From the IMG/VR virus record IMGVR_UViG_3300036820_000020, positions 1 to 59,104 of that record: a stretch of 59,104 nucleotides of DNA, one strand, 5' to 3'. The stretch comes from a virus. Taxonomy: Duplodnaviria > Caudoviricetes. Positions 1 to 59,104 of this stretch are shown here, piece by piece. Position numbers and translations under genes: made by a program. How positions within the stretch are numbered: position 1 is the first letter of the stretch; every line of letters starts with the position of its first letter. The notes under the pieces are model-generated. The model saw nothing but the letters and a program-made list of their open reading frames with translations. It was not told where the DNA came from and did not search any database.

Positions 1-127
1 GGTCGGGGTCGCGGTCACAGTCGGGGTCGGAGTCAAGGTCAACAATTAAATGAGCGCAATCTTTACATCCTTGTTTCCCTCCGATCTCGGCTTGCCGCCT
101 AAATTCACGTCTTATCGGCGCCATCAA
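1..127. repeat. Direct terminal repeat, copy 1 (circular assembly overlap)
   Basis: Bases 1-127 are identical to 58978-59104. 127 is a typical assembler k-mer length. Confidence 0.95.
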
Positions 128-1663
128 TCGGACGCAATCGAATGGCTGATGAATCAGATCCAGGAAGAATCAGTCTCTCCGGCAGTCCCTCCGGCAGTCC
201 CTCCGGCAGTCCCTCCGGCAGTCCTGGCCGCCTTGCTGCCCACAGGCAGTGGCAAGACAGCTATCGCGGTATCGCTAGCGCGGCTGCTCGGAGTCAAAGC
301 TGTATATCTCGTAGCCACCAGAGCTTTACAAGAACAAGTCCTGTCCGAATTCGCTTCGATGGGAATGGTAGATATAAGAGGCAGGGCTAATTACAATTGC
401 CAGTCCTATCTGAATTGCGATATAGGAAATGATCGTAACTGCTCTAGGAAAAATACCTCCGCCTGTCCTTATACTAACGCGGTCGAAGCGGCCAAAGACT
501 CCGATCTGGTTGTGACTAACTATGCCTACTGGCTATACGCCAGGAAAGCTAACCGGCAGGCGTTGGAGAGAGACGAATGGCCGGTAGAATTATTGATATG
601 CGACGAAGCGCATTCGATAGAAAGTCAACTTGGAAGCTTTGCCAGTGTCACTATCTATCAAAGCGAATTGACTGGCATAAGTGTTTCGAAAGACGGAATG
701 ATGGGAGCGAAAGAAGATGATGAAAATGATCATACATGGAGTAAATGGGCCGCTAAAACAATAGAGAAATGTGAGAAAGTCAAGGACCGGATATCGAACC
801 GCCAGGATGAGCGCTACAAGGACGCGGACGATTTAGAAGAACGGTGCGGGCGTGTCCTCCGCATGAATTCCAATTGGGTATGGCAGTTCGAAGACCGCAA
901 AGGACACTGTAGCTTCGAACCTGTCAGGCTTTCGAAATGGACTTCGGGTCTTTTCTCCGGCGTCTCTAAAATCCTGATGATGTCGGCCAGTCTGGACGAA
1001 TTCAGTTTGCGGTTGGTGATGCCAGCCGAACAATCTTACTCTTACAAAGCCTGGCCGCAGGTGTTCAACCCGGCTAAATCTCCGGTCTACCATGTTCCAA
1101 CGGTCAAATTGAATTGGAAAAGCACGGATGAAGACTATCAAACTGTCATCGCGGCGGCCGATTCGATTATTGATTCGCGTCTCGACCGCAAAGGCATCAT
1201 TCATACAGTCTCGTATGCCCGCTCCAAACGAGCCTTGCAGTATTCACATCACGCTCAAAGATTTATCTGGAACGAGGGAACAGGTGATCTGCGGAGTTGC
1301 CTCCAAAGATTTCTCGCGGCTGATGCTGGAACCGTGCTCGTCACCCCGTCGGTCGAAGAAGGATTCGATTTCCCCGGAGATCTCACGCGCTACCAAATCC
1401 TCATGAAGTTCCCGTTTCCAAATGAGACACAAAGAGTCATCAAGGAACGCTGCAATCAGATACCAGGATACCGGCTGCACTGGGCCTCTCAAAAGACGGT
1501 TCAGATCAGAGGCAGACCGGTCAGGTCAGAGAGCGATTGGTCGGAGATGTTCATCTTAGACAACTCCTGTAGACAGTTGAGCGGAGCCGAAGGCCGATCG
1601 TATTGTCCTCCCGGATTCAGGCTTTTCACCGTGGCCGCGGCCCCGCCGCCGCCAAAACTATAA
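50..1663 (+). CDS. SF2 DinG/Rad3-like DNA helicase
   Basis: Walker A PTGSGKT, Cys cluster (RGRANYNC..C..C..C), DEAH box, SAS motif III, EGFDF and KFPFP motifs, and Q-x-x-GR-x-x-R motif VI. The ATG overlaps the TGA of the upstream Ser-X gene across the join. Confidence 0.9.
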   Translation: MSAIFTSLFPSDLGLPPKFTSYRRHQSDAIEWLMNQIQEESVSPAVPPAVPPAVPPAVLAALLPTGSGKTAIAVSLARLLGVKAVYLVATRALQEQVLSEFASMGMVDIRGRANYNCQSYLNCDIGNDRNCSRKNTSACPYTNAVEAAKDSDLVVTNYAYWLYARKANRQALERDEWPVELLICDEAHSIESQLGSFASVTIYQSELTGISVSKDGMMGAKEDDENDHTWSKWAAKTIEKCEKVKDRISNRQDERYKDADDLEERCGRVLRMNSNWVWQFEDRKGHCSFEPVRLSKWTSGLFSGVSKILMMSASLDEFSLRLVMPAEQSYSYKAWPQVFNPAKSPVYHVPTVKLNWKSTDEDYQTVIAAADSIIDSRLDRKGIIHTVSYARSKRALQYSHHAQRFIWNEGTGDLRSCLQRFLAADAGTVLVTPSVEEGFDFPGDLTRYQILMKFPFPNETQRVIKERCNQIPGYRLHWASQKTVQIRGRPVRSESDWSEMFILDNSCRQLSGAEGRSYCPPGFRLFTVAAAPPPPKL

Positions 1664-1689
1664 CGAAAAGGAAAGAGAGAAATAAGAGA

Positions 1690-2700
1690 ATGCCAAAAGT
1701 ATCGAGCGCGCCAGAAGACGCATTGCATTTCAAAGGATCATACGCCGATGGATGGGGAGAAGTAGTGGACGCCAAAGCCGTTGTTTTCCAATACCCGCCA
1801 GATAAGTCTACCGGCCGCCAGGACACACCGTCACTTTTCTGCGAGCTGACGATTCAGCGCTATCGCGAACCCGAGACTAAAGACGCGACAGCCCCGGAAT
1901 CAATCATGTTGTCTATTCAACGCAGCGACAAAATGACGGGGGAACTGTCCCTCGTTCACCCCGGCAAATATCCCAACGGCAACTTGGAAGCGGACCCCGA
2001 AGACATGAGCGGAGGTCTCGGTGCCGAAGGAGACACCCTGTTCGCTCTTCAGGACGGCTACCAGATCAACGACAAGACCAAATGGATGAGATTTACCCAG
2101 TCCCTAGTCGAAAAGGGCTTCAAGCCGGCGGTCCTGAAGCGGACGTACTTCCCAGATTTGGTAGGTCTGCGCGCCTACTTCACGAATCTGACGGAGAAAA
2201 AGTTCCGGGATGACCAGACCAGCGATCCGACGGTCTTTGTTGTCAAGGAGATCCGGCAGTTCCCTTATGAAAAGAAAGCCGTGGCCAAAGGCAAACCTGC
2301 CGCCGCGGAAAAGAAAACGGCTGCGGCTGCGGCTGCGGCTGCCGCTAAGCCGGTGAACGGAGCGCCAACTCCGTCAACTCTATCAGCACCCGAAGAGACC
2401 GCGGACGGAATTGGCGGCGGTTCGGCTGCCGCCGAAGATATCGCGTTCGACATTGTCAAAAACACCCTCGCGCCCGCCAAGAAAGGAACGACAATCGCGT
2501 CTCCCGGAGATCCGCAGGCTGGCATCAACCGCTTGAAAATCGAAGCCTACCTGGCCATCAACAGACACAAACCGGCGGTACCGGCGGCCCTAAAGAAAGC
2601 TGTGCAGGAGAAGCTCGGGGACACGACGTGGCTGGAGGCAATCGGAGCGGTGAACGAACTGTTTTCACTTGGCGAGGATGGGTCGGTGACATTCCAATGA
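1690..2700 (+). CDS. Hypothetical replication protein (possible ssDNA-binding protein)
   Basis: ATG 1690 follows a purine-rich RBS; Ala/Lys-rich linker; lies in the replication block. Function is inferred from position only. Confidence 0.6.
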   Translation: MPKVSSAPEDALHFKGSYADGWGEVVDAKAVVFQYPPDKSTGRQDTPSLFCELTIQRYREPETKDATAPESIMLSIQRSDKMTGELSLVHPGKYPNGNLEADPEDMSGGLGAEGDTLFALQDGYQINDKTKWMRFTQSLVEKGFKPAVLKRTYFPDLVGLRAYFTNLTEKKFRDDQTSDPTVFVVKEIRQFPYEKKAVAKGKPAAAEKKTAAAAAAAAAKPVNGAPTPSTLSAPEETADGIGGGSAAAEDIAFDIVKNTLAPAKKGTTIASPGDPQAGINRLKIEAYLAINRHKPAVPAALKKAVQEKLGDTTWLEAIGAVNELFSLGEDGSVTFQ

Positions 2701-3152
2701 GAACGCTTACCGACCACATTGTCAGTATGGATCAAGCCGTTCAGTTGCAGATAGAGGTGCTGGACGAACCTGGTGCTGGCGGCGCTTGTCATCAGTATTC
2801 GATTGGCTGGAACGCCATCAAGACGCTCCTCCCGACGATTGCAGAGTTAGAGGCCATCCTGGAGAAGGGGGAAACCCTATCGATATCTCCAGACAGTCAG
2901 CATTTCTCGCTCGGGAACACGTGTTTCATAGGGTTCCAGAACGGCCCTATCAAAGAGTTCGGCGTCAACGGCATCACGCAAGAGGCTCTACTGGCTATCG
3001 TCATTGACCGTCTTCGCTCCTTTCAGACTGGCCCGTTTTCCTGCCGGGAGAACGCAATCGCCCTGACACACATTGAAGAAGCTCTCATGTGGCTTCAGCG
3101 GCGCACCGTAGCAAGAATTAAGCGGGGAGTAGAAGGCACAATCCAAAAGTAA
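2697..3152 (+). CDS. tad1: Tad1-family anti-Thoeris/anti-CBASS nucleotide-signal sponge
   Basis: GAGGACHQY ... FQNGP ... LLAIVIDRLRSFQTGPFSCRENAIALTHIEEALMWLQRR..R..RGVEGT matches the Tad1 signature as I recall it. ATGA overlap with the upstream gene. Confidence 0.88.
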   Translation: MRTLTDHIVSMDQAVQLQIEVLDEPGAGGACHQYSIGWNAIKTLLPTIAELEAILEKGETLSISPDSQHFSLGNTCFIGFQNGPIKEFGVNGITQEALLAIVIDRLRSFQTGPFSCRENAIALTHIEEALMWLQRRTVARIKRGVEGTIQK

Positions 3153-3179
3153 GTAAGTAATTTCGCGTGTGCCTTTTAT

Positions 3180-3791
3180 ATGCCGACTCTGATCTCAGAG
3201 ATCGATGTGAAACTGGAACGGTCCGATTTGGCGAGGAGAGCCGTATTGCCTCGCCAGACCGGACCGGACGGCTACATCATCCCACCGGCCAGGTCCGCCG
3301 GCTTACATCTCTCCGGCCTGTTGAAATACTGCGCCGATATTTCTAAACTTACTTCCCGTCTCGAAGATATCCGGGATGAGGAAATGCCCCTCCGCTGGGT
3401 GTTAGGACACGCGATTGAAGAGTTCCTCGCCAGTCTTTATCCAGATATGGTCTGGCAGCCTGGGGAAATCACAAGACCGGTTATCATGAACGCGGACGGC
3501 ATGACTTTTACCGGCGGAGAATTCAGAATCGAAGAGTTCAAATGCCGCCGCGCCAAAAAACTAACGCAACGGGATCTCTTGAATAAGTGGCTGTGGATGT
3601 CGCAAGGACTGGGCTATTGCCTCGGATACCAATGCAGGTTAGTCCAGTGGCATGTATTCTCGCTTTTCGAATGGCCGGACCCGGTCTACACCAGGTACCT
3701 CATAAAATTCAGCCAGGCGGAGATAGACGGGATGGAACGAATGATCGAATCGAACAGGGAAGCGGCTATTAGAAAAGGATACAGCGAATGA
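3180..3791 (+). CDS. PD-(D/E)XK (Cas4/lambda-exonuclease-like) nuclease
   Basis: HLS, GHAIE, ADG..IEEFK and Q...Y motifs. Confidence 0.75.
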   Translation: MPTLISEIDVKLERSDLARRAVLPRQTGPDGYIIPPARSAGLHLSGLLKYCADISKLTSRLEDIRDEEMPLRWVLGHAIEEFLASLYPDMVWQPGEITRPVIMNADGMTFTGGEFRIEEFKCRRAKKLTQRDLLNKWLWMSQGLGYCLGYQCRLVQWHVFSLFEWPDPVYTRYLIKFSQAEIDGMERMIESNREAAIRKGYSE

Positions 3792-4576
3792 AGAATACGA
3801 TCGTACCGGTCGAATTCGAGACGCTTACAATCGGCACGCCGGATAAACTCTTTCTCGGTGTGTTTGGCCGGGCGGGCACAGGTAAGACCCGTCTGATGGC
3901 GACGGCGCCAGGACTAGCCGTAATCCCTTTACAACGAAAGACCCGTCCGACGGTCGAACAGGTCATGAAAGAACTCTACCCTCATCGCCGGATCTACTGG
4001 CCTAAAGACGCGGAAGCCTTCTACAAATACAAGAATCCGATGGAAATGTCCATGATGGATTTGCAGGCGTCGAAAGACTTTTACAGAGACCTGGTGGATA
4101 AAGTGAAAGCGACATGCTGGAAACTGCTTGATAACAAAGACGTGAAGACGATTGGGATCGACAGCGGCTATCAGTTGTATCAGATGATCGTAGCGGCCCA
4201 CTATGGAAGATCGAACCGGTTCAGCGCGGAGAAGACAGCGTGGGAGCCGCCGAATACCGAGATGAGATCGCTACTCGAATCGCTTCAGACAAAGCATTTG
4301 ATAGTGACTACGGAAGCCAAGGAAGCATACCTGCAAAAGACAGCGCTCGGATACGATGAGCCAGCCGGTTATAAGCAGCTCGGCTTTGACGCAAACGTTC
4401 TAATCGAGACCCGGTTCACAGTTGAAGACGGGTTTTGGCTTGATGTCAGAATGTGCCAGGATCGAGCCGCTCTGCAAGGGCCTGACGGACAGAAGCTTCT
4501 GACTGGGGAAATGGCCGAGTTCAAGTACCTGGCCTGTTCGCTCAGACCAGATAGCGAATTAGGAGACTGGGAATAG
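3788..4576 (+). CDS. AAA_24/Sak4-like P-loop ATPase
   Basis: Walker A GRAGTGKT and Walker B TIGIDS; adjacent to the exonuclease. Confidence 0.75.
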   Translation: MKNTIVPVEFETLTIGTPDKLFLGVFGRAGTGKTRLMATAPGLAVIPLQRKTRPTVEQVMKELYPHRRIYWPKDAEAFYKYKNPMEMSMMDLQASKDFYRDLVDKVKATCWKLLDNKDVKTIGIDSGYQLYQMIVAAHYGRSNRFSAEKTAWEPPNTEMRSLLESLQTKHLIVTTEAKEAYLQKTALGYDEPAGYKQLGFDANVLIETRFTVEDGFWLDVRMCQDRAALQGPDGQKLLTGEMAEFKYLACSLRPDSELGDWE

Positions 4577-4592
4577 GTAATAGGTAATAACC

Positions 4593-5861
4593 ATGTCTAT
4601 GACAGACCAGGAATACATGGAGCGTCTAGCTCTCGCCGTCCACTGCCGCCGCACCGGCCATTACGGCTGGTCGAGGGAAACCCTGAACGGTCTCATGGCG
4701 GACAAGGACAGGCAGTCGGAATCGTCGCTCTGGCACACCTGCGGACAGCTTTGGACAGATCTCGGACAGTTCGAGGAAACGCTCGCGTGCCACAAACACT
4801 CGATTGAACTGATGAAATCCAGAGGAACCTTGGAATCGCATGGAAAACACTTTCCGCCGGCGGCTTTGGGCTATGCCCAGTCGCTTATGCGATATGGACT
4901 GTTTCAAGAAGCCATGCCGTATTGGGAAGCCGGCAGGCTTTATACCACCTGGTCTCCATGGCCTGGCAGTCTGTATTACAACGGTGAAGAGAACGTAGAA
5001 AGTCTCCTGGTGCAATCGGAAGGAGGGTATGGCGATACCTTCATGACTTTGCGGTGGCTGCCGCTGCTGAAATCCGTCAAAAAAGTAAAGCGGTTAGGTT
5101 TGATGCTGTGGAAGCCATTAGAACACTTCTGTGACTGGAAAGAGTTTGGAATCGACGATATATTTGTAATCGACCGCGACAGCGTCGGATTTGGAATTTG
5201 GAAGTACGCGGCCAGTGTGATGAGTCTGCCGGCGGTCTTCCAGTTGAAGTCATGGATGGATATCCCGCCGCCGAACTTCCGGCCAGGCGCCACGAACGCC
5301 ACGGACGCCACGGACGCCACGGACGCGGACGCCTTGCTTGTAGATCGTCATGTGAGTGCTGGCAGATTGTTCCGTCTTGGTTTCTGTTGGCGGGCGGAAG
5401 AAAATTCTTCTCCTATCCGCACGAAATCCCTACCTGTCGAAGCCGCTGACCGGATTTCCCGAAGTTTTTATTTCGCCTGTAATTATAAGATATTATCTCT
5501 TTCGCCGTTCAAACAGGATATTTACAAGGCCGCTCCGGAATTCAGGCAGCCGGAGTACGTCGAGCTGGAACCAGAGCGCATGGCCAACTGGAAAGCAACC
5601 GCGGAATATCTGCTCTCGATGGATTTCGTGCTTACAGTCGATACGGCGGTCGCCCATCTATGCGGACTCCTGGAGGTGCCTTGTATGGTCCTGTTGCCGA
5701 AGTCTTCCTGTTGGCGGTGGGGAACGCCGGATAAGCAAGTGTCTCACTGGTATAGCGGACAAATGACACTGTATCACCAGTCTGAACCGTTGCAATGGGA
5801 CGCGGAAGATATCGTAAAAGCTTCGATGGAGCGATTGGATCGATTAGGGCTATTGGAGTGA
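4593..5861 (+). CDS. TPR + GT9-like (GT-B) glycosyltransferase
   Basis: N-terminal TPR-like helices; EGGYGDTF..LR, DFVLTVDTAVAHLCG and WRWG..WY motifs. Confidence 0.8.
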   Translation: MSMTDQEYMERLALAVHCRRTGHYGWSRETLNGLMADKDRQSESSLWHTCGQLWTDLGQFEETLACHKHSIELMKSRGTLESHGKHFPPAALGYAQSLMRYGLFQEAMPYWEAGRLYTTWSPWPGSLYYNGEENVESLLVQSEGGYGDTFMTLRWLPLLKSVKKVKRLGLMLWKPLEHFCDWKEFGIDDIFVIDRDSVGFGIWKYAASVMSLPAVFQLKSWMDIPPPNFRPGATNATDATDATDADALLVDRHVSAGRLFRLGFCWRAEENSSPIRTKSLPVEAADRISRSFYFACNYKILSLSPFKQDIYKAAPEFRQPEYVELEPERMANWKATAEYLLSMDFVLTVDTAVAHLCGLLEVPCMVLLPKSSCWRWGTPDKQVSHWYSGQMTLYHQSEPLQWDAEDIVKASMERLDRLGLLE

Positions 5862-5902
5862 TTGTATCGATTAGGGCGATTAGGGCTATTGGAGCAATTG
5901 CA

Positions 5903-6058
5903 ATGACTATACAAGAATGGCTTGCCTTTGACGAAGCGCTGAAATCCAGCGGTATAGATACGATCTTTTCGCTGCTCAACGGCGCGTGGTTTGGAATTCC
6001 GGAAAGCACTGTAGACTCACTAGACTTGCTCGAAGACCCTTCGGAACAGGAAGAGTAA
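5903..6058 (+). CDS. Small hypothetical protein (MTIQEWLAF...)
   Basis: ATG 5903 after GGAG; fills the gap between neighbouring genes. Confidence 0.5.
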   Translation: MTIQEWLAFDEALKSSGIDTIFSLLNGAWFGIPESTVDSLDLLEDPSEQEE

Positions 6059-6065
6059 ATCATAA

Positions 6066-6686
6066 ATGCACAAGTCTAAACCTAGTCTTTGGAAACAGAT
6101 CCCTTCCTGTTGGTTTGACTTTCAGGATATCTACGATGAAGCGGTCCAGACCGCCTCTGCTGGCTCTGTCCTGGTCGAAGTCGGATCGTTCTGGGGACAG
6201 TCCGCCGTTTATTTAGCGGAGGCCGCTAAGATCGCTGACAAAGATCTTAGAGTTTACGCGGTAGATTCCTGGTCGATGAATCCAAATACAGACCCTTGGC
6301 TATTCGACAAGACCAGCAAAACCAATGTAGAGCCGGGAGTTCACGCGGAACACCACGACTCGCTATTCGAGACAATGGCGCATTTCGTAGACAGGACCGG
6401 TCTGTCTCCAGACCCGCTTAGAATCATGCGGATGGATAGTTTAGAAGCCGCGGACCTGTTCACCGGTCGTAGTCCGCTTCACTTCGTTTTCCTGGATGGA
6501 AATCATTCGTACGAGTATCTGACGCGCGAACTCATGGAGTGGGAGCCGCTGATTTCCGTGGCCGGTGGAATGATCGCTGGCCACGATTATCACCCCGGCT
6601 TTCCCGGCGTTAAAAAAGCCGTAGACGAGTATTTTGGCCGTAGCCAAGCGGTGGAAGTGAAGGGAAGGAGCTGGATTGTCAGATGA
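6066..6686 (+). CDS. Class I SAM-dependent methyltransferase (Methyltransf_24-like)
   Basis: VEVGSFWGQS, AVDSW, FVFLDGNHSY and GGMIAGHDY motifs. Confidence 0.85.
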   Translation: MHKSKPSLWKQIPSCWFDFQDIYDEAVQTASAGSVLVEVGSFWGQSAVYLAEAAKIADKDLRVYAVDSWSMNPNTDPWLFDKTSKTNVEPGVHAEHHDSLFETMAHFVDRTGLSPDPLRIMRMDSLEAADLFTGRSPLHFVFLDGNHSYEYLTRELMEWEPLISVAGGMIAGHDYHPGFPGVKKAVDEYFGRSQAVEVKGRSWIVR

Positions 6687-7531
6687 GTAACGTCGTTGTA
6701 GTCTCTACATACCGCAGGCCGTTCTCGGCCAAACTCTGTCTCGAAGCGTTAGCTAGGTGTCAGCGTTGGTCTGAAGACTGGGTAGCATGGGGAAGCGCGT
6801 GGGCGGATAAGATCGTCATCGGCATATCAGCCGGTAGAAACGCGGACCCTGATGTTGAAAAACAGGCGGTCAAGGTAGTAGAGAGAAATCCGGATATACC
6901 GTTTGAAATCGTTAAAGAGACCTGCGACTCGCATCCGAACAACGTGTCCAAATGGCTGTTGGACTATGGATTTAAAGGTGACAGCGTGGAAGCTGTCCTG
7001 TACGTGGAGGACGACGCGATCCTGGCCACGGACGCTTTCCACCTATGTGAATGGACGAAACAATTCAGTCAAGATAATCGGGATCGGAACGTGATTGGCT
7101 GCTGCTGCTACCACGAAACCATCCCAGCTCACTACGCCGCTGAAGGAAGATCTCCGGACGATCGTCTCATCCGCATAGGCAATGGTTTGAATACCTGCGG
7201 CGGCACGATGTTTCTTCGCGCACCTTACTTCAAAATCCTGGCTCCCAATTGGAATTGCAAACAGGTAGAACCGAAAGGATTTGACTATTCGGCTCATTAC
7301 CTGATGTATCTGAACAATCTTTTTATGATGTGGCCAGACTTGTCCAGATCTTTCAATATTGGCTTTGAACGCGGCGCGCTCTCTTATCCTATCTGGCTCA
7401 AGTACTTCGGACAGTCGATATGGACAACGACCAGACAGTCGGCCAGGTCTTGGAAAGAATTCAAGTTTGACGGCAGCCAGCCGAAGATTTTCAAAGAGCC
7501 ATGGATGGAGAAAGAACTGGGGAATATATGA
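6683..7531 (+). CDS. GT-A fold glycosyltransferase
   Basis: STYRRP...CLEAL, YVEDD (DxD-like) and SRSFNIG motifs. Confidence 0.7.
   Translation: MSNVVVVSTYRRPFSAKLCLEALARCQRWSEDWVAWGSAWADKIVIGISAGRNADPDVEKQAVKVVERNPDIPFEIVKETCDSHPNNVSKWLLDYGFKGDSVEAVLYVEDDAILATDAFHLCEWTKQFSQDNRDRNVIGCCCYHETIPAHYAAEGRSPDDRLIRIGNGLNTCGGTMFLRAPYFKILAPNWNCKQVEPKGFDYSAHYLMYLNNLFMMWPDLSRSFNIGFERGALSYPIWLKYFGQSIWTTTRQSARSWKEFKFDGSQPKIFKEPWMEKELGNI
6697..6709. promoter_or_regulatory. Palindromic site 1 TGTAG-TCT-CTACA
   Basis: In the 5' end of the GT-A gene. Confidence 0.55.
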
Positions 7532-8181
7532 TTACCTGGCGCGATTGTCCCGGCTGGTTTGGCTGGCAGGATCTCTATGACGAAGTGGCTCTCACCACTC
7601 CACCCGGCTCCTCAGTAGTCGAAGTCGGCGTAGCGTTCGGACGCTCTCTTCTCTATCTAGCAAAAAAAATCAAAGACACCGGCAAAGACATAAAAGTCTA
7701 TGCGGTCGATCCGTGGGAGCCATATAAAGAGATGGACTTCTGCTACCCGGAGATCTACGGCGTACAGCCCAAAAATGAACAGGAATGGGCGGCCTATAAC
7801 TGCCGGACGCGGCACGGCGGTGTCTTCCCGGCGTTCCTCCATCACTTATATGAAAGCGGCTTGTCAGATATTGTAAGAGTCGTCAGAGCAAACAGTATAG
7901 CGGCGTCTATGCTGTTCGAATACAGGTTGAGCGGCAAGATTTCTCATCCGCCGTATTTCGTATTTATTGACGGCGATCACACCCAGAGATCGGTCGAAAA
8001 CGATTTAGATGTCTGGTGGGATACCGGTCCGGAATGGATGGCCGGACACGATTTTGATCCGCCCAGTGAAACGAATTTTCCCGGCGTCTGGAAGGCCGTT
8101 CATCAGAAATGGGGAGAACAGCAGATCGAAACGGACGGCCAGGGATGCTGGATTGCCAGACGGGCGAGAATTGACAAATAA
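7528..8181 (+). CDS. Second Methyltransf_24-like methyltransferase (paralog of 6066-6686)
   Basis: VEVGVAFGRS, AVDPW, FVFIDGDH, AGHDF and FPGV motifs; ATG 7528 overlaps the upstream stop. Confidence 0.85.
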   Translation: MITWRDCPGWFGWQDLYDEVALTTPPGSSVVEVGVAFGRSLLYLAKKIKDTGKDIKVYAVDPWEPYKEMDFCYPEIYGVQPKNEQEWAAYNCRTRHGGVFPAFLHHLYESGLSDIVRVVRANSIAASMLFEYRLSGKISHPPYFVFIDGDHTQRSVENDLDVWWDTGPEWMAGHDFDPPSETNFPGVWKAVHQKWGEQQIETDGQGCWIARRARIDK

Positions 8182-8207
8182 ACGATAAGCGATAAGCGAT
8201 AAGCGAT

Positions 8208-9026
8208 ATGTGCCTGCTCATCGACGACCGGGAAGACAAAGGATTGCTCGAAGCCATCGCCTGCTTTGGCCTTCCATTGTCTATCGCTCATTTAGACTAC
8301 GGCGACCTGGCCATTCAATCATCTAACGGCTGGCTAATCGGATATGAGCGGAAGCGCCTTCCAGACCTCATCTCTTCGATGCAGGACAGGAGGTTATCCG
8401 GCCATCAGTTGAAAGGCATGTGGTCGATCTACGACAGGGTAGAACTCGTAGTAGAAGGGTTATGGCGGCCTGGTCCCAATGGAGAAATCGAGGTAGCCGG
8501 CAGAAATGGCTGGCAGACTCTGTATCACCGCGGCTCCGGCGTCTCCTTTAGACAGGTGGACTCTTACCTTTACTCTCAGTATGAACGCGGCGGTGTACCC
8601 TTCTGGAGAACTGGATCGGCGATTGAAACGGCTCATCTCTACGCTTCCAGATATCACTGGTGGCAAAAAGACTACGATCTTCACAAGAGCCATGACACGA
8701 TTTATACCAATAACCCTTCACAGCAAAGAAGAGGCACGGTGACAGTTTTCAACGGGCAGCCTAACGCTGTTACAGTCATGGCCGCCCAGATCCCTGGTCT
8801 CGACGCGAAGTCATGGTCTGTAGGAGAGTATTTCGAGTCTCCGTTTGAAATGGTCACGGCTGGGGTGTCGGATTGGCGGATGGTGCCTTGGACCGACAGG
8901 AAAGGGAATGTCAAACATTTTGGAAAAGAAATGGCCACGCAAATCGTCGAATGGCTGAGAGGAGAAAACAATGCAAACACAAACGGTAAAGATAAAAACG
9001 GCAAAAACGGCAACGGTAATTTATGA
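8208..9026 (+). CDS. ERCC4/XPF-type nuclease (probable junction resolvase)
   Basis: IDDRE, GDLAI, YERKR..DL..S and LVVEG motifs. Confidence 0.8.
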   Translation: MCLLIDDREDKGLLEAIACFGLPLSIAHLDYGDLAIQSSNGWLIGYERKRLPDLISSMQDRRLSGHQLKGMWSIYDRVELVVEGLWRPGPNGEIEVAGRNGWQTLYHRGSGVSFRQVDSYLYSQYERGGVPFWRTGSAIETAHLYASRYHWWQKDYDLHKSHDTIYTNNPSQQRRGTVTVFNGQPNAVTVMAAQIPGLDAKSWSVGEYFESPFEMVTAGVSDWRMVPWTDRKGNVKHFGKEMATQIVEWLRGENNANTNGKDKNGKNGNGNL

Positions 9027-9198
9027 AGCTGAATTGATAGACATTGAGCGCCAGATATTGAAACGATACAGAGATATAAAAGACGAAGACGACGAAGACG
9101 ACGAAGACAACAAAGACAACGAATACGACTATGTGTTTTTATCTGACATGCTGCGTCTGGTAGAGATTATCCGAGATCACAGTATTGCCCTTGCCTGA
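8971..9198 (+). CDS. Small acidic hypothetical protein
   Basis: GAGGAG RBS upstream; internal 9-bp DED repeats. Confidence 0.55.
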   Translation: MQTQTVKIKTAKTATVIYEAELIDIERQILKRYRDIKDEDDEDDEDNKDNEYDYVFLSDMLRLVEIIRDHSIALA

Positions 9199-12076
9199 TA
9201 TCTATACCTACTTCCGCGATCCCTGTCCGAGTTGTCCAAGGAAATCGAGAGCTATTGGAGGAGACGGTCCGCAACCAGCTCGTATCTTAGCGATTATGGA
9301 GCGTCCCGGCCAGGACGAATCCAGGCACGGCAGAGTCGCCTGCGGCAAGGCCGGCCAGGAACTAGATGACTTGTATCTTCCCCTGGCTGGTCTGGACCGG
9401 TCCGAGATCCGGGTTTGCAACACTGTCCTGTGCGGCGAGCCGAATAATAAGAAACCGACTGGCAAGGAAATAGCCGGATGCGCCCCGTTCCATATCCCGC
9501 GGGAAATTGAACGGACGAATCCGGAAGTCATATTGCTTCTGGGAGCGTCCGCCTGCTCTCTTGTAACGAACGGCAAAGGGATCGATTTAGAAGCGGCGCA
9601 CGGGATACCCCAACCTACTAGCAAAGTTGGGGATCTGTTTGGCTGGCAAGGCGTGGTTGTACCTATGTTTCACCCCGCTCAAGGGTTGCATGAAGGCCGG
9701 TGGATGCAGACGGCCATGGAAGATTGGCGGAGACTAGGTGAGTTCTTTCAATTTGGAGACGACGGCGATCCGGAGATAGAACCGTATGACTATTCACTTG
9801 CTGAAGCCGTGGATATTGCGGGTGACATTGGAGCGTCAAGCAGAATCAGTATCGACACTGAAAGTCACGACGGTAAGCCTTGGTCTATACAATACAATCA
9901 AGCGTCTGGAATGGGCCGTATCGTTCTCGTTAAAGAAGCCGAAGCGCTATACCACTTACAGCGATTGGTGCGAGAAGCGGAGGAAGTGATCTTTCATAAC
10001 GCCTCGTACGACCTCGAAGTCCTACGAAAACTCGATATCCACGTTCGTTGTTACCGTGACACGATGCAAGAGGCTTTTCACTTAGGAAACCTGCCGCAAG
10101 GTCTCAAGCCGCTGGTCTACAGGCTCTTTCGTCACACCATGACTTCGTACAAAGAGACAGTCTGGCCGGCGTCTATCCTAAATCTACAGGAATGGATGTT
10201 CGAAGCGGTCCAGATAGCCGAATCCGACCTGTCGTTTAAAGAGCAGAAGAAGAAAAGCGTCAAGGTTCATAAAGGAGAATTGGAATCTCTTCTGACCAGG
10301 CTGTTGAGACTGGCGCGGCCACATTCGGATTACGATCCGTGGGATAGACTGGACGCTTTCTGGAAAGACCCTTTGAACTCCTGGATGGTATCGCATATGG
10401 AGAACCGGATAGGTAAATACCCTGTCTTAGGTATCGCCAATTGCAAGATGAAAGACGCGATCCGGTATGCTGTCGGAGATGCCGACTGGACAGGCAGAGC
10501 GGCTGTGGAACTGGCACGGCGGCGGCAGACTGCATTTCAGATTTACGATACAGACCGGGACAACCAGGACAACCGGGACAACCGGGACGGCCAAGACGTC
10601 CAGGACACGTTAAATCAATTGAAGCTGTTCGGAGGCGTCACACTTCCAGGCAAGCCCGACCTGGATAACATCCGGCGTCTGGACGCGATGATCATTCCAC
10701 AGTTAAATAGAATGTCTCGGATAGGAATAGGAATAGACGTTCCTTACCTCCAGGATCTCTCCAGCCAATTCGAAAAGGAAATGAAAGACCTGGAGTCTCA
10801 GATCTCTTCTTATATCCCCGCCTGGGCGCTCAATCAATTCTCTTCTCAGGCCGCCGTGATCGAGGAAGAGGAAGGACTAGCTGCTCTGAACGCTTCGAGC
10901 GCGGTACAGATCCGGACATTACTCTTCGATCTGTTGAAAGTCGGGCGCGACCAGAAGCTCAAATCAACTTCCACAGGCAAAGTGTCTACCGGACGAAAGA
11001 ATTTAGACAAGGTGAGAGACGATCACCCGGTCGTCCCACTGATTCTACAGTATCGGGAAAGACAGAAGCTGAAGGAATCGTTTTGTGACTCTTTGCCTGT
11101 ACTGGCAAAGCTTCACCCTGTCTCTAGTTGTTGTCCGATATGCGAACTTCCTCATCGTGTAGCGACTACACGGCTGCACACGGAATTCACGACCACCAGG
11201 GCTATCACTGGCAGGCTGTCCAGCCGCCGTCCCAACCTCCAGCAAATTCCTATCCGGTCCACTCTGGGCTCTCGTATCCGTGCCGCTTTCGTCGCGTCGC
11301 CGGGTACGAAACTGGTATCTGTAGACTTCTCTCAGATGGAAATCAGGGATCTCGCCCATCTTGCCAACGCCTGTTCTATCTTCAAAGTCTACGAGTCCGG
11401 CGGCGATATTCATGTCAACACAGCCGTCAAAGCGTTTGGCCTTAGAGACGCTTCGCAAGTCGATAAATACCGTCACCGCCTGCCCGCCAAACGAACGAAC
11501 TTCAGCATTCAGAACGGCACGACAGAGGAAGGCTTGTACGCTCAGTTGATCGGAGACTACTGGGCGGCTGGCATCACTCCCCCCGATTGGCTTAACAAGG
11601 ACTGGTGCAAGGAATTCATCGCTTCCTGGCACCAGGCCTATCCGGAAGTCCAACCCTACTTTGACACTCAGTATTACCGGGCTCGCCGGTACGGTTTCGT
11701 ATGGGGACCTTGGGGACGGGCAAGATATATACCGCAGATCCGCTCGACGCACTTCTGGAAAGTGGAAGAGGGACTGAGAGAAGCTCAGAACTTCGCTGTC
11801 ACTAATTCTAACGCGGAACAAACGAAACTGGCGATGGCGGAATGCGAGAGCGAGTTTGAGATTGTGAGAGAGAACGGCGTCTATTGCGAGGCGCTATTGT
11901 CTATTCATGACCAGGTGATAACGGAAGTAGACGAAGCATATGCTGATTTCATAGGTTCTCGAATGACTTACATCTTTGAGCATGTGATGGACGACCGGGT
12001 AACTAAGAAACGGATGTGGCGATGTCTGATCAAGGCGGACTGCGATATCCTGGACCGCTGGCACGCCAAGGAATAA
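9185..12076 (+). CDS. polA: Family A DNA polymerase with N-terminal family-4 UDG-like domain and 3'-5' exonuclease
   Basis: UDG: CxxC, ERPG..E...G...G.AG, HPA. Exo I IDTE, Exo II HNASYD, Exo III YAVGD. Polymerase: TGRLSS..PNLQQIP, motif A DFSQMEIR, motif B RxxxKxxNF, motif C HDQ. Confidence 0.92.
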   Translation: MPLPDIYTYFRDPCPSCPRKSRAIGGDGPQPARILAIMERPGQDESRHGRVACGKAGQELDDLYLPLAGLDRSEIRVCNTVLCGEPNNKKPTGKEIAGCAPFHIPREIERTNPEVILLLGASACSLVTNGKGIDLEAAHGIPQPTSKVGDLFGWQGVVVPMFHPAQGLHEGRWMQTAMEDWRRLGEFFQFGDDGDPEIEPYDYSLAEAVDIAGDIGASSRISIDTESHDGKPWSIQYNQASGMGRIVLVKEAEALYHLQRLVREAEEVIFHNASYDLEVLRKLDIHVRCYRDTMQEAFHLGNLPQGLKPLVYRLFRHTMTSYKETVWPASILNLQEWMFEAVQIAESDLSFKEQKKKSVKVHKGELESLLTRLLRLARPHSDYDPWDRLDAFWKDPLNSWMVSHMENRIGKYPVLGIANCKMKDAIRYAVGDADWTGRAAVELARRRQTAFQIYDTDRDNQDNRDNRDGQDVQDTLNQLKLFGGVTLPGKPDLDNIRRLDAMIIPQLNRMSRIGIGIDVPYLQDLSSQFEKEMKDLESQISSYIPAWALNQFSSQAAVIEEEEGLAALNASSAVQIRTLLFDLLKVGRDQKLKSTSTGKVSTGRKNLDKVRDDHPVVPLILQYRERQKLKESFCDSLPVLAKLHPVSSCCPICELPHRVATTRLHTEFTTTRAITGRLSSRRPNLQQIPIRSTLGSRIRAAFVASPGTKLVSVDFSQMEIRDLAHLANACSIFKVYESGGDIHVNTAVKAFGLRDASQVDKYRHRLPAKRTNFSIQNGTTEEGLYAQLIGDYWAAGITPPDWLNKDWCKEFIASWHQAYPEVQPYFDTQYYRARRYGFVWGPWGRARYIPQIRSTHFWKVEEGLREAQNFAVTNSNAEQTKLAMAECESEFEIVRENGVYCEALLSIHDQVITEVDEAYADFIGSRMTYIFEHVMDDRVTKKRMWRCLIKADCDILDRWHAKE
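11158..11170. promoter_or_regulatory. Palindromic site 2 TGTAG-CGA-CTACA
   Basis: Inside polA; extends to CGTGTAG..CTACACG. Confidence 0.7.
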
Positions 12077-12089
12077 AAAGGAAAATACA

Positions 12090-12494
12090 ATGGCTGATAC
12101 GAATACGAATACGAATAACGAAGAGAAGAGACCGCGGTTCACATCCGCGTCGAATTCTAAACTGCCGCTGGCTAGTAAAATACCAGACCGGGATATCTTC
12201 AACCGCGCCGTTATCTTACTGAAACGAAACACGGAGCTCAAAGCAAAGATCTCAGAAGCCGAAGAGGAACTGGGATCAAACAAAGAAGAACTGTCCGCCG
12301 TCTGCGAAGCTTTCAATCTGAAAGGGATCAAGTATGGACTCGACGGCTTCAGCTATGAAGGCTATATCACCCGCCAGACATTATCAAAAGAGCGGCTGCT
12401 GGCGCTGGGAGTGCCGGCGGAGACGATTGCGGAGGCGTATGTCGAAGGGCATCCGTTCCTCTCGACTAAAGTATTGAGATTCGATATGGAATAG
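12090..12494 (+). CDS. Hypothetical coiled-coil protein
   Basis: AAGGA RBS; last gene of the + block. Confidence 0.7.
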   Translation: MADTNTNTNNEEKRPRFTSASNSKLPLASKIPDRDIFNRAVILLKRNTELKAKISEAEEELGSNKEELSAVCEAFNLKGIKYGLDGFSYEGYITRQTLSKERLLALGVPAETIAEAYVEGHPFLSTKVLRFDME

Positions 12495-12510
12495 CCATCT
12501 GTAGCCGTAA

Positions 12511-12628
12511 CCGCCGCCAGCCGCCGCCAGCCGCCGCCAGCCGCCGCCAGCCGCCGCCAGCCGCCGCCAGCCGCCGCCAGCCGCCGCCAGCCGCCGCCAG
12601 CCGCCGCCAGCCGCCGCCAGCCGCCGCC
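12511..12628. repeat. (CCGCCGCCAG)x11 minisatellite plus a partial unit
   Basis: Perfect 10-bp units between the two convergent gene blocks. Confidence 0.97.
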
Positions 12629-12630
12629 GA

Positions 12631-12813
12631 TTACCGTCCTATGGATTTATCGAGCTTGTCCCGAAGCCGTTTGATCTCTTCACTCTGCTCCCGGACCCGC
12701 TGATCCAGAATACCGGCTGCAAACGCTAACCTCGCCACAAATAAAACTAAGGCAAGCAGGATACTGCTGTTGACAGCAAGAACAACTGTGATATCGGTGT
12801 TCACATTACTCAC
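12631..12813 (-). CDS. Small membrane protein (holin-like candidate)
   Basis: One hydrophobic helix followed by a charged coiled tail; last late gene. Confidence 0.5.
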   Translation of the reverse strand: MSNVNTDITVVLAVNSSILLALVLFVARLAFAAGILDQRVREQSEEIKRLRDKLDKSIGR

Positions 12814-12830
12814 GTGACTATTTGTCTGGT

Positions 12831-14279
12831 CTATTTGTCACTGGAGGTCTGGTCTGGTTCACTCATGCCTTCCAGCGCGCGCTCGCCAATTCCAGCGGTT
12901 TTTCCCAGTATAGGCTTCGATACATTGCCGGCATTACGGATAAGCCAGTTGCCCAGCCGTAAGCTCTTCTGCGCTCGCGTCAATGCAACCAGCCCCAGGT
13001 CCGCCGCGTTGCCCGTCATGGCAGCCGGAAGCATAGCGGCTATATCGGCCAGGCTGAATACACGATTTCGATCTTCTATCGGTATCCTGGCTATCATGGC
13101 ATGTTTGACCGGTATCAACTCCTGCATTTGTTTGTTAAGCGCCCGCACTTCCGGTCCCTGCGGTCCGATCGCCTGTTCGATACCGTTTTTCAATCCCAGA
13201 TACGCTTTGTTGGCCGCGGCTTCAGCAGCCGCGCCTTCACGATCCGGTCTTCCATACGCCCATGATCCCAACATGCCCAGATATTCCTTGGCGTTTTCAG
13301 CGACTCTGATATCTACCTTTGCGCCCCACGTACGGCGCAGCCCAGGGAGGCCGCGGAGAGAATACTGAAGAATATCGTATTTAAGCGCGTAGAATGCTCC
13401 CATAATTTTACTGCCTTCACCCGCGTACTTCAATTGTGTTACTTCCTGCCGGATCTCATTTCCGACATTGAGTAATACCTGGTTCAGATTGATAGTAGCG
13501 CTGCCGGGAGCGATCAAGGCGTTACGCGCGGTACGCAGTTCCGCCAGTTTTCCTTCCACCTGCTTAAGCGACTGGTCGAGATTGCCTTTCAACTTGAATT
13601 TGTCTAAGGTAGACCAACTGAACCCGTCTTTTACGTCGGTCGCTCGCGGCCGGATTGTAGACGCCTGAATCTTCCGGCCTACCAGTCCCAGGCCTTTTGT
13701 AATTACTGGTGTAATGATATTGATCGCGCCTGTAGTGGCGGCGGAACGAAGGCCCGAGCCGATATCGCCGGTCTGCGCGGTTGTGACACCGCCGACTTTG
13801 AAAGCGTCGGCGGCGGTCCGCGCGATTCTGGCTAATTTGGGACCTGCCGTTGCGGTGAGCGCCGCCGCGGCTTTCTCTTCTCCTGTTGGAAGAAAGAATT
13901 CTCCGGTTTGTTCCAATCCGAATCCAATATTTCCAGGCAACGTGGAAGGCGGTGTAATCAGCTTTTGTACGTTTGGCTGGTTTATGATACGTTTGGCTCC
14001 TGTAGCCCGCCGGATAATGTCGCCGCCGTGATATAAAGTTGACAGGGAGCCTGCAATTGCACCTTCCCCGAGTTCCAATCCGGTTTGACCAAACTCTGCA
14101 ATTCCCTTATACAATTTCTGGCCAAGTGTAGGTGGAGGCGATGAAGGTGATGGCTGCGATGTCTTCAGATACGATTTCACCGCTGATATGATCTGATCCT
14201 GTGTAGCCCCATCCGGAATATCCGCGGTAATAGTCCGCCGTTTACCGTCTATCTCGGCTTCGATTGTGCGTTGTGCCAT
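12831..14279 (-). CDS. Putative internal virion/ejection protein
   Basis: Ala/Gly-rich helical protein with an N-terminal 'T..IPDGATQDQI' motif, at the distal end of a podovirus-like virion operon. Confidence 0.55.
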   Translation of the reverse strand: MAQRTIEAEIDGKRRTITADIPDGATQDQIISAVKSYLKTSQPSPSSPPPTLGQKLYKGIAEFGQTGLELGEGAIAGSLSTLYHGGDIIRRATGAKRIINQPNVQKLITPPSTLPGNIGFGLEQTGEFFLPTGEEKAAAALTATAGPKLARIARTAADAFKVGGVTTAQTGDIGSGLRSAATTGAINIITPVITKGLGLVGRKIQASTIRPRATDVKDGFSWSTLDKFKLKGNLDQSLKQVEGKLAELRTARNALIAPGSATINLNQVLLNVGNEIRQEVTQLKYAGEGSKIMGAFYALKYDILQYSLRGLPGLRRTWGAKVDIRVAENAKEYLGMLGSWAYGRPDREGAAAEAAANKAYLGLKNGIEQAIGPQGPEVRALNKQMQELIPVKHAMIARIPIEDRNRVFSLADIAAMLPAAMTGNAADLGLVALTRAQKSLRLGNWLIRNAGNVSKPILGKTAGIGERALEGMSEPDQTSSDK

Positions 14280-14280
14280 G

Positions 14281-16266
14281 TCACTTCACACTGATGATCC
14301 TGATTTGCGGTTCGGCGGGTCCTTGTCCTTGTCTTCCCGCTATCGGCGTAACCGGCGTAACCGGAATCTCCTGGTACTGATTTCCATAAAGCTCAGGTAC
14401 TAGCGGCTGCGAAATATTCTTTAACAAATCCCGCGCTTCGTCCCGTCTCCCGCCTACTGTCTGCTGCGCTTCCGTCCGGATCTGATCTATTGTCGCCTGT
14501 GCATTTTTTTTGGTCAGTCCATTTGATATCAACAGACTGGCGTCTCTCAAAGCTTCCGGAGATGTTCCCGCCCGTGAAAGTGTGGCGCCGCCGATGATAC
14601 GAGCGTACCCGTTACGCACCGCCGCCAGAGCAAGTCCGTACTGCGTAGCCGTATCGGACAATCCTTTCACGTCAAAATTGGTTGCACCAGAAAAAAGCCA
14701 TTTGTTCAACACCTTTACTTCCGAGTCGGGAAGCCGGTCGCGCAATCCGGTCAATACCCTGCCATAGCGGTCTAGATCGTTTGAGAACGCCTGATAACCG
14801 GCGAGCTGTGTGTTTACCAGGTCGTACGCCTGCCGATCCGCTTTCCGCCGTTCGCCGCGCGCGTTCAGTTCTTCTACGGGTAGACCGGTGATCTCACTTA
14901 TTGTGTTTATGCCATCATTGGCTTGAAATCGCAGGATATTGCCGCCGATACCCGCGGTGACCACGCCAGCCATTACATTGATCGCTGTCTGTACCGATTG
15001 CTTTTGCTTCGGATTGAGCCTATCGATAGGCCGCTGGCCCGCGACAGCCGGAGCAACCGGTCCGCCTTGGCCGGGAATGCCCATCAACTCTACAACATTG
15101 CGTTCCGCGCGGGACTGCATCCCGAGTTTTTCATTTTTGATAAAAGCCTGTGCCGCTTCTACCTCCGCCGGACTGTGTTTGCTTGGATTGTCCGCGATCT
15201 CATGCGCCTCTCTAGATTGTTCGAGAGTGCCTTTCTCGCCGCTCGGAGCGGCTGGTTCTTTAGGCTTGTAACCTTTGGACAGGAGATCCAAGCCGGAGAC
15301 TTCCGCGCCAGTCAGCGTATCATAAAGTTTGCGCGTGCCTGGACTTCGATAAAGCGATATGGATTCACCGTTAGGCGCGGTGAATTCCACTTTCTCCGTA
15401 GATCCGGACTGTGGTGGTTGTTCTTTAGCTATTTGCGCGTCTACGGCATTGATAAGATCCTGTCCTGTCTTACCTTCCTTTTTGAAATGTTCCGTCCAAT
15501 AATCCTCAGTATCCTGGCGCTTCAGATTTTCAGCGGCGCGCGCCTGCTTGGCTTCCAGTTCAAGTCTGGCTGTTTGCTGTTGTACCGCGGCTCGCGTTTC
15601 CATTTCGGATTTAAAAGCAGCCTGTTTTTGCGCGCGCTCGTCTTGTTCCGCCTGATTGAGAAACATGCCCGCGCGTTGCGGTCCGGAAGGACCTTGGACA
15701 CGCTGTGGACCGAGAACTCTTCCGGCCTCGCCAGGAATGTTTGAAGGCAGCTCGCCAGCCGTGCCGGGCTCGCCTGGCCTCGGCTGTTGTCCGGCAGATT
15801 GTAAAGCCTGCTGGATCGCCTGTCCCTGCTGCTGCTCTTTGCCGCTTGGACGATTGGCCCCGATCCCGGCTACGCTTTCCGCCTGCCTGCCCGCGCCAGA
15901 CAACGCGCTCAGGATACCGTGCGACAGCCATTGCAGATCGTCTTTGCCGCTTTTGCCTTTACCGCCGCCGCCACTGCCACTGCCGCCGCTTTTACCCGTC
16001 CCAGTCAATCCAGGTGTCCCTGCAAGTGTCCCTGCAATCCCGGCGCTTTTGCCGCTTTGACCCTGGCCGCCCTGTCCAATCAAAACCCCCATCCCTACTT
16101 GTAAAGCCATCTGCTGCGCGGTATTCCGGACTTCAGGCGCCGCGTCCTGATTTTTGGCCAGACCGCTCAGGCCTGTGATGAGAGCGGTTTGTCTGTCCTG
16201 TTCCGCCTGGGATTTCTGGCGTTCGTAATTCATCTTCATCCCAAGCAGAGTAGTAAGCAGCCCCAT
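14281..16266 (-). CDS. Putative internal virion/ejection protein
   Basis: Gly/Gln-rich 661-aa ORF; GAGGGA RBS; position in operon. Confidence 0.55.
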   Translation of the reverse strand: MGLLTTLLGMKMNYERQKSQAEQDRQTALITGLSGLAKNQDAAPEVRNTAQQMALQVGMGVLIGQGGQGQSGKSAGIAGTLAGTPGLTGTGKSGGSGSGGGGKGKSGKDDLQWLSHGILSALSGAGRQAESVAGIGANRPSGKEQQQGQAIQQALQSAGQQPRPGEPGTAGELPSNIPGEAGRVLGPQRVQGPSGPQRAGMFLNQAEQDERAQKQAAFKSEMETRAAVQQQTARLELEAKQARAAENLKRQDTEDYWTEHFKKEGKTGQDLINAVDAQIAKEQPPQSGSTEKVEFTAPNGESISLYRSPGTRKLYDTLTGAEVSGLDLLSKGYKPKEPAAPSGEKGTLEQSREAHEIADNPSKHSPAEVEAAQAFIKNEKLGMQSRAERNVVELMGIPGQGGPVAPAVAGQRPIDRLNPKQKQSVQTAINVMAGVVTAGIGGNILRFQANDGINTISEITGLPVEELNARGERRKADRQAYDLVNTQLAGYQAFSNDLDRYGRVLTGLRDRLPDSEVKVLNKWLFSGATNFDVKGLSDTATQYGLALAAVRNGYARIIGGATLSRAGTSPEALRDASLLISNGLTKKNAQATIDQIRTEAQQTVGGRRDEARDLLKNISQPLVPELYGNQYQEIPVTPVTPIAGRQGQGPAEPQIRIISVK

Positions 16267-16307
16267 AGAAATCCCTCAGATTAAACTATTAATTAAACTA
16301 TTAATTG

Positions 16308-16565
16308 TTACCTGCGTTTTCCCCTCATACTCATCCCGCGCTGCTGGCCGCGAGTCAACACACGCTCTCCCTTGTGAACACGGGCCAATCCGGTTTTTCT
16401 TACCTTGCCGCCGTGCTTGTACTGCGGGATATCGTCCGGATTCGTTCCTGCCGGTTGTTCCGGCTTTTTCTTCTTTCGTCTGCCGCCGTCTCCCTTGCCG
16501 CCGTCTCCCCCGCCGCGGCTCGCGTACTGGATACCGGCTGTGGCTACGTCTGTCAATAATCCCAT
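16308..16565 (-). CDS. Small basic virion-module protein
   Basis: YKHGGKVRKTGLARVHKGERVL motif; Arg/Lys-rich. Confidence 0.65.
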   Translation of the reverse strand: MGLLTDVATAGIQYASRGGGDGGKGDGGRRKKKKPEQPAGTNPDDIPQYKHGGKVRKTGLARVHKGERVLTRGQQRGMSMRGKRR

Positions 16566-16590
16566 TTCGAAACCGCCTTTGCTCTTGCTT

Positions 16591-17217
16591 TTATAAGAGC
16601 GCGCTCAACAACTGCTCCATCTGCGGATAATTCAATCCCTGTTTGCCTAAAGCTATATTCGCCGCTTCCTGTTCAAGGCCTGTTCCAACCTGTTCCTGGC
16701 CGAGACCCACGCCGGCCTCTCCCAGTCCAACACCCGCGAGCTGCGTAGAGAGATTACCGAGTTGACTGGCAGCCTGCGACTGCAAACCCGCTTCGACATT
16801 CCCTACGGCTGTCGCCTGCTGGAACGGAGCTTCGGCTAAAGCACTTGCCTTTCCGCCGCCTCTTGGCTGCTGCGAGATCAAATTCCTTACAGCGTCGAAC
16901 TGTTGCGAAATTTGGTCGATCTCAGGCTGCGCGGCCTGAGTCAGACTGGCCTGGTTGCCTTGCGTTAATTGCGTCAGGTAATTGAGAGCGGGCGCCGCGG
17001 CGGTAACGCCGGACTGAGTTTGCGCGAGGCCGCCGGTAGTAGTTCCGAGGCCGGCTCCTAAAATCCCCTGTCCCTGCCCGCCTGTCAGACCAAGCAGACC
17101 GTAGATCGACTGGTCTAATCCGGTCGCGCTGCCGCCAGGGGCGCTGGCGGTAGCGGTACTGAAAGTCGATCCGGCTGGATTCGACAGGCTGGATAACGGA
17201 TTAGGAAGCGTGCTCAC
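16591..17217 (-). CDS. Putative DNA-transfer/pilot protein
   Basis: G/A/Q/L-rich helical protein typical of ejection proteins. Confidence 0.5.
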   Translation of the reverse strand: MSTLPNPLSSLSNPAGSTFSTATASAPGGSATGLDQSIYGLLGLTGGQGQGILGAGLGTTTGGLAQTQSGVTAAAPALNYLTQLTQGNQASLTQAAQPEIDQISQQFDAVRNLISQQPRGGGKASALAEAPFQQATAVGNVEAGLQSQAASQLGNLSTQLAGVGLGEAGVGLGQEQVGTGLEQEAANIALGKQGLNYPQMEQLLSALL

Positions 17218-17271
17218 ATTCTCTTCCTTAAGATCTTCCTTAAGATCTTCCTTCGGCTCTTCCTTTTACTC

Positions 17272-17637
17272 TTACGCCCCCGCCACCTCTACGTTGAAAG
17301 TACTGGCGGACGCTACAAACACTTCTAGGTCTCCAACGGATGAATGAGCGCCAGTGACAGACGACCGATACGTTCTCGACTGGCCGGTCTGAAGCTGGTA
17401 GCCGTAGTTCGATGACGACAGCGGGCCGGCCAGGTTTTGACGGCCTATATAAAGCACTTCAGCGCCGCCGTTGTAAAGTGTGAGTTCATAAGCGGCGCCT
17501 GGACAGTTCGGATCGAGCTGCGTCTGGATAAGAGACAGCAACTGCTGAGGAGCGGCGGACTGGCCGCTCGAAATCGTAATCGTGCCGGCTACATAGCCAG
17601 TTGGTAATAGCGGGGTCCCGGTTGCGTATGCGCCCAT
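17272..17637 (-). CDS. Virion structural protein (hypothetical)
   Basis: Strong AAGGA RBS; beta-rich S/T/G composition. Confidence 0.6.
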   Translation of the reverse strand: MGAYATGTPLLPTGYVAGTITISSGQSAAPQQLLSLIQTQLDPNCPGAAYELTLYNGGAEVLYIGRQNLAGPLSSSNYGYQLQTGQSRTYRSSVTGAHSSVGDLEVFVASASTFNVEVAGA

Positions 17638-17681
17638 TCAAAAATCCTTTCCTTTCAGTTTCCTTTCGGTTTCCTTTCATT

Positions 17682-18665
17682 TTACTGCATTCCATATAAT
17701 GTGAACTGGCTGCCGGCTACGAAATCGGCGCCGCTGACCAGTCCGATTAGCATCGAAGTGATCGCGTTCGTCGATCCGAAGTAATCCCAGTACCAATTGT
17801 AAGTAAGGATGCTGTTGACACCGCCCGCTCCGCTCGATCCGGTGGCTGTTTTTATCCAAGTGGAACCAGAGTAATCCGCAAATACAAAGGAATTGATACC
17901 AATAAATCCGCTAGACGCATGAGCATTAGTGGCCAGTCCAAACCCTGGCTTGGCCACGCCAGTTGTATAGCCGCCACTGGTCGAACCGGAACTGGATCGG
18001 GTATACACCTGGTCGTATACGGTTCCGGTGTCGCCGTTGACCTGAATCCAGGCGTAATCGATATAAAGACTGCCGATATCGCTAGTAGAGGCGCTCCGCA
18101 GATTCATTGTCAAAAGGAGATTCGTATAGCTTTGCGAGATAGAAGAGAAAGCGACGGTCGCGGCGTTGCTTCCAAGAGTGGTCTGGTCTAATTGGACCAA
18201 CGCGCCGCCGCCGGACGGACCGCCTGTCACAACGATAGTACCGGCTGTGGTAATAGGTGAGCCAGTGACGGTGAAACCAGCGGGCATTGTTAAAGCGACG
18301 GAGGTAACAGTTCCGCTGCCGCCACCGCCGCCGCTGGCCTTCGCCCATTTGTTAAAAGCGTAGCAGTACCAGAAATCGCCGGACGGATCGACCGCGACCT
18401 GGCCGGGTTTGCCTGGACTGGTCAGAAGAGCCGGCGTGGGGACTAATTGGACGGCATTTGCGGAGAGAGATTGCAGGAGATTGGCTTGCTGCCGCCCAAA
18501 GGAATTAGAAGCAGAGCCGGTCTGTCCCGCGGCGGTCTGTCCCGCCTGCCCTGCCTCTAATACCGACAGTCTTCCCTCGTCCTGCTGCGCCCACTGAGTC
18601 AGAGTGGAGAGCTGCCGGTTCACTTCGATCGGAATGCGCGTGTTGACCGGGAGCTTTCGAGCCAT
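17682..18665 (-). CDS. Tail fibre-like protein
   Basis: PGKPGQVAVD...YCYA.NKW, GGGGSGTVTSVAL.MP.GFTVTGSPIT, and C-terminal GSQFTLYG motifs common in phage fibres. Confidence 0.65.
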   Translation of the reverse strand: MARKLPVNTRIPIEVNRQLSTLTQWAQQDEGRLSVLEAGQAGQTAAGQTGSASNSFGRQQANLLQSLSANAVQLVPTPALLTSPGKPGQVAVDPSGDFWYCYAFNKWAKASGGGGGSGTVTSVALTMPAGFTVTGSPITTAGTIVVTGGPSGGGALVQLDQTTLGSNAATVAFSSISQSYTNLLLTMNLRSASTSDIGSLYIDYAWIQVNGDTGTVYDQVYTRSSSGSTSGGYTTGVAKPGFGLATNAHASSGFIGINSFVFADYSGSTWIKTATGSSGAGGVNSILTYNWYWDYFGSTNAITSMLIGLVSGADFVAGSQFTLYGMQ

Positions 18666-18671
18666 TAGAAA

Positions 18672-21113
18672 TCAGATCCTTGCCGCTACCTGGCTTTGGT
18701 CACCAATCAATCTTGCGATCTGCCAGGGACCGCTTGACCCCCACTGCTTCACTCTTACCTCTATGTCTTCCACGTAGACTTGCAGATCTGGATTTCCTAC
18801 GGCTGACAGCGTAGCCAGTTTGCCTTTCAACGGATTCACAGGGAAGTACAGTTTATTCTCAACACCCGCGGCTGTGGCGGGCAAGTCGAAACTGAAAGTC
18901 TCGCCGGTGTCCATCAGGATCGTGAAAGTCCCCGCGCCCGCGTAGGCAAATATAGCGTCTCTAATATGAAAGAACCCTTGTATTCCGAAGCTTGTAGGCC
19001 TGGCTACCCAATACTGAACGTTCTCGGGAACCGGCGTGAAAACCCAGTCGCCGTCATCCCAAAGCACCCAGTCCGCGGGGGCGATATCGACCGGTACCAT
19101 TCTGACATAATGGGCCAGGAAAGGCGGCCAGGAATACGGCTTAATCTGTTCGCCGGGGTGAGTGACAATGATCGACGGCCCTGTCTGGCCGCCGTCGTAT
19201 TGAATCAAGATGTTTCTAGATCCTTGAAAAGTATTGGCGTGAATCCGCCGCCCCTGCATCCACTTCAGGCCTTTGTAACCGCAGTCGGTATAATCGGTGA
19301 CTCGGGCTAATGTTACTTCGCGCTTGGGAAGATAGCTTGGAGCCCATTCATACAAAATGACATTGCCGAACCCCACGACTACAATTTGACAAGGGACTTG
19401 CGCGGTGTCTGAGATAGAGTCGGTCACTTCTACTGTATAAGTGAAAGTTCCTGTAGTGGCCGGTGTGCCGGTAATAGCCCCGGTGGAAGGGTTCAGGAAA
19501 AGGCCGGTTGGAAGAGATCCCGCGGAAATCGAGAAAGTATACGGCTCGACGCCTCCCGCCGCCATCACCGCTGAATTGTAAGCCTGTCCTATGACTCCAC
19601 CGGGCGGATTGCCGCAGTTGATCGTCAGGGTCTCTACCGTGGATATAGTAATCGAGCAATCTACCGTCGCGGTGTCCGACATCGAGTCAGTTACTTCGAC
19701 GGTGAAATCGTAGGTATCGGCGGTAGTAGGCGTGCCGCTGGCGATACCTGTCGAATCGTCTAATGTCACACCAGTCGGAAGAGATCCCGCGGAAATCGAG
19801 AAAGTATAAGGCGAGACACCGGCTAACGCCAGGAAGGTATGAGTGTAAAATATTCCGACGTAACCTCCCGGCGGATTATTACAAGATACCGATAAATCCG
19901 ATACGAAGCTTTCATCACCTATAACATAGAAAGGATATGTCTCTGTTTGGAGTAAATTATTGCATTCGATTCTGACTCTCGAATATTCGCTGACCGCGCC
20001 AATCGACTGGTATGGATAGTTCGCGGAAGTATTCAGAATCCGGAGTTCGTCTATCGTCCCTTCAAACCACGTGCTGGCCTGGGGAATATTTGGATAGAAG
20101 TTATTCAGGACAGTATAGCTGTTGCTGGCGATAACAAAGTCGTCGATGGACGGTCCGGCATAATTCGGACCTAAGCCTGTCGTCTCTGGCCCCCACGGCA
20201 CGCCGTTCTGCTGCATGCCTTCGCCCACGATCAGACTACGGGTAGGGTCGAATAACATGAAATAGGCGCTTACGCCATTGTTTAACATGTTGAATGAGCT
20301 GCCATAGCTCGTCCCCGCGCCGCTCAAGCCTGGATACGCGATTCCGCTGCCGTTTCCGTTGCCGTTCGCCCATTGATAAAAACAGAAGCCGCCGTCGCCG
20401 TCGCTGCCTTCGTTGCCAAAAATCAGACGGTTGTCGGTGAGGTTGTTGTCGGTATTGCTACCAACAGAGACTATGGCGATTGCCACATAGCCCGCGGACC
20501 CGTCGATGTCCTGGAAGCTCGCGCCATTGCCGAAGTTTACAGTCTGGCTAAACTGGACGGCGAGCGCGCCGCCGACACCGGAGCCTGTCGTGTTGCTGGT
20601 ATTGTCGGATAGCAGTCCGGTTGTATTCGTGCAACCATCGTTACTACCGTCGTTTCCATTGACAGTGGAATCGGTAAGATCAACCGCCGTGCCGTCGCCA
20701 AAATGATAGACGGCTGCGTAATCAGAACTCCAGGTTCCGGCTGTATTACTCAGATCCGGCGCGCCGGATTCCCCGTACCAGATATAACAGACGGTATCCT
20801 GGCTGTCGTCGGAATCGGTCACGTATAGAATCGGAAGGTTTACGAAGAATTCGACCGCGCCGGTCGTTGGAACGTAAGTGACTCTTTCAAATGGCAGAAT
20901 ATTAGATCCGGCCATGTCGGAAGTGAACCAGATATCGACGCCGGTATCGGAAGTGACGAGTCCGCCGTTGGCTACGGTAGCCAGGTAAGCGTAGACGCCC
21001 ACGAACCGCATCGGGAAATTGGGAATGTTCACAGACCCGTACACAACCGAACGGGCACCCCCAAAGTATCCGATGAGACTACGTTCTACAGTGACGGATC
21101 GTGTATAAGGCAT
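18672..21113 (-). CDS. Tail/receptor-binding protein: DUF2341-like + LamG-like + two Ig (He_PIG-like) repeats + C-terminal tail domain
   Basis: DIWF...LPFER, FEGTIDELRI, and two copies of PYTFSISAGSLPTG.....TG...GTP. Confidence 0.7.
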   Translation of the reverse strand: MPYTRSVTVERSLIGYFGGARSVVYGSVNIPNFPMRFVGVYAYLATVANGGLVTSDTGVDIWFTSDMAGSNILPFERVTYVPTTGAVEFFVNLPILYVTDSDDSQDTVCYIWYGESGAPDLSNTAGTWSSDYAAVYHFGDGTAVDLTDSTVNGNDGSNDGCTNTTGLLSDNTSNTTGSGVGGALAVQFSQTVNFGNGASFQDIDGSAGYVAIAIVSVGSNTDNNLTDNRLIFGNEGSDGDGGFCFYQWANGNGNGSGIAYPGLSGAGTSYGSSFNMLNNGVSAYFMLFDPTRSLIVGEGMQQNGVPWGPETTGLGPNYAGPSIDDFVIASNSYTVLNNFYPNIPQASTWFEGTIDELRILNTSANYPYQSIGAVSEYSRVRIECNNLLQTETYPFYVIGDESFVSDLSVSCNNPPGGYVGIFYTHTFLALAGVSPYTFSISAGSLPTGVTLDDSTGIASGTPTTADTYDFTVEVTDSMSDTATVDCSITISTVETLTINCGNPPGGVIGQAYNSAVMAAGGVEPYTFSISAGSLPTGLFLNPSTGAITGTPATTGTFTYTVEVTDSISDTAQVPCQIVVVGFGNVILYEWAPSYLPKREVTLARVTDYTDCGYKGLKWMQGRRIHANTFQGSRNILIQYDGGQTGPSIIVTHPGEQIKPYSWPPFLAHYVRMVPVDIAPADWVLWDDGDWVFTPVPENVQYWVARPTSFGIQGFFHIRDAIFAYAGAGTFTILMDTGETFSFDLPATAAGVENKLYFPVNPLKGKLATLSAVGNPDLQVYVEDIEVRVKQWGSSGPWQIARLIGDQSQVAARI

Positions 21114-21173
21114 ACAAAAAAAACAGTTTAACTAGGCTAGTTTAACTAATTTAACTAGACTAGTTTAACTAGT

Positions 21174-24100
21174 TTAACTGGATGGTACGGAAGTCCAGGA
21201 GATCACAAGTCCGATATTCCGCTGCCAGGAGGTATCGGCACCGTTTCCACTCGATACAATCGGTACGATCCATTGGCCGCGAGGGACCTGTGGACCGAGA
21301 GTATACGGAGATCCTACCGGCGAAGTCTGAAGGTTCTTGTAGTACGGCTGGACATTCACCGTCCCTTCAAAGTCCAGCATGACATCACCGTACTGTTTTA
21401 ACATCCGCGAGTCTTCCTGGTCGTCGGCGGGCGTAGCCACCAGACAAACGATTCCGCTCACGTCATCGCCGGTGTTGTTAGAGACGTAGTAGAGACCGCC
21501 GTTGTCGCAGCCGAGAAGAGTCAATGGATTCTCGACTCCCTCCTCTTGATATCGAATAGTCACTTGGGGGTTGTAGTAATAAGGCACCCAGGCTTTCGTC
21601 TTCATGTCATAACAGAAAGTGTGATAGGTGCTGGTCGTATCGACGTAATCGAAAAACAACTGATTGTTGACGAATTCCAGTTTCAGATACGCGGATAAAT
21701 TGAAATCGGGAGGATAAAACATCGAGGCCGTCACCGGTTCCAGATAGGAAATGTCCAACGGCTGCCCCGGCTCGCCTTCGTGAGGAAAGAGAGAGTAGAG
21801 ATCGTCGGTTAGGCGTTCAGATTGTCCGGCTGGATTGTAAGCGTAGATACCGCCGTCGGTTGAAACTAAGAAGATGTATGGCGCTTTGACTGTGAATGCC
21901 CAGGACCCGGCCAGGCCATAGGTCAAAGAGAGCTTATAAGAGGCGAACGGATTTGTTCCTCCCTTCGCCGGCTCGATACGATAGACGCCGAGAGTAGTAA
22001 AGGCGTAATCGGCTCCTTCATAATGACCACCGCCTAGCAACGGTTCTGATGGGTTTGTGACCTCGATATACCCGGCGTCAGAAGCCGAGTCAGGATTGCC
22101 TGGTTGGGTGAAATAGAGAAAGCCTGGGTTATAAGGATCGCCACAAGCCATAATGACATCATTGCCTTTGGACTCCCAGGCGAAAGCAAGCGGTTGTCCC
22201 GCGATAGTGGCTTCCGGAATTGAGAAATCGACGCCGCTATAGACGCCGATATTTTGAGCTGTATCGAGTACGGTTGTTGAGCCGGGCGGAGCGTAAAGGC
22301 TGTACGTCTGCTCGTTGATAATGATCTCCACTCCGCGTATCCAGGACTGATTGAAAGTATCTCCGGACACCCAGGTGACTCTGGTTCCTACTACGTCGCA
22401 AGTTCCTAGCCTCGGTTTATCAGTGACCGGGAAAGGGACATACTGCTGCAAGTCTAACGCCTGAGAGCCCTGGGCGAAACCAGTTGTCACGGAGTCAGCG
22501 TATACCGACGTGGCGTTAGCGACGGTCAGGATTTGTTTCCATTTCGGGATTGGGCCGCCGAATCTCTCGATATCGATCAGGTCCACTTGCGAATCCGGAC
22601 TCGCTGTAATCGATACCTGTAACTGCTGTCGGCGCGGCAGTTCTCCATTCCTGGTCTCTGGCGATACATCCGATCTCGCCCCCGTGGCCGAACTGCGGTA
22701 GCGGTACCTGTATTGAATCGGTATGCCTTCGTTGCCGTATGAGTTAAAATTAGCGTCCGGACCGAACCCGCCGCCCACCCACCAGCTTCCCCATTCGACA
22801 TTGGCGTCACCGGTAATAATGAATTGAATACCGATAGCTTTCACTTGAGACAGGTTGACGCTCGCGTCAGTACCGACGCGGACCAGATCTGAGAATTTGA
22901 ATGTCGCTTCGAACCATGTGCCGACACCAGATGGTAACTGTGAACTTCCCTGGGGAGTTCCACCGGTTGGATTGGCGATAGGGGCGACCGGGTAAGGAGA
23001 TTGTCCGACTGTCTGTTGTTCCGCCTGCGCCTCGAACGAATCGGCGATATCGGCGGTAATGCCTTGTAAAAGCGTCGGGATCGTAGACCCGGCGCCGGTT
23101 ACAATAGGCGTAAAGTCACCTTGCCTGGATATGTAGTAATAATAATTCTGAGTGAAGTCGTTCTCGCTCGCGTCCACGTCCAGGAGGAAATGGACTTCCA
23201 CGATATTGCCGGGCGTATCCGTCCAGAAAGATATATGCATGTAATCTTCAGAGATCAGAGATACGCCGGTTGTACCGGAGGCCGTCAGAGTCAAATCTGT
23301 TGACAGGCTGCCGAGAGAGACGAGACCGACACCGGACGAATAGGTAAGCGCGGACGTGTTAACTGATCCCGCGACCGCCGCGCCGCCTGTATGATTCGAT
23401 GTGAAATACGCTCTGAACCCAGGCAGGAACGTAATAGTATCGCTCGCGGATATCGTGGACGCGCTCGAACATCTAAAAGAATACGTGCCGTCCGGACCCA
23501 CAGTAACAGAGAGAACTCTGACGTACTGCGTTCCAATGTAAAGCATCTGGTTTCGGATGAGTCCCTGCTGCGGCTGGGTGACGGCGACAGTACAAAGTCC
23601 GGTAGAACCGGAATCATAGACAACCGCGGAGGCGGCCGTGCCGGCGGTTACCTGGTAGACCTGTTCGACCGTGGTCTTTTCGGTGCCTACTTCAATTCTC
23701 ATACCCAGGCCAAGCCAGCCATACCCGACAGACGAGCCTTGCAAGGCTACACAACACCAGCCGGTAGTCCCAGTGTCATAAACGGTCGCCAGCGTCGTGA
23801 TTCCCGAGGGAACACGGTCAGCCGTTGATGGCGCCCCGGCATCGCCAGCCGAAGACCATGACCCTGACGCATTTGAGTCCTGGAGGATCGTATAGCCAGG
23901 TTCGCTGAGAGCTGTTGTAGGCGCTACACCAGGTACCGCGATTCCGATATTGGCGTGAGTGATAGACGCGCCTGATACATCCGCTTTGTATTTCTGAGTT
24001 TTGTTGGAATCAAAGAGGTACAGCCAAGGCTCTGGAGACTGCGGAGGACGGTAGGGAACCATTGAAAGAGGGTTGCCGGAATAATTGGAATCGATCTGGT

Positions 24101-24407
24101 TGAAAGAAGTCTGGCCGGCGTACAGATAGCCTTGGGAGCCGAGGAACCGGCAGTAGGAATTGACGGCTCCTGGTACGTTGTCGTTCAAGCGGATAATCGA
24201 ATGAAATGGCTGGCCCGCGTTTATGTTTGACTGGATCAGATCCATTCCCGGACGGACTTGCAGGGTCGCGTCCTGAATGTTCGGAGAGACGTTGAGAAGG
24301 AAAGGCGCGCGGTTCGGCGGCTGTAGATCGGGTGGATGATGAAAGTCCACGCCGTGATAGGCGAACTTGCCTTTCTTCGGAGATCGTTGGAATTCAGCGT
24401 TTGCCAC
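21174..24407 (-). CDS. Tail nozzle/stabilisation protein (P22 gp10/T7 gp12-like)
   Basis: 1077-aa beta-rich ORF with LYFTQPGNPDS; follows the adaptor genes. Confidence 0.6.
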   Translation of the reverse strand: MANAEFQRSPKKGKFAYHGVDFHHPPDLQPPNRAPFLLNVSPNIQDATLQVRPGMDLIQSNINAGQPFHSIIRLNDNVPGAVNSYCRFLGSQGYLYAGQTSFNQIDSNYSGNPLSMVPYRPPQSPEPWLYLFDSNKTQKYKADVSGASITHANIGIAVPGVAPTTALSEPGYTILQDSNASGSWSSAGDAGAPSTADRVPSGITTLATVYDTGTTGWCCVALQGSSVGYGWLGLGMRIEVGTEKTTVEQVYQVTAGTAASAVVYDSGSTGLCTVAVTQPQQGLIRNQMLYIGTQYVRVLSVTVGPDGTYSFRCSSASTISASDTITFLPGFRAYFTSNHTGGAAVAGSVNTSALTYSSGVGLVSLGSLSTDLTLTASGTTGVSLISEDYMHISFWTDTPGNIVEVHFLLDVDASENDFTQNYYYYISRQGDFTPIVTGAGSTIPTLLQGITADIADSFEAQAEQQTVGQSPYPVAPIANPTGGTPQGSSQLPSGVGTWFEATFKFSDLVRVGTDASVNLSQVKAIGIQFIITGDANVEWGSWWVGGGFGPDANFNSYGNEGIPIQYRYRYRSSATGARSDVSPETRNGELPRRQQLQVSITASPDSQVDLIDIERFGGPIPKWKQILTVANATSVYADSVTTGFAQGSQALDLQQYVPFPVTDKPRLGTCDVVGTRVTWVSGDTFNQSWIRGVEIIINEQTYSLYAPPGSTTVLDTAQNIGVYSGVDFSIPEATIAGQPLAFAWESKGNDVIMACGDPYNPGFLYFTQPGNPDSASDAGYIEVTNPSEPLLGGGHYEGADYAFTTLGVYRIEPAKGGTNPFASYKLSLTYGLAGSWAFTVKAPYIFLVSTDGGIYAYNPAGQSERLTDDLYSLFPHEGEPGQPLDISYLEPVTASMFYPPDFNLSAYLKLEFVNNQLFFDYVDTTSTYHTFCYDMKTKAWVPYYYNPQVTIRYQEEGVENPLTLLGCDNGGLYYVSNNTGDDVSGIVCLVATPADDQEDSRMLKQYGDVMLDFEGTVNVQPYYKNLQTSPVGSPYTLGPQVPRGQWIVPIVSSGNGADTSWQRNIGLVISWTSVPSS
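23916..23928. promoter_or_regulatory. Palindromic site 3 TGTAG-GCG-CTACA
   Basis: Inside the nozzle gene. Confidence 0.65.
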
Positions 24408-25765
24408 TACTGTCTTACCCGTCCTGTCTTCTCATCGCTTGTAAACATCCGCGGCACATCCGCTTCACTCTTACCTTGAAACATCTGCATCTGGCCGCGA
24501 TAGAATGACACCGCGTCCAGTCTCCCGTTCTGGCTCCTGGCCGATGACACCAGGTTCTCAAACATCGGCACGGTCGATTCGAACTCCGCTCCTCCCATTT
24601 TGAAACTGGCGGCATGCTGGCTATAGTCTAGTATCGGATCGATCTGGTCCCGGCTCACCTGGAGATACGGGCTGTTCGCGGGCGTAGACGCGCTTACACT
24701 TGTCCAGAGCTGGATATTGTAAGGACCGTTGTTGTCGGGCGTCTGGCCTATGCAGGCCAGGTTCCTCCCGCACATCCCGATGAATCCTGGAGCGCCTGTA
24801 GTCTGCTGCCAATCCGGTTGATAGGAGTCCAAGTCATCGACAGAGCCGATTCCACACGTTACTCCATTGATCGCGGCAGTCAGAACGGACGGATAGAACT
24901 TCGCTATTTGAACGAACTCCTGATACCGCTGTTCGGCGTACTTCGCTCTTCCTAAATCCCTTGCCTGTCCGTCCGCGTTCAACAGATCGGCTATGACCCC
25001 CCATTTCAAAGCTGGCGAGAGATCGTCGGGAATCCCTAAGACCACCGGGGCCGTTATATTCAGGTGGACTGACGGACCAGCGTTTACTACCAGCAGATCG
25101 GCAGCACCGGCCAGGGACGGCGGCGGGATAATTCTGAGCGACGATACGGCATCGGCAAAAAGACTGTAGTTGGACGGGATAGGCTGCGCGGCGGCTCCTG
25201 GCGCGTACGCTTGTTCCGCCCATTCGTCAGCTCGGCCGAGAGCGTATTCGGTAGCTGGCGGCCCAGCCGCGGATACCCAGGCGGCACGTCTCACATCCAT
25301 GACAGAACCAGGGAGGGAGATCGTCTCGGTAGGAACAGTATCCGCTATCGTCATCTGAGTGACCGCGCATCCGGTCTCACCGATGAAACGGTTCAGACGG
25401 TTTTGTAGCGCGGCCCGGACCTGCTCGATAAAGAACTGGCCGGTACCTGTCCAGGATGACAATGGGTAGACGAGGGGAGGTTCGAGGAGCGCGGCCAAAA
25501 CGTTATTAACTATTTCGATATCTGTCGCGGTATAAGCGAGGGGGGAGGACGGGAGACCGGTCAGGTCGTAGTAGTTGAGATTTGTGGTGGTGTTAAAAGT
25601 GATCTGCTGCTTGTAAGACCCTGTGGCCGCCTGGAATATCCTGACTGATTCAATAATGCAATTCAGGAGTTCGTCCGGCTGATTCCAGTAGACAAACCCC
25701 GTGTCTTGCAGGCGATTAGACAGAATTGTAACGGCTTGCGCGAACGTAAGGTACGCATAGGCCAT
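24407..25765 (-). CDS. Head-tail adaptor-like virion protein
   Basis: N-terminal TFAQ..T.LSNRLQD...W...EL..I.E pattern typical of adaptors. Confidence 0.55.
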   Translation of the reverse strand: MAYAYLTFAQAVTILSNRLQDTGFVYWNQPDELLNCIIESVRIFQAATGSYKQQITFNTTTNLNYYDLTGLPSSPLAYTATDIEIVNNVLAALLEPPLVYPLSSWTGTGQFFIEQVRAALQNRLNRFIGETGCAVTQMTIADTVPTETISLPGSVMDVRRAAWVSAAGPPATEYALGRADEWAEQAYAPGAAAQPIPSNYSLFADAVSSLRIIPPPSLAGAADLLVVNAGPSVHLNITAPVVLGIPDDLSPALKWGVIADLLNADGQARDLGRAKYAEQRYQEFVQIAKFYPSVLTAAINGVTCGIGSVDDLDSYQPDWQQTTGAPGFIGMCGRNLACIGQTPDNNGPYNIQLWTSVSASTPANSPYLQVSRDQIDPILDYSQHAASFKMGGAEFESTVPMFENLVSSARSQNGRLDAVSFYRGQMQMFQGKSEADVPRMFTSDEKTGRVRQ

Positions 25766-25775
25766 TGCCTTCCCG

Positions 25776-25973
25776 TCAGAACGGCTTAACTACCTTGCCG
25801 CCAGTCTGCGCGCTTCTGACTCTGGCCGCTCCGGTCGCACAGTCTTCACAGATTGTATTCGGATTGATCTTAGGTTTGAGCGTCCCTTTCTTGATCAAAC
25901 CTTGAGACGCTGTTCCCATCGGGGATCGAAGGGTACCGACGCGGCCACCGGGACCGCCTGGAGTGATCTTCAT
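25776..25973 (-). CDS. Small basic protein (paralog of 25986-26174)
   Basis: GGAG RBS; PGG.GG..G..RSPM....GL.KKG..KP motif. Confidence 0.65.
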   Translation of the reverse strand: MKITPGGPGGRVGTLRSPMGTASQGLIKKGTLKPKINPNTICEDCATGAARVRSAQTGGKVVKPF

Positions 25974-25985
25974 CGTTTTGTCTCC

Positions 25986-26174
25986 TTATACGTTGTCTCT
26001 TGAGTCCTGCGGGGACCTGATATTCGTCGGTCCGCCCGCCGCGCTCTTCCGGCTCGCCCCTTTGATGAGTGGTTTGACTGGCCCTTTAGCAACCAGGCCG
26101 TGTCCGGGACTCGCCATCGGACTGCGGACGCCTCCGATCATACCGGCGCCGCCGGGTTTTGAGATTCGCGGCAT
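25986..26174 (-). CDS. Small basic protein (paralog of 25776-25973)
   Basis: GAGG RBS; PGG.G..GG.RSPM....GL..KG..KP motif. Confidence 0.65.
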   Translation of the reverse strand: MPRISKPGGAGMIGGVRSPMASPGHGLVAKGPVKPLIKGASRKSAAGGPTNIRSPQDSRDNV

Positions 26175-26360
26175 TCAAAAACCTCTTTCAACTTTCCAAA
26201 ATCGCGCGCCGGATATACCAGTGGACGTAGATGGACGTAGATGGACGTGGATGTGCTGGCGGTACCCAGCGCGCAGTCTCCGACACAAGAAACACTAACA
26301 ACAACATCATACATCAAATCGACTAGCGAATCGACTAGCGAATCGATATCAGAATCGATA

Positions 26361-27485
26361 TCACATCGGCGGCAGAATGGAAGAAATATCGTGCGATTGC
26401 AGGAACTCACCGCCTAAAGGAAAACTGAATCCGCCGTTGTAAACGAACGGTTTTGGACTCGGCATGATCTCATCATCTTCTTTGACACACTGTCTAAACG
26501 ACTGTTTGAACTCCTCTTCCATCATCTGGATGTAAGCGACCCAGTTGACCTGTCCGAGTTCCTTAGGATATCGTCCGACATTCGCTAGCGCCCATTGGCC
26601 GGCGAACTTCTTGGCTCTGAAAATCACCGCGTCGTCTAAGGCGTAAGAGACGGCTGGCAACCCTGTCGTCATTGTCAGCAACGGGCCTTTCGTGACGTAA
26701 TTGCAGGAAAGGGTATCTGGTCCCAATGGTCCAAGAGCCAAGTCTTCATAGGAAGACGATGGGACAGGGTTCGGATACATTTCATAGACTGGCTGGCCGT
26801 TCGTGTTCTTGCCCCAATACGCCATGATGTAAGCCTGGCCTTGACCACCTCTCTGCGGGTCGATGCGATTCAGTTCCTCTTGTGAAAAGTAGAGCTGGCG
26901 GCCAGCGATTGTATAACCGTTCTCCACGTCAGTCACAGATAGAAACCTGGAGAACTGTATGTCCGTTGTCCCCAATGGAGCAACTGGCAGAAACGGCGCG
27001 GCGTAATAGCACTTCAGGATCTGGTACGCCATTAGGGACGCGGTGTTCTGGCCATACGGCTGGTCGATTGTGATGATACCGGTACCCGTGTCGTAATTAA
27101 CAATGGAATAGTTCGGACCGGTAGGGGCGGCCAGGCCGATATTCGCCGTGCCTAGCCTGATCTGCATTCCGATTCCAAAGACCGGAGAGAAGAGGGGCGG
27201 CGTCAGACCGCTCGAAACATAAGAGTTGATCGCGGCTTGCGCGCTCGCGTCCATCTGGACAGTGGTTGATTGGTAGGTGGCGGCGGCGGTTCCCTGAGTG
27301 ATCACAGCCGGGATAAACAACTGGGCATTGGAGACAATCTGCCAGGACCACATCCGGTAGTCATTGACGTATTTCCAGGCGCGGTTCACAAGCCGCATTG
27401 CTTGCAAGTCGGGAAGCGGCGAGATCTCACCTGTCAGTTCTTTGTAGAGCTGTTGAAAGGTGAGAAGTGGATATGGATTTGCCAT
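26361..27485 (-). CDS. Head-tail adaptor/tail tubular A-like protein
   Basis: TFQQL......VNRAW.......WSW and YEMYPNP motifs typical of adaptors. Confidence 0.55.
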   Translation of the reverse strand: MANPYPLLTFQQLYKELTGEISPLPDLQAMRLVNRAWKYVNDYRMWSWQIVSNAQLFIPAVITQGTAAATYQSTTVQMDASAQAAINSYVSSGLTPPLFSPVFGIGMQIRLGTANIGLAAPTGPNYSIVNYDTGTGIITIDQPYGQNTASLMAYQILKCYYAAPFLPVAPLGTTDIQFSRFLSVTDVENGYTIAGRQLYFSQEELNRIDPQRGGQGQAYIMAYWGKNTNGQPVYEMYPNPVPSSSYEDLALGPLGPDTLSCNYVTKGPLLTMTTGLPAVSYALDDAVIFRAKKFAGQWALANVGRYPKELGQVNWVAYIQMMEEEFKQSFRQCVKEDDEIMPSPKPFVYNGGFSFPLGGEFLQSHDISSILPPM

Positions 27486-27519
27486 TCCTATTCGTCTATT
27501 TGTCTATTTGTCTATTCGT

Positions 27520-27941
<422 letters not shown>

Positions 27942-27945
<4 letters not shown>

Positions 27946-29279
27946 TCATCTATAACAAAAATCACCGTGCCGCCGCTTGTACCTTGATGTTGAACGGCTC
28001 CGCCATCCAGATATCCTACAGTATTTCCACCTGGGAATGTGCCGGGGACGCCGGCCCCTTGTACTAGCGCGCCGCCGCCCGCTGTCGAATTGAGAGCGAA
28101 GTTTGCCGATGACGAATTAACAAACGGATTCGCGGACAGACTGACAATCGACGGTATCTGTTGCGCGCTCCCTGTCAAATTACCGCTGGTGTTACCACCC
28201 GCAAAACAGGAATACAGGTAATTCGACACGTTTGCCGATGTATTGAACCCGTATCCACTGTTGCCGTAGGACAGGCAATTATGACAGGCGGACGACAGGT
28301 TTCCCGTGACTACGGAAACCAGTTTAAATCCATCGCTCGAATTACCAAACGCCGTGCAGTTGATGAAAGCCGCGTTACTGGCGCCGGTGCTATCTTGAAA
28401 GCCGATAGTGTTGTTGTACGATATGCAATCGACTAGATAAGAACTGGAAGACGAGACGCCGAACCCCGTGACATTATTGTCGTGACTTATACATCGCAAT
28501 ACAAATATAGCCTCGATAGCCGGAGAAACAGTCGTGCAACTGGCAATCGCGCATTCGATAGCGGAGCCGCTGGCAATCGCGACATTCGTGAAATTCTCGA
28601 AAAGACACTTGTAAACCGTCGCGGATGAACTGACGAATCCACGGCTGGTGGTCAGATTCGCGCCGCTCAACGCCAGATTCACGAATCTCCCGCCCGCGCC
28701 GCTAGCCAGCATTGTGAACGCGCTGATACCAGACGCCGTAAAAACCGGTTGGTTGCCGTAGTCGCCGCGCGCCGTCTGGTAGCCGATCATCGTGCTTTGA
28801 GACGTGTCGGCGGTGTTGGCCGGCATTGAAATACAGCCGCCCGAGATATTCACGGTAGCTGACGTAATCGAATACGAGGCGTACTGTACGTTGACTACGT
28901 TCCCTCCTACCATGACGTTAGAAGCGTAGCCTGGACTGGCCAGCGCGCCGCCTACGACGCCGCTGGTAGCCGTGAAAGTCCCGAGCGCGCGGTCAACCGT
29001 TACTACGGATGTGCTCGTATAACCGACGATACAGTAAAGTCCCTGGCCGGCGATGTTGATGACGTTGCCGAGCATCGTGTTTAGAAAGCTGCTACTCGAA
29101 TTGGTCAGTGATGTAGTGCCTACGGCGGAAAGGGAAGAGGAAAATGAAACAGTTCCCTGATGGGTACCGTACGTCATATCGACGCCGGTAGCGCCTTTAT
29201 TGGAAGTATCGAATCCGCCGCCGTTCGAATCGCTCCCGGTGGCTTCTACTTCCCAGGCTGTAGCCGCGGTTAATGCCAT
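27942..29279 (-). CDS. Right-handed beta-helix (tailspike/pectate lyase-like) protein
   Basis: Repeated C.S..N..GF units (NCTAFGNSSDGF, NCLSYGNSGYGF); C-terminal GYLDGGAVQ. Confidence 0.7.
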
Positions 29280-29297
29280 AGTCGTCTATAGCTTCGT

Positions 29298-29630
29298 CTA
29301 TAACTGCGTACCGCTCGCGAGATATCCGAGTGTCTCCATAGCTTGAAGAAAAATCGTCATCGTGGAGGCGTTTGAATAGACATTCGCGCCGGTATCGATC
29401 ACCGCGCCATTGATCTGGCGGATGATCGTGGTTGTCGCCGACGCGGACACTTCGGATTCGATAGCCACGTTCCATCCCTGGACGAACGTTAGAATTAGAG
29501 GCATTTGGACAATGACGATATTTTGAAAGATAGCCTGAACCTGTTGATACGCGGCCAATGCTGGAACGTAGCTTGTGAGAAGAAAAGGCTCGGCTACGGA
29601 AGTAACCGATACGCCCGGTGTAGCCGGCAT
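29298..29630 (-). CDS. Hypothetical virion-module protein
   Basis: GAGGAGG RBS; abuts both neighbours. Confidence 0.6.
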   Translation of the reverse strand: MPATPGVSVTSVAEPFLLTSYVPALAAYQQVQAIFQNIVIVQMPLILTFVQGWNVAIESEVSASATTTIIRQINGAVIDTGANVYSNASTMTIFLQAMETLGYLASGTQL

Positions 29631-30395
29631 TTATTGAACCTCCTCAAGATAGCTGACCGTCTGGCTGCCGGTAGACGTGATACCATAGACCGCCGCGCTC
29701 GACCGGATACGCATCGGATAGCCCGCGATACCGACAAGCATCTGACCGGTGGTGGCGGTGACACCGGAGCCGCCGAGAAAAATATTGGTTGTGCCATTGT
29801 TGACAACAACCACGGATATCCGGCTACTGTTGGACGCAATGATTTCCGTGGCTGACGATCCGACGCTTACCTGACCTGTGTTAAAAGTGCTGGCGGTTCC
29901 TTGTACAATTCTCTGGCTGTCGGCAATATTACCAGCGCCAATTGTAACGCTGTTGCCCGCGATCTCAGTGAGATTGACGGGCTGTGTTGTAGTGCCTACA
30001 GGATCGGTACGGACAGGATTGCTGAGAGTGCCGATCTCCGTTCCGCTGTTGTTACGCAGGTTGACATGAACGGCGCGATTCGGAGTGACTCTCTCAGTCC
30101 CTTGCTGGCCGGAGGAGAGAGCGGTAGCGGAGTCGTTATAGACACCGCCGCCGGGGACGAACTGGGAGACACCGGCAGTCCAAGAGGCTTCGTCGGTAAC
30201 GGATAGGCCGCCGCCGCCGCTGCCGGCTTTCACATTGACACAGAGATTGCGCGCGTCATCGAGCGCGACAACGGCCAGGACGCCGCTGGCGGGAGTATCG
30301 GACGGCGCGACCACGCCGGACATGGGTACGCCGGGAGACTGGCCGACGACAAACGGATTCTCGTCTTTTAAAGACGTGCCGCCGGAGATACTCAT
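29631..30395 (-). CDS. Virion structural protein
   Basis: S/T/G-rich; C-terminal R.SVVVVNNGTTNIFLGGSGVT beta-domain. Confidence 0.6.
   Translation of the reverse strand: MSISGGTSLKDENPFVVGQSPGVPMSGVVAPSDTPASGVLAVVALDDARNLCVNVKAGSGGGGLSVTDEASWTAGVSQFVPGGGVYNDSATALSSGQQGTERVTPNRAVHVNLRNNSGTEIGTLSNPVRTDPVGTTTQPVNLTEIAGNSVTIGAGNIADSQRIVQGTASTFNTGQVSVGSSATEIIASNSSRISVVVVNNGTTNIFLGGSGVTATTGQMLVGIAGYPMRIRSSAAVYGITSTGSQTVSYLEEVQ
29988..30000. promoter_or_regulatory. Palindromic site 4 TGTAG-TGC-CTACA
   Basis: Inside a virion gene. Confidence 0.6.
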
Positions 30396-30431
30396 AGACT
30401 ACTGATTCTATCTACTGATTATAATCTACTG

Positions 30432-30623
30432 CTATCGGCTTTTTTGACGGCGATGCTTGGCCGCTATCCTCTTCATGTTCTGAGCGAATATCGCTCTCTT
30501 TTTAGCCTTGCCGCCGCGCTTCTTAGCTGCCGCGATTTTCTTTGAAGTGGCCTTGCCAAACTTGCCGACGGTCCCTTTGCGCTCCATTTCGGACTCGGCG
30601 CCTTGAATCCATTGATCAGCCAT
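30432..30623 (-). CDS. Small basic protein (MADQWIQGA...KRAIFAQNMK)
   Basis: ATG 30623 with AAGG RBS; a Lys/Arg-rich type often seen next to capsid genes. Confidence 0.7.
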   Translation of the reverse strand: MADQWIQGAESEMERKGTVGKFGKATSKKIAAAKKRGGKAKKRAIFAQNMKRIAAKHRRQKSR

Positions 30624-30652
30624 GCTCTGACCTTCGTTAGTTATGACCTTCG

Positions 30653-31021
30653 TCAGTACGGTCCGAAGCCAACAAGTCTTACAGTTTGAGCGGACAAATT
30701 GACAGCTCCGGCCACTTCGGCGCCGGTATGAATAACATACCAAAGCAGTATCCACGTAGGATTATTAGTGCCCTGGTTGTAAGCGGTAGCCTGCATCGCT
30801 ACTACTCCATACTGTCCGTTCGTAGACGCGCCTACCATGAAGATACCTTCAAGGCCCGCGGTGAGACCAAAGTTAGACGGGTTGATCGCCTGTCCCCCTG
30901 TCGGAGGAGTGCCTGTCGTCACTTGTGTGTACGAAGCCGAACCGGCAAAGTCGATGATCGCGTAAGGCCGATCTCCCCACGCGCCGTTACGCGGAGAATC
31001 GGGGAATGGAGTGACCGCCAT
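30653..31021 (-). CDS. Virion structural protein
   Basis: GGAGG RBS; follows the head-decoration candidate. Confidence 0.65.
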   Translation of the reverse strand: MAVTPFPDSPRNGAWGDRPYAIIDFAGSASYTQVTTGTPPTGGQAINPSNFGLTAGLEGIFMVGASTNGQYGVVAMQATAYNQGTNNPTWILLWYVIHTGAEVAGAVNLSAQTVRLVGFGPY

Positions 31022-31036
31022 AAGACTATTCGCCTC

Positions 31037-31714
31037 CTATTGACCGCCTGCCGCTTGGCCTGGATAATAACGCGGCTGGATAAAGACCGGCGAGATCGCG
31101 TTGGCCACCGGCGCGGTCCAGGCGGTACCCAATACCTGTCTAAACTCAGCAGATGTCGGAGAGAGCGACTGTTCCGGATCGTAAGCGTAGATCGTCGAGC
31201 TGTTGTAGTCAGCGAATATCAGGTCGCCCACGGACGGCGTAGCCGAGTATTGAGTGCCGCCGAACTTTACTTGTGCAATCCCGGCAGTCTGAATGAACCA
31301 CCAGTTGCCTTTGGCCGTATTCGTAAGCGCGATACCGGCAGGGACGTACTGGACATTATAATCAGCGGAGACTCTGCACTTGTCGCTTAGGAGATTGCCA
31401 GCCGTCTGCTCGGACCAGAAGACTACTTGTCCTTGTACAGCAGCCGCGGCGATCATGTTAGGGTCAAAGTGTACGTACTGGTAATCTCCGGCGTACAACT
31501 GCTGGCCATTCACCGGGTCAGTATAGTAGTTGGCGTCATCCATCGAGAGAGTTATGATGGTCCCGTACTGGCCACTGTAGGGCTGTACGATAGAGCCTGA
31601 TACTTGTGACGTGGATACGACCGCGCCAGGCGTAGGGTCGCCAGCGTAACTGGCTGTGTTGAGATACCGCTGAGTGATCTGGAGACCCTGGTTAGACCCG
31701 CGAATAGCTGCCAT
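31037..31714 (-). CDS. Putative head decoration/cement protein
   Basis: Directly after the MCP; AGGAGG RBS; GIAL......WWFIQTAG motif. Confidence 0.6.
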   Translation of the reverse strand: MAAIRGSNQGLQITQRYLNTASYAGDPTPGAVVSTSQVSGSIVQPYSGQYGTIITLSMDDANYYTDPVNGQQLYAGDYQYVHFDPNMIAAAAVQGQVVFWSEQTAGNLLSDKCRVSADYNVQYVPAGIALTNTAKGNWWFIQTAGIAQVKFGGTQYSATPSVGDLIFADYNSSTIYAYDPEQSLSPTSAEFRQVLGTAWTAPVANAISPVFIQPRYYPGQAAGGQ

Positions 31715-31743
31715 AAAAGTTCCTCCTTATCCTTTCTCAGTGG

Positions 31744-32973
31744 TTAGCTGGTCGCTCCGAACAGTTGAACGCCAGTCCAGGGAGCTACGTTCTCAGCGTT
31801 GACTGCCGCTTTCAACTGAGAGGCTACTCGGGTGTTGTCTGGAGCGCGGATGAAGTCAGTCGGCATAAAGCCAAACTCGCTCGACGCCGAGAGCCTGAAA
31901 GCAATACGGGTCAAGTTGAACATGCATCCGACTTCGCCGACGGTGATAAGCGTGCTGGTCGGGAAGTTCGAAAGCGTCGTGCCGGCGGTGGTGAATGTGC
32001 CAGTCAGGTTGCTGCCGCCTGGATTAGTTGTCTTGCCGTAGGCCGCAAAGCTCGATGGGAAGTAGTCGTCGATCATTACAATTAGATTCTTGAACCGGAA
32101 CCCCATCGCTCCAAAGAACGGGTCTCTGATCGAAGCGCCTTCCTGCCCGAACCGCTGCTGCTGCTGGATGCGGTTTTCAACGAAGTTGTTGAGCGGCTTG
32201 TTCATCGTGAACAGGTCAGGCTCATCCTGGCCGCGTTTGGCGGTAATATAGGCCGCGTTGATCGCCGCGTACTGGATCGTGCCAGCCGCGCCTGACATTT
32301 GCCCGAGCCAATAGACATTCCCATTCAACGCGGCTCCGATAGCGCCGTTACGCTGAGCGGTCCCGTAGGTCGTGTAGGCGTTGCCGTCGTATGACTTGTC
32401 CACACCGTTGTTGAGGAATTCAACCCAGCCGTTCATGTTGATCGTGCGGGGGGCGATCTGGCCATTCTGCTGAAGGTCCAATGCCATGATAGTGGACATG
32501 GTTAGATAGGCGTTCGCCATATCCGTTTCGAGCAGAGAGAAGACAGCCAGGTCACCCGTGTTCAAGACAGAAATGTCTTCCAAGTATTCGACGATCATCA
32601 CGACGTAATAACGCGGGTCGAAGACGTTTGAGGAGATCGTCAGCGGCTTGGTGAGATTGAAGCCGCCGATTCCCTTGGCGTACGCGCCGCCGATCAGGGG
32701 AGCATACAGTTGGAGGTTGCGCATGAACGCGCCGCCTTCAAAGGGGACGAGACATTTAGACCTGAGATGCGCCTGGAACACGGACGATAGAAAAAATTCG
32801 TCTTCTATCGCGTCCTGATTCACTTCTGGAAGTGTAGTCTCGTTTATCGGATCGAGCAGTGGATCCGCGGCGCCCGCGATCACATGGCTTTTCGACCACT
32901 CGGCCAGTCGCGCCGACCGTTGCTCGCGTGGGAGTGACCAGAACCGCTCGCGCGTTATATAATTGCTTTTCAT
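31744..32973 (-). CDS. Major capsid protein (HK97 fold)
   Basis: 409 aa; follows the scaffold gene; EPDLF..N and GFRFKN..VMIDDY.P motifs. Confidence 0.75.
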   Translation of the reverse strand: MKSNYITRERFWSLPREQRSARLAEWSKSHVIAGAADPLLDPINETTLPEVNQDAIEDEFFLSSVFQAHLRSKCLVPFEGGAFMRNLQLYAPLIGGAYAKGIGGFNLTKPLTISSNVFDPRYYVVMIVEYLEDISVLNTGDLAVFSLLETDMANAYLTMSTIMALDLQQNGQIAPRTINMNGWVEFLNNGVDKSYDGNAYTTYGTAQRNGAIGAALNGNVYWLGQMSGAAGTIQYAAINAAYITAKRGQDEPDLFTMNKPLNNFVENRIQQQQRFGQEGASIRDPFFGAMGFRFKNLIVMIDDYFPSSFAAYGKTTNPGGSNLTGTFTTAGTTLSNFPTSTLITVGEVGCMFNLTRIAFRLSASSEFGFMPTDFIRAPDNTRVASQLKAAVNAENVAPWTGVQLFGATS

Positions 32974-34005
32974 TTACGCCACCTTACCGGTCTGCTTTGC
33001 TAAGTATTTAGCCGCCGCACGCTGCGCGCCGGACGGTCCGCGGTCACCCGCCTGCCGGACGTGTTGGCCCGGCTCAACTTTCAACGTCGGCAAACCGTCG
33101 CTTCGAGAAACAGCCGGTTTATCCGGGTCCGTTTCAAAGGTTTTGAACCGGGTCTTGAATGCAGCCGATATGCCAGGTCCGTTGCCCAAATCACGCTGCG
33201 CGGGCGTGACGACTTCGAGCGCCTGCTTCGAACGCCGGTCGGCTTCCGCCGCTTCCCGTTCCTTTTCCCATGACGACTTCAGGTTTTCGTCGCGCTTCTT
33301 CATACGAAGACCGTCGTCACCACTAATCTGATACTTGTCTTCCCACGCGTGCCGTAGCGACTGGTTGCCTTCCCTGGCGATCTTCAGGATTTCCTGCTGC
33401 TCGGAAAGATTCATCCGCTTGCCGGTGAGTTCTTCGTGCTCGCGGTTGATATCGTTCCAGATCAAGGGAAGATTCGCCATGGCGCCGAGTTCCGGCTTCA
33501 TCGAATCGACGAACTTCTTCTCCATCTCTTTCATCAGTTCCGATTTGAACTGCGCGAAACGGTCGGCGATTGGATCGGTGGTATCAACAGGCTTGCCGGA
33601 CTTGGCTGTGTCGATCAGATCGGACATGCCAGGGATATCCTCGTCTGTGAGCGCGTATTTTTCCTGGAGGAATTTGAATAGTTCCTTGGCTTTGCCGACA
33701 GTCATCCGGTGGCCCGCGACTTCCCCGAGGATCTTGTTTTTCTCGGTTTCGGCGGCTACTAAAGCCCTCCGGGAATCCTCTAATTGACGAGTTAAATCAG
33801 TGGACTGGCCGGTGACCTTCTTGCGTTCCTCCGCAAGCTCCTGGGATTTTCTGGTGTAGTCGGCGGTGCGGGTAAAGCCGCCGACGAACTTGACCGCGAG
33901 CGCGTCGTTTTTGGTGTAGCGATCGCGCAGGAAGTCTGTCATTTCCTTATCGTCGCCAGCGGCTTCACCGATACAGGATTCCAAAAGCTGTTTGTCTACC
34001 GGCAT
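32974..34005 (-). CDS. Capsid scaffolding protein
   Basis: ADYTRKSQELAEERK motif; coiled coil; upstream of the MCP. Confidence 0.75.
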   Translation of the reverse strand: MPVDKQLLESCIGEAAGDDKEMTDFLRDRYTKNDALAVKFVGGFTRTADYTRKSQELAEERKKVTGQSTDLTRQLEDSRRALVAAETEKNKILGEVAGHRMTVGKAKELFKFLQEKYALTDEDIPGMSDLIDTAKSGKPVDTTDPIADRFAQFKSELMKEMEKKFVDSMKPELGAMANLPLIWNDINREHEELTGKRMNLSEQQEILKIAREGNQSLRHAWEDKYQISGDDGLRMKKRDENLKSSWEKEREAAEADRRSKQALEVVTPAQRDLGNGPGISAAFKTRFKTFETDPDKPAVSRSDGLPTLKVEPGQHVRQAGDRGPSGAQRAAAKYLAKQTGKVA

Positions 34006-34132
34006 CCAATCAACCTTTCCAAATCCAAATTCTCATCTCCAGATCTGGCTTGTACTTGTCCCGTCGCTTATCCAATCCATTTCTCTTCCCATACTCTGCT
34101 CATGCGCTGCTCATGCTCTTCTCACGCTCTTC

Positions 34133-34495
34133 TCATGCAAAGGTATTGGGCTTCGGGGGCTCCGCCATCCCTGGCGATGACACAATCTGCCTCTGTGCGG
34201 CGCGTAGAGATTCCGACGCGGTCCGAAGCGCTTTAGTAGCAGTCGGATAAGACTGAGCCATTTCAAGCATCTGCGCTTCCATAGTCCGCAATGACTGAAT
34301 ATCTTGATTCAACTTCGAATTCTGAGATTTACCAGAATCACCTTCACCGGACCCCATAGAACCGTTAGAACCGTTTGCGGGAGGTTTTCCCTGGTCCTCG
34401 TCGCCGCCTGTGGCGGGAGGAGGTGGGTTCATACCGGCCAGGGTCGTAGGCGATGCGTTCGCGGGTGAATTGAGTTCAGCCACTTCGAAATCCAA
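34133..34495 (-). CDS. Hypothetical Pro/Ser/Gly-rich protein (true start possibly a GTG 12 nt downstream)
   Basis: Lies between portal and scaffold; helical C-terminus. Confidence 0.6.
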   Translation of the reverse strand: MDFEVAELNSPANASPTTLAGMNPPPPATGGDEDQGKPPANGSNGSMGSGEGDSGKSQNSKLNQDIQSLRTMEAQMLEMAQSYPTATKALRTASESLRAAQRQIVSSPGMAEPPKPNTFA

Positions 34496-34560
34496 AACGA
34501 ACCGTTATACAAAGGGTTAATAACTACGGTTAACCGTGGTTAAATACGGTTAACAGTTTA

Positions 34561-34611
34561 GGATGGGACCGGCCAGGAAAGCTCGGAGGAACATTCCGGA
34601 TCGGCCCCATC
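34561..34611 (-). other. Stem-loop downstream of the micro-ORF
   Basis: GGATGGGGCCG...CGGTCCCATCC forms an 11-bp stem with one G-U pair. Confidence 0.55.
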
Positions 34612-34667
34612 CGTATGGCGATAGGGGATGGATACCTACCGCATTGCCACATTGCCGCATTATCGCA

Positions 34668-34745
34668 TTACCGCATCTTGTGACGACCGCGATGACGACC
34701 GCGCCGCCCGCGATTGGCATGCTCCTGTACAAATAGAGAGTTCAT
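34668..34745 (-). CDS. 25-aa Arg/His-rich peptide MNSLFVQEHANRGRRGRHRGRHKMR
   Basis: Strong RBS GGGGAAAGGAG about 9 nt upstream; below the ORF-track length cutoff. Confidence 0.7.
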   Translation of the reverse strand: MNSLFVQEHANRGRRGRHRGRHKMR

Positions 34746-34890
34746 CGTGTTGTTCTCCTTTCCCCGACAGCGGTTCATGACAGTTCATGGTTTTAAGCTA
34801 TCGGTACTTCGCCTTCCTCGACAGATAGATTAGATTTCTGTCGGTACTTGAGAACGTCCAGACGGTTAAAAACACTCCAGAAACGCCATA

Positions 34891-34949
34891 GAAAAGCAAA
34901 AGGCCGGTCATGGACCAGGAATGGCTAACCTGATCTCACAACCGGCCTT
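34891..34949 (-). terminator. Long hairpin with U-tract in the capsid-operon leader (attenuator or sRNA 3' end)
   Basis: AAGGCCGGT...ACCGGCCTT followed by TTGCTTTT; inner ATCAGG/CCTGGT pairing. Confidence 0.65.
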
Positions 34950-35040
34950 CAGCTATACAACCGAGAGGAGGAGCAACCAAATCCAAACGGTATGGCTTCC
35001 GGGAGCGCCCGTCGCCGCCGAGGAACGCCCTTCAAACAAG

Positions 35041-35070
35041 ACTATAAGGGGAATAGATAGATAATGTCAA
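35041..35070 (-). promoter_or_regulatory. Sigma70-type promoter for scaffold/capsid genes
   Basis: TTGACA-N18-TATAGT on the minus strand. Confidence 0.7.
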
Positions 35071-35115
35071 GTTGTAGTATCGCGTATCGGGGTTTGAAGC
35101 TAGCGTTTTTATTTG

Positions 35116-35128
35116 TGTAGCGGCTACA
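35116..35128. promoter_or_regulatory. Palindromic site 5 TGTAG-CGG-CTACA
   Basis: About 45 bp upstream of the capsid-operon -35 box. Confidence 0.75.
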
Positions 35129-35465
35129 CGTTTTCTGACGGTTTGGTTCCACCAGTCACAGTCCACTTCAAATCCATTGCTCTTCCCTTGTGGAAATTGA
35201 CCTGTAGATTGCCTGTATATCCTAGACGGTGAATAGTTTCAAGAGCTTCCGACATGGAAGAGACAGGGAGACGGACTTCGGATACTACCTTGGATGACGG
35301 GACCGCGCCTGTCAGACCAGAGAGAGAGGAACCGTTGAATTTTCCACTGCTACCGGCGTTACCGCCGTTTTCCCCTGGATAGGACACGCTTTCCCTTTCC
35401 TTCCTTGTGACGCTCGGACAGCATGATCGCGATAGCCTGCCTGCGATTTTTGACTTTCGGGCCAC
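35124..35465 (-). CDS. Small hypothetical protein (start uncertain)
   Basis: C-terminal LGYTGNLQVNFHKG motif; follows the portal gene. Confidence 0.5.
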   Translation of the reverse strand: MARKSKIAGRLSRSCCPSVTRKERESVSYPGENGGNAGSSGKFNGSSLSGLTGAVPSSKVVSEVRLPVSSMSEALETIHRLGYTGNLQVNFHKGRAMDLKWTVTGGTKPSENV

Positions 35466-35613
35466 GCTTCGAGCCGCTGTGAAGCCGTCCGGATTTCCAT
35501 TCGTGCATCACTTCTGAAGAAGGCATTTCTAAATCCTAATCCTAATCCCAATCCTAATCCCAATCCTGACCTGACCTAACCTGATCTGATAACTAATTAT
35601 TCAATGCGCTTTG

Positions 35614-37812
35614 CTAATGCGCCGAAGTTCGTACTGTCGATGCCGCCCCGCCCTGCTTCACTTCGAGGGACGGCGGCTGCTGGAGCGTCTGCGGACGGCC
35701 TCTTCCCTGCTTGCCTTTGCCGCCTCCGCCGCCAGTAGCCTGAGCGATCCTGGCCATGATCTCCAACTGGACAATGTATCGCTCCATTTCATTCCTGGCT
35801 TCTCTCAATACTCCCGTCTCCGGATCTTTGAACATACACGGACCGAAGTTTTTGATATCGAAAATCTGTTCCGCTTGCGTCCACCAGGACAGAGGAAATC
35901 CGAGTTTGATTGCCTGTAACATCATCAGTTTGCGAGTTTGTGAGTTGAATTCGTGTAAAGAATAAGGCGTGATCGAAAAGCTGAAATTAGACTTGTGCCA
36001 GCGCGCCCGTTCAAACTGTCTGACCGATAGCGTGGGCCAGCGGACTTGTGTTTTGGGATTGTGCAGCCAGGTGCCGTCCGGACCTTCCGTCATCTCGACG
36101 TATTTACCCTTGTCCTTTGGATCTTCGGTTAATGGAATCAGCGTTCCAGGGTCATAATCAAAATCTTCGTCTGTCACGCCATCCGGACCAAGTACCTGAA
36201 ATCTCCGTTTGGCTGTGGAGAATTGGAACCAGTCGGACTTCCACATCTCGCCAAGCATCCGGACCGCTTCTTCCATATTGCGAGACTGGTCTTTTACTAA
36301 CGGACCCATCGCTTCCAGGAGCTTTTCAGTCGAGTCGCCAGATGGTAGTTGGCGGGCTCTCGCCATTGCCGACACGTCCGCCACGCCCATCTGGTCTTTG
36401 AGAATTGCAGGGAGAATCCTGGCCGCCGCTTCGATCACTGCCGGGTTCGCCTGATACCATTGATACGGCAGCATCGGAATAAACTGTTTATCCGCCTGAT
36501 TCAAAGACAGATCCAATCCGACTCGAAGACCGGGCAGACGAGGATTAGTGGTCTGAAGCATCGACGTGGCGGTAGAACCACGGTCGTAGAAAGCGGACGG
36601 ATTGAGAGAGAGGTTCATCTGGTCTCCCAATCCACGCCACAGTTCTATACAGAGTTTTTCGATGGATTGTCCGTAGCGGGTGACCGGGAATCCAAGCCAG
36701 TTCCATGCCCAGTCGTCAGCCCGTAATTGGACTGCCGGTACCCGGCCATCCCAGCGATAAGATCCCTGGTGTTCAGGAGCCGGGTTGATAATGCAGTGAT
36801 CCGTCGCGATGATGAGACGGCGATTCGGATAGATAAGACAATCTTCCCTTTTGGCCTTTTTAGTCTCGATTCTGCCACCTGCCAGTTTATTGCCGGTATG
36901 AATCTCCTGGCCTACGAAAGGCACTTCGTAAGACCAGGAAGTCCCCCAGATCCCGTCAGGTCCACATATTTGAAGCGGGTGATCGGTTTCATTTACCGAG
37001 TCGTCGTCGATATATTCGTAGTAGACGTCTACCGTGTCCCAGGTACTCGCTTCCTCGGGGCGCCGCGTGCCTTGTGAGAACCGCTTGAGAACGGCGGAAG
37101 CGAATTTGACCGCCTGGGCAATTACCATTCCCTTGCCCATCGTGGTCACTCGATTGGCCTTGATGTTATCTCTTTGTAAAGGGAACATCCGCCAGACCTG
37201 ATGGACCGGCATCTTCTTACGAAGCGCGACCGAATAAGCCCCTTGAATACTGAGGTTCGGAGGGAGACCTAGGGGAAGAACGTCGAGGGGTCCGTAGGCG
37301 TCCCAGACGATATCGCCGTCGCCGTGGTCGTAGTAATTCGGATCATAGCGCGGTCCAACGTACGCCGTTCCTCCTACGCATGCCCATTGCCAGGCTTTGC
37401 GGAGAGCGCGGTCGGCGAAAGTGGAATTCTGCCAGGCGATAAAGCCTTTGTTTAGAATGTCGTTTTGTTCGCGGTAGGCTTCGGACTCTGATTTAAAAGA
37501 TGGGACAATGCGAAGATTGGTTTGCGCGGCGACGATCTCTTTGGTATTGCGGGCGGTGGACTCGGTTTTGACATTCGAAAGAGACTGGACATCGGTCACC
37601 AGGAATTCTCCGTTGATAATGTCCATGCCGTCGGCGATGTATTTGTAAGCGGGCTGGAGACGGAGGTAGGAAGCGGAATCGGCTAAGAACTGCTGAGACC
37701 AGGCGAACAGTTCGTTTGGAGAGCAGGCTTCCCATTCGCCGCGGCCGTTCTTTTCGAATGGTTTAGGACAGAGGTACGCCTGGTCTATCGGGTTGTGTCC
37801 GGGGTACCGCAT
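35614..37812 (-). CDS. Portal protein
   Basis: 732 aa; upstream of scaffold and capsid; GTAY, W..LG.P and SG..TEKL patterns of P22-like portals. Confidence 0.75.
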   Translation of the reverse strand: MRYPGHNPIDQAYLCPKPFEKNGRGEWEACSPNELFAWSQQFLADSASYLRLQPAYKYIADGMDIINGEFLVTDVQSLSNVKTESTARNTKEIVAAQTNLRIVPSFKSESEAYREQNDILNKGFIAWQNSTFADRALRKAWQWACVGGTAYVGPRYDPNYYDHGDGDIVWDAYGPLDVLPLGLPPNLSIQGAYSVALRKKMPVHQVWRMFPLQRDNIKANRVTTMGKGMVIAQAVKFASAVLKRFSQGTRRPEEASTWDTVDVYYEYIDDDSVNETDHPLQICGPDGIWGTSWSYEVPFVGQEIHTGNKLAGGRIETKKAKREDCLIYPNRRLIIATDHCIINPAPEHQGSYRWDGRVPAVQLRADDWAWNWLGFPVTRYGQSIEKLCIELWRGLGDQMNLSLNPSAFYDRGSTATSMLQTTNPRLPGLRVGLDLSLNQADKQFIPMLPYQWYQANPAVIEAAARILPAILKDQMGVADVSAMARARQLPSGDSTEKLLEAMGPLVKDQSRNMEEAVRMLGEMWKSDWFQFSTAKRRFQVLGPDGVTDEDFDYDPGTLIPLTEDPKDKGKYVEMTEGPDGTWLHNPKTQVRWPTLSVRQFERARWHKSNFSFSITPYSLHEFNSQTRKLMMLQAIKLGFPLSWWTQAEQIFDIKNFGPCMFKDPETGVLREARNEMERYIVQLEIMARIAQATGGGGGKGKQGRGRPQTLQQPPSLEVKQGGAASTVRTSAH

Positions 37813-37894
37813 CGCATTAGAATTAGCTACAGTCTAATCTAGTCTAGTCTAGTCTATAGTCTAGTCCAGGCTATAGTCTAGTCTATAGTCTAGT

Positions 37895-38278
37895 CTAGTT
37901 CTGCACCAGCATGAAAGACACCATGACTGCCGCGGTATGAGCGATCCAGGCCGGCGCGGTAATGCCGGCATCGAATCTGAATAGCGCTGTCTCGCCTGGG
38001 TTGAGACGAAGAAAAGCCGTGCCGCTCGCCGCCGTCAATACCTGCATGTAATTCGTTGTGTCCAGGTTGGTGAGCTGGCAGTAGCCATTCGTGGACACAC
38101 TGCCTAAAGGAATCGCCACGCCACCCGATGTCGTAGGGACCAGGAAAATACCGAAAGAATTCTGAGAATTGGTCGTGGAGACGGTGAGGGGCGAGGTAGA
38201 GCCTGATACCTGATTGACACTGGGAATCGTCGTGTCCGTCAGGGTCATATTGGCGTTGATGCGAAGAGATCCGGACAT
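37895..38278 (-). CDS. Hypothetical structural protein
   Basis: NLDTTNY...LRLNPGE beta-rich motif. Confidence 0.65.
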   Translation of the reverse strand: MSGSLRINANMTLTDTTIPSVNQVSGSTSPLTVSTTNSQNSFGIFLVPTTSGGVAIPLGSVSTNGYCQLTNLDTTNYMQVLTAASGTAFLRLNPGETALFRFDAGITAPAWIAHTAAVMVSFMLVQN

Positions 38279-38502
38279 AGATAAAGCTTACGCTATATCC
38301 CCCGTTACCGGAAGAACTCTGTCAATACCAGGATAAAAATCCCCATCCATCCCGCCCGGTCATCCCGCAATACCACCGCCAAAAGAAAGCAGACAAGAGA
38401 AAGAATCAATAGAATAATCTTTGCGCTCATGACACGATCCTTTGCACAATCCTTACACAGTCCTTTGCACGATCCTTTGCACGATCCTTTTCAGTGTGAA
38501 AT

Positions 38503-39429
38503 TCATTTCGCCCGTCTCGCTTTCCAGCCGGTATCTTCCGCGCACCAGTCCTGTACTTTACCTTGATCAAACTCGATCAGTTGCGCGTGGAAATGCGCGT
38601 CCAGGGCCTTTCCATATCTGACTTCTGTCTTGCGGTCGCTCCTGGCTCTGACCATGCGAGCCAAAGACAACAGGAGCGGATTGTGTCTGATCTTCGCGTT
38701 CACATCATCCCGCATCGCCTTCCGCCGCGACTCCCAGTAGAACCTGTGCATTTCCCGGTGGTCTTTCATCTTGCCGGTTTCATAGATGTTCACGTCTTTG
38801 ACGAAACGGTTATAGTCGTGGATATTGGTGAGTTCAATACGCTTCATACCGGGTTCCGTGGATTCGTTGTTACGTCCTGGTATGTAGTAGCGGTTCAGAC
38901 CACGCGGAAGAGATTCGTAGTTGGCGCGCTCGTAGACGACTAAGGGTTCAAAGCGGCGGGCGTTTAAAGCTACACCTTCGCCTGGATAAGTGACCCGGCG
39001 GATAGCGGCGGCGGTACAGTGAAAGAGCGATCCATCCTCTTTCTCTCTGAGAATGCCACAGATCTTGGCGAGAGGGAGAGCGCGTGGATTCTGCCTATAC
39101 GCTTCGTGTTCACCGCCGCATTCGACGCAATGGTAGACCGCGGTCCGCTGAAAAGTAGAGGAATGGGTAGCCGGGTCCATTGCCCAGTCCGGAAGTAAAG
39201 ATGGGAGAAGAGAAGAGGACTGCGGGATGCCTTCGTCATCGACAACGATAATTTCCAACAAAGGCAGCAGTGGTTCTGTGACTCGCGCCTTTACGAACTG
39301 TTCCTGTTGCGCCTGTTGCCCTTGCTGCGCCTGTTGCCCTTGCTGCGCCTGTTGCCCTTGCTGCTCCTGTTGCCCTTGCTGTTCCTGCTGCCCTTGCTGT
39401 TCCTGCCGCTTCTCCAGTTCCGGGGTCAA
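38503..39429 (-). CDS. Zn-ribbon (CxxC) protein with N-terminal QQGQQ(E/A) repeats
   Basis: YHCVECG motif; six 18-bp in-frame repeats at about 39305-39405. Confidence 0.65.
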   Translation of the reverse strand: MTPELEKRQEQQGQQEQQGQQEQQGQQAQQGQQAQQGQQAQQEQFVKARVTEPLLPLLEIIVVDDEGIPQSSSLLPSLLPDWAMDPATHSSTFQRTAVYHCVECGGEHEAYRQNPRALPLAKICGILREKEDGSLFHCTAAAIRRVTYPGEGVALNARRFEPLVVYERANYESLPRGLNRYYIPGRNNESTEPGMKRIELTNIHDYNRFVKDVNIYETGKMKDHREMHRFYWESRRKAMRDDVNAKIRHNPLLLSLARMVRARSDRKTEVRYGKALDAHFHAQLIEFDQGKVQDWCAEDTGWKARRAK

Positions 39430-39689
39430 TTCTTCCTCCGCGATTTCCGTCCGCTCTTGGTCATGCCATCCGCCAGCTTTCTTTCACTGTACTGGCCATT
39501 TATCTTAGCGTGAAAGTATCCGCCTGGGGAACCAGACTGGAAAAGCGAATCAGCCACCGTCGGAGGGATACCACGGTAAGAGTACATCGCGCCATTGACG
39601 AACTGGAGTGTCAGGGTTTGCGTGGCCGGGTCGTAATCGCCTCCGTTCAGATGATGAGATTGAAGCGCTCTCCAAGCCATTTCATTCAC
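39426..39689 (-). CDS. KTSC-domain protein
   Basis: SHHL...YD.....L.LQF.NG..Y.Y.GIP......L....SPGGYFH..I.GQY pattern. Confidence 0.85.
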   Translation of the reverse strand: MNEMAWRALQSHHLNGGDYDPATQTLTLQFVNGAMYSYRGIPPTVADSLFQSGSPGGYFHAKINGQYSERKLADGMTKSGRKSRRKN

Positions 39690-39692
39690 CTT

Positions 39693-41516
39693 TCATTCAC
39701 CCGTTACCGTTATCGCGTCTGGAGATCCAGTGACCAGAAATGAATAACTTCCAATACCGTACCCGGATACAAACCACTGATGTTTGTAGGTCGCGGGCGG
39801 CAGATCCGGCATGACATCAGTATACTCCAAGGTTCCATCCGCGGCCAGATTTCCCACTACTCCCAATCTGGTCTTGTTCCCTTGCCTGTCCACCAGCAGA
39901 TACGACACCGGCAGACCGACGGGCATCCACGGTTCCACACAGTCTCCTTTGAAGCCGTCAACTTCGAATCCAATATGCAATTTGACCGTCCATTGATCGC
40001 CAACGGCAAACGACAGGCCGGAAGATAACGCCAGCGCCGCCTGTCCTTTCTTGGATTTGCCGTAACCTACACCGCAGTCCGGACTAACCGATTGATAACC
40101 TGCAACAGTCAATTTCGATGTAATGTTCATGACTTGACTTTCACTTTGCAATTCTATTCTTCTTGTATGGATCTCACCGGCAGCCGGATTCGACTTGAAC
40201 TGATGCGGATATAGCGCGTTTGGGACACCGCGCCGCAGGAAGCCGCATAGCTCAGGCCATCCAGCTCCGGAACTCATATCCATGACTAATAGATCGGATT
40301 TTCTGTCTTTAAAATATTCCAGTACTTCGGAATTGTGGCGGCGATAACGGCGTATAAAAACCTCCGCGTCGAAGTCTTCCTGTCCGTATAATTCCCGATG
40401 GAGGTAGAGAGGGAAATTGTTTTGCTTGTTCCAGGTATCCCGGAACTCATTTGCGATACTCCAGTGGCGTTGAACACTCGCTAGCCACGCGCGTTCATCG
40501 CGCAATGTCAAAATAAATTTGGAACGAGGATAAAGACTATCCAGTTCCCGGTAAAAAAGAGGGATTGGGAGATCCGACAGAGCGTAGTAATCTTCAAGCG
40601 CGGCGGGCCGTTTCTTCCAGGTGAGATCGTCATAGATGGATTTAGCCCATTCGACCGACTTCCAGTGTCCGCTGCTGTAGCCCAGAATTTCTAAAGCCGT
40701 ATGCAGCGAAGTCGTCCCTGTCTTGTGCATACCGATCCCGAATATCCTTGTGGGAAGACGTGTCAATTCGATCGGATCAGTTGAAAAGTTTTTGAAAACA
40801 ACACCGCAGCCGAAGTCGCCAAAATTAGCAATCGTGGCGGTTTCGGCGACTGTCGTGAACTCATCCGAACTCATCAGGACCTCTACGTCCTGATACTCTT
40901 TGAAACGCATTTTGTCGGTGTGCAGGATCACGTTCAGGTACTTACGCGGAATTTCACAAGCGTCGTAACCCAAACGGCGTACGCGGCAGTGGAAATCCTT
41001 GTCGTCCGGACCCCATTTGTTATATTTGGATTCGTCATATCCACCGGTTTTAACAAACGCGGCGGAAGTTACCACGATACGGCCATTGCAGCCTTTCGGA
41101 TATCTGGACTCGGCGGGCTGGTTGCGGTTAGCCCATAGGAACCGGAGACTGTTCTCCGAAATCTTTCCGGCTATATAACCGGCGAATCCAGGACCTGTAA
41201 AGTTGTCCGCGTCCAGGTTTACTAACACCCCGGCGCCTTCGATCATACCCAGCCGGTGGGCCATATTCTTGGCGTGCGCCATCTGGAAGTGACGGGCGGA
41301 CGGGAAACTATAGACCACCAGGCGTCCGCTTTCAATATCAGCGCGATGACAGGTTTTCAGATAATCCGAAAGACCGTCGCGGCTGTTGTAGTCTAAGACG
41401 ATATGTTTTAGATACGGATAATCTAGATTGTCGGATATATTGCGCGGCAGGGTTTCACGCAGGTGTTGCAGACGGCCCCGGCAGGTTGTACAGAAAGCGA
41501 TTGACGGAGATCCCAT
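39693..41516 (-). CDS. GT2 glycosyltransferase-sulfotransferase fusion with an extra C-terminal beta domain
   Basis: GT2: TTCRGR..HL, VLDYNS.D, NLDAD, GGYDE...WG.DD.D. Sulfotransferase: PAPS loop GIGMHKTGTTSL, KFILTLRD...W..S, GW..LC.FL. Confidence 0.82.
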   Translation of the reverse strand: MGSPSIAFCTTCRGRLQHLRETLPRNISDNLDYPYLKHIVLDYNSRDGLSDYLKTCHRADIESGRLVVYSFPSARHFQMAHAKNMAHRLGMIEGAGVLVNLDADNFTGPGFAGYIAGKISENSLRFLWANRNQPAESRYPKGCNGRIVVTSAAFVKTGGYDESKYNKWGPDDKDFHCRVRRLGYDACEIPRKYLNVILHTDKMRFKEYQDVEVLMSSDEFTTVAETATIANFGDFGCGVVFKNFSTDPIELTRLPTRIFGIGMHKTGTTSLHTALEILGYSSGHWKSVEWAKSIYDDLTWKKRPAALEDYYALSDLPIPLFYRELDSLYPRSKFILTLRDERAWLASVQRHWSIANEFRDTWNKQNNFPLYLHRELYGQEDFDAEVFIRRYRRHNSEVLEYFKDRKSDLLVMDMSSGAGWPELCGFLRRGVPNALYPHQFKSNPAAGEIHTRRIELQSESQVMNITSKLTVAGYQSVSPDCGVGYGKSKKGQAALALSSGLSFAVGDQWTVKLHIGFEVDGFKGDCVEPWMPVGLPVSYLLVDRQGNKTRLGVVGNLAADGTLEYTDVMPDLPPATYKHQWFVSGYGIGSYSFLVTGSPDAITVTGE

Positions 41517-41572
41517 AGAGTCACGGTCACGGTCACGGTCGCGGTCGCAATTGGAAGATCGGAAATCAAAAG

Positions 41573-41884
41573 TTAGTGAGTGGCTGTGGTAGTAATGGTG
41601 GCGACGGCGGCGGCAGTGGTGGCGGTAGCGGTGGCGGCGGCTGTGGCAGTGGCGGCGGTGGCATGATTCACCGCGGATACGATGACCGCCTTTTGATCTT
41701 CCGCCAAACCCGGAATCTTTTCAAGATGAGTCAGGAGATCCGGCACGGCAGACGGCGGCAAAGGATTCATATCGGAACTGGCGGAAGGGTTGAGGAGAGT
41801 CCAGACCGTTCCGAATACGGAAAATGCCAGTTCGATGAGGTCTTCTATAGTAGTGATAGTCGTGATAGTACTAGTAGGTGTCAT
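41573..41884 (-). CDS. Hypothetical protein with Thr/Ala-rich ends
   Basis: Fits the minus-strand operon. Confidence 0.5.
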   Translation of the reverse strand: MTPTSTITTITTIEDLIELAFSVFGTVWTLLNPSASSDMNPLPPSAVPDLLTHLEKIPGLAEDQKAVIVSAVNHATAATATAAATATATTAAAVATITTTATH

Positions 41885-41947
41885 AACAGAGACCAGTCTA
41901 CCAGATCGTCAATCAAGATACCAGGAGCATTATTCTAGCCATTTTGG

Positions 41948-44287
41948 TTATTTGGTATCTTTAGTAATTCCGCCTGTATCCGATTGCGCCCCCCACGCCC
42001 AGGACGCGCACGATTTCGGCGATCTGGACTGAGACAGGCCGCCAGACAGATTGTTGCCGTTGATGGTATCCTGTCCGCCTGTCAAAGCCAGCAAAGCCGA
42101 GTCATAGGCAAGATGCGCCGGGTTCTTTCCGCTGTACGCTGTTACCTTGGACGCCCGCCAGTAATTGACATCCCACGAATAAAAAGACTTCAGGATGAAC
42201 CCGAGCGCCATAATCCGATCATCTTTACCGCCGTACCCCGCTCTCAACTGCTGTTCCATCTCGTCTCCTTCGAGCGACTGCATTTCCTTGACGAAGAAGG
42301 GAGAGCAGATCTCGATCTCACCATCTCTGAGAGATTTGACAATCATCTCGATCATGGCGGCACGGAACCAGAAGTTAGTAAAGACGCCGATCTTGTTGAA
42401 TTTGGACAGTTCAATGCGGCGGTTATCGACCTGTTTATCGTTCCAGGAGTGGAAATTCGTCCAGTTCATCAAACGCAGGATGTTCTGTACTACGTCCCCT
42501 TTGCCCCTGCATTCGATAGCCATCCGCGGCTGTTTCATAGATCCATGCCTGTCTTTGACCGAATACCAGGTGCCAAGAGCGAGTAGGAACGGCCATACAT
42601 CCAAAGCCGATACGTGGCCGGATGCAAATTCACAAACCTGTTTCGTAGGACCTTCGAGACTATGCTTCCGCAACCCTTCGATACAAGTGCTGTCCTTGTC
42701 GATACCGTCTCCGGTGTCGCATCCGAATCCGTATTCAAACCCTTCGATGGGCGGCTCCCAGACGTACAATTTATCAATCGATCCCTTTTTGGAATCAGAT
42801 TCATAATCCCATCCTCTAAACTTGAGAGGGACTAATTCGAAAGGGATCTTGATGCCGCCGCCGGCGTCGGCGGTGATAGAGATCGGCGGCAGATCAGAAT
42901 TGATAAGAATGTCCTGCGGCTGCATACGGGACGGGACGAATTCGACAGGACCGCGTAATCCAAACACTCCCCACAACGGCTGTGTACGGGTGTTGGTGCG
43001 GTAGAAGTCAATTGTGTCCACGTCGAACACGGTGATGTTAGACGATTGAAACGCCTCGGCGTCATTGGCCGGCATTTCCTGAAGGAATTTGTTGAGAGAA
43101 TTCTTGCGGATGGCGTCTCCGCGCTCGCATTCGTAATACCAGATCTGCTCCAATGGCATGTGCCAGTTGGAGCCTAGGTGGCGGACGAGATAGTCTGTTT
43201 GGAGGACGTAGGCGCGAGCGGCCTCCGCGTGATTCTTAGCCCACGGCGCCATTGATTCAGAATAATCTAAAGGGACAGGACGGCCTATCAAGTCAACTGG
43301 TTTCGGATACAGGCCGCCGACAAACCACGGAAGAAACAGAGGACGGAGACGGCCACGGCCCTGCGGCCATTCCTCTTTAGCCGCTTCCCAATGCTCATGC
43401 CAGGCGTTATTGATACCTTCGGCGGTTCCTTCCAAGGCCAGAAAGGATCGAGGGGACGGGTGCATACCGCGAAGCAAAGCGGAGTCTACGATTGAGTTCA
43501 TATCGGTAAACTCGGCCAGTTCGGATAAGTGAGCCACGTTGGGACTGTCTCCCCTGGCCATGCCGGTAGTCTGCTGGCCGTGCTCCATCGTGATAGCCGA
43601 TCCGTTGAAGAATTCGAGGAGTTTGCCCGCCTGGTCCACTTTACCGAGTTTGCCTGGCTGGCTGGAGCCTGGCTGCATCCAGTAGGGCATTCTTACAAGC
43701 ACGAACGAGATCAGTTTGAAGAGCTTCAAAGTCTTCTTGTCGGTCGAGCTGGCCAAATATGCATTGATATTCGAATCGAAAACAACTCGATGTAACAGAA
43801 TAAGCGTAATAATGCGGCTTATTCCTAACTGCCGGGCCTTCAGGATGATGAGGAAGATTGCAATCTCCTGATCCTCCATCTCGGCTACTATGTTTAAGAA
43901 GATCTCCTGGCTTGTCCATAGCTTCATCCTCACAGTTTCGTTATCGGTAGATTTGATCCAGGCGCAGCGCTCGACCCAGTACCAGAAGTCGATAGCGCAT
44001 AGGATACGCTGACACTTGATCCAATAGGATTCGTCTGTAGTAAGCGTGTCTTTCCAAGATAGAATAGGCTGGCCGGTGGAAGAGTTATAGACCTGGCGTC
44101 CGTCAGGCGTTACTTTGCGGCGGGGGATCAGGCGGCCAGTTTCGGGATCGTGTTCGACCAGGGAGTCGAAATGCGAGACGGCGCGGGCGAATTCGAGGAC
44201 AGAGACACGTTCCAACTTTAGACCGCGATTGGAAGGATGGGAGAGAACGCGGTTGAGGTTGCGAGAGATAATACGGTCGGAATACAC
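41948..44287 (-). CDS. terL: Terminase large subunit
   Basis: Walker A LKARQLGIS, Walker B HLSELA, motif III EGTAEG, nuclease GCDTGDG..D and DDRIMA. Confidence 0.9.
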   Translation of the reverse strand: MYSDRIISRNLNRVLSHPSNRGLKLERVSVLEFARAVSHFDSLVEHDPETGRLIPRRKVTPDGRQVYNSSTGQPILSWKDTLTTDESYWIKCQRILCAIDFWYWVERCAWIKSTDNETVRMKLWTSQEIFLNIVAEMEDQEIAIFLIILKARQLGISRIITLILLHRVVFDSNINAYLASSTDKKTLKLFKLISFVLVRMPYWMQPGSSQPGKLGKVDQAGKLLEFFNGSAITMEHGQQTTGMARGDSPNVAHLSELAEFTDMNSIVDSALLRGMHPSPRSFLALEGTAEGINNAWHEHWEAAKEEWPQGRGRLRPLFLPWFVGGLYPKPVDLIGRPVPLDYSESMAPWAKNHAEAARAYVLQTDYLVRHLGSNWHMPLEQIWYYECERGDAIRKNSLNKFLQEMPANDAEAFQSSNITVFDVDTIDFYRTNTRTQPLWGVFGLRGPVEFVPSRMQPQDILINSDLPPISITADAGGGIKIPFELVPLKFRGWDYESDSKKGSIDKLYVWEPPIEGFEYGFGCDTGDGIDKDSTCIEGLRKHSLEGPTKQVCEFASGHVSALDVWPFLLALGTWYSVKDRHGSMKQPRMAIECRGKGDVVQNILRLMNWTNFHSWNDKQVDNRRIELSKFNKIGVFTNFWFRAAMIEMIVKSLRDGEIEICSPFFVKEMQSLEGDEMEQQLRAGYGGKDDRIMALGFILKSFYSWDVNYWRASKVTAYSGKNPAHLAYDSALLALTGGQDTINGNNLSGGLSQSRSPKSCASWAWGAQSDTGGITKDTK

Positions 44288-44291
44288 TTAC

Positions 44292-45227
44292 TTATTCGTC
44301 CTCGTCATTTCCTTCGGAATCATCTTCGTTATCTTCGTCATCTTCGTTATCTTCGTCTTCATCCACTGTCTCTTCCGCCATGCACTCCGTTCCTCCGGAC
44401 TGCATGATCTTTGAAAGATCCACGATCGCGGTGTCCATGTCGGCCAGATTCCCAACAGGCGCCGCGTCTGTCTTGATACCGGCAACAGAATTAGAAGACG
44501 AGAAGTTAAAGATGGGGACAGTAACGCCGCCGCCGCCGCCGCCACCGCCGACTCTAGACTGTTGCGGAAGCATACCAGAAGCTTTGAAGATCAACTCCCT
44601 GTCTTTGAAGTTATCGGATGACACGCAGGCGAATTCCGCGGTCTTCTCTATTACCCGCGGAGCGGAAAAGGCAAGAGCGAACTGGCGCTTGGGATGAAGC
44701 TCGTTCATGACATGCTTGGCTACCCAGCCGGTCAGGTCGCCGACAGATACCTTAGAGGAGAGACAGAGATCCTCGGGGATATGAAGCCGGCGCTTATCAA
44801 TATCAAGCGAATGCCATGAAGACAGATAGCGGGCTGCGTCGGGATTGCCGAGACGGGCTTCGACAGCTACGTACTTGATATAGTTGCGCCAGGAAGGAGA
44901 GATATAAGAGAAAGCGGAGGCCAGGGGAGAACGGGAGCCGGTGGCTATAGCGGTGTTAGCGGCGTTAGCGGCGTTATCTTCATCCACTTCTAAATCACAG
45001 GTCAAGGGTGACTGGATAGGTCTTGGATTAGCCGTGGACGGCATCACCACGACAGTGTTACTGTCATCGTGGCTATCATGACTATCATAACTATCATCAT
45101 GACTATTGCCGTGCTGGCTCGCGCGTGTTCGCTTCCGCTTTGGCGAGCTGGAAGGCTTGCCGGATAATGTCTTCGGCTTCACTGGCGGTGAAGGGCTCTT
45201 GCCAGACCTGGTTTCCTTCTTCATCAA
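44292..45227 (-). CDS. Hypothetical protein, terminase small subunit candidate
   Basis: Immediately upstream of terL; acidic tail of 9-bp repeats; start uncertain. Confidence 0.5.
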   Translation of the reverse strand: MMKKETRSGKSPSPPVKPKTLSGKPSSSPKRKRTRASQHGNSHDDSYDSHDSHDDSNTVVVMPSTANPRPIQSPLTCDLEVDEDNAANAANTAIATGSRSPLASAFSYISPSWRNYIKYVAVEARLGNPDAARYLSSWHSLDIDKRRLHIPEDLCLSSKVSVGDLTGWVAKHVMNELHPKRQFALAFSAPRVIEKTAEFACVSSDNFKDRELIFKASGMLPQQSRVGGGGGGGGVTVPIFNFSSSNSVAGIKTDAAPVGNLADMDTAIVDLSKIMQSGGTECMAEETVDEDEDNEDDEDNEDDSEGNDEDE

Positions 45228-45624
45228 GCACCATTCTACGCTCAGACGTGAGACGCTGGCGCATCTCGGTTAAAACCTGTTGGAATTGAGGCGACCACGG
45301 AGCGACACCGAGAGAGATCGCGAGCGCGGCTTCGTGGTCTGTACGGGCCTGGTACTCTTCCGGAGACTCGGCGAGATGGAATTCATAAGGCTCGCCGGAT
45401 GTTTTAGACTGTTTAGACTGTTTAGATTGCTCGCGTGTAGTGCCTACACGCTCGCCGGTAGCCAGACTAGCCAGACTGGACTGATTGGCCTGATCGTCAC
45501 CTTGTGAAAGTGGTATCGATGGCGACAGTCTTTCTAAAGCGTCCGCTATCCGTCTCAATTCAAACGTATTGCGGTCGATTGAGGCGACCAGCCCGAGAGG
45601 AAGCTCAAACCAGGACATAATCAA
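45103..45624 (-). CDS. Hypothetical protein
   Basis: ELRRIADALERL helical motif; in operon. Confidence 0.6.
   Translation of the reverse strand: MIMSWFELPLGLVASIDRNTFELRRIADALERLSPSIPLSQGDDQANQSSLASLATGERVGTTREQSKQSKQSKTSGEPYEFHLAESPEEYQARTDHEAALAISLGVAPWSPQFQQVLTEMRQRLTSERRMVLDEEGNQVWQEPFTASEAEDIIRQAFQLAKAEANTREPARQ
45436..45448. promoter_or_regulatory. Palindromic site 6 TGTAG-TGC-CTACA
   Basis: Extends to 8-bp arms GCGTGTAG..CTACACGC. Confidence 0.75.
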
Positions 45625-45660
45625 TCAAACAATTCATCTTTGTCTTTATATGGCTCAGAC

Positions 45661-46191
45661 TCATGCCTTTGTAGAAGCCTTCGGCTTCTCCACAAGCTGA
45701 GTCTTCGCTTCGACCGCGACAGTATCCGCCTGTTGCGGCTTGAACGATCCAAGATCGTCGACGAGTTCCCGATGCTCCCGCGCGATCAAAGCCATCTGCG
45801 ACTCCAGGTACTCATTATGACGTTTAAGAGAAGATACTAATCCAAGCATCTCATTGAAACGGTCAGGGGAGAAAAGGATAGTACCGATGTGACTCCTGAT
45901 CTCGTACATCTCTCTCTCGTTCCCTTGGCCTTTCGTGCCGATGTCTCTAATCTGATAGGCGTAGTTGTAGTGAGTACCCGCGGTTGGGTCGAATATAATG
46001 ACTTCGATCTGGCCGTCTGGCTCATGCTGCTGCAAGACGATCGCGGGGGCGAAATATTCCTGACCGTTTGTACGGGTGTGGCCGGGCAGGCGAAGAGTTA
46101 GAATCGTGCCTTCAGACAGGTGTTGCGGCGGCGGAAGCGTCGATGGAAGTGTATAGGGCCGATCGGCCCGTACGTCAAAAGTGTTTGTCAT
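45661..46191 (-). CDS. Hypothetical protein
   Basis: GAGGA RBS; C-terminal coiled coil. Confidence 0.65.
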   Translation of the reverse strand: MTNTFDVRADRPYTLPSTLPPPQHLSEGTILTLRLPGHTRTNGQEYFAPAIVLQQHEPDGQIEVIIFDPTAGTHYNYAYQIRDIGTKGQGNEREMYEIRSHIGTILFSPDRFNEMLGLVSSLKRHNEYLESQMALIAREHRELVDDLGSFKPQQADTVAVEAKTQLVEKPKASTKA

Positions 46192-46193
46192 GG

Positions 46194-47171
46194 TTATCCT
46201 CGATTGTTATTGCCAAACGATATCCGCGGCCTGCCGTCGGAATAGAGACCGCCGCCGGATCTGCCCGGGCGCATGAGGCCGGCGGGGCCGGCGTCATAAA
46301 CACCGTTCACTGATTCATACGGCTGGCCGCCCTGGTCGCCGAGCGTCTTGACACTGGAGACGTGAGTACCGGCGGTCACATGGATACCGGCGTGGTCGAT
46401 GCCTTCGCCGCTCATATCTAGCTTGATCTTCCCTTTGTCTACCAGGATCTCTTGCCTGGACGGCGCTGTCTGCGTGATTTCGGACGCGAATACATATCCG
46501 TCGGCCACGATACCCTGGCGGCCTCCCGACGGAAGATTATCCGACGGATCTATGATTCGATTGGTGTTATCGGGCTCCGGATCTGTCCGATTCGAGTGAC
46601 TAACGTCCCTCATATCGAACATCTCCGTCGCTCGCCCGTCCAGGCCTGGAAGTCTCGAAGGGGAGACGGATACTTCCACATCTCCTATGAACAAATGACG
46701 GCCAGTCTCGCGGTCGCCATAGCCTGGTCTCGGAATCGGGAGATTATGCCGCTCCCTGATTTGATCTGGCGGCGAACCGCCTGGTATCGGCGCCGCGTTG
46801 ATAACCGCCGTTCGCCGGGCGGACGCGCGAGCGGGAGCGGGAGACATAGGAGCCGCGCGCTCCACCATCTCAGAGATCAGATTGGTTGGATTGGCCGGAT
46901 TGGCCAGATTAGTAAGATTATTGTCTAGTGTGACAGCCGCGTGGATATCCATCGATTCCGCGGGCGATTCGATTGGGACCGACCCGCCAATATAAGAATC
47001 GACAGAGACAGTCAGGTCAAGAGAAATCTTGGCCATGGGAAGCGTGAGATGCTGCTGTCCGAATGGCGGATGCGAGTCGAGTAGTTGGCGGAACCAGTCT
47101 ACTAACGCCTCCCTGGCTTCGACACCGTTGAGGTCGTTGTAGGTGAGATTAGACGGGAGTTTCAAAGGCAT
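46194..47171 (-). CDS. Hypothetical protein
   Basis: First gene of the minus-strand block. Confidence 0.65.
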   Translation of the reverse strand: MPLKLPSNLTYNDLNGVEAREALVDWFRQLLDSHPPFGQQHLTLPMAKISLDLTVSVDSYIGGSVPIESPAESMDIHAAVTLDNNLTNLANPANPTNLISEMVERAAPMSPAPARASARRTAVINAAPIPGGSPPDQIRERHNLPIPRPGYGDRETGRHLFIGDVEVSVSPSRLPGLDGRATEMFDMRDVSHSNRTDPEPDNTNRIIDPSDNLPSGGRQGIVADGYVFASEITQTAPSRQEILVDKGKIKLDMSGEGIDHAGIHVTAGTHVSSVKTLGDQGGQPYESVNGVYDAGPAGLMRPGRSGGGLYSDGRPRISFGNNNRG

Positions 47172-47325
47172 AACAGTCTATAGTCTACAGTCTATAGTTT
47201 AGTACAAGCTCCGAAGCCGGCTATCGCCGCTTCGTCGCGTCCGTGGCCGCGTCCGTGGCCGCCAGTATCCGATTAGCCGATTATTAGCCAATGCAGTGTT
47301 GCATGGTATTATTGATCTGTCAAGT

Positions 47326-48387
47326 ATGAATCCATATCCACAACGGATAGAAGAGCTTCATAATCATTTAGAGTCTGTCTGGAGCCACCGGGACAGACAG
47401 GCGACAGAAATCCTGCTGGCTTCGATGCTTGATCCAAAGCTGACAGGCTTGAACCGCCCCTGGATCATATTGGAGACCGACTGGCCGAGCCGGGACTGTT
47501 CGAACGCCTGGTTTGCCTTCGGGGGAGCCCATCATCCCCAGTCAATGTCGGTCGCTAGAGTATTGCGGATGCCGCTGTGCGAAGACGCCATACAGGCCTG
47601 GCTGGGAGAAAAGAGGCTGGGGGGACCAGGCCTGTTGATCGAGTCCGAGTGGCGGAAGCCGGCGGGGACACACAATCCAAAACTGACAGCGCTGTGGCAT
47701 AGTTACCTGGTGTTGATGGCGAGCTGCGTCAGGATGAGAGCCGATTGTCCGAAGGGCGAATTCGGCATGAGACCAGTAGGAGAAAGACTGGCGGCTATTG
47801 AAGAATTGAAAAGACTGACGAATCGGGTTTTAGACGGCTCGTGGAGATCTCCACTTACACCTACGACCGCGGGCGCTAGAGATAGTAACGGTAACAGTAA
47901 CAGTAACAGTAACAGTAATAGTAACAGTCATCAGGTGGTGAAATCATTCTTATATTGGTGTGAGCTGTTGCAGCGTGCCGCGCCGCTTCAGACTGACTGG
48001 GACGTGTTGACCGGCGCCCTGACAGCGGTCGCGGGCGGTATCGCGCTGTTGTATATGGACGGGAGAGGTCCGGATTGGATCGCCGCCGAAAGGCTGATGA
48101 GAGACATGATTCACCCGGACACCGTAGAGCTCATGAAATTGACCGCTGTCGATAGAGCCGCGGCCACATTGCAGTACCGGCGCCTGAAGCAGACGCGGTC
48201 AAGGAAGAATGACTGGAGAAGCGACGGGATCGCGGTAGAGATTAAGAGACTGGCGAGAGAGAAAGTCATTGTGAAAAGAGACGGCTGGAAAGAGAAAGAC
48301 CACGCCGCGTATTATCCATGGAAGTATCGAGTGGCCGCCGAAGACTGGAACGAATTGATAGATAGAAGCAAACGGATATTGATTTGA
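47326..48387 (+). CDS. Hypothetical protein with (NS)n insert
   Basis: Long ORF, likely ATG 47326. The N-terminus weakly resembles the N-terminal helical region of the ATPase at 55947. Confidence 0.65.
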   Translation: MNPYPQRIEELHNHLESVWSHRDRQATEILLASMLDPKLTGLNRPWIILETDWPSRDCSNAWFAFGGAHHPQSMSVARVLRMPLCEDAIQAWLGEKRLGGPGLLIESEWRKPAGTHNPKLTALWHSYLVLMASCVRMRADCPKGEFGMRPVGERLAAIEELKRLTNRVLDGSWRSPLTPTTAGARDSNGNSNSNSNSNSNSHQVVKSFLYWCELLQRAAPLQTDWDVLTGALTAVAGGIALLYMDGRGPDWIAAERLMRDMIHPDTVELMKLTAVDRAAATLQYRRLKQTRSRKNDWRSDGIAVEIKRLAREKVIVKRDGWKEKDHAAYYPWKYRVAAEDWNELIDRSKRILI

Positions 48388-48475
48388 TTTAGTCTGAGTG
48401 GGCTCGCTCGTGACAGGACAGGCTAGGCCAGGCCAGGCTTGGCCAGGCTTGGCCTGCCTGTCTGTCACTCGCTCG

Positions 48476-48521
48476 CGTCAAAAGTCTGACGTGACCGACC
48501 GTCAAAAGTCTGACGTGACCG
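48476..48521. repeat. 22-bp direct repeat CGTCAAAAGTCTGACGTGACCG x2
   Basis: Copies at 48476-48497 and 48500-48521, abutting a TGTAG-N3-CTACA site. Confidence 0.85.
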
Positions 48522-48534
48522 TGTAGGCGCTACA
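48522..48534. promoter_or_regulatory. Palindromic site 7 TGTAG-GCG-CTACA
   Basis: Intergenic; CCGTGTAGGCGCTACA is identical to site 9 and to site 10 (inverted). Confidence 0.8.
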
Positions 48535-48816
48535 AAAATCACGCTAATTATTGCAATTAAATACCTGAAAAACATCATTCAATTTTAGTTTTAAAAGGGG
48601 AAGTGTGGAGGTACGTTCAGAACACTATTGCGCATTTGAACCCTCGGACAATTCGCCGGCGTGGCCCGGCCCTGGCCCAGACCGGCCCAGACTGGCCTGG
48701 ACTAGCCTAGACTGTCCTGGCTCGCATCGCTGTACACCGTCTGCTGGTGTATATAGCTGCCGGATGGTCTGAGTGGCGAACATCATACGAATATCGAATG
48801 ATGTCTATCAGATACA

Positions 48817-48844
48817 AGTTAACATAATGCCCGTTATCGGAAGC
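48817..48844 (-). promoter_or_regulatory. dif-like XerC/XerD recombination site GCTTCCGATAA-CGGGCA-TTATGTTAACT
   Basis: 11-6-11 architecture. The XerD arm is 10/11 identical to E. coli TTATGTTAAAT. Located in the largest non-coding region. Confidence 0.75.
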
Positions 48845-49271
48845 TGCATAGCAGCACTGAGACGTGGTGTGGAGTGGTGTGACGAGGTGTGACTTAGTGT
48901 TTGACTTAGTGTTGTTATATAGCTCGCAAGCGGCTTGACGCCGCTTGCTCGCTTGTGTTAGTGTATTGTAAGTGTATGAGAACGTTGGATGTTACCTGTA
49001 TTAACGACTTCTCATGCATGTATTAACCGTAGGTAACTTGATAGCTTGAGCGGCAGTCGCCCTTCCCCGTTCCCAGTTCATTCTGATCATACCATCAGCT
49101 AGAGACACCAACCAAATAGCCATTGCCACTGCCAGGAGCCCGTAGGATGCATCGATTCTGAGATGGTGGTATGTGGCTACGCATTCGTACCGCTGACCGC
49201 TACGCGGTCAACAGGCCGCCTGCTTCGCTCATAGTCAGCCCGTCACCTGGTTTGCTATCCAAAGACAACTG

Positions 49272-49302
49272 TTGACACTTTCGTGCTTGTCAGATATATA
49301 TT
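49272..49302 (+). promoter_or_regulatory. Sigma70-type promoter for the early accessory genes
   Basis: TTGACA followed by TATATA/TATATT at 17-19 nt spacing; ATG at 49307. Confidence 0.55.
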
Positions 49303-49306
49303 GAGC

Positions 49307-49537
49307 ATGGAAAAACGAATTGTAGTCATCGCCGCGGTGAGCCAAGAGCAACTCGAAAACGACGGATGTGATGTCGAGCAGGAATGTGACACCATCGCAC
49401 ACGCCAAGCAGCGCGCCAAGTACTACCTCACCGAGGAGTATATGAACTCAGCGGAATCCACCACCATGCTGGGATACTCCCAGGTAAAGGTGAACGGCGT
49501 AGTTGAGTACGATTTCTTCGGAAAGGGGGTGAAGTGA
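49307..49537 (+). CDS. Small hypothetical protein
   Basis: Downstream of the promoter; GTGA overlap with the next gene. Confidence 0.65.
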   Translation: MEKRIVVIAAVSQEQLENDGCDVEQECDTIAHAKQRAKYYLTEEYMNSAESTTMLGYSQVKVNGVVEYDFFGKGVK

Positions 49538-50100
49538 TCATGAGACTGATTGACACCATTCACCAAGCCGGCAGCGGGACCGGCCTCGACGGAGCCAATC
49601 TCAGTTGGTCTGACCTCCGCAAGGCTCGCTTCAGCGGTGTATGCCTCAGCCAAGCCAATCTTAGCTGGTCCGACCTCCGCGGGACCGATCTCAGCGGGGT
49701 CAATTTACGCGGGGCCAATCTCCGCGGGGCATGCCTCAGCGGGGCCGATCTCCGCGGGGCCGATCTTAGCGGAGCCGACCTCCGCGGGACCGACCTCAGC
49801 GGGGCCAACCTACGCGGAGCCGATCTCAGCGGAGCCGATCTCAGCGGAGCCGACCTCAGCGGGGCCGACCTCAGTTGGTCCGACCTCAGCGGGGCCAACC
49901 TCAGCGGAGCCAACCTCAGCGGAGCCAACCTCAGCGGGGCCGATCTCAGCGCGGCGGACCTCCGCGGGGCCAATCTCAGTTGGTCCAATCTTAGCTGGTC
50001 TGACCTTCGCGGAGCCAATCTCCGCGGATCCAATCTCCACGGCGCATGCCTTAACGGTACCTGTCTCAACGGACTGTTAAACAAAGAGGTACTACTGTGA
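49534..50100 (+). CDS. Pentapeptide-repeat protein
   Basis: About 30 A(D/N)L(S/R)G units. Confidence 0.92.
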   Translation: MIMRLIDTIHQAGSGTGLDGANLSWSDLRKARFSGVCLSQANLSWSDLRGTDLSGVNLRGANLRGACLSGADLRGADLSGADLRGTDLSGANLRGADLSGADLSGADLSGADLSWSDLSGANLSGANLSGANLSGADLSAADLRGANLSWSNLSWSDLRGANLRGSNLHGACLNGTCLNGLLNKEVLL

Positions 50101-50126
50101 ACATTGCGGAGTACGGGTACTGAGCT

Positions 50127-50333
50127 ATGACTAAACTTGAAAAACTCATGTACGACTCCGGCTATTACGTTGAATCCACTTTCAATACTCGTGCTGGAGC
50201 CGATGGAGCGGCAGACGATATCGAACGTTGCGGACAAGGGCAAGCAACTCAGGTGCGCCGATCCCACGTGGGCTGGACGCTGTGGGTCGAGACGGATAAG
50301 GCGCGCAACAAGCGCGGATTGGCAATTGGCTAG
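50127..50333 (+). CDS. Small hypothetical protein
   Basis: ATG-initiated ORF in the + strand accessory cluster. Confidence 0.55.
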   Translation: MTKLEKLMYDSGYYVESTFNTRAGADGAADDIERCGQGQATQVRRSHVGWTLWVETDKARNKRGLAIG

Positions 50334-50337
50334 AAAA

Positions 50338-50481
50338 ATGACTAAACCCACTCTCTCACTTGTATTGTGTGTTTGGATTCTGATCGCGACTGGCGCATGG
50401 AGACCGATCGCGATCGCAGTCCAAGCCACACGGCAGATCACTACAGTATTGCGCCAGGCATCAGAGGTACTATCGCGATGA
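50338..50481 (+). CDS. Small membrane protein
   Basis: MTKPTLSLVLCVWILIATGAW hydrophobic segment; ATGA-coupled to the next gene. Confidence 0.5.
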   Translation: MTKPTLSLVLCVWILIATGAWRPIAIAVQATRQITTVLRQASEVLSR

Positions 50482-50690
50482 AAACGCTGCTTTTCTTGCT
50501 CGAATGGCTGGGCGGCCCCGGCGACTTTCCAGCCAGCCGCAATAGCAATATGAAAGAACTACTGAGCGCGCGGGGCTCCGCGGCGGTCGAGGCGCGGTTG
50601 ATGCTTCGGGCTCTTTTGGAAGCCTGGCCGGCGCTCCTGCTGGCACTCATGTTTGTTTGCTGGCTGTTTATTCCGGAGGGCCACCGCTAA
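50478..50690 (+). CDS. Small membrane protein
   Basis: GAGG RBS; C-terminal transmembrane segment. Confidence 0.5.
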   Translation: MKTLLFLLEWLGGPGDFPASRNSNMKELLSARGSAAVEARLMLRALLEAWPALLLALMFVCWLFIPEGHR

Positions 50691-50788
50691 TGTTCGCGCG
50701 ATTTGAGTTGGTTTTGCGGCAGCCCTGGTTTTGTGCTTTTATTACCGGGCTGTTCCTGGGCGCCCGGTTTGCCCTGCTGAGTCAGTGA
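50690..50788 (+). CDS. 32-aa hydrophobic peptide MFARFELVLRQPWFCAFITGLFLGARFALLSQ
   Basis: GGAGG RBS; TAATG overlap; not in the ORF track. Confidence 0.5.
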   Translation: MFARFELVLRQPWFCAFITGLFLGARFALLSQ

Positions 50789-50794
50789 CAACGC

Positions 50795-50956
50795 ATGAAT
50801 AAAATGAATGTCTTTGATGATGAGGTCGAATGTGCCGCTCAATCCGACTGCGAGCTCATAGTCTTCCTAGCGCTATCCGGACTTTCGCTTTTCGAAGCGC
50901 GCGCATATATCAATTCCATCGATTCCACCATCGATATGTGCTCAAACACTAACTAA
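50795..50956 (+). CDS. Small hypothetical protein MNKMNVFDDE...
   Basis: Fills the gap; not in the ORF track. Confidence 0.4.
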   Translation: MNKMNVFDDEVECAAQSDCELIVFLALSGLSLFEARAYINSIDSTIDMCSNTN

Positions 50957-50991
50957 ATCAAACAGTCCCCTTTTGAGAAGGAGAAAAAACA

Positions 50992-51222
50992 ATGCAACAC
51001 GACGGAAGCTGCGATAAAACGTGCGGTCACGCGCTCGACACCATAATCGTTCCCTACACTCAAGCCGTCCAACAGCTTTTGGACCACGATCCTCGCGTGG
51101 TCGAATACGAAGAAATTGACAGCGAATGGCTGGAAGTTGTCTATGCTTACCGCCGGACGGTGGCCGCGATCTACTACGCCGCAGCCGCGCAGTTGCGGAT
51201 AAAAGAGTTGGCTGGACGCTAA
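50992..51222 (+). CDS. Small hypothetical protein
   Basis: AAGGAG RBS. Confidence 0.65.
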   Translation: MQHDGSCDKTCGHALDTIIVPYTQAVQQLLDHDPRVVEYEEIDSEWLEVVYAYRRTVAAIYYAAAAQLRIKELAGR

Positions 51223-51291
51223 AAGGAACGCGCGGGGCTCCGCGGCAATCGAGGCGCGAGTCAGTGACGCCCAGGCCAAGGAGACCCGCGT

Positions 51292-51355
51292 CCAGAAGTC
51301 CAGAAGTCAGAAGTCCAGAAGTCAGAAGTCCAGAAGTCAGAAGTCCAGAAGTCCA
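51292..51355. repeat. AGAAGTC(C) heptad/octad array
   Basis: About 8 units; inverted copies at about 51474-51495. Confidence 0.85.
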
Positions 51356-51371
51356 GGACCCTTTTCCCATG

Positions 51372-51414
51372 CACCCCGAGGAGCCTGACGGCTCTCGGGG
51401 TGTTTCTGTTTTTA
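51372..51414 (+). terminator. Intrinsic terminator
   Basis: CACCCCGAG..GAGC...GCTC.TCGGGGTG hairpin followed by TTTCTGTTTTT. Confidence 0.65.
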
Positions 51415-51453
51415 CAATGAAAAAGACCCTACACGCCGCTTCCAATCGCGCCG

Positions 51454-51466
51454 TGTAGGGTCTACA
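51454..51466. promoter_or_regulatory. Palindromic site 8 TGTAG-GGT-CTACA
   Basis: Intergenic; extra half-site at about 51424-51435. Confidence 0.75.
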
Positions 51467-51496
51467 TCGCTACGAACTTCAGACTTCTGACTTCTG

Positions 51497-52579
51497 TTAG
51501 TTCCGGGAGGCCATTTCTGGCACATTCAGGCCAATCTCGGCAAAGTCATCTACCTGAATCCCTGGCTGGGATCGGAGATAGCTTGTACTAACTGGCAGTT
51601 TTTCCGATTCCTCCAGGATCAATTCCAGAGCCGAAGTTTTCAGCCTGTCGCCGCTTCCAAACAGCGCTGATTCCGCCCGGCCATCGCCTTTCGTAGTCCT
51701 GGCGTGGTCAGTGTAGTTTGTAATCGCGTTTAGCAGGCACAATGGCGTGCCGGCTTGGACCGGGAACGCGCTGTTGTCATTCGATTCATAAAGCGCCGAG
51801 ATCGCGGCAAGTATGTTATCTCGCCTGGCCGAATGGACTTCTTTCGATTCATCTTTGGCTTGCTTGCGAATGGGAAACAATCGATCGAGGATAGCCGCGT
51901 AGCTGTCGTGAGTCATCCGCCGGCTAGCCAGAAAGTTCAGCTTTTGCTCGACTGTCTCTGTGTCTTTTCGAAAAGCTTGCAAAGCCTGTTGGGCGTCGGC
52001 GATTTTGGCGCCGGCGTTAACCGTATGCCGAATTTTGAATTGCGCGGAAGCGTTCTCGCTGAGCGCGACATTCAAAGTGTTTTGGCAAACAACTCTTTCG
52101 ATACAAGTCCGGAGCTGATAGCTCATAGATCCGTCATGCCCCGTGGCGAACAGTAGATACGGTTTGCTTTCGTCTTCGCCGACGTGAATCCGCAGTCCCA
52201 GGTCCGCCAAACCCCATACGACTTCGCCTTTCCCAAGTGCTCCCGCGGTTTCGTAGTGGGCGCCATCCGTGGCTGTCATCAGCTTATCGATCAATTCAAA
52301 TCCGGATGCGTGATTGATAATACGGTAGTCTTTGCCAACTGTGCCAAGGAATTCCGCGGCGCCGGCATTCTTCATAATTTTGTCCTGATGGTTCCAGCGG
52401 AACACTCCCCAAGCTTCAACTGGCCGATTCAGACTGTCTTTGAGCTGTGACTTGAACACGTCGAAGTCCAGGCCTCCGGCGGCCAAGATTTCCTGCCAGG
52501 TCATATAGCGGCCAGTGACCTGTCCGAGTGAATGCCAAGCCGCCTGCCGTCCGATATAAGTGTTGATGTTGTGTGCCAT
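51497..52579 (-). CDS. DUF932 family (phage/plasmid TIGR03299-like) protein
   Basis: AWHSLG, YETAGAL..G, HDGS, RVVCQNTL, IRHT and NAITNY.DH motifs. Confidence 0.88.
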   Translation of the reverse strand: MAHNINTYIGRQAAWHSLGQVTGRYMTWQEILAAGGLDFDVFKSQLKDSLNRPVEAWGVFRWNHQDKIMKNAGAAEFLGTVGKDYRIINHASGFELIDKLMTATDGAHYETAGALGKGEVVWGLADLGLRIHVGEDESKPYLLFATGHDGSMSYQLRTCIERVVCQNTLNVALSENASAQFKIRHTVNAGAKIADAQQALQAFRKDTETVEQKLNFLASRRMTHDSYAAILDRLFPIRKQAKDESKEVHSARRDNILAAISALYESNDNSAFPVQAGTPLCLLNAITNYTDHARTTKGDGRAESALFGSGDRLKTSALELILEESEKLPVSTSYLRSQPGIQVDDFAEIGLNVPEMASRN

Positions 52580-52771
52580 TTTTCTACCAGCCCTTTCGTA
52601 TCTGGTAAATCAAATAATGCCACGGTCCTATCCTCTGTTACAAAAGGCAACATAAAATATCTGTGGAAAACTTTATAAAATTGTTGAAAACATTGGCAAT
52701 GTGGTTTTTCATTTTTTGTACGAACAATGCATTTCAGGCTATTATTGTGACTGTAGGTTAGAACAACCGAG

Positions 52772-53029
52772 GTGAACACAATGAACACAATGAACACAAT
52801 GAACACAACAAACGCGCCCGAGACGGCAGAAATGCAAATACTAACCAGACACCCCTGCGGCAAGCCAATGCCGTACCCGTCTGGCTGGAGTGGAGGCCAA
52901 GTCTGGAACTGTCCAGAATGCGGAGGAAACTGGGTGGAGGGGGAAGAACAACGCCATGAAACTGTGACGGAATGGATCACGCTGGTCGCGCTAATCACGC
53001 TGGCGTCAATTTTGCAAGGTGCAAAATGA
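52772..53029 (+). CDS. Small Zn-ribbon/membrane hypothetical protein
   Basis: GAGGTG RBS; MNT repeats; CPECG motif; hydrophobic tail. Confidence 0.55.
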   Translation: MNTMNTMNTMNTTNAPETAEMQILTRHPCGKPMPYPSGWSGGQVWNCPECGGNWVEGEEQRHETVTEWITLVALITLASILQGAK

Positions 53030-53086
53030 TTAACCTAGCGGGCTTAAGCCTATCTGGCACGCCGTAGAATTCCGCAGATCGGACGG

Positions 53087-53869
53087 CTACTGCATCCGCA
53101 TCATCTCGGTGAATTCGTCCAGGTCTTTATCCCATTCCCGCTGGTCTACCGCTGTCTGGCTCAACATGTTTTTCAGCCGGTATTCCGGCGGGATTGGTTT
53201 TGTAGGCTCTCCAAAGAATCCACGGATTTTGCCGTCTACTCTTTTGACATTCCGCGGCTCGTAAAAGGTAGCTAACGCCTCCGCGGCCCTGTCACGGCTG
53301 GACATTCCAGGCATTCCCGGCAGATACGGCACAATACCGCGTAAAGAGACGTAGTGGAATCCAAACTGGCGCGTGTACTGTTCCATTCTCCAATCAAACT
53401 CGCCGCCGTAGGGATAAAAACGCTTCCAGTTTGGACAGGTCTCGCCCGCCATATCTTTCAAGGTACGGGCGAAATTGCGCGCATATCCGCGTGGCACAAC
53501 GAAAATCCCAGCACAGCACGAACAGGCTGCCTGCCACAAATCAGTCTCATAGTCGCGCCCAATCACTTCCAATCCGCGGCCTGGTTTTTGTCCAATCGCG
53601 GCGCCTTCGATGCCCCGGTTGCCGGCACTATTCCAAACTTTCAGACCAGCGTACTCGATTCCTCCATTCTTTTGTGGCCGTCTCCGGCAGCCGCAGGAGT
53701 AAACGGAAGCGTAGTAAAGCTGCCGGTAGTTCACTTCTATCTCTTGGCCACACTCACAGAGGCACACAGCTCCTTCCCGCCAGGAATCAGGGTCTACTGA
53801 CCTGGAAATTCTTAAAAGAGTGCCTTTGACTATCTGTTTGTCTTTGAAAACATTAGACTTAGTTAGCAC
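53087..53869 (-). CDS. Hypothetical protein with homing-endonuclease-like CxCxCG...SCGC motifs
   Basis: AGGAG RBS; CLCECG and SCGC motifs; no HNH or AP2 core recognised. Confidence 0.6.
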   Translation of the reverse strand: MLTKSNVFKDKQIVKGTLLRISRSVDPDSWREGAVCLCECGQEIEVNYRQLYYASVYSCGCRRRPQKNGGIEYAGLKVWNSAGNRGIEGAAIGQKPGRGLEVIGRDYETDLWQAACSCCAGIFVVPRGYARNFARTLKDMAGETCPNWKRFYPYGGEFDWRMEQYTRQFGFHYVSLRGIVPYLPGMPGMSSRDRAAEALATFYEPRNVKRVDGKIRGFFGEPTKPIPPEYRLKNMLSQTAVDQREWDKDLDEFTEMMRMQ

Positions 53870-53970
53870 AAATCAACTCCTAAAACAGCCGCACAATTAA
53901 TTTTATATCACGTGACGCCCCTTATATAGAACACAAAAAAGCTTTATAAGATAAGAGGTCTAAGACCATA

Positions 53971-54015
53971 TGGACTGTGGACTGTGGACTGTGGACTGTG
54001 GACTGTGGACTGTGG
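53971..54015. repeat. (TGGACTG)x6 heptamer array
   Basis: Read directly from the sequence. Confidence 0.9.
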
Positions 54016-54110
54016 ATCATATGGTCCTACAGGTCCATATGGACTACGCGCGCGCGTGTATGTTCGCTATATGGGGCGTCACGCTATATATAAAATATCC
54101 GATTTATCCG

Positions 54111-54123
54111 TGTAGGCGCTACA
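54111..54123. promoter_or_regulatory. Palindromic site 9 TGTAG-GCG-CTACA
   Basis: About 100 bp upstream of the HTH-parB promoter. Confidence 0.8.
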
Positions 54124-54130
54124 TGCCAAC

Positions 54131-54196
54131 GGAAGTCAGAAGTCGGAAGTCAGAAGTCGGAAGTCAGAAGTCGGAAGTCGGAAGTCGGAAGTCAGA
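54131..54196. repeat. (RGAAGTC)x9 heptamer array
   Basis: Lies between the palindrome at 54111 and the promoter at 54225; same unit as the 51.3-kb array. Confidence 0.9.
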
Positions 54197-54224
54197 AAAC
54201 GCCAAATCAGAAAATTATTGATTA

Positions 54225-54253
54225 TTGACTTCACCGGCATCTATTGTTACGCT
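54225..54253 (+). promoter_or_regulatory. Promoter of the HTH-parB-replication operon
   Basis: TTGACT-N17-TACGCT with an extended TG; ATG at 54263. Confidence 0.55.
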
Positions 54254-54262
54254 GGTGTGCTA

Positions 54263-54619
54263 ATGCCGGAAAATCTACCACCGGGACCACCGCCGGAAAT
54301 CCCGCCAGCGTCAAAAATCCCCCGGTCGCCGCTTTTTCCCAATCGCGGCGCCGGCACATCTGGAAAGAAACCGGTCCTATACCCCGATATCAGTTTTCAG
54401 TTGCTAGGCCAGGCGGTCGGCATAGATCCGACCTACGCTGGCAGGATTATGAACGGCAAAGTCCGCCCGTCGATGCAAGTAGCGGAACGGTTGGCCGCGG
54501 TGATGGGATGGACGGTAGACCAGGTGGCCGCGTTATACCACAGCCAAAAAACCGAGGCACTCAAAAGAGTCAAAAGAGTCAAAAGCGTCAAAAGAGTCAA
54601 AAGCATCCGAATGAGTTAA
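54263..54619 (+). CDS. XRE/Cro-like HTH transcriptional regulator
   Basis: LGQAVGIDPTYAGRIMNGKVRPSMQVAERLAAVMG. Confidence 0.8.
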   Translation: MPENLPPGPPPEIPPASKIPRSPLFPNRGAGTSGKKPVLYPDISFQLLGQAVGIDPTYAGRIMNGKVRPSMQVAERLAAVMGWTVDQVAALYHSQKTEALKRVKRVKSVKRVKSIRMS

Positions 54620-54621
54620 AA

Positions 54622-55887
54622 ATGGCAAGAGTAGAAACCAACGTCGAAACCGGGAGCGAAAGTGAAAGCGATCTGCTTCTACTTCACTCTCCGCTTACAG
54701 ACCGGATCGTTTTCGTTCGTCCAGCCCGTCTGAAGATTGAAAAACTCAACCACGCCAGGCCAGGACCAACTCCACCGCAAGAGCAATCCAGACTCTCTTC
54801 ACTAGCCCAGTCTATGAGGGAGAATGGCCAGTTGACTCCTGTACTAGTCACTGAGTATAGCGGCAGCGGCGGTAACGGCTCCTGGGACTACGCTTTGATC
54901 GACGGTAGGCGCCGGCGTGACGCCGCGCTCCTGATCGAACGCGAAGACAGCATGGAATTCCCATTAGCCTGTGTGGTCGCGTCCGGTCTAGACGACCCTT
55001 TGAAAGCTGGCATCCACGCCAACAAACACGCCCCTCTGACCCCTTTGCAATTCGCCTATCTGTGTAAGCAAGTCAGAAAAGTACACGGATGGCATGGCAC
55101 AAAGGAAGTCGCGGAGTACCTTGGGGTGTCTAGAGCGCAGGTTAGTCAACACGACAAGTTGCTTACCAGACCGGAAGGCATGACCAAGTCCGCCTATGAA
55201 GACCTGTTGTCCAAGGTGGGAAGTAGGCGATGGGGTAGCGAAGCGGCTTTCTATACTCTTACGCACGTAGAACCAGTAAAAGCCGATCAGGTGATAGCCA
55301 GAGCGGAGGAATTGGCCACTGAAGAAACCGGGGAAACCGAGGAATTTTCTGAAGTGCCCGAAGAATCGTCAGAATCGCCCCAGGAAGCATCGGAATACGA
55401 AGAGAGCCAGTCGGATACCTCTACCCCTCAACAAATCGATCCTGGAGAGTCTGAGACGCGGCAAACAGGCAAAGAGAAACGGGTGAGGAGTGACGGGAAG
55501 CGTGACAAAGACATCAAAACACCGGAATGGATGAAAGAACAGAAGCAGAAATCGAAAGAGAGAGTAGCGGCCAAAAAAGCGGCTAAAACGACAGCTAAAG
55601 AGACAGCCAGACCGTCCGCGTCTGTTGGACGCAGGCATGTTGAAAAAGCGGCCAGGGAAGCCGCGGCTCTCAAATCGACGGCGCCGCAATCGCAATCCAG
55701 AGGCGTTCCGGATCTCCTTCGCCTTTTGGAATTACTAAGTGGAGATGGATATCCGAAACTGATGAGGGAGTTTGCGGATGCGCTGCGGACTTCCTGGTGG
55801 ACAGGCCAAGTCGATGATGAACATATCGTGTGGCGGTGGGAGGCTATCGCTTCCGATGTCAGGTTCAGGTACGAGCGGGAAGGTTAG
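54622..55887 (+). CDS. ParB-family (KorB/Spo0J-like) protein with HTH
   Basis: LAQSMRENGQLTPVLV, LIDGRRR (GxxR CTP-binding patch), HAN, and HTH TKEVAEYLGVSRAQVSQH. Confidence 0.85.
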   Translation: MARVETNVETGSESESDLLLLHSPLTDRIVFVRPARLKIEKLNHARPGPTPPQEQSRLSSLAQSMRENGQLTPVLVTEYSGSGGNGSWDYALIDGRRRRDAALLIEREDSMEFPLACVVASGLDDPLKAGIHANKHAPLTPLQFAYLCKQVRKVHGWHGTKEVAEYLGVSRAQVSQHDKLLTRPEGMTKSAYEDLLSKVGSRRWGSEAAFYTLTHVEPVKADQVIARAEELATEETGETEEFSEVPEESSESPQEASEYEESQSDTSTPQQIDPGESETRQTGKEKRVRSDGKRDKDIKTPEWMKEQKQKSKERVAAKKAAKTTAKETARPSASVGRRHVEKAAREAAALKSTAPQSQSRGVPDLLRLLELLSGDGYPKLMREFADALRTSWWTGQVDDEHIVWRWEAIASDVRFRYEREG

Positions 55888-55946
55888 GAAGAATAAGTGT
55901 TTTTTATGTGACTGGCGCGCCGTATAAGAATTTATCTGTACGTTGT

Positions 55947-57275
55947 ATGGCTCAAAGTGATACATTTTACAACGTGCCTATCGCCGCGGCGCCACTAACT
56001 GATTCTGATTCTTCGTCTTATTCTAAATTGAGACCGTTCCTGGTATCTTCCACACGGTCTCCTCTGGCGGACCCTAAAACACCGATCCATAGACTAGCCT
56101 GCGCCATCCAGTCCTACTTATACTTTCCAGATCCAAGTCCGTTATATGCGGTATGTGGGACTGTAATAGCAAATAGTCTCCGTGGTTATCCGGTATGGCT
56201 CATGCTGATCGGACCGCCGGAATCGGGTAAGACGGAACTATTAAAACCGTTATTGGGAATAGACGGCTGCGTCGAGTGCGGGGATATCTCGGGCAAAGGC
56301 GCGTTGCTATCGGGAACGCCGGCCTCCCAACGAACCCAGGATTCTACAGGTGGACTGCTCAACACGATAGACAAGCAGAGAGGCGTCCTGGTCATGCTGG
56401 ACTTTGCCAGGACAGTCCTGGCCTCGGATATGAGGGAGATGAGATCGACCCTCGGAGCGATCGGAATGCTCCATGACCAGCATTACAAAAGATCAATTGG
56501 AGCCGACGGCGGACGGTCTATCACTTTCGATGGCAAGTTAGGCTGGATAGCGGCTTCGACAGACGCTATAGACCACCCGGATAACCACCAGGCTAATTCA
56601 GAAATGGGAGACAGGTGTCTCTATTATCGCTATCCTGTCTCGACCGGGTATCACGAGATATCGAGCGCCTTGGATAATCCCGACAGCAGTTATAAGACTC
56701 AAAAGATCCAAGGGCTATTCAAGACCTGGCAAGAAGAGATCGGGTTGGATTGGGAGCATCTGGCGCCCCCGCGGACGCTTGAAGAAGATGAGAAACGGCG
56801 GGTATCGGCGCTCGCGCAGTTTTGCGCGAGAGCCAGGTCAGCCGTTTACCGGGATCGCTGGAGACAGGAGGTAGCGGGGATATCAAGGGCCGCGCTGGGG
56901 CCGAGAATAGCTAACTCGCTGGCTCAATTGCTTCGCGGCATGGAACACATCGGATGTACGCAAGAGGAAATCTGGAAGGTGTTGTGTCACACCGCTATAG
57001 ATTCTATACCCGCTGTCAGAGCGCACATTCTAAAACTGTTACAGGAAGACAGACAGACATTGCAGGAAGTCGCCGACAAGATACAGATAGCATTGCCCGC
57101 GGCCAAAAGAACGATAGAGGATTTGCGTATCCACGACCTTGTAGCGCCTACACGGCCTAACGGTCAGTCTGATGGTCAGTCTGATGGTCAGACGGGCGGT
57201 CAGACCTGGACACTCAGTGAGAAAGGGAAAGGCCTGTTGGATTTTGGATGGCAGGGATCTAAAATAGAGACTTGA
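55947..57275 (+). CDS. AAA+/MCM-like replication ATPase with C-terminal winged HTH
   Basis: PVWLMLIGPPESGKTE, GGLL, VMLDF and DRCL motifs; C-terminal TLQEVADKI...AKRTIEDL. Confidence 0.75.
   Translation: MAQSDTFYNVPIAAAPLTDSDSSSYSKLRPFLVSSTRSPLADPKTPIHRLACAIQSYLYFPDPSPLYAVCGTVIANSLRGYPVWLMLIGPPESGKTELLKPLLGIDGCVECGDISGKGALLSGTPASQRTQDSTGGLLNTIDKQRGVLVMLDFARTVLASDMREMRSTLGAIGMLHDQHYKRSIGADGGRSITFDGKLGWIAASTDAIDHPDNHQANSEMGDRCLYYRYPVSTGYHEISSALDNPDSSYKTQKIQGLFKTWQEEIGLDWEHLAPPRTLEEDEKRRVSALAQFCARARSAVYRDRWRQEVAGISRAALGPRIANSLAQLLRGMEHIGCTQEEIWKVLCHTAIDSIPAVRAHILKLLQEDRQTLQEVADKIQIALPAAKRTIEDLRIHDLVAPTRPNGQSDGQSDGQTGGQTWTLSEKGKGLLDFGWQGSKIET
57140..57152. promoter_or_regulatory. Palindromic site 10 TGTAG-CGC-CTACA
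   Basis: In the 3' end of the ATPase gene; exact 16-bp inverse of sites 7 and 9. Confidence 0.75.
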
Positions 57276-57307
57276 CAAATATAGATTTAACAGGTATTGT
57301 TGAACAC

Positions 57308-57562
57308 GTGATTGCGGCAATAGTTCAAGCAGGATATCAATGGTCGTGGTCGTGGTCGCGGTCGGGGTCGCGGTCGGGGTCGTGGTCGTGGCCGGGGTCT
57401 CGGTCGTTGTCTTGGTTGTGGTCGCGGTCGGGATCGGGGTCAGGGTCGCGGTCGCAGTCGTGGTCGTGGTCGTGGTCGGGGTCGGAGTCACGGTCGTGGT
57501 CGTGGTCAGGGTCGGGTTCGAAGTTAAGCAAAGGAAAACAAAAATGGCAAACGAAAACGTAA
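57308..57562 (+). CDS. Ser-X repeat peptide, unit 0 (MIAAIVQAGYQ-WSWSWSRSG...)
   Basis: Start is GTG 57308 or TTG 57272; divergent leader; Ser at alternating positions. Confidence 0.6.
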   Translation: MIAAIVQAGYQWSWSWSRSGSRSGSWSWPGSRSLSWLWSRSGSGSGSRSQSWSWSWSGSESRSWSWSGSGSKLSKGKQKWQTKT

Positions 57563-57828
57563 AAACAAGCTTTTGGATCGTGGGCAAATCCTATCTGATC
57601 CGGACTGTAACAATGATCGACACGGGTATCCTCGTCTCGATAGACGAACACGAAATAGTCTTATCCGATGCCGCTTGGATTGCCGACACTGGCAGATTTA
57701 GCGCCGCTCTGCACTCCTCTGACTTTCTCGAAGTCGAACCGTTCCCGGACGGGACGCGGGTGGCTATTGGCCGCGGAAGTGTTATTGACGCAGTACAGAT
57801 TCCCACGGCGCCGCGAAAATTAAAATGA
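57544..57828 (+). CDS. Small Sm/LSm-like beta-barrel protein (DUF6948-like)
   Basis: AAGGA RBS; VGKSYLIRTVTMIDTG.LV......VL.DAAWIADTGRF...EVEP......GRGSVIDA. The fold is inferred from the strand pattern. Confidence 0.65.
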   Translation: MANENVKTSFWIVGKSYLIRTVTMIDTGILVSIDEHEIVLSDAAWIADTGRFSAALHSSDFLEVEPFPDGTRVAIGRGSVIDAVQIPTAPRKLK

Positions 57829-58037
57829 ACGCTGCCGTCTTACTGACTGTATACGAACAGTCGAGTTGGTCGCGATCGCGGTTGGGTTAGCGGTCGTGGT
57901 CGCGGTCGTGGTCGCGGTCGGGGTGGTGGGTGTGGTCGGGGTCGCGGTCTGGGTCGCGGTCGGGGTTGGGGTCGCGGTCTGGGTCGCGGTCGGGGTTGGG
58001 GTCGCGGTCACAGTCGGGGTCACGGTCGAATTGGTGA
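57825..58037 (+). pseudogene. Ser-X repeat peptide, unit 1, with premature TAG at 57888
   Basis: MNAAVLLTVYEQSSWSRSRLG*RSWSR...SNW*. The frame stays open to the conserved SNW-TGA. Confidence 0.7.
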
Positions 58038-58041
58038 GGTC

Positions 58042-58296
58042 ATGGCCACTGTCTTACTAAGCATATACGAACAGTCGAGTTGGTCGGGGTCGAGGTCGGG
58101 GTCGGGGGCGGGGTCGGGGTCGCGGGCGGGGTCGCGGTCGCGGTCGCGGGCGGGGTCGCGGTCGAGGTCGTGGTCGTGGTCATGGTTGTGGTCACGGTCG
58201 TGGTCGTGGTCGCGGTCGGGGTCGTGGTCACGGTCGGGGTCGCGGTCGGGGTCGCGGTCGCGGTCGGGGTCGTGGTCGGGGTCGCGGTCAAATTAG
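58042..58296 (+). CDS. Ser-X repeat peptide, unit 2
   Basis: GAGG RBS; leader MATVLLSIYEQSSW. Confidence 0.7.
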   Translation: MATVLLSIYEQSSWSGSRSGSGAGSGSRAGSRSRSRAGSRSRSWSWSWLWSRSWSWSRSGSWSRSGSRSGSRSRSGSWSGSRSN

Positions 58297-58347
58297 TAAG
58301 GTCGCGGTCGGGGTCGTGGTCGGGGTCACGGTCGAATTGGTGAGGTC

Positions 58348-58536
58348 ATGGCCGTTGTCTTACTAATCGTGTACGAACAGTCGAGTTGGTCGGGGTCGCG
58401 GTCAGGGTCTCGGTGGCGTTCGCGGTCGGGGCCGCGGCCGTGGCCGTGGTCTGGGTCGCGGTCACGGTTGTGGCCGTGGCCGTGGTCGCGGTCGGGGTCG
58501 TGGTCACGGTCGCGGTCGGGGTCGCTCGGAAACTGA
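58348..58536 (+). CDS. Ser-X repeat peptide, unit 3
   Basis: GAGG RBS; leader MAVVLLIVYEQSSW. Confidence 0.7.
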   Translation: MAVVLLIVYEQSSWSGSRSGSRWRSRSGPRPWPWSGSRSRLWPWPWSRSGSWSRSRSGSLGN

Positions 58537-58537
58537 G

Positions 58538-58801
58538 ATGAACGCCGTATTACTAGCCCTATACGAACAGTCGAGTTGGTCGCGATCGCGGTTGGGGACG
58601 CGGTCGTGGTCGTGGTTGTGGTCGTGGTCGCGGTTGCGGCCTTGGCCGGGGTCGTGTTCGCGGTCGGGACCGGGGTTATGGTCGTGGTCGTGGGTGGGGT
58701 CGGGGCCGCGGTCTGGGTCGTGGTCGGGGTCGTGTTCGCTGTCGCGGTCGGGGTCTCGGTCGCGGTCGGGGTCGTGGTCGGGGTCACGGTCGAATTGGTG
58801 A
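58538..58801 (+). CDS. Ser-X repeat peptide, unit 4
   Basis: TGA-G-ATG coupling; leader MNAVLLALYEQSSW. Confidence 0.7.
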   Translation: MNAVLLALYEQSSWSRSRLGTRSWSWLWSWSRLRPWPGSCSRSGPGLWSWSWVGSGPRSGSWSGSCSLSRSGSRSRSGSWSGSRSNW

Positions 58802-58805
58802 GGTC

Positions 58806-59030
58806 ATGGCCGTTGTCTTACTAATCGTGTACGAACAGTCGAGTTGGTCGGGGTCGCGGTCAGGGTCGTGGGTGCGGTCGTGGTCGTGGGTGCGGTCGTG
58901 GTCGCGGTCGCGGTCGCGGTCGTGGTCGTGGTTGTGGCCGTGGCCGCGGTCGCGGTCGGGGTCGTGGTCACGGTCGCGGTCGGGGTCGCGGTCACAGTCG
59001 GGGTCGGAGTCAAGGTCAACAATTAAATGA
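58806..59030 (+). CDS. Ser-X repeat peptide, unit 5
   Basis: GAGG RBS; leader MAVVLLIVYEQSSW; stop overlaps the helicase ATG. Confidence 0.7.
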   Translation: MAVVLLIVYEQSSWSGSRSGSWVRSWSWVRSWSRSRSRSWSWLWPWPRSRSGSWSRSRSGSRSQSGSESRSTIK

Positions 59031-59104
59031 GCGCAATCTTTACATCCTTGTTTCCCTCCGATCTCGGCTTGCCGCCTAAATTCACGTCTTATCGGCGCCA
59101 TCAA
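58978..59104. repeat. Direct terminal repeat, copy 2
   Basis: Identical to 1-127. Confidence 0.95.

Follow-up and report, generated by a model that had tools for sequence, protein, structure and literature searches.

A dif-type Xer core site lies at 48817..48844 on the minus strand of the window, by which we mean the whole 59,104-base IMG/VR record that was analysed. From 48844 to 48817, the minus strand reads GCTTCCGATAA CGGGCA TTATGTTAACT, with an 11-6-11 layout and the inner ATAA/TTAT, as the initial annotation had stated. The XerC-type arm (GCTTCCGATAA) spans 48834-48844, the 6-bp centre CGGGCA spans 48828-48833, and the XerD-type arm (TTATGTTAACT) spans 48817-48827, all on the minus strand. 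The site was assigned from its sequence, a consensus scan, and the identity of its arms to bacterial sites. No ORF of at least 50 aa with a start codon overlaps it, and the site is non-coding.

The site is embedded in a repeat-rich, non-coding stretch of 0.9 kb (48388..49282) that contains no ORFs and shows no DNA similarity to related phages. This stretch forms the left part of a lineage-specific variable slot (48388..53086) without protein or DNA counterpart in relatives, which also contains a pentapeptide-repeat protein gene (49534..50100, plus strand), a DUF932 protein gene (51497..52579, minus strand), both recognised by profile search, and small ORFs. The left edge of the slot is a conserved gene on the plus strand (47326..48387), which was characterised by gene mapping and fold and encodes a 353-aa protein starting with MNPYP, and the next gene common to the relatives after the slot is located at 53087-53869. 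A promoter-like element (TTGACA - 17 nt - TATATA; 49272..49300, plus strand), read directly from the sequence, precedes the rightward genes; our promoter scan passed it over, as the rule applied there requires the second hexamer to have T as its sixth base. The 353-aa gene belongs to an unknown family and is divergent from the late operon, and its protein contains a low-complexity (SN)n insert encoded by AGTAAC repeats at 47884-47928. At the DNA level, the pentapeptide-repeat gene is 66-74% similar to pentapeptide genes from phages of Caulobacter, Acinetobacter, and Rheinheimera and from cyanobacterial plasmids. An antisense open frame of 293 aa (49560-50441) was dismissed as an artefact of the pentapeptide repeat.

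Several repeats were found by a repeat scan around the site. Inverted repeats of 43 nt with 79% complementarity, made of GGCCAGGC-type units (48412..48716; fold z = -4.0), flank an AT-rich stretch and a pair of perfect 22-nt direct repeats (48476-48521). Each of the 22-nt repeats carries a CGTCA/TGACG palindrome, and the ~300-bp element at 48412-48716 may be a protein-binding array or an insertion of the MITE type. A palindrome with 11-nt arms (48780..48804) lies 13 bp from the XerD-type arm, and two 12-nt direct repeats (48887..48912) lie on the XerC-arm side, followed by a hairpin with 14-nt arms (48921-48953). We do not take the repeats near the site as marks of an origin or a centromere, because most of this genome's intergenic regions are occupied by short tandem repeats. 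Repeats of 5-18 nt occur in nearly every intergenic gap (e.g., 12511-12628 and 57341-57520), and the genome also contains a perfect CCGCCGCCAG array of 11.8 copies. Furthermore, ~184 GGTCGY hexamers form a 1.1-kb array at 57868-59006 that adjoins the terminal overlap, and the final 2 kb of the window have a G+C content of 62% and a GC skew of 0.29.

The record is classed as DTR (direct terminal repeats) and as 100% complete. An exact overlap of 127 bp, which includes unique sequence, is common to both ends, and the assembly closes as a circle. Genes for a helicase, a Sak4-like protein, an ERCC4 nuclease, and a 963-aa family-A DNA polymerase are located on the plus strand, from ~49.3 kb via the ends to 12.5 kb, while the minus strand between 12.8 and 47.2 kb encodes the large terminase (TerL), portal, scaffold, and major capsid protein (MCP). 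The TerL and MCP show 29% (E 2e-75) and 27.7% identity, respectively, to those of the podovirus Tunturi_1, and the only cultured phages matched by the MCP were the podoviruses Tunturi_1 and Tunturi_2 of the acidobacterium Tunturiibacter. The label of a podovirus-like phage given in the initial annotation therefore fits. In the published text excerpted from PMC11924767, the Tunturi phages are described as causing lytic infections in culture, and putative integrase and recombinase ORFs were noted by the authors. The single public run that holds the phage sequence is a soil metagenome, which is probably its source. No recognisable repressor was found among the phage ORFs scanned, and Rfam and tRNA scans of the genome gave no match.

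The phage site shows no mismatch to the IUPAC dif consensus. With up to two mismatches allowed, the consensus has no other match in the window (mean of 0.01 matches in 100 shuffles), and ATAA-N6-TTATG also occurs once. There is no second site or half-site in the window, the next best candidate having 6/22 arm mismatches. An exact consensus match on either strand is expected 2.0e-5 times per genome (analytic). The initial annotation had compared the arms with E. coli dif (XerD arm, 10/11 matches) and B. subtilis dif (XerC arm, 8/11). The XerD-type arm also matches the Vibrio dif motif, as printed in the excerpted text of PMC12715192, at 10/11 positions.

All 22 arm bases, with any centre, were found in the genomes of 11 bacterial species, with 0.07 expected at uniform composition. 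According to the record titles, these comprise seven Bacillota, one acidobacterium, one planctomycete, one Omnitrophota, and one Nitrospinota. The consensus was single-copy in all five of the genomes tested among these species, and in a single complete chromosome it was located at 2.35 of 4.82 Mb (48.8%). Because the arms equal those of single-copy chromosomal sites, which bear the marks of chromosomal dif, we regard the phage site as a bona fide dif-type site. Judged by its sequence, the 28-mer is a genuine Xer-type core site, which is predicted to be bound by XerC and XerD. The exact 28-mer was absent from all the other viral and metagenome contigs that we searched.

As stated in the initial annotation, the genome contains no recognisable tyrosine or serine recombinase. 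Six-frame searches of the window with PF00589 and PF00239 gave no candidate at E ≤ 1, and the two models matched 14/14 and 13/14 control genomes, respectively. The recombinases of related phages left no recognisable remnant in the window (tblastn, best E = 0.13); the integrase of one relative gave a faint tblastn match at 48662-48850, which was not significant (E = 0.44). We also considered the 353-aa gene at 47326-48387 as a cryptic integrase and rejected it, since its structural model (mean pLDDT 65) has no recombinase fold. The best PDB matches of this model were AAA+/MCM/D5-type ATPases, all weak (E ≥ 0.03).

The relatives used for comparison were 28 TerL-related loci in viral contigs with 41-80% identity, and five whole relatives were compared, four of them complete. 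No closer relatives were found among viral contigs in searches with two neighbouring proteins, and the nearest MCP homologs (P0001, P0004, P0009, and P0014) had 89-92% identity among the 120 listed of 152. According to gene-by-gene mapping, the relatives have kept the late block as well as the gene at 47326-48387. Four of the five whole relatives encode PF00589 tyrosine recombinases. The regions corresponding to the window's variable slot (48388-53086) are 20366-27936 in G001 and 27309-32772 in G002, and in both genomes this region contains an Xer-like tyrosine recombinase gene. G003 and G004 have an integrase of 405-438 aa that lies 3-6 kb downstream of the 47326-48387 homolog, and a second recombinase of ~305 aa elsewhere, which has an Xer-like Phage_int_SAM_1 domain plus a catalytic domain. 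The ~305-aa recombinases of the relatives are 43-64% identical among themselves, and no shared palindromic site was found beside the relatives' recombinase genes. In G002, the Xer-like recombinase gene of this region (31122-32360) is split by ~270 bp with stop codons, and this split gene may be a pseudogene or may contain an inserted element.

Conservation of the site in relatives had been proposed beforehand as a test of its function, and it was not observed. None of the 28 TerL-related loci carried the site at up to 5/22 arm mismatches, and none of the five whole relatives had a credible site. The consensus matched the five whole relatives only once at up to three mismatches; this match has three mismatches, disrupts the inner palindrome in each of its halves, and falls within an open frame of 134 aa. 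With 0.33 matches expected by chance per genome, it is at chance level. The absence of the site from relatives does not refute its function, since it is expected if one module was swapped for another. The clade normally keeps its own recombinase in this slot, where the window phage has a host-type site instead, and the arrangement looks like a module swap. Given that tyrosine recombinases are the rule for the clade in this genome part, a host-type site in a member lacking an integrase represents a sensible substitution.

We therefore consider that the best single explanation of the locus is a substrate for the XerC and XerD of the host, which would replace the clade's own tyrosine recombinase module in the same slot, since the site is real and non-coding, has no accompanying recombinase, and lies in the recombinase slot of the relatives. 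We assign this reading a probability of roughly one half. After injection, the phage genome would circularise, and host XerC would bind the GCTTCCGATAA arm and XerD the TTATGTTAACT arm. Two routes could follow. The phage site could recombine with the chromosomal dif of the host to give an integrated prophage, as in IMEXs (integrative mobile elements that exploit Xer). Alternatively, a circular phage genome that has become a dimer could be returned to monomers by recombination between its two sites, during a plasmid-like carrier state. Xer binding, recombination, and a lysogenic or carrier state of this phage are all predicted from its sequence.

The two routes appear about equally plausible. 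None of the listed dif centres of candidate hosts, which are mostly AT-rich, is identical to CGGGCA, and the nearest ones of chromosomal type share 4/6 positions. In VGJphi, missing homology on one side of the centre keeps the corresponding recombinase out of the reaction, according to the excerpted text of PMC5357621. Because of the mismatched centre, exchange with an ordinary AT-rich dif would be hindered unless the dif of the true host is unusual. Two copies of the phage's own site have no centre mismatch, and for this reason we rank multimer resolution level with integration. A six-frame search with PF12375 gave no candidate for a DUF3653/XafT-type activator.

The 28-mer had been expected to predict the host, and it proved unsuited to this purpose, as its arms fit many phyla and fit Bacillota at least as well as Acidobacteriota. 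A site within three mismatches was found in 74/301 Acidobacteriota genomes (including the unpublished genome G208, on which no claim depends), and 71 of the 74 had exactly one; a reversed control matched 5 genomes in the Acidobacteriota search. The site was found within three mismatches in 110/301 Bacillota genomes, with more near-exact matches than in Acidobacteriota. A Firmicutes-type dif profile serves many phyla, as reported in the excerpted text of PMC3025954. The kinship of the phage to Tunturiibacter phages and its soil origin point weakly to Acidobacteriota as the host phylum.

The initial annotation had suggested a search for related prophages at dif, and none was found at dif or elsewhere in ~400 genomes each of Acidobacteriota and Bacillota. 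The MCP gave a weak match in 1/401 Acidobacteriota genomes and none in 401 Bacillota genomes, without an integrated copy. In a large protein collection, 152 MCP homologs were found at E ≤ 1e-20, and the longest contig among the 120 listed has 68,684 bases, which is phage-sized. Contigs of the source run cross the site at a depth of 22 without a joint, and no loose end at the site was seen among the 6 shown of 24. Likewise, no hybrid att junctions at the site were found in source-run and metagenome contigs; it should be noted that these were Logan contigs, which drop rare variants, so rare junctions could escape such a search.

The initial annotation had also placed the site in a maintenance module together with ParB and its sites, and this part of the proposal is not supported. 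The ParB-like gene (54244..55887, plus strand) matches PHROG 1033 (7e-18), and its ParB_N score of 19.5-22.4 bits is below the Pfam cut-off of 26.3. No ParA-type ATPase (AAA_31) was found in the window and no Rep among the phage ORFs scanned, i.e., plasmid-type partition and replication genes were not found in this phage. Furthermore, the ParB-like gene is also present in G001 and G002, both of which are without the site, and we therefore leave it out of any module tied to the site. Of the original proposal that the phage integrates at host dif or persists as a phage-plasmid, the genuine Xer-type site and the lack of an own recombinase stand, and the ParB module and a related prophage are not supported.

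We also searched 2.9 million viral contigs for comparable sites. The 18-base core of the site, with any centre, was found in 52 other viral records with 42 distinct 28-mers, compared with 18 records and 8 distinct sequences for a reversed-core control. When only full-consensus matches were counted, there were 31 distinct sequences versus 4 in the control. From these counts, we estimate that a full-consensus match in a viral contig is non-chance ~85-90% of the time, and we count these sites in favour of the host-Xer reading. Furthermore, 32/42 real sites and 2/8 control matches lie outside any open frame of at least 100 aa, and 6/8 control matches lie inside open frames of at least 150 aa. The dif-type sites of these other contigs (loci L014-L065) are mostly non-coding.

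In some viral lineages, the site is kept between relatives at ~80-96% DNA identity. One pair (L024/L038) keeps it at ~85% DNA identity, and another (L037/L060) has an identical 28-mer with ~80-90% DNA identity in patches. Two further pairs (L031/L025 and L018/L037) have only 29-39 bp around the site in common, the contigs being otherwise unrelated. A tyrosine recombinase was found in 8 of the 46 records tested (of 52), and 7 of the 12 site-bearing records that are at least 90% complete lack one; a 216-kb DTR genome is among these seven. The inner 20-mer with the centre CGGGCA was found in four metagenome contigs (L136-L139), which have the XerC-type arm and the centre and a degenerate XerD side. 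Two of the four are related to each other and none is kin to the phage, while Pfam was uninformative. We consider these four contigs near chance.

Alternatively, the site may be a passenger without a role in the phage. The phage would then be a virulent, integrase-less derivative of a temperate clade, and the site would have been acquired recently with horizontal DNA, from a plasmid, an IMEX, another phage, or the terminus region of a host, in a slot with fast turnover. We regard this as a serious alternative, albeit a somewhat unlikely one. It is consistent with the lack of any counterpart of 48388-53086 in relatives at the protein or DNA level, the accessory pentapeptide-repeat and DUF932 genes in the slot, the absence of the site from all relatives examined, and the absence of an integrated or junction form from the genomes and contigs searched. 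The phage's own family-A DNA polymerase and helicase, together with the lytic nature of its nearest cultured relatives, also speak against a working site. Furthermore, the site is carried by one genome only, which gives no basis for measuring selection. However, an unselected 28-mer should decay, yet the phage site fits the consensus at every constrained position, and other viral lineages have retained similar sites in relatives that have diverged from each other. In addition, no donor was found, as searches of the slot DNA against phages and plasmids matched only the pentapeptide-repeat gene, and a coincidence would be needed to place the site in the recombinase slot of the relatives.

It is improbable that the 28-mer merely resembles dif by chance. 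The first-stage scan took in very many windows, this window is rich in short repeats and palindromes, and the reversed control still matched 18 viral records (8 distinct sequences) in 2.9 million contigs. However, a genome is expected to contain only ~2e-5 matches, real chromosomal sites have the same 22 arm bases, and the phage site is non-coding, whereas most control matches lie in long open frames; the 31 versus 4 distinct full-consensus sequences also argue against chance.

Finally, an imperfect palindrome serving as an operator or origin element for a phage protein, with convergent likeness to dif, would fit the direct repeats, palindromes, and AT-rich stretch around the site, the adjoining conserved gene with its weakly AAA+/MCM-like predicted fold, and a position ~430 bp upstream of the promoter-like element, but it is very improbable, as the arms are asymmetric in the exact XerC/XerD manner and identical to those of bacterial dif sites, most intergenic regions are full of short repeats anyway, and the fold matches are not significant (best E 0.03, mean pLDDT 65).

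A host-Xer substrate in this phage would share features with several known systems. The plasmid sites cer and psi need ~180 bp of accessory sequence that binds PepA/ArgR/ArcA, whereas no comparable accessory sequence is recognisable beside the phage site, and no plasmid replication or ParA gene was found in the phage. The resemblance of cer (ColE1) and psi (pSC101) to the phage site is that each is a single Xer core with a non-dif centre on a circular replicon without its own recombinase, as described in the excerpted text of PMC5357621. IMEX elements (CTXphi, VGJphi, TLCphi, and the dif-type double jelly-roll vibriophages) also resemble it in having a dif-like site with both Xer arms and no integrase of their own, to the extent covered by excerpts of PMC12715192 and PMC5357621. 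However, these elements are filamentous or tailless and smaller than ~16 kb, whereas this phage is tailed, has a 59-kb genome, and encodes its own DNA polymerase. Unlike for IMEXs, no integrated copy, attL/attR, or XafT- or RstR-type neighbours were found here, and the centre is unlike the candidate host dif sites seen. A published parallel to the proposed module swap is a group of tailless vibriophages that includes members of both the int type and the dif type (PMC12715192, in excerpt).

Phage-plasmids, such as P1 with Cre-lox (PMC5357621) and the Bacillus plasmid prophages with XerC/D-like genes, are tailed phages that keep a circular prophage monomeric, as far as the excerpted sources describe them. 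They carry their own resolution recombinase, whereas this phage has a site without an enzyme, and its relatives have the ~305-aa Xer-like recombinases. The Acinetobacter pdif modules, according to similarly partial sources, have Xer-type sites with variable centres that border exchangeable accessory DNA. However, pdif modules have two inversely oriented sites, and the phage has a single one. We found no tailed phage relying on a dif-like site without its own recombinase in the literature searched, in which few subscription journals were covered.

In the papers found, the use of host XerCD by viruses concerns filamentous and tailless phages and satellites. If the host-Xer reading of this locus is true, a missing integrase gene could not exclude lysogeny or a carrier state in tailed phages, and programs that predict lifestyle would wrongly label such phages virulent. 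Elements much larger than so far known would also use the dif locus as a landing site. The int-type relatives and the dif-type genome provide a ready natural comparison. A broader view, which we put forward tentatively and regard as possible rather than probable, is that tailed dsDNA phages can be IMEXs, and that, in this clade of ~52-64-kb soil podovirus-like phages, one slot can hold either a self-encoded tyrosine recombinase module or, in its place, a bare host-type dif site. The dif-like sites in unrelated viral contigs might then reflect a widespread, overlooked route by which Caudoviricetes integrate or persist as circles via host XerCD.

A different arrangement of Xer-type cores was seen in the acidobacterial genome G276, which has 12 copies (plus 2 more degenerate ones) of a ~170-bp repeat with a full Xer-type core (L108-L113). 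The XerC arm of this core is identical to that of the phage, and its centre is CGGCCA or CGCCCT. The repeat copies, which had no Rfam match, sit between small accessory genes (PIN, Uma2, and beta-flower) and may represent an array of the cassette or module type. In addition, G276 contains a single ordinary dif-like site.

Follow-up and report, generated by a model that had tools for sequence, protein, structure and literature searches.

The phage locus and its genes

The window, meaning the whole 59,104-nucleotide stretch of DNA analysed (IMG/VR record IMGVR_UViG_3300036820_000020), is a complete phage genome, and its positions 53901 to 57275 contain the following features:

53901..54093: imperfect inverted repeat with 33-nt arms (53901-53933 / 54061-54093), plus GGACTGT repeats
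54225..54253, + strand: promoter-like TTGACT-17-TACGCT, identified by eye; its end is 10 nt from the XRE ATG
54263..54619, + strand: small XRE-type HTH protein of 118 aa whose N-terminus is rich in Pro and Arg; its gene always precedes parB
54622..55887, + strand: ParB-family protein, 421 aa, with a ParB-CTPase-fold N-domain, an HTH, a disordered linker and a helical C-domain
55965..57275, + strand: MCM-like AAA+ ATPase with a C-terminal winged helix, a replication protein encoded by the next gene of the operon

The positions of the HTH gene (54263-54619) and the parB gene (54622-55887) are those originally predicted, and the predicted membership of the latter in the ParB family was borne out by comparison with phrog_1033 (E 2.3e-18), by comparison of the family profile with solved ParB/Spo0J/Noc proteins (E 5e-15 to 1e-12), and by Foldseek, in which an AF2 model (pLDDT 81.6) retrieved ParB/Noc/KorB chains with probability 1.0. 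The scores for Pfam ParB_N (PF02195, 20.1 bits) and TIGR00180 (45.2 bits) fall under the curated cut-offs of 26.3 and 58.45, respectively. The profile alignment to solved ParBs spans GxxRxxA, the box III N/R and the HTH. The N-domain carries DGRRRRDAA, and among 29 homologues G95, R97, R98, A101, A102 and R136 are nearly invariant and N134 is invariant; this arginine patch (box II) and the box III residues align to GERRxRA and ENLQR of solved ParBs. The HTH recognition helix, GVSRAQVSQHDKLL, aligns with that of H. pylori Spo0J and B. subtilis ParB, and helices 160-167 and 171-181 were modelled with pLDDT >90. CTP binding, clamp closure and sliding are thus far predictions from motif conservation. 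The residue preceding the box III Asn is acidic in distant relatives (E-N) but Ala in this clade (HAN). B. subtilis ParB requires that Glu to hydrolyse CTP, so nucleotide turnover by the phage protein may be weak.

KorB chains scored lower against the profile (E 1.6e-5 for 8qa8 and 0.28 for 1r71, vs 5e-15 for chromosomal ParB); by profile comparison, chromosomal ParB/Noc are closer to the phage protein than KorB is, and it has no close sequence kinship with KorB. No match to it was found in GenBank phages by tblastn, and no relative among 185,579 species genomes. The family comprises 175 representatives with E up to 1e-30, in which residue 2 of the ParB helix can be R, P, V, T, Q or N. Scanning with a narrower alignment of the family gave one new locus, L156 (the wider alignment was too diverse for scanning), and single-protein scans with the G012 and G013 ParBs each retrieved only the query itself. 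A T-dioxygenase-activating phage ParB was rejected as a likeness: in the available part of its description it has no obvious DNA-binding domain (PMC13229309), and a Pfam scan of 29 different proteins of the window detected no dioxygenase.

The small HTH gene was predicted to be paired with parB, and an XRE gene indeed lies directly upstream in every motif-bearing genome examined. Its product matches HTH_31 (28.9 bits) and HTH_3 (24.6 bits), both above cut-off; no sequence match to KorA was seen, and the solved proteins closest to it are of generic XRE/SinR type (E 1e-4 to 0.01). Prediction of a ParB-XRE complex, run without controls, returned scores of 0.00 and 0.00 against a mark of 0.32 and is given no weight here. 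The TTGACT and TAnnnT elements of the XRE-parB promoter recur in relatives, and a consensus scan made no call there.

The inverted repeat at 53901..54093 marks a candidate origin-like region, and relatives carry long inverted repeats at the same place. A ParA-like role for the P-loop protein encoded downstream of parB was considered and rejected, its fold being that of an MCM-like AAA+ protein with a winged helix. The predicted absence of ParA held, with PF13614 and PF01656 giving no match in the complete genome at E 0.1 (positive controls, 14/14), and the ParB N-terminus (MARVETNVET...) is without the (L/F/I)G(K/R)G(L/F/I) ParA-interaction motif as defined in PMC12704722. Since no ParA is present, classical partition is not the role of this ParB. 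No integrase was found in the complete genome, and the phage and its relatives look lytic or virulent, of soil or peat type. The nearest cultured capsids are those of Tunturiibacter (Acidobacteriota) phages, at 28% identity, which gives a weak guess at the host.

A 13-bp palindrome is enriched and dispersed in the genome

The palindrome TGTAG-N3-CTACA (TGTAGNNNCTACA), with a G+C-rich centre, occurs in ten exact copies in the complete 59-kb genome, one at each of the ten coordinates of the original prediction. These copies, two further copies with one mismatch, and a promoter-like site near one of them are as follows:

6697..6709: TGTAGTCTCTACA, 14 nt into gene 6683-7531
11158..11170: within the DNA polymerase A gene (9185-12076)
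23916..23928: within the 1077-aa gene 21174-24407 (- strand)
29988..30000: within gene 29631-30395 (- strand)
35116..35128: TGTAGCGGCTACA, separated by 46 bp from the -35 element of the capsid-operon promoter-like site, on its upstream side
45436..45448: between genes 44292-45227 (- strand) and 45661-46191 (- strand)
48522..48534: intergenic, downstream of gene 47296-48387
51454..51466: intergenic, between 50942-51445 (- strand) and the DUF932 gene 51497-52579 (- strand)
54111..54123: divergent intergenic region just downstream of the inverted repeat, with the XRE and parB starts 152 bp and 511 bp further downstream, respectively
57140..57152: near the 3' end of the MCM-like ATPase gene
29112..29124: one-mismatch copy, TGTAGTGCCTACG
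53201..53213: one-mismatch copy, TGTAGGCTCTCCA, near the 3' end of gene 53087-53869 (- strand)
35070-35041, - strand: capsid-operon promoter-like site, 11/12 consensus matches

Dinucleotide shuffles (n=100) contained a mean of 0.01 copies and a maximum of 1, and the enrichment survived a codon-preserving shuffle (n=300; mean 0.83, maximum 3) that used rough gene calls made in the present analysis. When spacers of 0-11 were scanned, the TGTAG/CTACA repeat was present only with a 3-base spacer. Several particulars of the original prediction were reproduced: the 16-mer CCGTGTAGGCGCTACA is common to the copies at 48522, 54111 and 57140 (the last on the other strand), the sites are dense at 45-57 kb (5/10 within 45.4-57.2 kb), and they lie both in and outside ORFs (5/10 fully within genes and 5/10 between genes, counts that are approximate because the gene calls come from a rough ORF-plus-conservation heuristic). 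The CG flanks described there do exist but are less regular than claimed, with five of ten copies flanked on the left, four on the right and two on both sides.

HIP1 (GCGATCGC) is not enriched in the genome (4 copies), and NtcA, CRP and LexA boxes, which are not known to follow the TGTA-N5-TACA spacing, were set aside as identities for the palindrome. On folding, each copy can form a hairpin in which 5-8 bp enclose a loop of 3 nt, and the mean MFE is about -5.5 kcal/mol. A terminator-like call was made on the + strand at one copy.

The palindrome network among related phages

In G000-G004, G012, G014 and G020 the palindrome was the top 5+5 inverted repeat found de novo. Related phages carry 4-21 copies, often in the form of the group consensus TGTAGA(G/C)TCTACA, and the network is kept among relatives in sequence and in part also in position, in line with the original prediction. 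The position in polA, where the site encodes H-V-E-S-T, is conserved in nine genomes; the capsid-promoter copy (35116) has counterparts in the same neighbourhood in G002, G020 and G005; the counterpart of gene 53087-53869 has a site at or just past its 3' end in G001-G003 (exact) and G005 (one mismatch); and most relatives have a copy 345-600 bp upstream of parB. Across genomes, 55/89 sites (about 60%) lie fully within genes and 34/89 are intergenic, compared with about 13% non-coding DNA. Spacing was more even than random in 8/8 genomes (P 0.015-0.11 each; the genomes are related). On the sense strand the centre base is G at 16/20 sites in G012 and at only 6/10 in G013 (hand count).

The looser form NGTAG-N3-CTACN occurs at least three times in 10/11 genomes that encode this ParB, and it is nearly absent from the five relatives without a ParB_N gene whose genomes are at least 91% complete:

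With this ParB: G000 11, G001 4, G002 7, G003 6, G004 10, G005 3, G012 23, G013 12, G014 12, G020 20, G019 2
Without ParB_N: G015 0, G016 0, G018 0, G021 1, G022 0

The original prediction had named retention of the motif by relatives lacking ParB as an observation that would speak against it; these counts show no such retention, and no other enriched palindrome was found in the five genomes. The tally excludes the fragments G006-G011 (29-69% complete), none of which covers the ParB region; five of these six have 2-6 TGTAG sites, and G008 has only 2 sites, of CGTAG type. Also excluded are G017 (76% complete) and G024 (80%; capsid only 27% identical), each with no ParB hit and 0 sites. The exception among ParB-encoding genomes, G019, has XRE, ParB and ATPase all present yet only 2 sites, and a search of it for an alternative dispersed motif found none. 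G023 encodes a different ParB_N-fold protein and has no dispersed palindrome, so the ParB_N fold alone does not predict the network. The GGTCC/GGACC repeats of G023, a candidate dispersed palindrome, proved to be one local coding repeat.

Which protein reads the palindrome

XRE and ParB are found together in every motif-bearing genome, so their co-occurrence with the palindrome does not by itself tell which of them reads the candidate site sequences (TGTAGAGTCTACA, TGTAGGCGCTACA and the CGTAG...CTACG variant). The ParB recognition helix starts with S-R-A in all nine TGTAG-site genomes and in G005, the sites of which are mostly TGTAS-N3-STACA. In G013 (SVA) there are 10 CGTAGA-S-TCTACG sites and 0 TGTAG sites; G019 (STA) has 2 CGTAG-N3-CTACG sites plus a decayed CGTAGA half-site in polA; and at L156 (SPA) the outer bases are a mixture of C and T. 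The proposed co-variation of motif and ParB HTH is seen in the SVA and STA genomes, which use CGTAG...CTACG. As observations against it, G000 and G012 differ at several ParB helix residues and share the same motif, and in G004 the helix is SRA although at half of the sites one of the two outer bases is not T. On balance, the comparative evidence leans towards ParB as the reader, with few independent events: separation of ParB from XRE comes from one lineage (G016/G017) and one probable evolutionary event (G013/G019).

Alternatively, the palindrome could be the operator of the XRE repressor (54263-54619), with ParB acting elsewhere (in replication or DNA organisation) or being recruited by XRE. 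The constant position of the XRE gene directly upstream of parB fits this explanation, as does the copy upstream of XRE's own promoter, and the spacing of about 9 bp between the half-sites of the 13-bp palindrome would suit an HTH dimer. Moreover, the residue of the XRE helix that matches the variable one of the ParB helix goes from Arg/Lys to Asn in G013, together with the motif. That residue differs in G013 only, however; G019 keeps Arg although its few sites are CGTAG, not TGTAG, and phages with an identical 13-mer have different residues (TY, DY, SH) at the start of the XRE recognition helix. G016 keeps an XRE orthologue at the same place with neither ParB nor an enriched palindrome. The predominantly intragenic location of the sites and their distance from the core promoter would also be unusual for a simple repressor; the interval between palindrome and XRE-parB -35 varies from 9 to about 270 bp across genomes, which makes a promoter-overlapping operator a poor likeness. 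We regard this explanation as unlikely, albeit deserving of serious consideration.

ParB could also read the sites for replication or DNA handling, without any control of transcription, the sites serving as loading or anchoring points for the MCM-like helicase or as the basis of a compacting or shielding coat. Conservation of the XRE-parB-MCM-like gene order beside the origin-like long inverted repeat is consistent with such a role, and so are the even spread and mostly intragenic location of the sites. However, G018 retains the MCM-like ATPase gene with no ParB and no sites, and G014 has its ATPase gene in the opposite orientation to parB. The intergenic excess, together with the location of sites upstream of promoter-like elements, fits regulation instead, and we consider an exclusive role in DNA handling to be quite improbable.

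Finally, although the hairpin potential of every copy and the terminator-like call at one would be compatible with a host-factor site, an RNA hairpin or a restriction/methylation by-product rather than a site for a phage protein, we find this very hard to credit, given that the stem keeps its sequence and shows no compensatory changes, the centre of the most frequent form in relatives is just 1 nt long, copies are found in both gene orientations, relatives with the structural genes but without the ParB module have none, the motif shifts with the phage's own ParB lineage, and restriction pressure depletes sites rather than enriching them.

A putative ParB loading-site network

The explanation we prefer, and hold to be somewhat probable on the comparative evidence, is that the palindromes are KorB/OB-like loading sites for the phage's own ParB (54622-55887). 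ParB dimers would dock on the palindrome copies through their HTH, close as a nucleotide-dependent clamp and slide onto flanking DNA, as do KorB, Noc, VirB and BisD. Given ten sites with a spacing more regular than random, a loaded clamp could reach much of the 59-kb chromosome. The small product of the XRE gene immediately upstream may be the working partner of ParB. At a minimum, the site upstream of the XRE-parB promoter could mediate autoregulation, and the site 46 bp upstream of the capsid-operon promoter could extend control to late genes. The original prediction is supported in part; KorA/KorB-like action of the pair, silencing of lytic genes and hitch-hiking on host ParA/SMC, as put forward there, would be candidate modes of action.

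A broader proposal is that this soil/peat phage lineage runs a plasmid-style, ParA-less ParB clamp network, in which an HTH and ParB module beside an origin and an MCM-like helicase writes and maintains its own loading sites every few kb, in structural and replication genes (with H-V-E-S-T fixed in DNA polymerase). The network would coat the injected chromosome and time early and late transcription, or would organise or protect the DNA; exchange of the module would make the sites disappear, and a change in the ParB helix would bring a change in the site. Taken as a whole, this proposal is possible but doubtful, and we put it forward tentatively.

Relationship to known ParB-family systems

The network bears similarity to that of KorB on IncP-1 plasmid RK2. 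As described in the available text of PMC13768133, RK2 carries twelve 13-bp OB palindromes, TTTAGC(G/C)GCTAAA, on about 60 kb, and these are kept in sequence and position in R751. Both systems involve a ParB-family protein with a CTPase-fold N-domain and an HTH. Judging from that same portion of PMC13768133, they also share a replicon of roughly 60 kb on which a 13-bp palindrome centred on G/C recurs about 10-20 times, and conservation of site sequence and position among relatives; variable site-promoter distances and a small HTH protein encoded alongside are further points in common (PMC13768133, PMC11790492, both as available in part). The OB sequence given there and TGTAGA(G/C)TCTACA have 9/13 positions in common, and TGTAGCGGCTACA at 35116 differs from OB at two symmetric positions, just as originally predicted (PMC13768133, available text). 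The systems differ in that ours is a tailed phage with terminal repeats and no ParA/IncC, and in that most phage sites are intragenic. KorA and TrbA are the clamp-locking partners of KorB on RK2, the KorA type of partner being a small dimeric HTH protein with an operator of its own at the -10, whereas the phage XRE protein is without a sequence match to KorA.

Noc of Bacillus is likewise a partner-less ParB paralogue with many NBS palindromes scattered over the chromosome, and solved Noc chains are among the best matches of the phage ParB (E 9e-13 to 2.5e-12, and by Foldseek too). N15, a linear plasmid-prophage, has several separated inverted-repeat centromere sites for the ParB-family protein SopB, along with the SopA ATPase and a plasmid prophage state; the phage described here has neither ParA nor integrase. 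Unlike the phage protein, Noc is cellular, and the accessible part of PMC8429893 describes it as tethering DNA to the membrane through an N-terminal amphipathic helix, a behaviour to which nothing in the present analysis points. VirB (Shigella pINV) and BisD (ICEclc) are, in the available text of PMC13768133, ParB-fold regulators on mobile elements that act at a distance from a palindromic loading site, BisD together with a promoter-bound partner; they control few promoters, compared with the genome-wide array found here.

A 2025 survey lists orphan ParB-fold proteins in phages and has 0 occurrences of the word palindrome (PMC12704722), and our search of the main full texts of articles found no paper on phage site networks of this kind. 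ParB-type CTP clamps have been described in the partition of chromosomes and plasmids and in a handful of regulators (KorB, VirB, BisD and Noc). The phage group offers natural controls, in the form of relatives without the module and relatives in which both helix and site are altered, and it makes testable the question of what job a sliding clamp does on a phage chromosome, with transcription timing, protection, compaction and replication as candidates. If true, a partner-less ParB site network would extend the clamp mechanism to viral infection cycles.

The dispersed palindrome is enriched in the phage genome

The window corresponds to a single, complete virus record of IMG/VR (59,104 bp) that has a direct terminal repeat of 127 bp, and it encodes:

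50-1663: XPD-type helicase
9185-12076: family A DNA polymerase (polA)
54263-54619: small XRE-type helix-turn-helix (HTH) protein (XRE)
54622-55887: ParB
55965-57275: ATPase with a predicted MCM-like fold
Elsewhere in the window: Sak4-like ATPase; ERCC4 nuclease; large terminase, portal, scaffold and major capsid; sugar- and sulfo-transferases

The closest cultured capsid, that of Tunturiibacter (Acidobacteriota) phages, is 28% identical, and the related contigs come from metagenome records. Neither a tyrosine integrase (PF00589) nor a ParA-type ATPase (PF13614, PF01656) was matched in the window at E 0.1, with positive controls succeeding in 14 of 14 genomes. The polA ORF is 963 aa long, and the matching ORFs of most relatives (~485-575 aa) align to its C-terminal half; in one relative, G012, the polA-homologous parts are split over two separate ORFs. 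A DUF932 protein (51497-52579; E 2e-46; phrog_1221) is present, among relatives examined, only in G004. On conjugative elements, DUF932 family members commonly neighbour ParB-like genes. In the final 1.8 kb ahead of the terminal repeat (57300-59100), 12- and 18-nt periodic repeats (large families D1 and D3) take up the sequence, and the ORFs, on both strands, are low-complexity.

The original prediction described a dispersed 13-bp palindrome, TGTAG-N3-CTACA, accompanying ParB, and this observation was confirmed by exact sites and by two kinds of shuffle. Exact copies of TGTAGNNNCTACA were found at all ten predicted positions (starts 6697, 11158, 23916, 29988, 35116, 45436, 48522, 51454, 54111 and 57140), compared with a mean of 0.01 and a maximum of 1 in 100 dinucleotide shuffles, and a mean of 0.83 and a maximum of 3 in 300 codon-preserving shuffles that kept each protein sequence and per-gene codon usage (using our own, rough gene calls). 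When spacers of 0-11 were scanned in the window, only the 3-base spacer emerged, and two copies had one mismatch. Three copies share a 16-mer, as predicted; the CG flanks, said to be frequent, are present but occur on both sides of only two of the ten copies.

The palindrome recurs in relatives that encode ParB

A capsid-based search yielded 42 loci, and the larger records were retrieved entire. When every 5+5 inverted repeat with a spacer of 0-9 was counted de novo, TGTAG-N3-CTACA or its core, GTAGA-N-TCTAC, ranked first in the window (G000), in G001-G004, and in G012 (21 copies), G014 (11) and G020 (20). Most often the motif takes the form of a perfect 13-mer, TGTAGA(G/C)TCTACA; G005 has a looser form (TGTAS-N3-STACA, 7 copies), and G013 has ten copies of CGTAGA(G/C)TCTACG and none of TGTAG. 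Five viral contigs encoding a ParB 32-41% identical all contain the palindrome (4, 6, 6, 5 and 1 copies; reversed control, 0).

Copies of NGTAG-N3-CTACN in the 11 genomes carrying the window-type ParB
Genome: copies
G000: 11
G001: 4
G002: 7
G003: 6
G004: 10
G005: 3
G012: 23
G013: 12
G014: 12
G019: 2
G020: 20

Consistent with the original prediction's tie between motif and ParB, five relatives that are each at least 91% complete and lack a ParB_N-fold gene (G015, G016, G018, G021 and G022) contain 0, 0, 0, 1 and 0 copies, respectively, and no other enriched palindrome. These five share structural genes that house many sites in the ParB-bearing phages, indicating that the sites occur only where the XRE-parB module occurs. 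A further relative, G023, encodes a different ParB_N-fold protein (359-aa frame, record ~41300-42900, minus strand, L147-L149; PF02195 24.9 bits, under the cut-off) that is unmatched by our ParB profile, and it has no dispersed palindrome. Fragments G006-G011, which do not include the ParB region, and incomplete G017 and G024 were omitted from the tally. In G014 (L120-L122; 11 palindromes), tyrosine-integrase-like ORFs, apparently in two pieces, adjoin XRE-parB (record 57450-58591), and thus some members of the group may be temperate.

The XRE-parB module

The 54622-55887 product matches phrog_1033 (ParB-like partition protein; E 2.3e-18) but does not reach the curated thresholds of Pfam or TIGRFAM. 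The profile built from 29 homologues matched chains of solved ParB/Spo0J/Noc structures (E 5e-15 to 1e-12), in an alignment covering GxxRxxA (DGRRRRDAA in the window), the box III Asn/Arg and the HTH (GVSRAQVSQHDKLL), and scored the KorB chain at 1.6e-5. The AlphaFold2 model (pLDDT 81.6) matched structures of ParB, Noc and KorB with a probability of 1.0. Ala precedes the box III Asn in the window's clade, and more distant relatives have Glu-Asn. The family is sizeable: among 1.84 billion representatives, 175 clusters match with an E of 1e-30 or lower, and 2,165 match when the limit is relaxed to 1e-10.

XRE is encoded immediately 5' of parB in every ParB-bearing genome or locus with that region, often overlapping the parB start. 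In seven loci from relatives (L005, L006, L007, L008, L009, L028 and L029), the XRE frame extends some tens of bases beyond the parB start codon, and the conserved XRE tail (..KSRN..) simply reflects the sequence coding for MARVET, the conserved N-terminus of ParB, read in the alternative frame. This overlap suggests that the two genes are translationally coupled. The gene following parB is predicted to encode a conserved P-loop ATPase whose fold resembles the AAA+ core of MCM helicases (Foldseek E 3e-7 to MCM5, MCM4 and MCM2; model pTM 0.79) and which carries a winged helix at its C terminus; it had no PHROGs match and just weak, sub-threshold HTH-type matches in Pfam/NCBIfam. Its predicted structure shows no ParA-type fold.

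ParB is the predicted reader of the sites

Because XRE adjoins parB in all ParB-bearing genomes with that region, co-occurrence cannot tell the two proteins apart, and the main rival explanation is that XRE, parB's constant companion, reads the sites instead. Four comparative observations nevertheless lead us to lean toward ParB. In G016 an unambiguous XRE orthologue occupies the equivalent place ahead of the helicase, yet neither ParB nor sites are present; G018 has kept the MCM-like gene and has no sites. The ParB recognition helix begins S-R-A in nine of nine TGTAG genomes and in G005, S-V-A in G013, whose sites are CGTAG, S-T-A in G019, which has two copies of CGTAG-N3-CTACG and, where polA has its conserved site, a decayed CGTAGACGATACG, and S-P-A in locus L156, which has five sites with mixed C/T outer bases. 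At the start of the XRE helix, the residues vary (TY, DY, SH) among phages with an identical 13-mer, and the matching Arg/Lys of this helix is altered in G013 only. The palindrome also lies clear of the XRE-parB core promoter: a promoter-like element, TTGACT-17-TAnnnT, recurs 9 to ~270 bp downstream of it. In the window, this element was identified by visual inspection, and the consensus scan did not report it. As counterpoints, G004 retains SRA although the outer bases of its sites are relaxed, G019 contains few sites despite having the module, and the altered helix and site of G013 and G019 are probably one evolutionary event.

Several site positions are conserved

In eight near-complete genomes, 55 of 89 sites lie fully within called genes, compared with ~87% of the DNA being coding, so that sites are enriched between genes even though the majority are intragenic. 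Gaps between sites are less variable than under random placement in all eight (P 0.015-0.11 each, values that are not independent since the genomes are related). Several positions are shared by phages with capsids just 63-93% identical: inside polA at the same codons (9 genomes), between XRE-parB and a divergent gene, at the 3' end of that gene, beside homologues of 26361-27485 and 16591-17217, and within the scaffold gene. The polA copy codes for H-V-E-S-T, where few-site G019 has H-V-D-D-T. As RNA, the copies would fold only weakly (mean MFE ~-5.5 kcal/mol), with no covariation in the stem.

Just upstream of the palindrome at 54111 is a 33-nt imperfect inverted repeat (53901-54093; arms 127 nt apart) that includes six GGACTGT and a CGCGCGCG core. 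Long inverted repeats also occur in this intergenic region in relatives, and the element could be the replication origin. Short tandem repeats flank several palindromes (54125-54195, 51293-51360, 51474-51496, 48478-48521 and 54562-54604), with units GGAAGTCAGAAGTC, CAGAAGTC and its complement, GTCAAAAGTCTGACGTGACCG (twice) and, within the XRE 3' end, AGTCAAAAG. They may be functional or products of slippage, and their length places site 54111 ~95 bp from the promoter.

Comparison with KorB

The nearest known system is KorB on RK2. As described in PMC13768133 and PMC11790492, RK2 carries twelve 13-bp OB palindromes, TTTAGC(G/C)GCTAAA, over ~60 kb, and R751 preserves both their sequence and their positions. 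Loaded as a CTP clamp, KorB slides as far as 1.5 kb to promoters, where the small HTH proteins KorA or TrbA lock it. Set against RK2, the phage sites are alike in shape (9 of 13 positions identical to OB), number, dispersal and conservation, and there is likewise a small HTH neighbour gene. Of the original prediction of a KorA/KorB-like pair with no ParA, the ParB family and the lack of ParA are borne out. The phage system differs from RK2 in lacking ParA/IncC and in a partner, XRE, that is unrelated to KorA by sequence. In addition, the phage ParB is no nearer to KorB than to chromosomal ParB, and its sites are mostly intragenic. Noc, VirB and BisD are further orphan or regulatory ParB relatives. 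Full-text literature searches and the consulted parts of a survey (PMC12704722, supplements aside) contained no description of ParB/palindrome networks in phages.

The best-supported reading, to which we give a slightly better than even chance, is that the palindromes form a ParB/KorB-like site network, which ParB would read with clamp-like action. Such a network may serve in regulation, coating or replication.

What the first reader, a model, noticed from the sequence alone, without database searches (positions are those of the whole stretch)
57272..59030. Tandem array of six leader + (Ser-X)n mini-genes around an Sm-like protein gene
Seen: five ORFs start with a conserved 14-15-aa leader M(A/N)x(x)VLLxxYEQSSW (DNA core TACGAACAGTCGAGTTGGTCG). 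Each continues into 50-75 aa in which nearly every second residue is Ser (TCG) and the other is R/W/G (NGG codons). A sixth, divergent copy precedes the Sm-like gene. The bodies all differ, while the junction GGTCACGGTCGAATTGGTGAGGTCATGGCC (stop, RBS, ATG) recurs at 58018, 58324 and 58782. ATGA overlaps couple the array to the Sm-like gene and the helicase, which argues that this frame is translated. Inference: a precursor-like 'constant leader, hypervariable core' family paired with a small binding protein. Possible roles are RiPP-like Ser-modified peptides, RS-domain-like RNA-binding or condensate peptides acting with an Sm ring, decoys for host defence sensors, or a Ser/Trp/Arg-tRNA-sensitive translational gate before the helicase. 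I know of no characterised system with this layout.
Basis: partly seen in the sequence, partly recalled or inferred. Interest (0 to 1): 0.85.

Follow-up and report, generated by a model that had tools for sequence, protein, structure and literature searches.

The report
Phage serine-repeat peptide gene array
A soil phage carries six tandem copies (one broken) of a tiny gene for a strongly basic peptide of serine alternating with tryptophan, arginine or glycine, beside a small Sm-fold protein gene; this gene pair is common in uncultured phages, changes very fast, and I found no description of it and no known function.

Summary
The 21-nt leader core occurs 5 times exactly and the 30-nt junction 3 times. 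ATGA overlaps tie the array to the 94-aa gene and to the helicase. Corrections: unit 1 is cut by a TAG after 21 codons, and the 'divergent' copy before the 94-aa gene has the family's canonical leader.

The Ser-X frame is a real coding frame. Of 105 related loci, 86 have 8 or more alternating Ser codons just behind the homologous 94-aa gene and 15 have 4-7. Ser is kept through TCG, TCA, TCT, AGC and AGT, and X is almost only NGG. The leader (M-N-A-A-V/I-L-R-x-G-F/Y-D) is conserved with free synonymous codons. The 94-aa protein has an Sm/LSm fold. Neighbouring genes are not conserved, so the pair is a self-contained cassette.

Arrays change between otherwise near-identical phages, only at the first base of X and by 6n indels. 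This window holds a lineage-specific amplification.

Function is untested. My best guess is disordered polycationic, aromatic peptides acting with the Sm-like protein on nucleic acids. I found no publication. Earlier AI notes of this scan reported the same cassette on other DNA.

The parts
57272..57300 (+). Promoter-like site TTGACA-17-TATTGT just before copy 0. It is a weak lead only.
   Evidence: 10 of 12 matches, but 1 site found against 1.6 expected in shuffles, so not significant.
57308..57562 (+). Copy 0: a Ser-X micro-gene with the canonical family leader (MIAAIVQAGYQWS...). It is 84 aa, net charge +10, with 13 Trp. The start is uncertain (GTG 57308 or TTG 57272). It overlaps the start of the Sm-like gene by 19 nt.
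   Evidence: the leader matches the family consensus.
57544..57828 (+). 94-aa Sm/LSm-fold protein gene. This is the short form, lacking the N-terminal helix motif of most relatives.
   Evidence: AF2 pLDDT 93. Top PDB folds are archaeal SmAP1 and Sm/LSm chains. No Pfam or PHROG match. At least 1086 related 90%-identity clusters. N-terminal comparison.
57825..57890 (+). Unit 1: ATG in ATGA overlap with the Sm-like stop, then the leader MNAAVLLTVYEQSSW. It is cut by TAG 57888-57890 after 21 codons, so this copy is broken.
57891..58037 (+). Leaderless remainder of the unit 1 Ser-X body, in the same frame, ending at TGA 58035-58037.
   Evidence: GTG ORF 57930-58037 lies in that frame.
58042..58296 (+). 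Unit 2: 84-aa Ser-X micro-gene, net charge +13, preceded by GGTGAGG and a 4-nt spacer.
58297..58347 (+). Stranded array fragment plus a junction copy. It is part of a segment that recurs before unit 5 and so marks a recent duplication.
58348..58536 (+). Unit 3: 62-aa Ser-X micro-gene, net charge +9.
58538..58801 (+). Unit 4: 87-aa Ser-X micro-gene, net charge +10. Its leader MNAVLLALYEQSSW is like that of unit 1.
58806..59030 (+). Unit 5: 74-aa Ser-X micro-gene, net charge +11. Its stop overlaps the helicase ATG (ATGA at 59027-59030).
59027..59104 (+). Start of the 537-aa DEAD_2 / Helicase_C_2 helicase gene. It continues through the terminal repeat and is the same as 50-1663.

Best explanation
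The region is a lineage-specific tandem amplification of the second gene of a widespread, undescribed two-gene phage cassette. Six copies are present and one is broken. Gene 1 encodes a small, mildly acidic Sm/LSm-fold protein. Gene 2 is translationally coupled to gene 1. It encodes a microprotein of about 55-100 aa: a conserved N-terminus of about 11 aa followed by (Ser-X)n, with X = Trp, Arg or Gly in roughly equal parts. Each unit is one hexamer, a Ser codon plus NGG.

Shown: the Ser-X frame is the one under protein-level selection; the pair travels together without other conserved neighbours; the arrays are hot spots that change by 6n indels and by changes confined to the first base of the X codon.

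Inferred mechanism: the peptides are intrinsically disordered, strongly basic polymers (pI about 12) with Trp and Arg as interaction points ('stickers') and Ser and Gly as flexible 'spacers' between them. They act together with the Sm-like protein as a split version of an 'Sm core plus low-complexity tail', binding or condensing RNA or single-stranded DNA early in infection. The conserved N-terminus would be the docking or recognition motif. Slippage and unit-to-unit conversion keep re-tuning length and Trp/Arg/Gly order.

I put about 0.9 on the genetic part (a real, translated, conserved cassette amplified here). I put about 0.35-0.4 on the nucleic-acid or condensate mechanism. The number below is for the whole statement.
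For: Co-occurrence:
- 98 relatives of the 94-aa gene are in IMG/VR, of which 79 loci were kept. A further 27 loci are in GTDB MAG contigs.
- Of 105 loci with the complete 3' end of the gene, 86 have 8 or more uninterrupted alternating Ser codons within 300 nt downstream. 15 have 4-7 and 4 have none, 2 of those on short flanks.
- All Ser-X runs lie on the strand of the Sm-like gene.
- 54 of 86 Ser-X ORFs start in a 4-nt overlap with the Sm-like stop, and 78 of 86 start within -8 to +15 nt of it.

Frame:
- Ser positions use TCG 1174, TCT 667, TCA 602, AGC 331, AGT 56 and TCC 47 times. The codon is homogeneous within a locus and tracks GC content: TCG loci have mean GC 0.55, the others 0.40-0.44.
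- AGY-type arrays (12 of 85) are scattered on the Sm-like tree, and well-supported branches force at least 2 switches.
- L066 has a TCA array and AGC arrays in one locus.
- Leader: in 46 distinct canonical leaders Arg7 uses all six Arg codons and Gly9 all four Gly codons. In the arrays of the same ORFs Gly is GGG in 95% of 714 codons and Arg is CGG or AGG in 96% of 693. In flanking ORFs the figures are 21% and 33%.
- ORFs end 0-3 aa after the last S[RWG] in 72 of 78 complete ORFs.
- One GenBank record annotates such a 43-aa CDS.

Fold: pLDDT is 93. Top PDB matches are Sm/LSm chains, with SmAP1 at rmsd 1.3-1.4 A and TM by target 0.74-0.79. The LSm domains of Edc3 and LSm14 also appear.

Cassette autonomy: apart from the Sm-like gene and two clusters of antisense ORFs over it, no gene family is shared by more than 9 loci.

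Composition:
- 64 arrays with 1853 X positions give W 0.27, R/K 0.33, G 0.33 and D/E 0.006.
- The Trp share is near-binomial across arrays (dispersion 1.23).
- Identical neighbours are fewer than expected: 564 against 650 of 1687.
- Median net charge is +9.5 and pI 12, against pI 5.1 for the barrel.

Turnover:
- L021 and L024 differ at 3 of 5900 nt. Two of these lie in the 264-nt Ser-X ORF, both at the first base of an X codon.
- L024 and L083 have identical Sm-like genes and 3737 identical downstream bases. Their arrays differ at 10 N positions and by 24- and 18-nt indels.

Amplification recurs: 15 of 107 loci have 2 or more runs and 3 have 6 or more (window, L050, L067).

Sister module: in L052 a DUF6948 gene (E 4e-22) is followed by a coupled Gly-(Tyr/Asn/Asp) repeat ORF built on GGC-NAC. 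The variable base is again the first base of the X codon.
Against: - There is no direct evidence of expression, of peptide stability, of binding between the two products or of nucleic-acid binding.
- The Sm-like protein matches no Sm/LSm/Hfq sequence model: 0 of 40 members at E up to 1. Ring formation was not tested.
- In the long-form relative modelled, the N-terminal helix is separated from the barrel by a floppy linker (the 15 residues between helix H8-18 and the first strand; residues 21-24 have pLDDT under 50). The window's protein lacks the helix altogether.
- No fused Sm-repeat protein was found among 9 longer relatives; all 8 whose sequences I read (the ninth was not fetched) are N-terminal extensions.
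- A purely protein-level model does not by itself explain why the silent third base of Arg and Gly codons stays G. A nucleic-acid-level constraint is therefore not excluded.
- In this window units 1-5 have Leu and Val where the family has Arg7 and Gly9, and unit 1 is broken. Units 2-4 also carry GGG and GGC variants that are silent in the Gly-Arg frame but give Ala or Pro in the Ser-X frame. These extra copies may be under relaxed selection.
- The order and number of units rest on one short-read assembly.
Confidence: 0.4

Rival explanations
1. Anti-defence or host-takeover decoy. The fast-evolving Trp/Arg peptide binds a host protein, in the way exposed Trp flanked by Gly or Ser in GW182-type 'Ago hooks' and viral GW mimics bind Argonaute, or as a mimic of an RS or RGG tail. 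The Sm-like protein serves as chaperone or co-factor.
For: The pair behaves like an accessory cassette that moves between unrelated gene neighbourhoods. It evolves much faster than its flanks, as arms-race genes do. In this phage an Acb2/Tad1-hairpin protein lies 3.6 kb further on in the same operon direction. SWS and GSW motifs in a disordered chain resemble W-motifs; this resemblance is recalled, not tested.
Against: No target is known and no defence gene co-occurs. The change between near-identical phages is length and order shuffling, not directed substitution. Whether prokaryotic Argonautes have Trp-binding pockets is not known to me.
Confidence: 0.15
2. The nucleic acid itself is (also) the functional part. 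This would be an RNA or DNA with GG every 6 nt, G-rich on the coding strand. It could be the ligand of the Sm-like protein (as the TRAP ring binds spaced GAG/UAG triplets), or an R-loop or G-quadruplex-prone stretch in the replication module. Translation would then be secondary or regulatory.
For: Positions 5 and 6 of the hexamer are G in 93-95% of units, although the third base is silent for Arg and Gly. In the leader of the same ORFs these codons vary freely. The array lies between replication genes, and the window from 56001 to 58000 has the highest GC skew of the genome (0.150). Arrays always lie directly behind the Sm-like gene on the same strand.
Against: The spacer is always a Ser codon, across the TCN and AGY codon families, which a nucleic-acid motif does not explain. 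The start codon and leader are conserved at the amino-acid level. The RNA has no unusual fold: z = -1.35, and 23 of 200 shuffles fold as well. NGG can also be explained because Trp has only TGG, and NGA or NGY units would give a stop or Cys when the first base changes.
Confidence: 0.12
3. Membrane-active or toxic Arg/Trp peptides, like synthetic (RW)n antimicrobial peptides, used for host killing, exclusion of other phages or lysis timing.
For: The composition fits: Trp 27%, Arg/Lys 33%, almost no acidic residues, and alternation with Ser that would put Trp and Arg on one face of a strand.
Against: The gene sits among early or replication genes, not lysis genes. There is no signal peptide or transmembrane segment. 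The constant Sm-fold partner is unexplained.
Confidence: 0.05
4. RiPP-like precursors: a leader recognised by an enzyme, and Ser residues modified in the core.
For: The layout of constant leader and variable Ser-rich core fits, as do the several tandem precursor-like genes here.
Against: No modifying enzyme, protease or transporter is conserved next to the pair in the loci (104 loci for the Sm-like gene; no other family in more than 9). The leader is only about 11 aa. Cores of 50-90 aa with free length changes are unlike known RiPP cores. The partner has an Sm fold, not a known leader-recognition element.
Confidence: 0.04
5. Translational gate or attenuator: runs of rare NGG codons slow ribosomes and set expression of the coupled downstream gene (here the helicase).
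For: ATGA coupling to the helicase. NGG codons are minor codons in flanking genes: GGG is 21% of Gly codons, and CGG plus AGG are 33% of Arg codons. The phage encodes no tRNA.
Against: The downstream gene is not conserved across loci. Leader conservation and retention of Ser are not needed for a gate.
Confidence: 0.04
6. The translated product is the Gly-Arg frame (GGT-CGN), or the region is a non-coding microsatellite or an assembly artefact.
For: Within this window the variable base is the silent third base of CGN. GGG and GGC variants are also silent in that frame. All six frames are open. Logan contigs break at the shared junctions.
Against: In all 5 units the Gly-Arg frame has a stop inside the leader and no ATG, GTG or TTG before the array. 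In relatives that frame reads Gly-His/Gln, Gly-Leu or Gly-Ala, so it is not conserved, and in 10 of 69 arrays it holds a stop. The unique bodies of the units are each present at 100% identity in separate contigs of run X1, at depths of 8.7-24 against 17.8 for the flank. X1 is probably the source sample, so this is a consistency check only.
Confidence: 0.04

Closest known systems
Eukaryotic Sm/LSm proteins with basic dipeptide-repeat tails (SmD1, SmD3, SmB Arg-Gly repeats; LSm4). Recalled knowledge; earlier notes of this scan also named it.
   Same: A small Sm-fold core is associated with a basic, disordered dipeptide repeat. The fold match to Sm/LSm chains was tested here.
   Different: Here the repeat is a separate, translationally coupled gene with its own conserved N-terminus. 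It is Ser-(Trp/Arg/Gly), not Arg-Gly. There is no Sm1/Sm2 sequence signature. Ring formation and RNA binding are untested. No fused form was found.
Hfq with a repeat C-terminal domain, e.g. Acinetobacter baumannii Hfq with GGFGGQ repeats (PMC11617691; abstract and introduction read)
   Same: A bacterial Sm core plus a long, repetitive, disordered low-complexity extension whose repeat number matters for RNA-related function.
   Different: That is one polypeptide with Gly/Phe/Gln repeats and an acidic tip. It is a chromosomal host gene, not a phage cassette, and has no Hfq-model match here.
LSm-domain scaffold proteins of mRNA decay granules (Edc3, LSm14/Tral). They appear among the fold hits 6am0_D, 6f9w_A and 2vxe; their biology is recalled.
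   Same: LSm-type barrels that, by the PDB titles, sit in complexes with short peptides of partner proteins. This is a precedent for an Sm-like barrel docking a short conserved motif such as the Ser-X leader.
   Different: The similarity is at fold level only (E about 1e-3). Docking of the leader is not shown here.
[quoted passage not shown]
   Same: Small phage early proteins with a predicted LSm-like fold and a suspected RNA role.
   Different: There is no sequence relation, and no repeat-peptide partner is mentioned ('repeat' occurs once in an unrelated sense; 'tryptophan' and 'disordered' occur 0 times).
DUF6948 (PF22253) gene plus Gly-(Tyr/Asn/Asp) repeat gene, as in L052:4572-5133
   Same: The architecture is the same: an N-terminal motif M-N-I-N-D-L-T-I-G-E-A-K, a small barrel, and a coupled dipeptide-repeat ORF built from a hexamer whose only variable base is the first base of the X codon. 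The structural match of the window's protein to DUF6948 models has E 7.7e-4 and TM 0.70.
   Different: The repeat is acidic (net -7) instead of basic. There is no detectable sequence homology of the barrels (hhalign probability 0.1; 0 of 40 match DUF6948). This module is itself undescribed (0 papers hold 'DUF6948').
SR/RS domains and GW182-type Trp motifs (recalled)
   Same: Disordered chains of Ser-Arg dipeptides, or of Trp flanked by Gly or Ser, that mediate multivalent binding.
   Different: There is no RRM and no known kinase or Argonaute partner. The strict two-residue period is encoded by a hexamer microsatellite.

Membership tests
Sm/LSm/Hfq superfamily | Strongly bent five-stranded antiparallel beta-barrel (Sm fold) | tested here: met
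   AF2 models have pLDDT 93 (window protein) and 88 (long-form relative). Nearly all top Foldseek PDB hits are Sm/LSm chains, e.g. 1i8f and 1lnx with rmsd 1.3-1.4 A and TM by target 0.74-0.79. E-values are only 7e-4 to 5e-3.
Sm/LSm/Hfq superfamily | N-terminal alpha-helix packed before strand 1 | tested here: inconclusive
   The window protein has no helix and residues 1-15 are unstructured. The long-form relative modelled has a helix (residues 8-18, pLDDT about 72-75), but the 15 residues between it and strand 1 (19-33) have no assigned secondary structure and the block of residues 21-30 averages pLDDT 58.
Sm/LSm/Hfq superfamily | Sm1/Sm2 sequence motifs, i.e. a match to LSM, Hfq or SM-ATX models | tested here: not met
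   No Pfam family for the window protein at E up to 0.01. 0 of 40 family members match any Sm-type model at E up to 1. No PDB chain matches the profile by sequence, best E 0.5.
Sm/LSm/Hfq superfamily | Ring oligomer (hexamer or heptamer) and RNA binding | not testable with these tools
DUF6948 (PF22253) | Match to the Pfam model above its cut-off | tested here: not met
   0 of 40 members match. There is only structural resemblance. The L052 neighbour gene does match, at E 4.4e-22.
RiPP precursor peptides | Co-located modifying enzyme with a leader-recognition element, plus a protease or exporter | tested here: not met
   Besides the Sm-like gene no family is shared by more than 9 loci, and that family is a helicase.
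Diversity-generating retroelement target | Reverse transcriptase and a template repeat whose adenines map to the variable bases | tested here: not met
   No RVT_1 match in the complete genome. TRF lists no (Ser codon + AGG)n template-like array elsewhere in the window.
Phage 'Sm-like gene + Ser-X repeat micro-gene' cassette (undescribed; defined here and in earlier notes of this scan) | Sm-like gene directly followed on the same strand by an ORF with the leader M-N-A-A-(V/I/L)-x-R-x-G-(F/Y)-(D/E) and (Ser codon + NGG)n | tested here: met
   Window: copy 0 has the canonical leader; units 1-5 have a variant leader (Leu7, Val9) but the same body.

The most novel reading that the evidence does not exclude
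This would be a new class of phage-encoded, genetically tunable polymer. A hexamer microsatellite is laid out so that only one base per unit, the first base of the X codon, can vary. At that base any of the four letters gives an allowed residue: Trp, Arg or Gly here, and Tyr, Asn or Asp in the sister module. Slippage and unit-to-unit conversion then rewrite the length and pattern of a sticker-and-spacer polyelectrolyte within otherwise identical genomes. Together with its Sm-fold partner it would build RNA or DNA condensates, or soak up a host defence or RNA-handling factor. Tandem amplification, as in this phage, would raise the dose.
Probability: 0.25. Interest if true: 0.85.

Novelty: categorically new. 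Interest (0 to 1): 0.72.

Why it matters
The partner gene alone forms at least 1086 clusters at 90% identity in public data, all unnamed. The repeat peptides are invisible to homology search: 0 hits for unit 4. They are unmatched in PHROGs. They are sometimes read in the wrong frame (P0124). They also coincide with assembly breaks: 18 of 79 IMG/VR contigs end within 400 nt after the Sm-like gene. So a common piece of phage biology is currently unannotated.

If the peptides work with an Sm-fold protein on RNA or DNA, this would be a bacterial-virus counterpart of the eukaryotic 'Sm core plus low-complexity tail' and granule-scaffold logic. It would also be a natural, very simple sticker-spacer system for studying condensates.

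The codon-level design also shows how a microsatellite can serve as a fast evolutionary dial for a protein's composition. One base per hexamer is free. Silent positions stay frozen in the array but vary freely in the leader of the same ORF.

Tried and rejected
- Gly-Arg frame. At first sight the variable base is the wobble of CGN, and GGG/GGC variants are silent there. I rejected it because a stop lies in every leader and no start precedes the array, and relatives read Gly-His/Gln, Gly-Leu or Gly-Ala in that frame.
- Read-through fusion of the Sm-like ORF to that frame. Rejected because two in-frame stops lie between them here, and the short 'off 3' ORFs of most relatives end in the leader.
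- DGR-type mutagenesis. No reverse transcriptase is present.
- RNA structure of unit 2. z = -1.35, not unusual.
- Promoter and terminator scan. Nothing above chance.
- Complex prediction, Sm-like protein (alignment A1) with the first 40 residues of the Ser-X protein (A2). No verdict: score 0.00 and controls not run. This is neither for nor against binding.
- Sequencing runs. No RNA holder is listed.
- Reads of run X1. No listed contig piece lies on the shared junction and leader stretches between the unit bodies, and no piece spans the whole array. Order and copy number therefore could not be checked.
- Runs X2 and X3. They hold only hexamer-like pieces (shares 0.08 and 0.05), so I draw no habitat claim from them.
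- Exact 21-nt core in IMG/VR. 0 matches.
- Relatives of the 481-aa upstream gene in IMG/VR. None.
- tblastn of the Sm-like protein in 50,697 phage records. Only 1 record.
- Homology search with unit 4. 107 candidates, none at E up to 0.001.
- PHROGs for the Sm-like protein and three units. No family.
- Profile search of PDB sequences. Nothing below E 0.5.
- Fused Sm-repeat proteins. None among 9 longer relatives; I fetched and read 8 of the 9 (P0122, 617 aa, was not fetched).
- Profile comparison of the Sm-like family with the L052 DUF6948 protein. No homology detected.
- Literature. Five searches found no description of a Ser-X or dipeptide-repeat gene paired with a phage Sm-like gene. The library lacks most subscription journals, and supplements were closed and not consulted, so a mention there cannot be excluded.
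- tRNA genes. None in the phage.

Full report
**What is in the window**

The window is a complete 59,104-bp virus record. Its last 127 bases repeat its first 127. Between a 481-aa gene with no family match (55830-57275; a weak HTH hit only) and a DEAD_2/Helicase_C_2 helicase gene lie these parts:
- a Ser-X ORF (57272/57308-57562);
- a 94-aa gene (57544-57828);
- five units that each begin with the leader M(A/N)x(x)VLLxxYEQSSW.

The 21-nt core of that leader is present 5 times without mismatch, and no shuffle reaches that. The 30-nt 'stop, GGTGAGG, ATG' junction is present 3 times. ATGA overlaps join the 94-aa gene to unit 1 and unit 5 to the helicase.

- Unit 1 is interrupted by TAG at 57888-57890 after 21 codons, and its Ser-X body runs on leaderless to 58037.
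- The copy upstream of the 94-aa gene is not the divergent one. Read from GTG 57308 it begins MIAAIVQAGYQWS, which is the family-wide leader. Units 1-5 have Leu and Val at the two best-conserved leader positions.

A 51-nt array fragment with a junction copy (58297-58347) belongs to a segment that recurs before unit 5, so the array has been duplicating recently.

**Which frame**

(GGTCGN)n is open in all six frames. Inside this window the variable base is the silent third base of CGN, so poly-Gly-Arg looked attractive at first. Comparison with relatives decides against it.

The 94-aa gene has 98 relatives in IMG/VR, of which 79 loci were kept. It has 27 more loci in MAG contigs. In 86 of 105 loci with a complete 3' end, a run of 8 or more alternating Ser codons follows within 300 nt. 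Another 15 loci have 4-7 such codons, and 4 have none.

The hexamer differs by lineage: GGTCGN, GGTCAN, GGTCTN or GGAGCN. What these share is a Ser codon followed by NGG. Counts at the Ser position are TCG 1174, TCT 667, TCA 602, AGC 331, AGT 56 and TCC 47. Counts at the X position are TGG 796, GGG 737, CGG 703 and AGG 195.

The Gly-X frame would read Gly-Arg, Gly-His/Gln, Gly-Leu or Gly-Ala. In this window it has a stop in each leader and no start codon before the array.

The choice of Ser codon follows local GC content. AGY-type arrays are scattered over the tree of the partner gene, and well-supported branches force at least two switches. One locus, L066, has TCA and AGC arrays side by side.

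The ORFs start in a 4-nt overlap with the partner's stop in 54 of 86 loci, and within -8 to +15 nt of it in 78 of 86. They end 0-3 residues after the last repeat in 72 of 78 complete ORFs.

The leader M-N-A-A-(V/I/L)-x-R-x-G-(F/Y)-(D/E) is kept with free synonymous change. In 46 distinct leaders Arg7 uses all six Arg codons and Gly9 all four Gly codons. My filter required these two residues, so their presence is by construction; the codon diversity is not.

One GenBank record annotates such a 43-aa CDS as a hypothetical protein. I take the Ser-X frame as translated, with about 0.9 confidence. There is no direct expression evidence.

**The odd codon pattern**

Within arrays Gly is GGG in 95% of 714 codons, and Arg is CGG or AGG in 96% of 693 codons. 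In flanking ORFs of the same loci the figures are 21% and 33%. The leader of the very same ORFs uses all synonyms.

Hexamer positions 5 and 6 are G in 93-95% of units, while position 4 is nearly random (entropy 1.91 bits). So one base per unit is free and five are held.

Two explanations remain.
- Protein-level explanation. Trp has only TGG, and NGA or NGY units would give a stop or Cys whenever the first base changes. Fast turnover would then purge silent variants while selection keeps a Trp/Arg/Gly mixture. In support, the Trp share is close to binomial across 64 arrays (dispersion 1.23). Identical neighbours are fewer than composition predicts, 564 against 650 of 1687. Acidic residues make up 0.6% of X positions.
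- An added constraint on the RNA or DNA. I cannot exclude this one.

**Speed of change**

L021 and L024 differ at 3 of 5,900 aligned bases. Two of the three lie in the 264-nt Ser-X ORF, both at the first base of an X codon.

L024 and L083 have identical partner genes and 3,737 identical bases downstream. Their arrays differ at 10 first-base positions and by indels of 24 and 18 nt.

Because units differ only at that base, slippage, unequal exchange and short conversion between units would all show up in just this way. No reverse transcriptase is present.

**The partner**

AlphaFold2 gives a confident barrel (pLDDT 93). Its best PDB matches are almost all Sm/LSm chains: archaeal SmAP1 at rmsd 1.3-1.4 A, spliceosomal Sm proteins, and the LSm domains of Edc3 and LSm14. 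E-values are modest, from 7e-4 to 5e-3.

There is no sequence-model match in Pfam or PHROGs, and no PDB match by profile. The family has at least 1086 clusters at 90% identity, none named.

Most relatives carry an extra N-terminal motif, M-x-I-D-D-L-T-I-G-E-A-K-x-L-A-x-M-F, predicted as a helix on a floppy linker. The window's protein and its closest relatives lack it.

The barrel is mildly acidic (median pI 5.1) and the peptides are very basic (median net charge +9.5, pI 12). No fused Sm-repeat protein was found among 9 longer relatives (8 of the 9 read).

**Context**

Apart from the partner gene and two clusters of antisense ORFs over it, no gene family is shared by more than 9 loci, and that family is a helicase. 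The two genes therefore form a self-contained cassette that sits in different, mostly early or replication neighbourhoods.

Multi-copy states recur. Of 107 loci, 15 have two or more Ser-X runs and 3 have six or more: this window, L050 and L067. All runs are on the partner's strand. The nearest relative, L004, has one run, so the six copies here are a lineage-specific amplification.

In L052 a second cassette follows the first. It is a true DUF6948 gene (E 4e-22) with the same N-terminal motif, plus a coupled Gly-(Tyr/Asn/Asp) repeat ORF built on GGC-NAC. That repeat is acidic, and again only the first base of the X codon varies. The design principle is therefore wider than Ser-NGG.

**Assembly**

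In run X1, which is probably the source sample, separate Logan contigs carry the unique body of each unit at 100% identity. Their depths are 8.7-24, against 17.8 for the flank. This is consistent with the assembly but does not verify the order or number of units.

**Mechanism**

These points are shown:
- a conserved, coupled gene pair;
- protein-level selection on Ser and on the leader;
- a basic, Trp/Arg-rich, acid-free, well-mixed composition;
- hypervariability.

The mechanism itself is inferred. The peptides would be disordered sticker-and-spacer polycations. They would work with the Sm-fold protein on RNA or single-stranded DNA, as a split analogue of Sm or Hfq cores with low-complexity tails. 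The leader would serve as the docking motif. I give this about 0.35-0.4.

The rivals, each with its tests under Rival explanations, are:
- a fast-evolving decoy for a host protein (0.15);
- a function of the GG-periodic nucleic acid itself (0.12);
- a membrane-active peptide (0.05);
- RiPP-like precursors (0.04);
- a translational gate (0.04);
- the wrong frame, non-coding DNA or an artefact (0.04).

**Comparison with what is known, and novelty**

The nearest analogies are these:
- Sm/LSm proteins with Arg-Gly tails (recalled);
- Acinetobacter Hfq with GGFGGQ repeats (PMC11617691; abstract and introduction);
- LSm-domain granule scaffolds that hold partner peptides (PDB titles);
- the T4 LSm-like early proteins (PMC12152347; abstract and passages).

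None has a separately encoded hexamer-built dipeptide-repeat partner. Five searches of the paper library found no description of the cassette. Subscription journals and supplements were not covered.

Earlier AI notes of this scan had already reported the same cassette on other genomes. I used them as leads only and re-derived the claims here. I rate the system as categorically new in kind, with function open, and its interest at about 0.72.

Noticed in passing
L052:3905-5133: Two cassettes lie in tandem. The first is an Sm-like gene plus a basic Ser-X ORF. The second is a DUF6948 gene (E 4.4e-22, weak SM-ATX hit) plus a coupled acidic Gly-(Tyr/Asn/Asp) repeat ORF on GGC-NAC hexamers. The DUF6948 protein starts with the same M-N-I-N-D-L-T-I-G-E-A-K motif that long forms of the window's family carry.
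   Followed up: partly
window 57272-57340: The N-terminus of the TTG-started ORF (T-N-I-D-L-T-G-I-V-E-H-V...) faintly resembles the N-I-D-D-L-T-I-G-E-A-K helix motif that relatives have at the start of the Sm-like gene. That motif is missing from the window's 94-aa gene. Copy 0 might therefore be a hybrid, made when an array expanded between helix and barrel. This is a similarity seen by eye only.
   Followed up: no
window, whole genome (e.g. 12511-12628, 53971-54016, 54130-54197, 51290-51356): Short tandem repeats are unusually many: 62 TRF rows, several of them perfect, such as CCGCCGCCAG x11.8 and TGGACTG x6.6. This phage seems generally prone to slippage, which may have favoured the six-copy array. 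First-reader notes on this genome make the same point and suggest the atypical PolA as a cause; I did not test that.
   Followed up: no
window 9185-12076: The family A DNA polymerase has an N-terminal uracil-DNA-glycosylase-superfamily domain fused to it (UDG E 3e-15, exonuclease, DNA_pol_A E 3e-72).
   Followed up: no
window 2628-3152: A 174-aa protein with an Acb2/Tad1 hairpin domain (E 1.3e-8) is a likely anti-CBASS or anti-Thoeris sponge. It lies in the same operon direction a few genes after the helicase.
   Followed up: no
window 49534-50100 and 51497-52579: A pentapeptide-repeat protein (E 3e-61) and a DUF932 protein (E 2e-46) are encoded in the phage.
   Followed up: no
IMG/VR loci; protein P0124: 18 of 79 related IMG/VR contigs end within 400 nt after the Sm-like gene, i.e. 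inside or at the repeat. At least one public gene call (P0124) reads an upstream array in the Val-X frame and fuses it to the Sm-like ORF. The repeats therefore coincide with contig ends and can mislead gene callers.
   Followed up: partly
runs X2, X3 laid on window 57270-59045: A permafrost and a lake-water metagenome hold 42,023 and 7,346 contigs at 90% likeness or more to the hexamer arrays. Loose ends read ...ATGAACGCAGCTGTTATC..., a canonical leader start. GGTCGN-type arrays seem very abundant in environmental data, though not all of these need belong to this cassette.
   Followed up: no
window 54244-57275: Upstream of the array lie a ParB-like protein (PHROG 1033, E 7e-18) and a 481-aa protein with a GPPESGKT P-loop-like motif. 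The latter has no family match and no relative in IMG/VR by the pattern search.
   Followed up: partly
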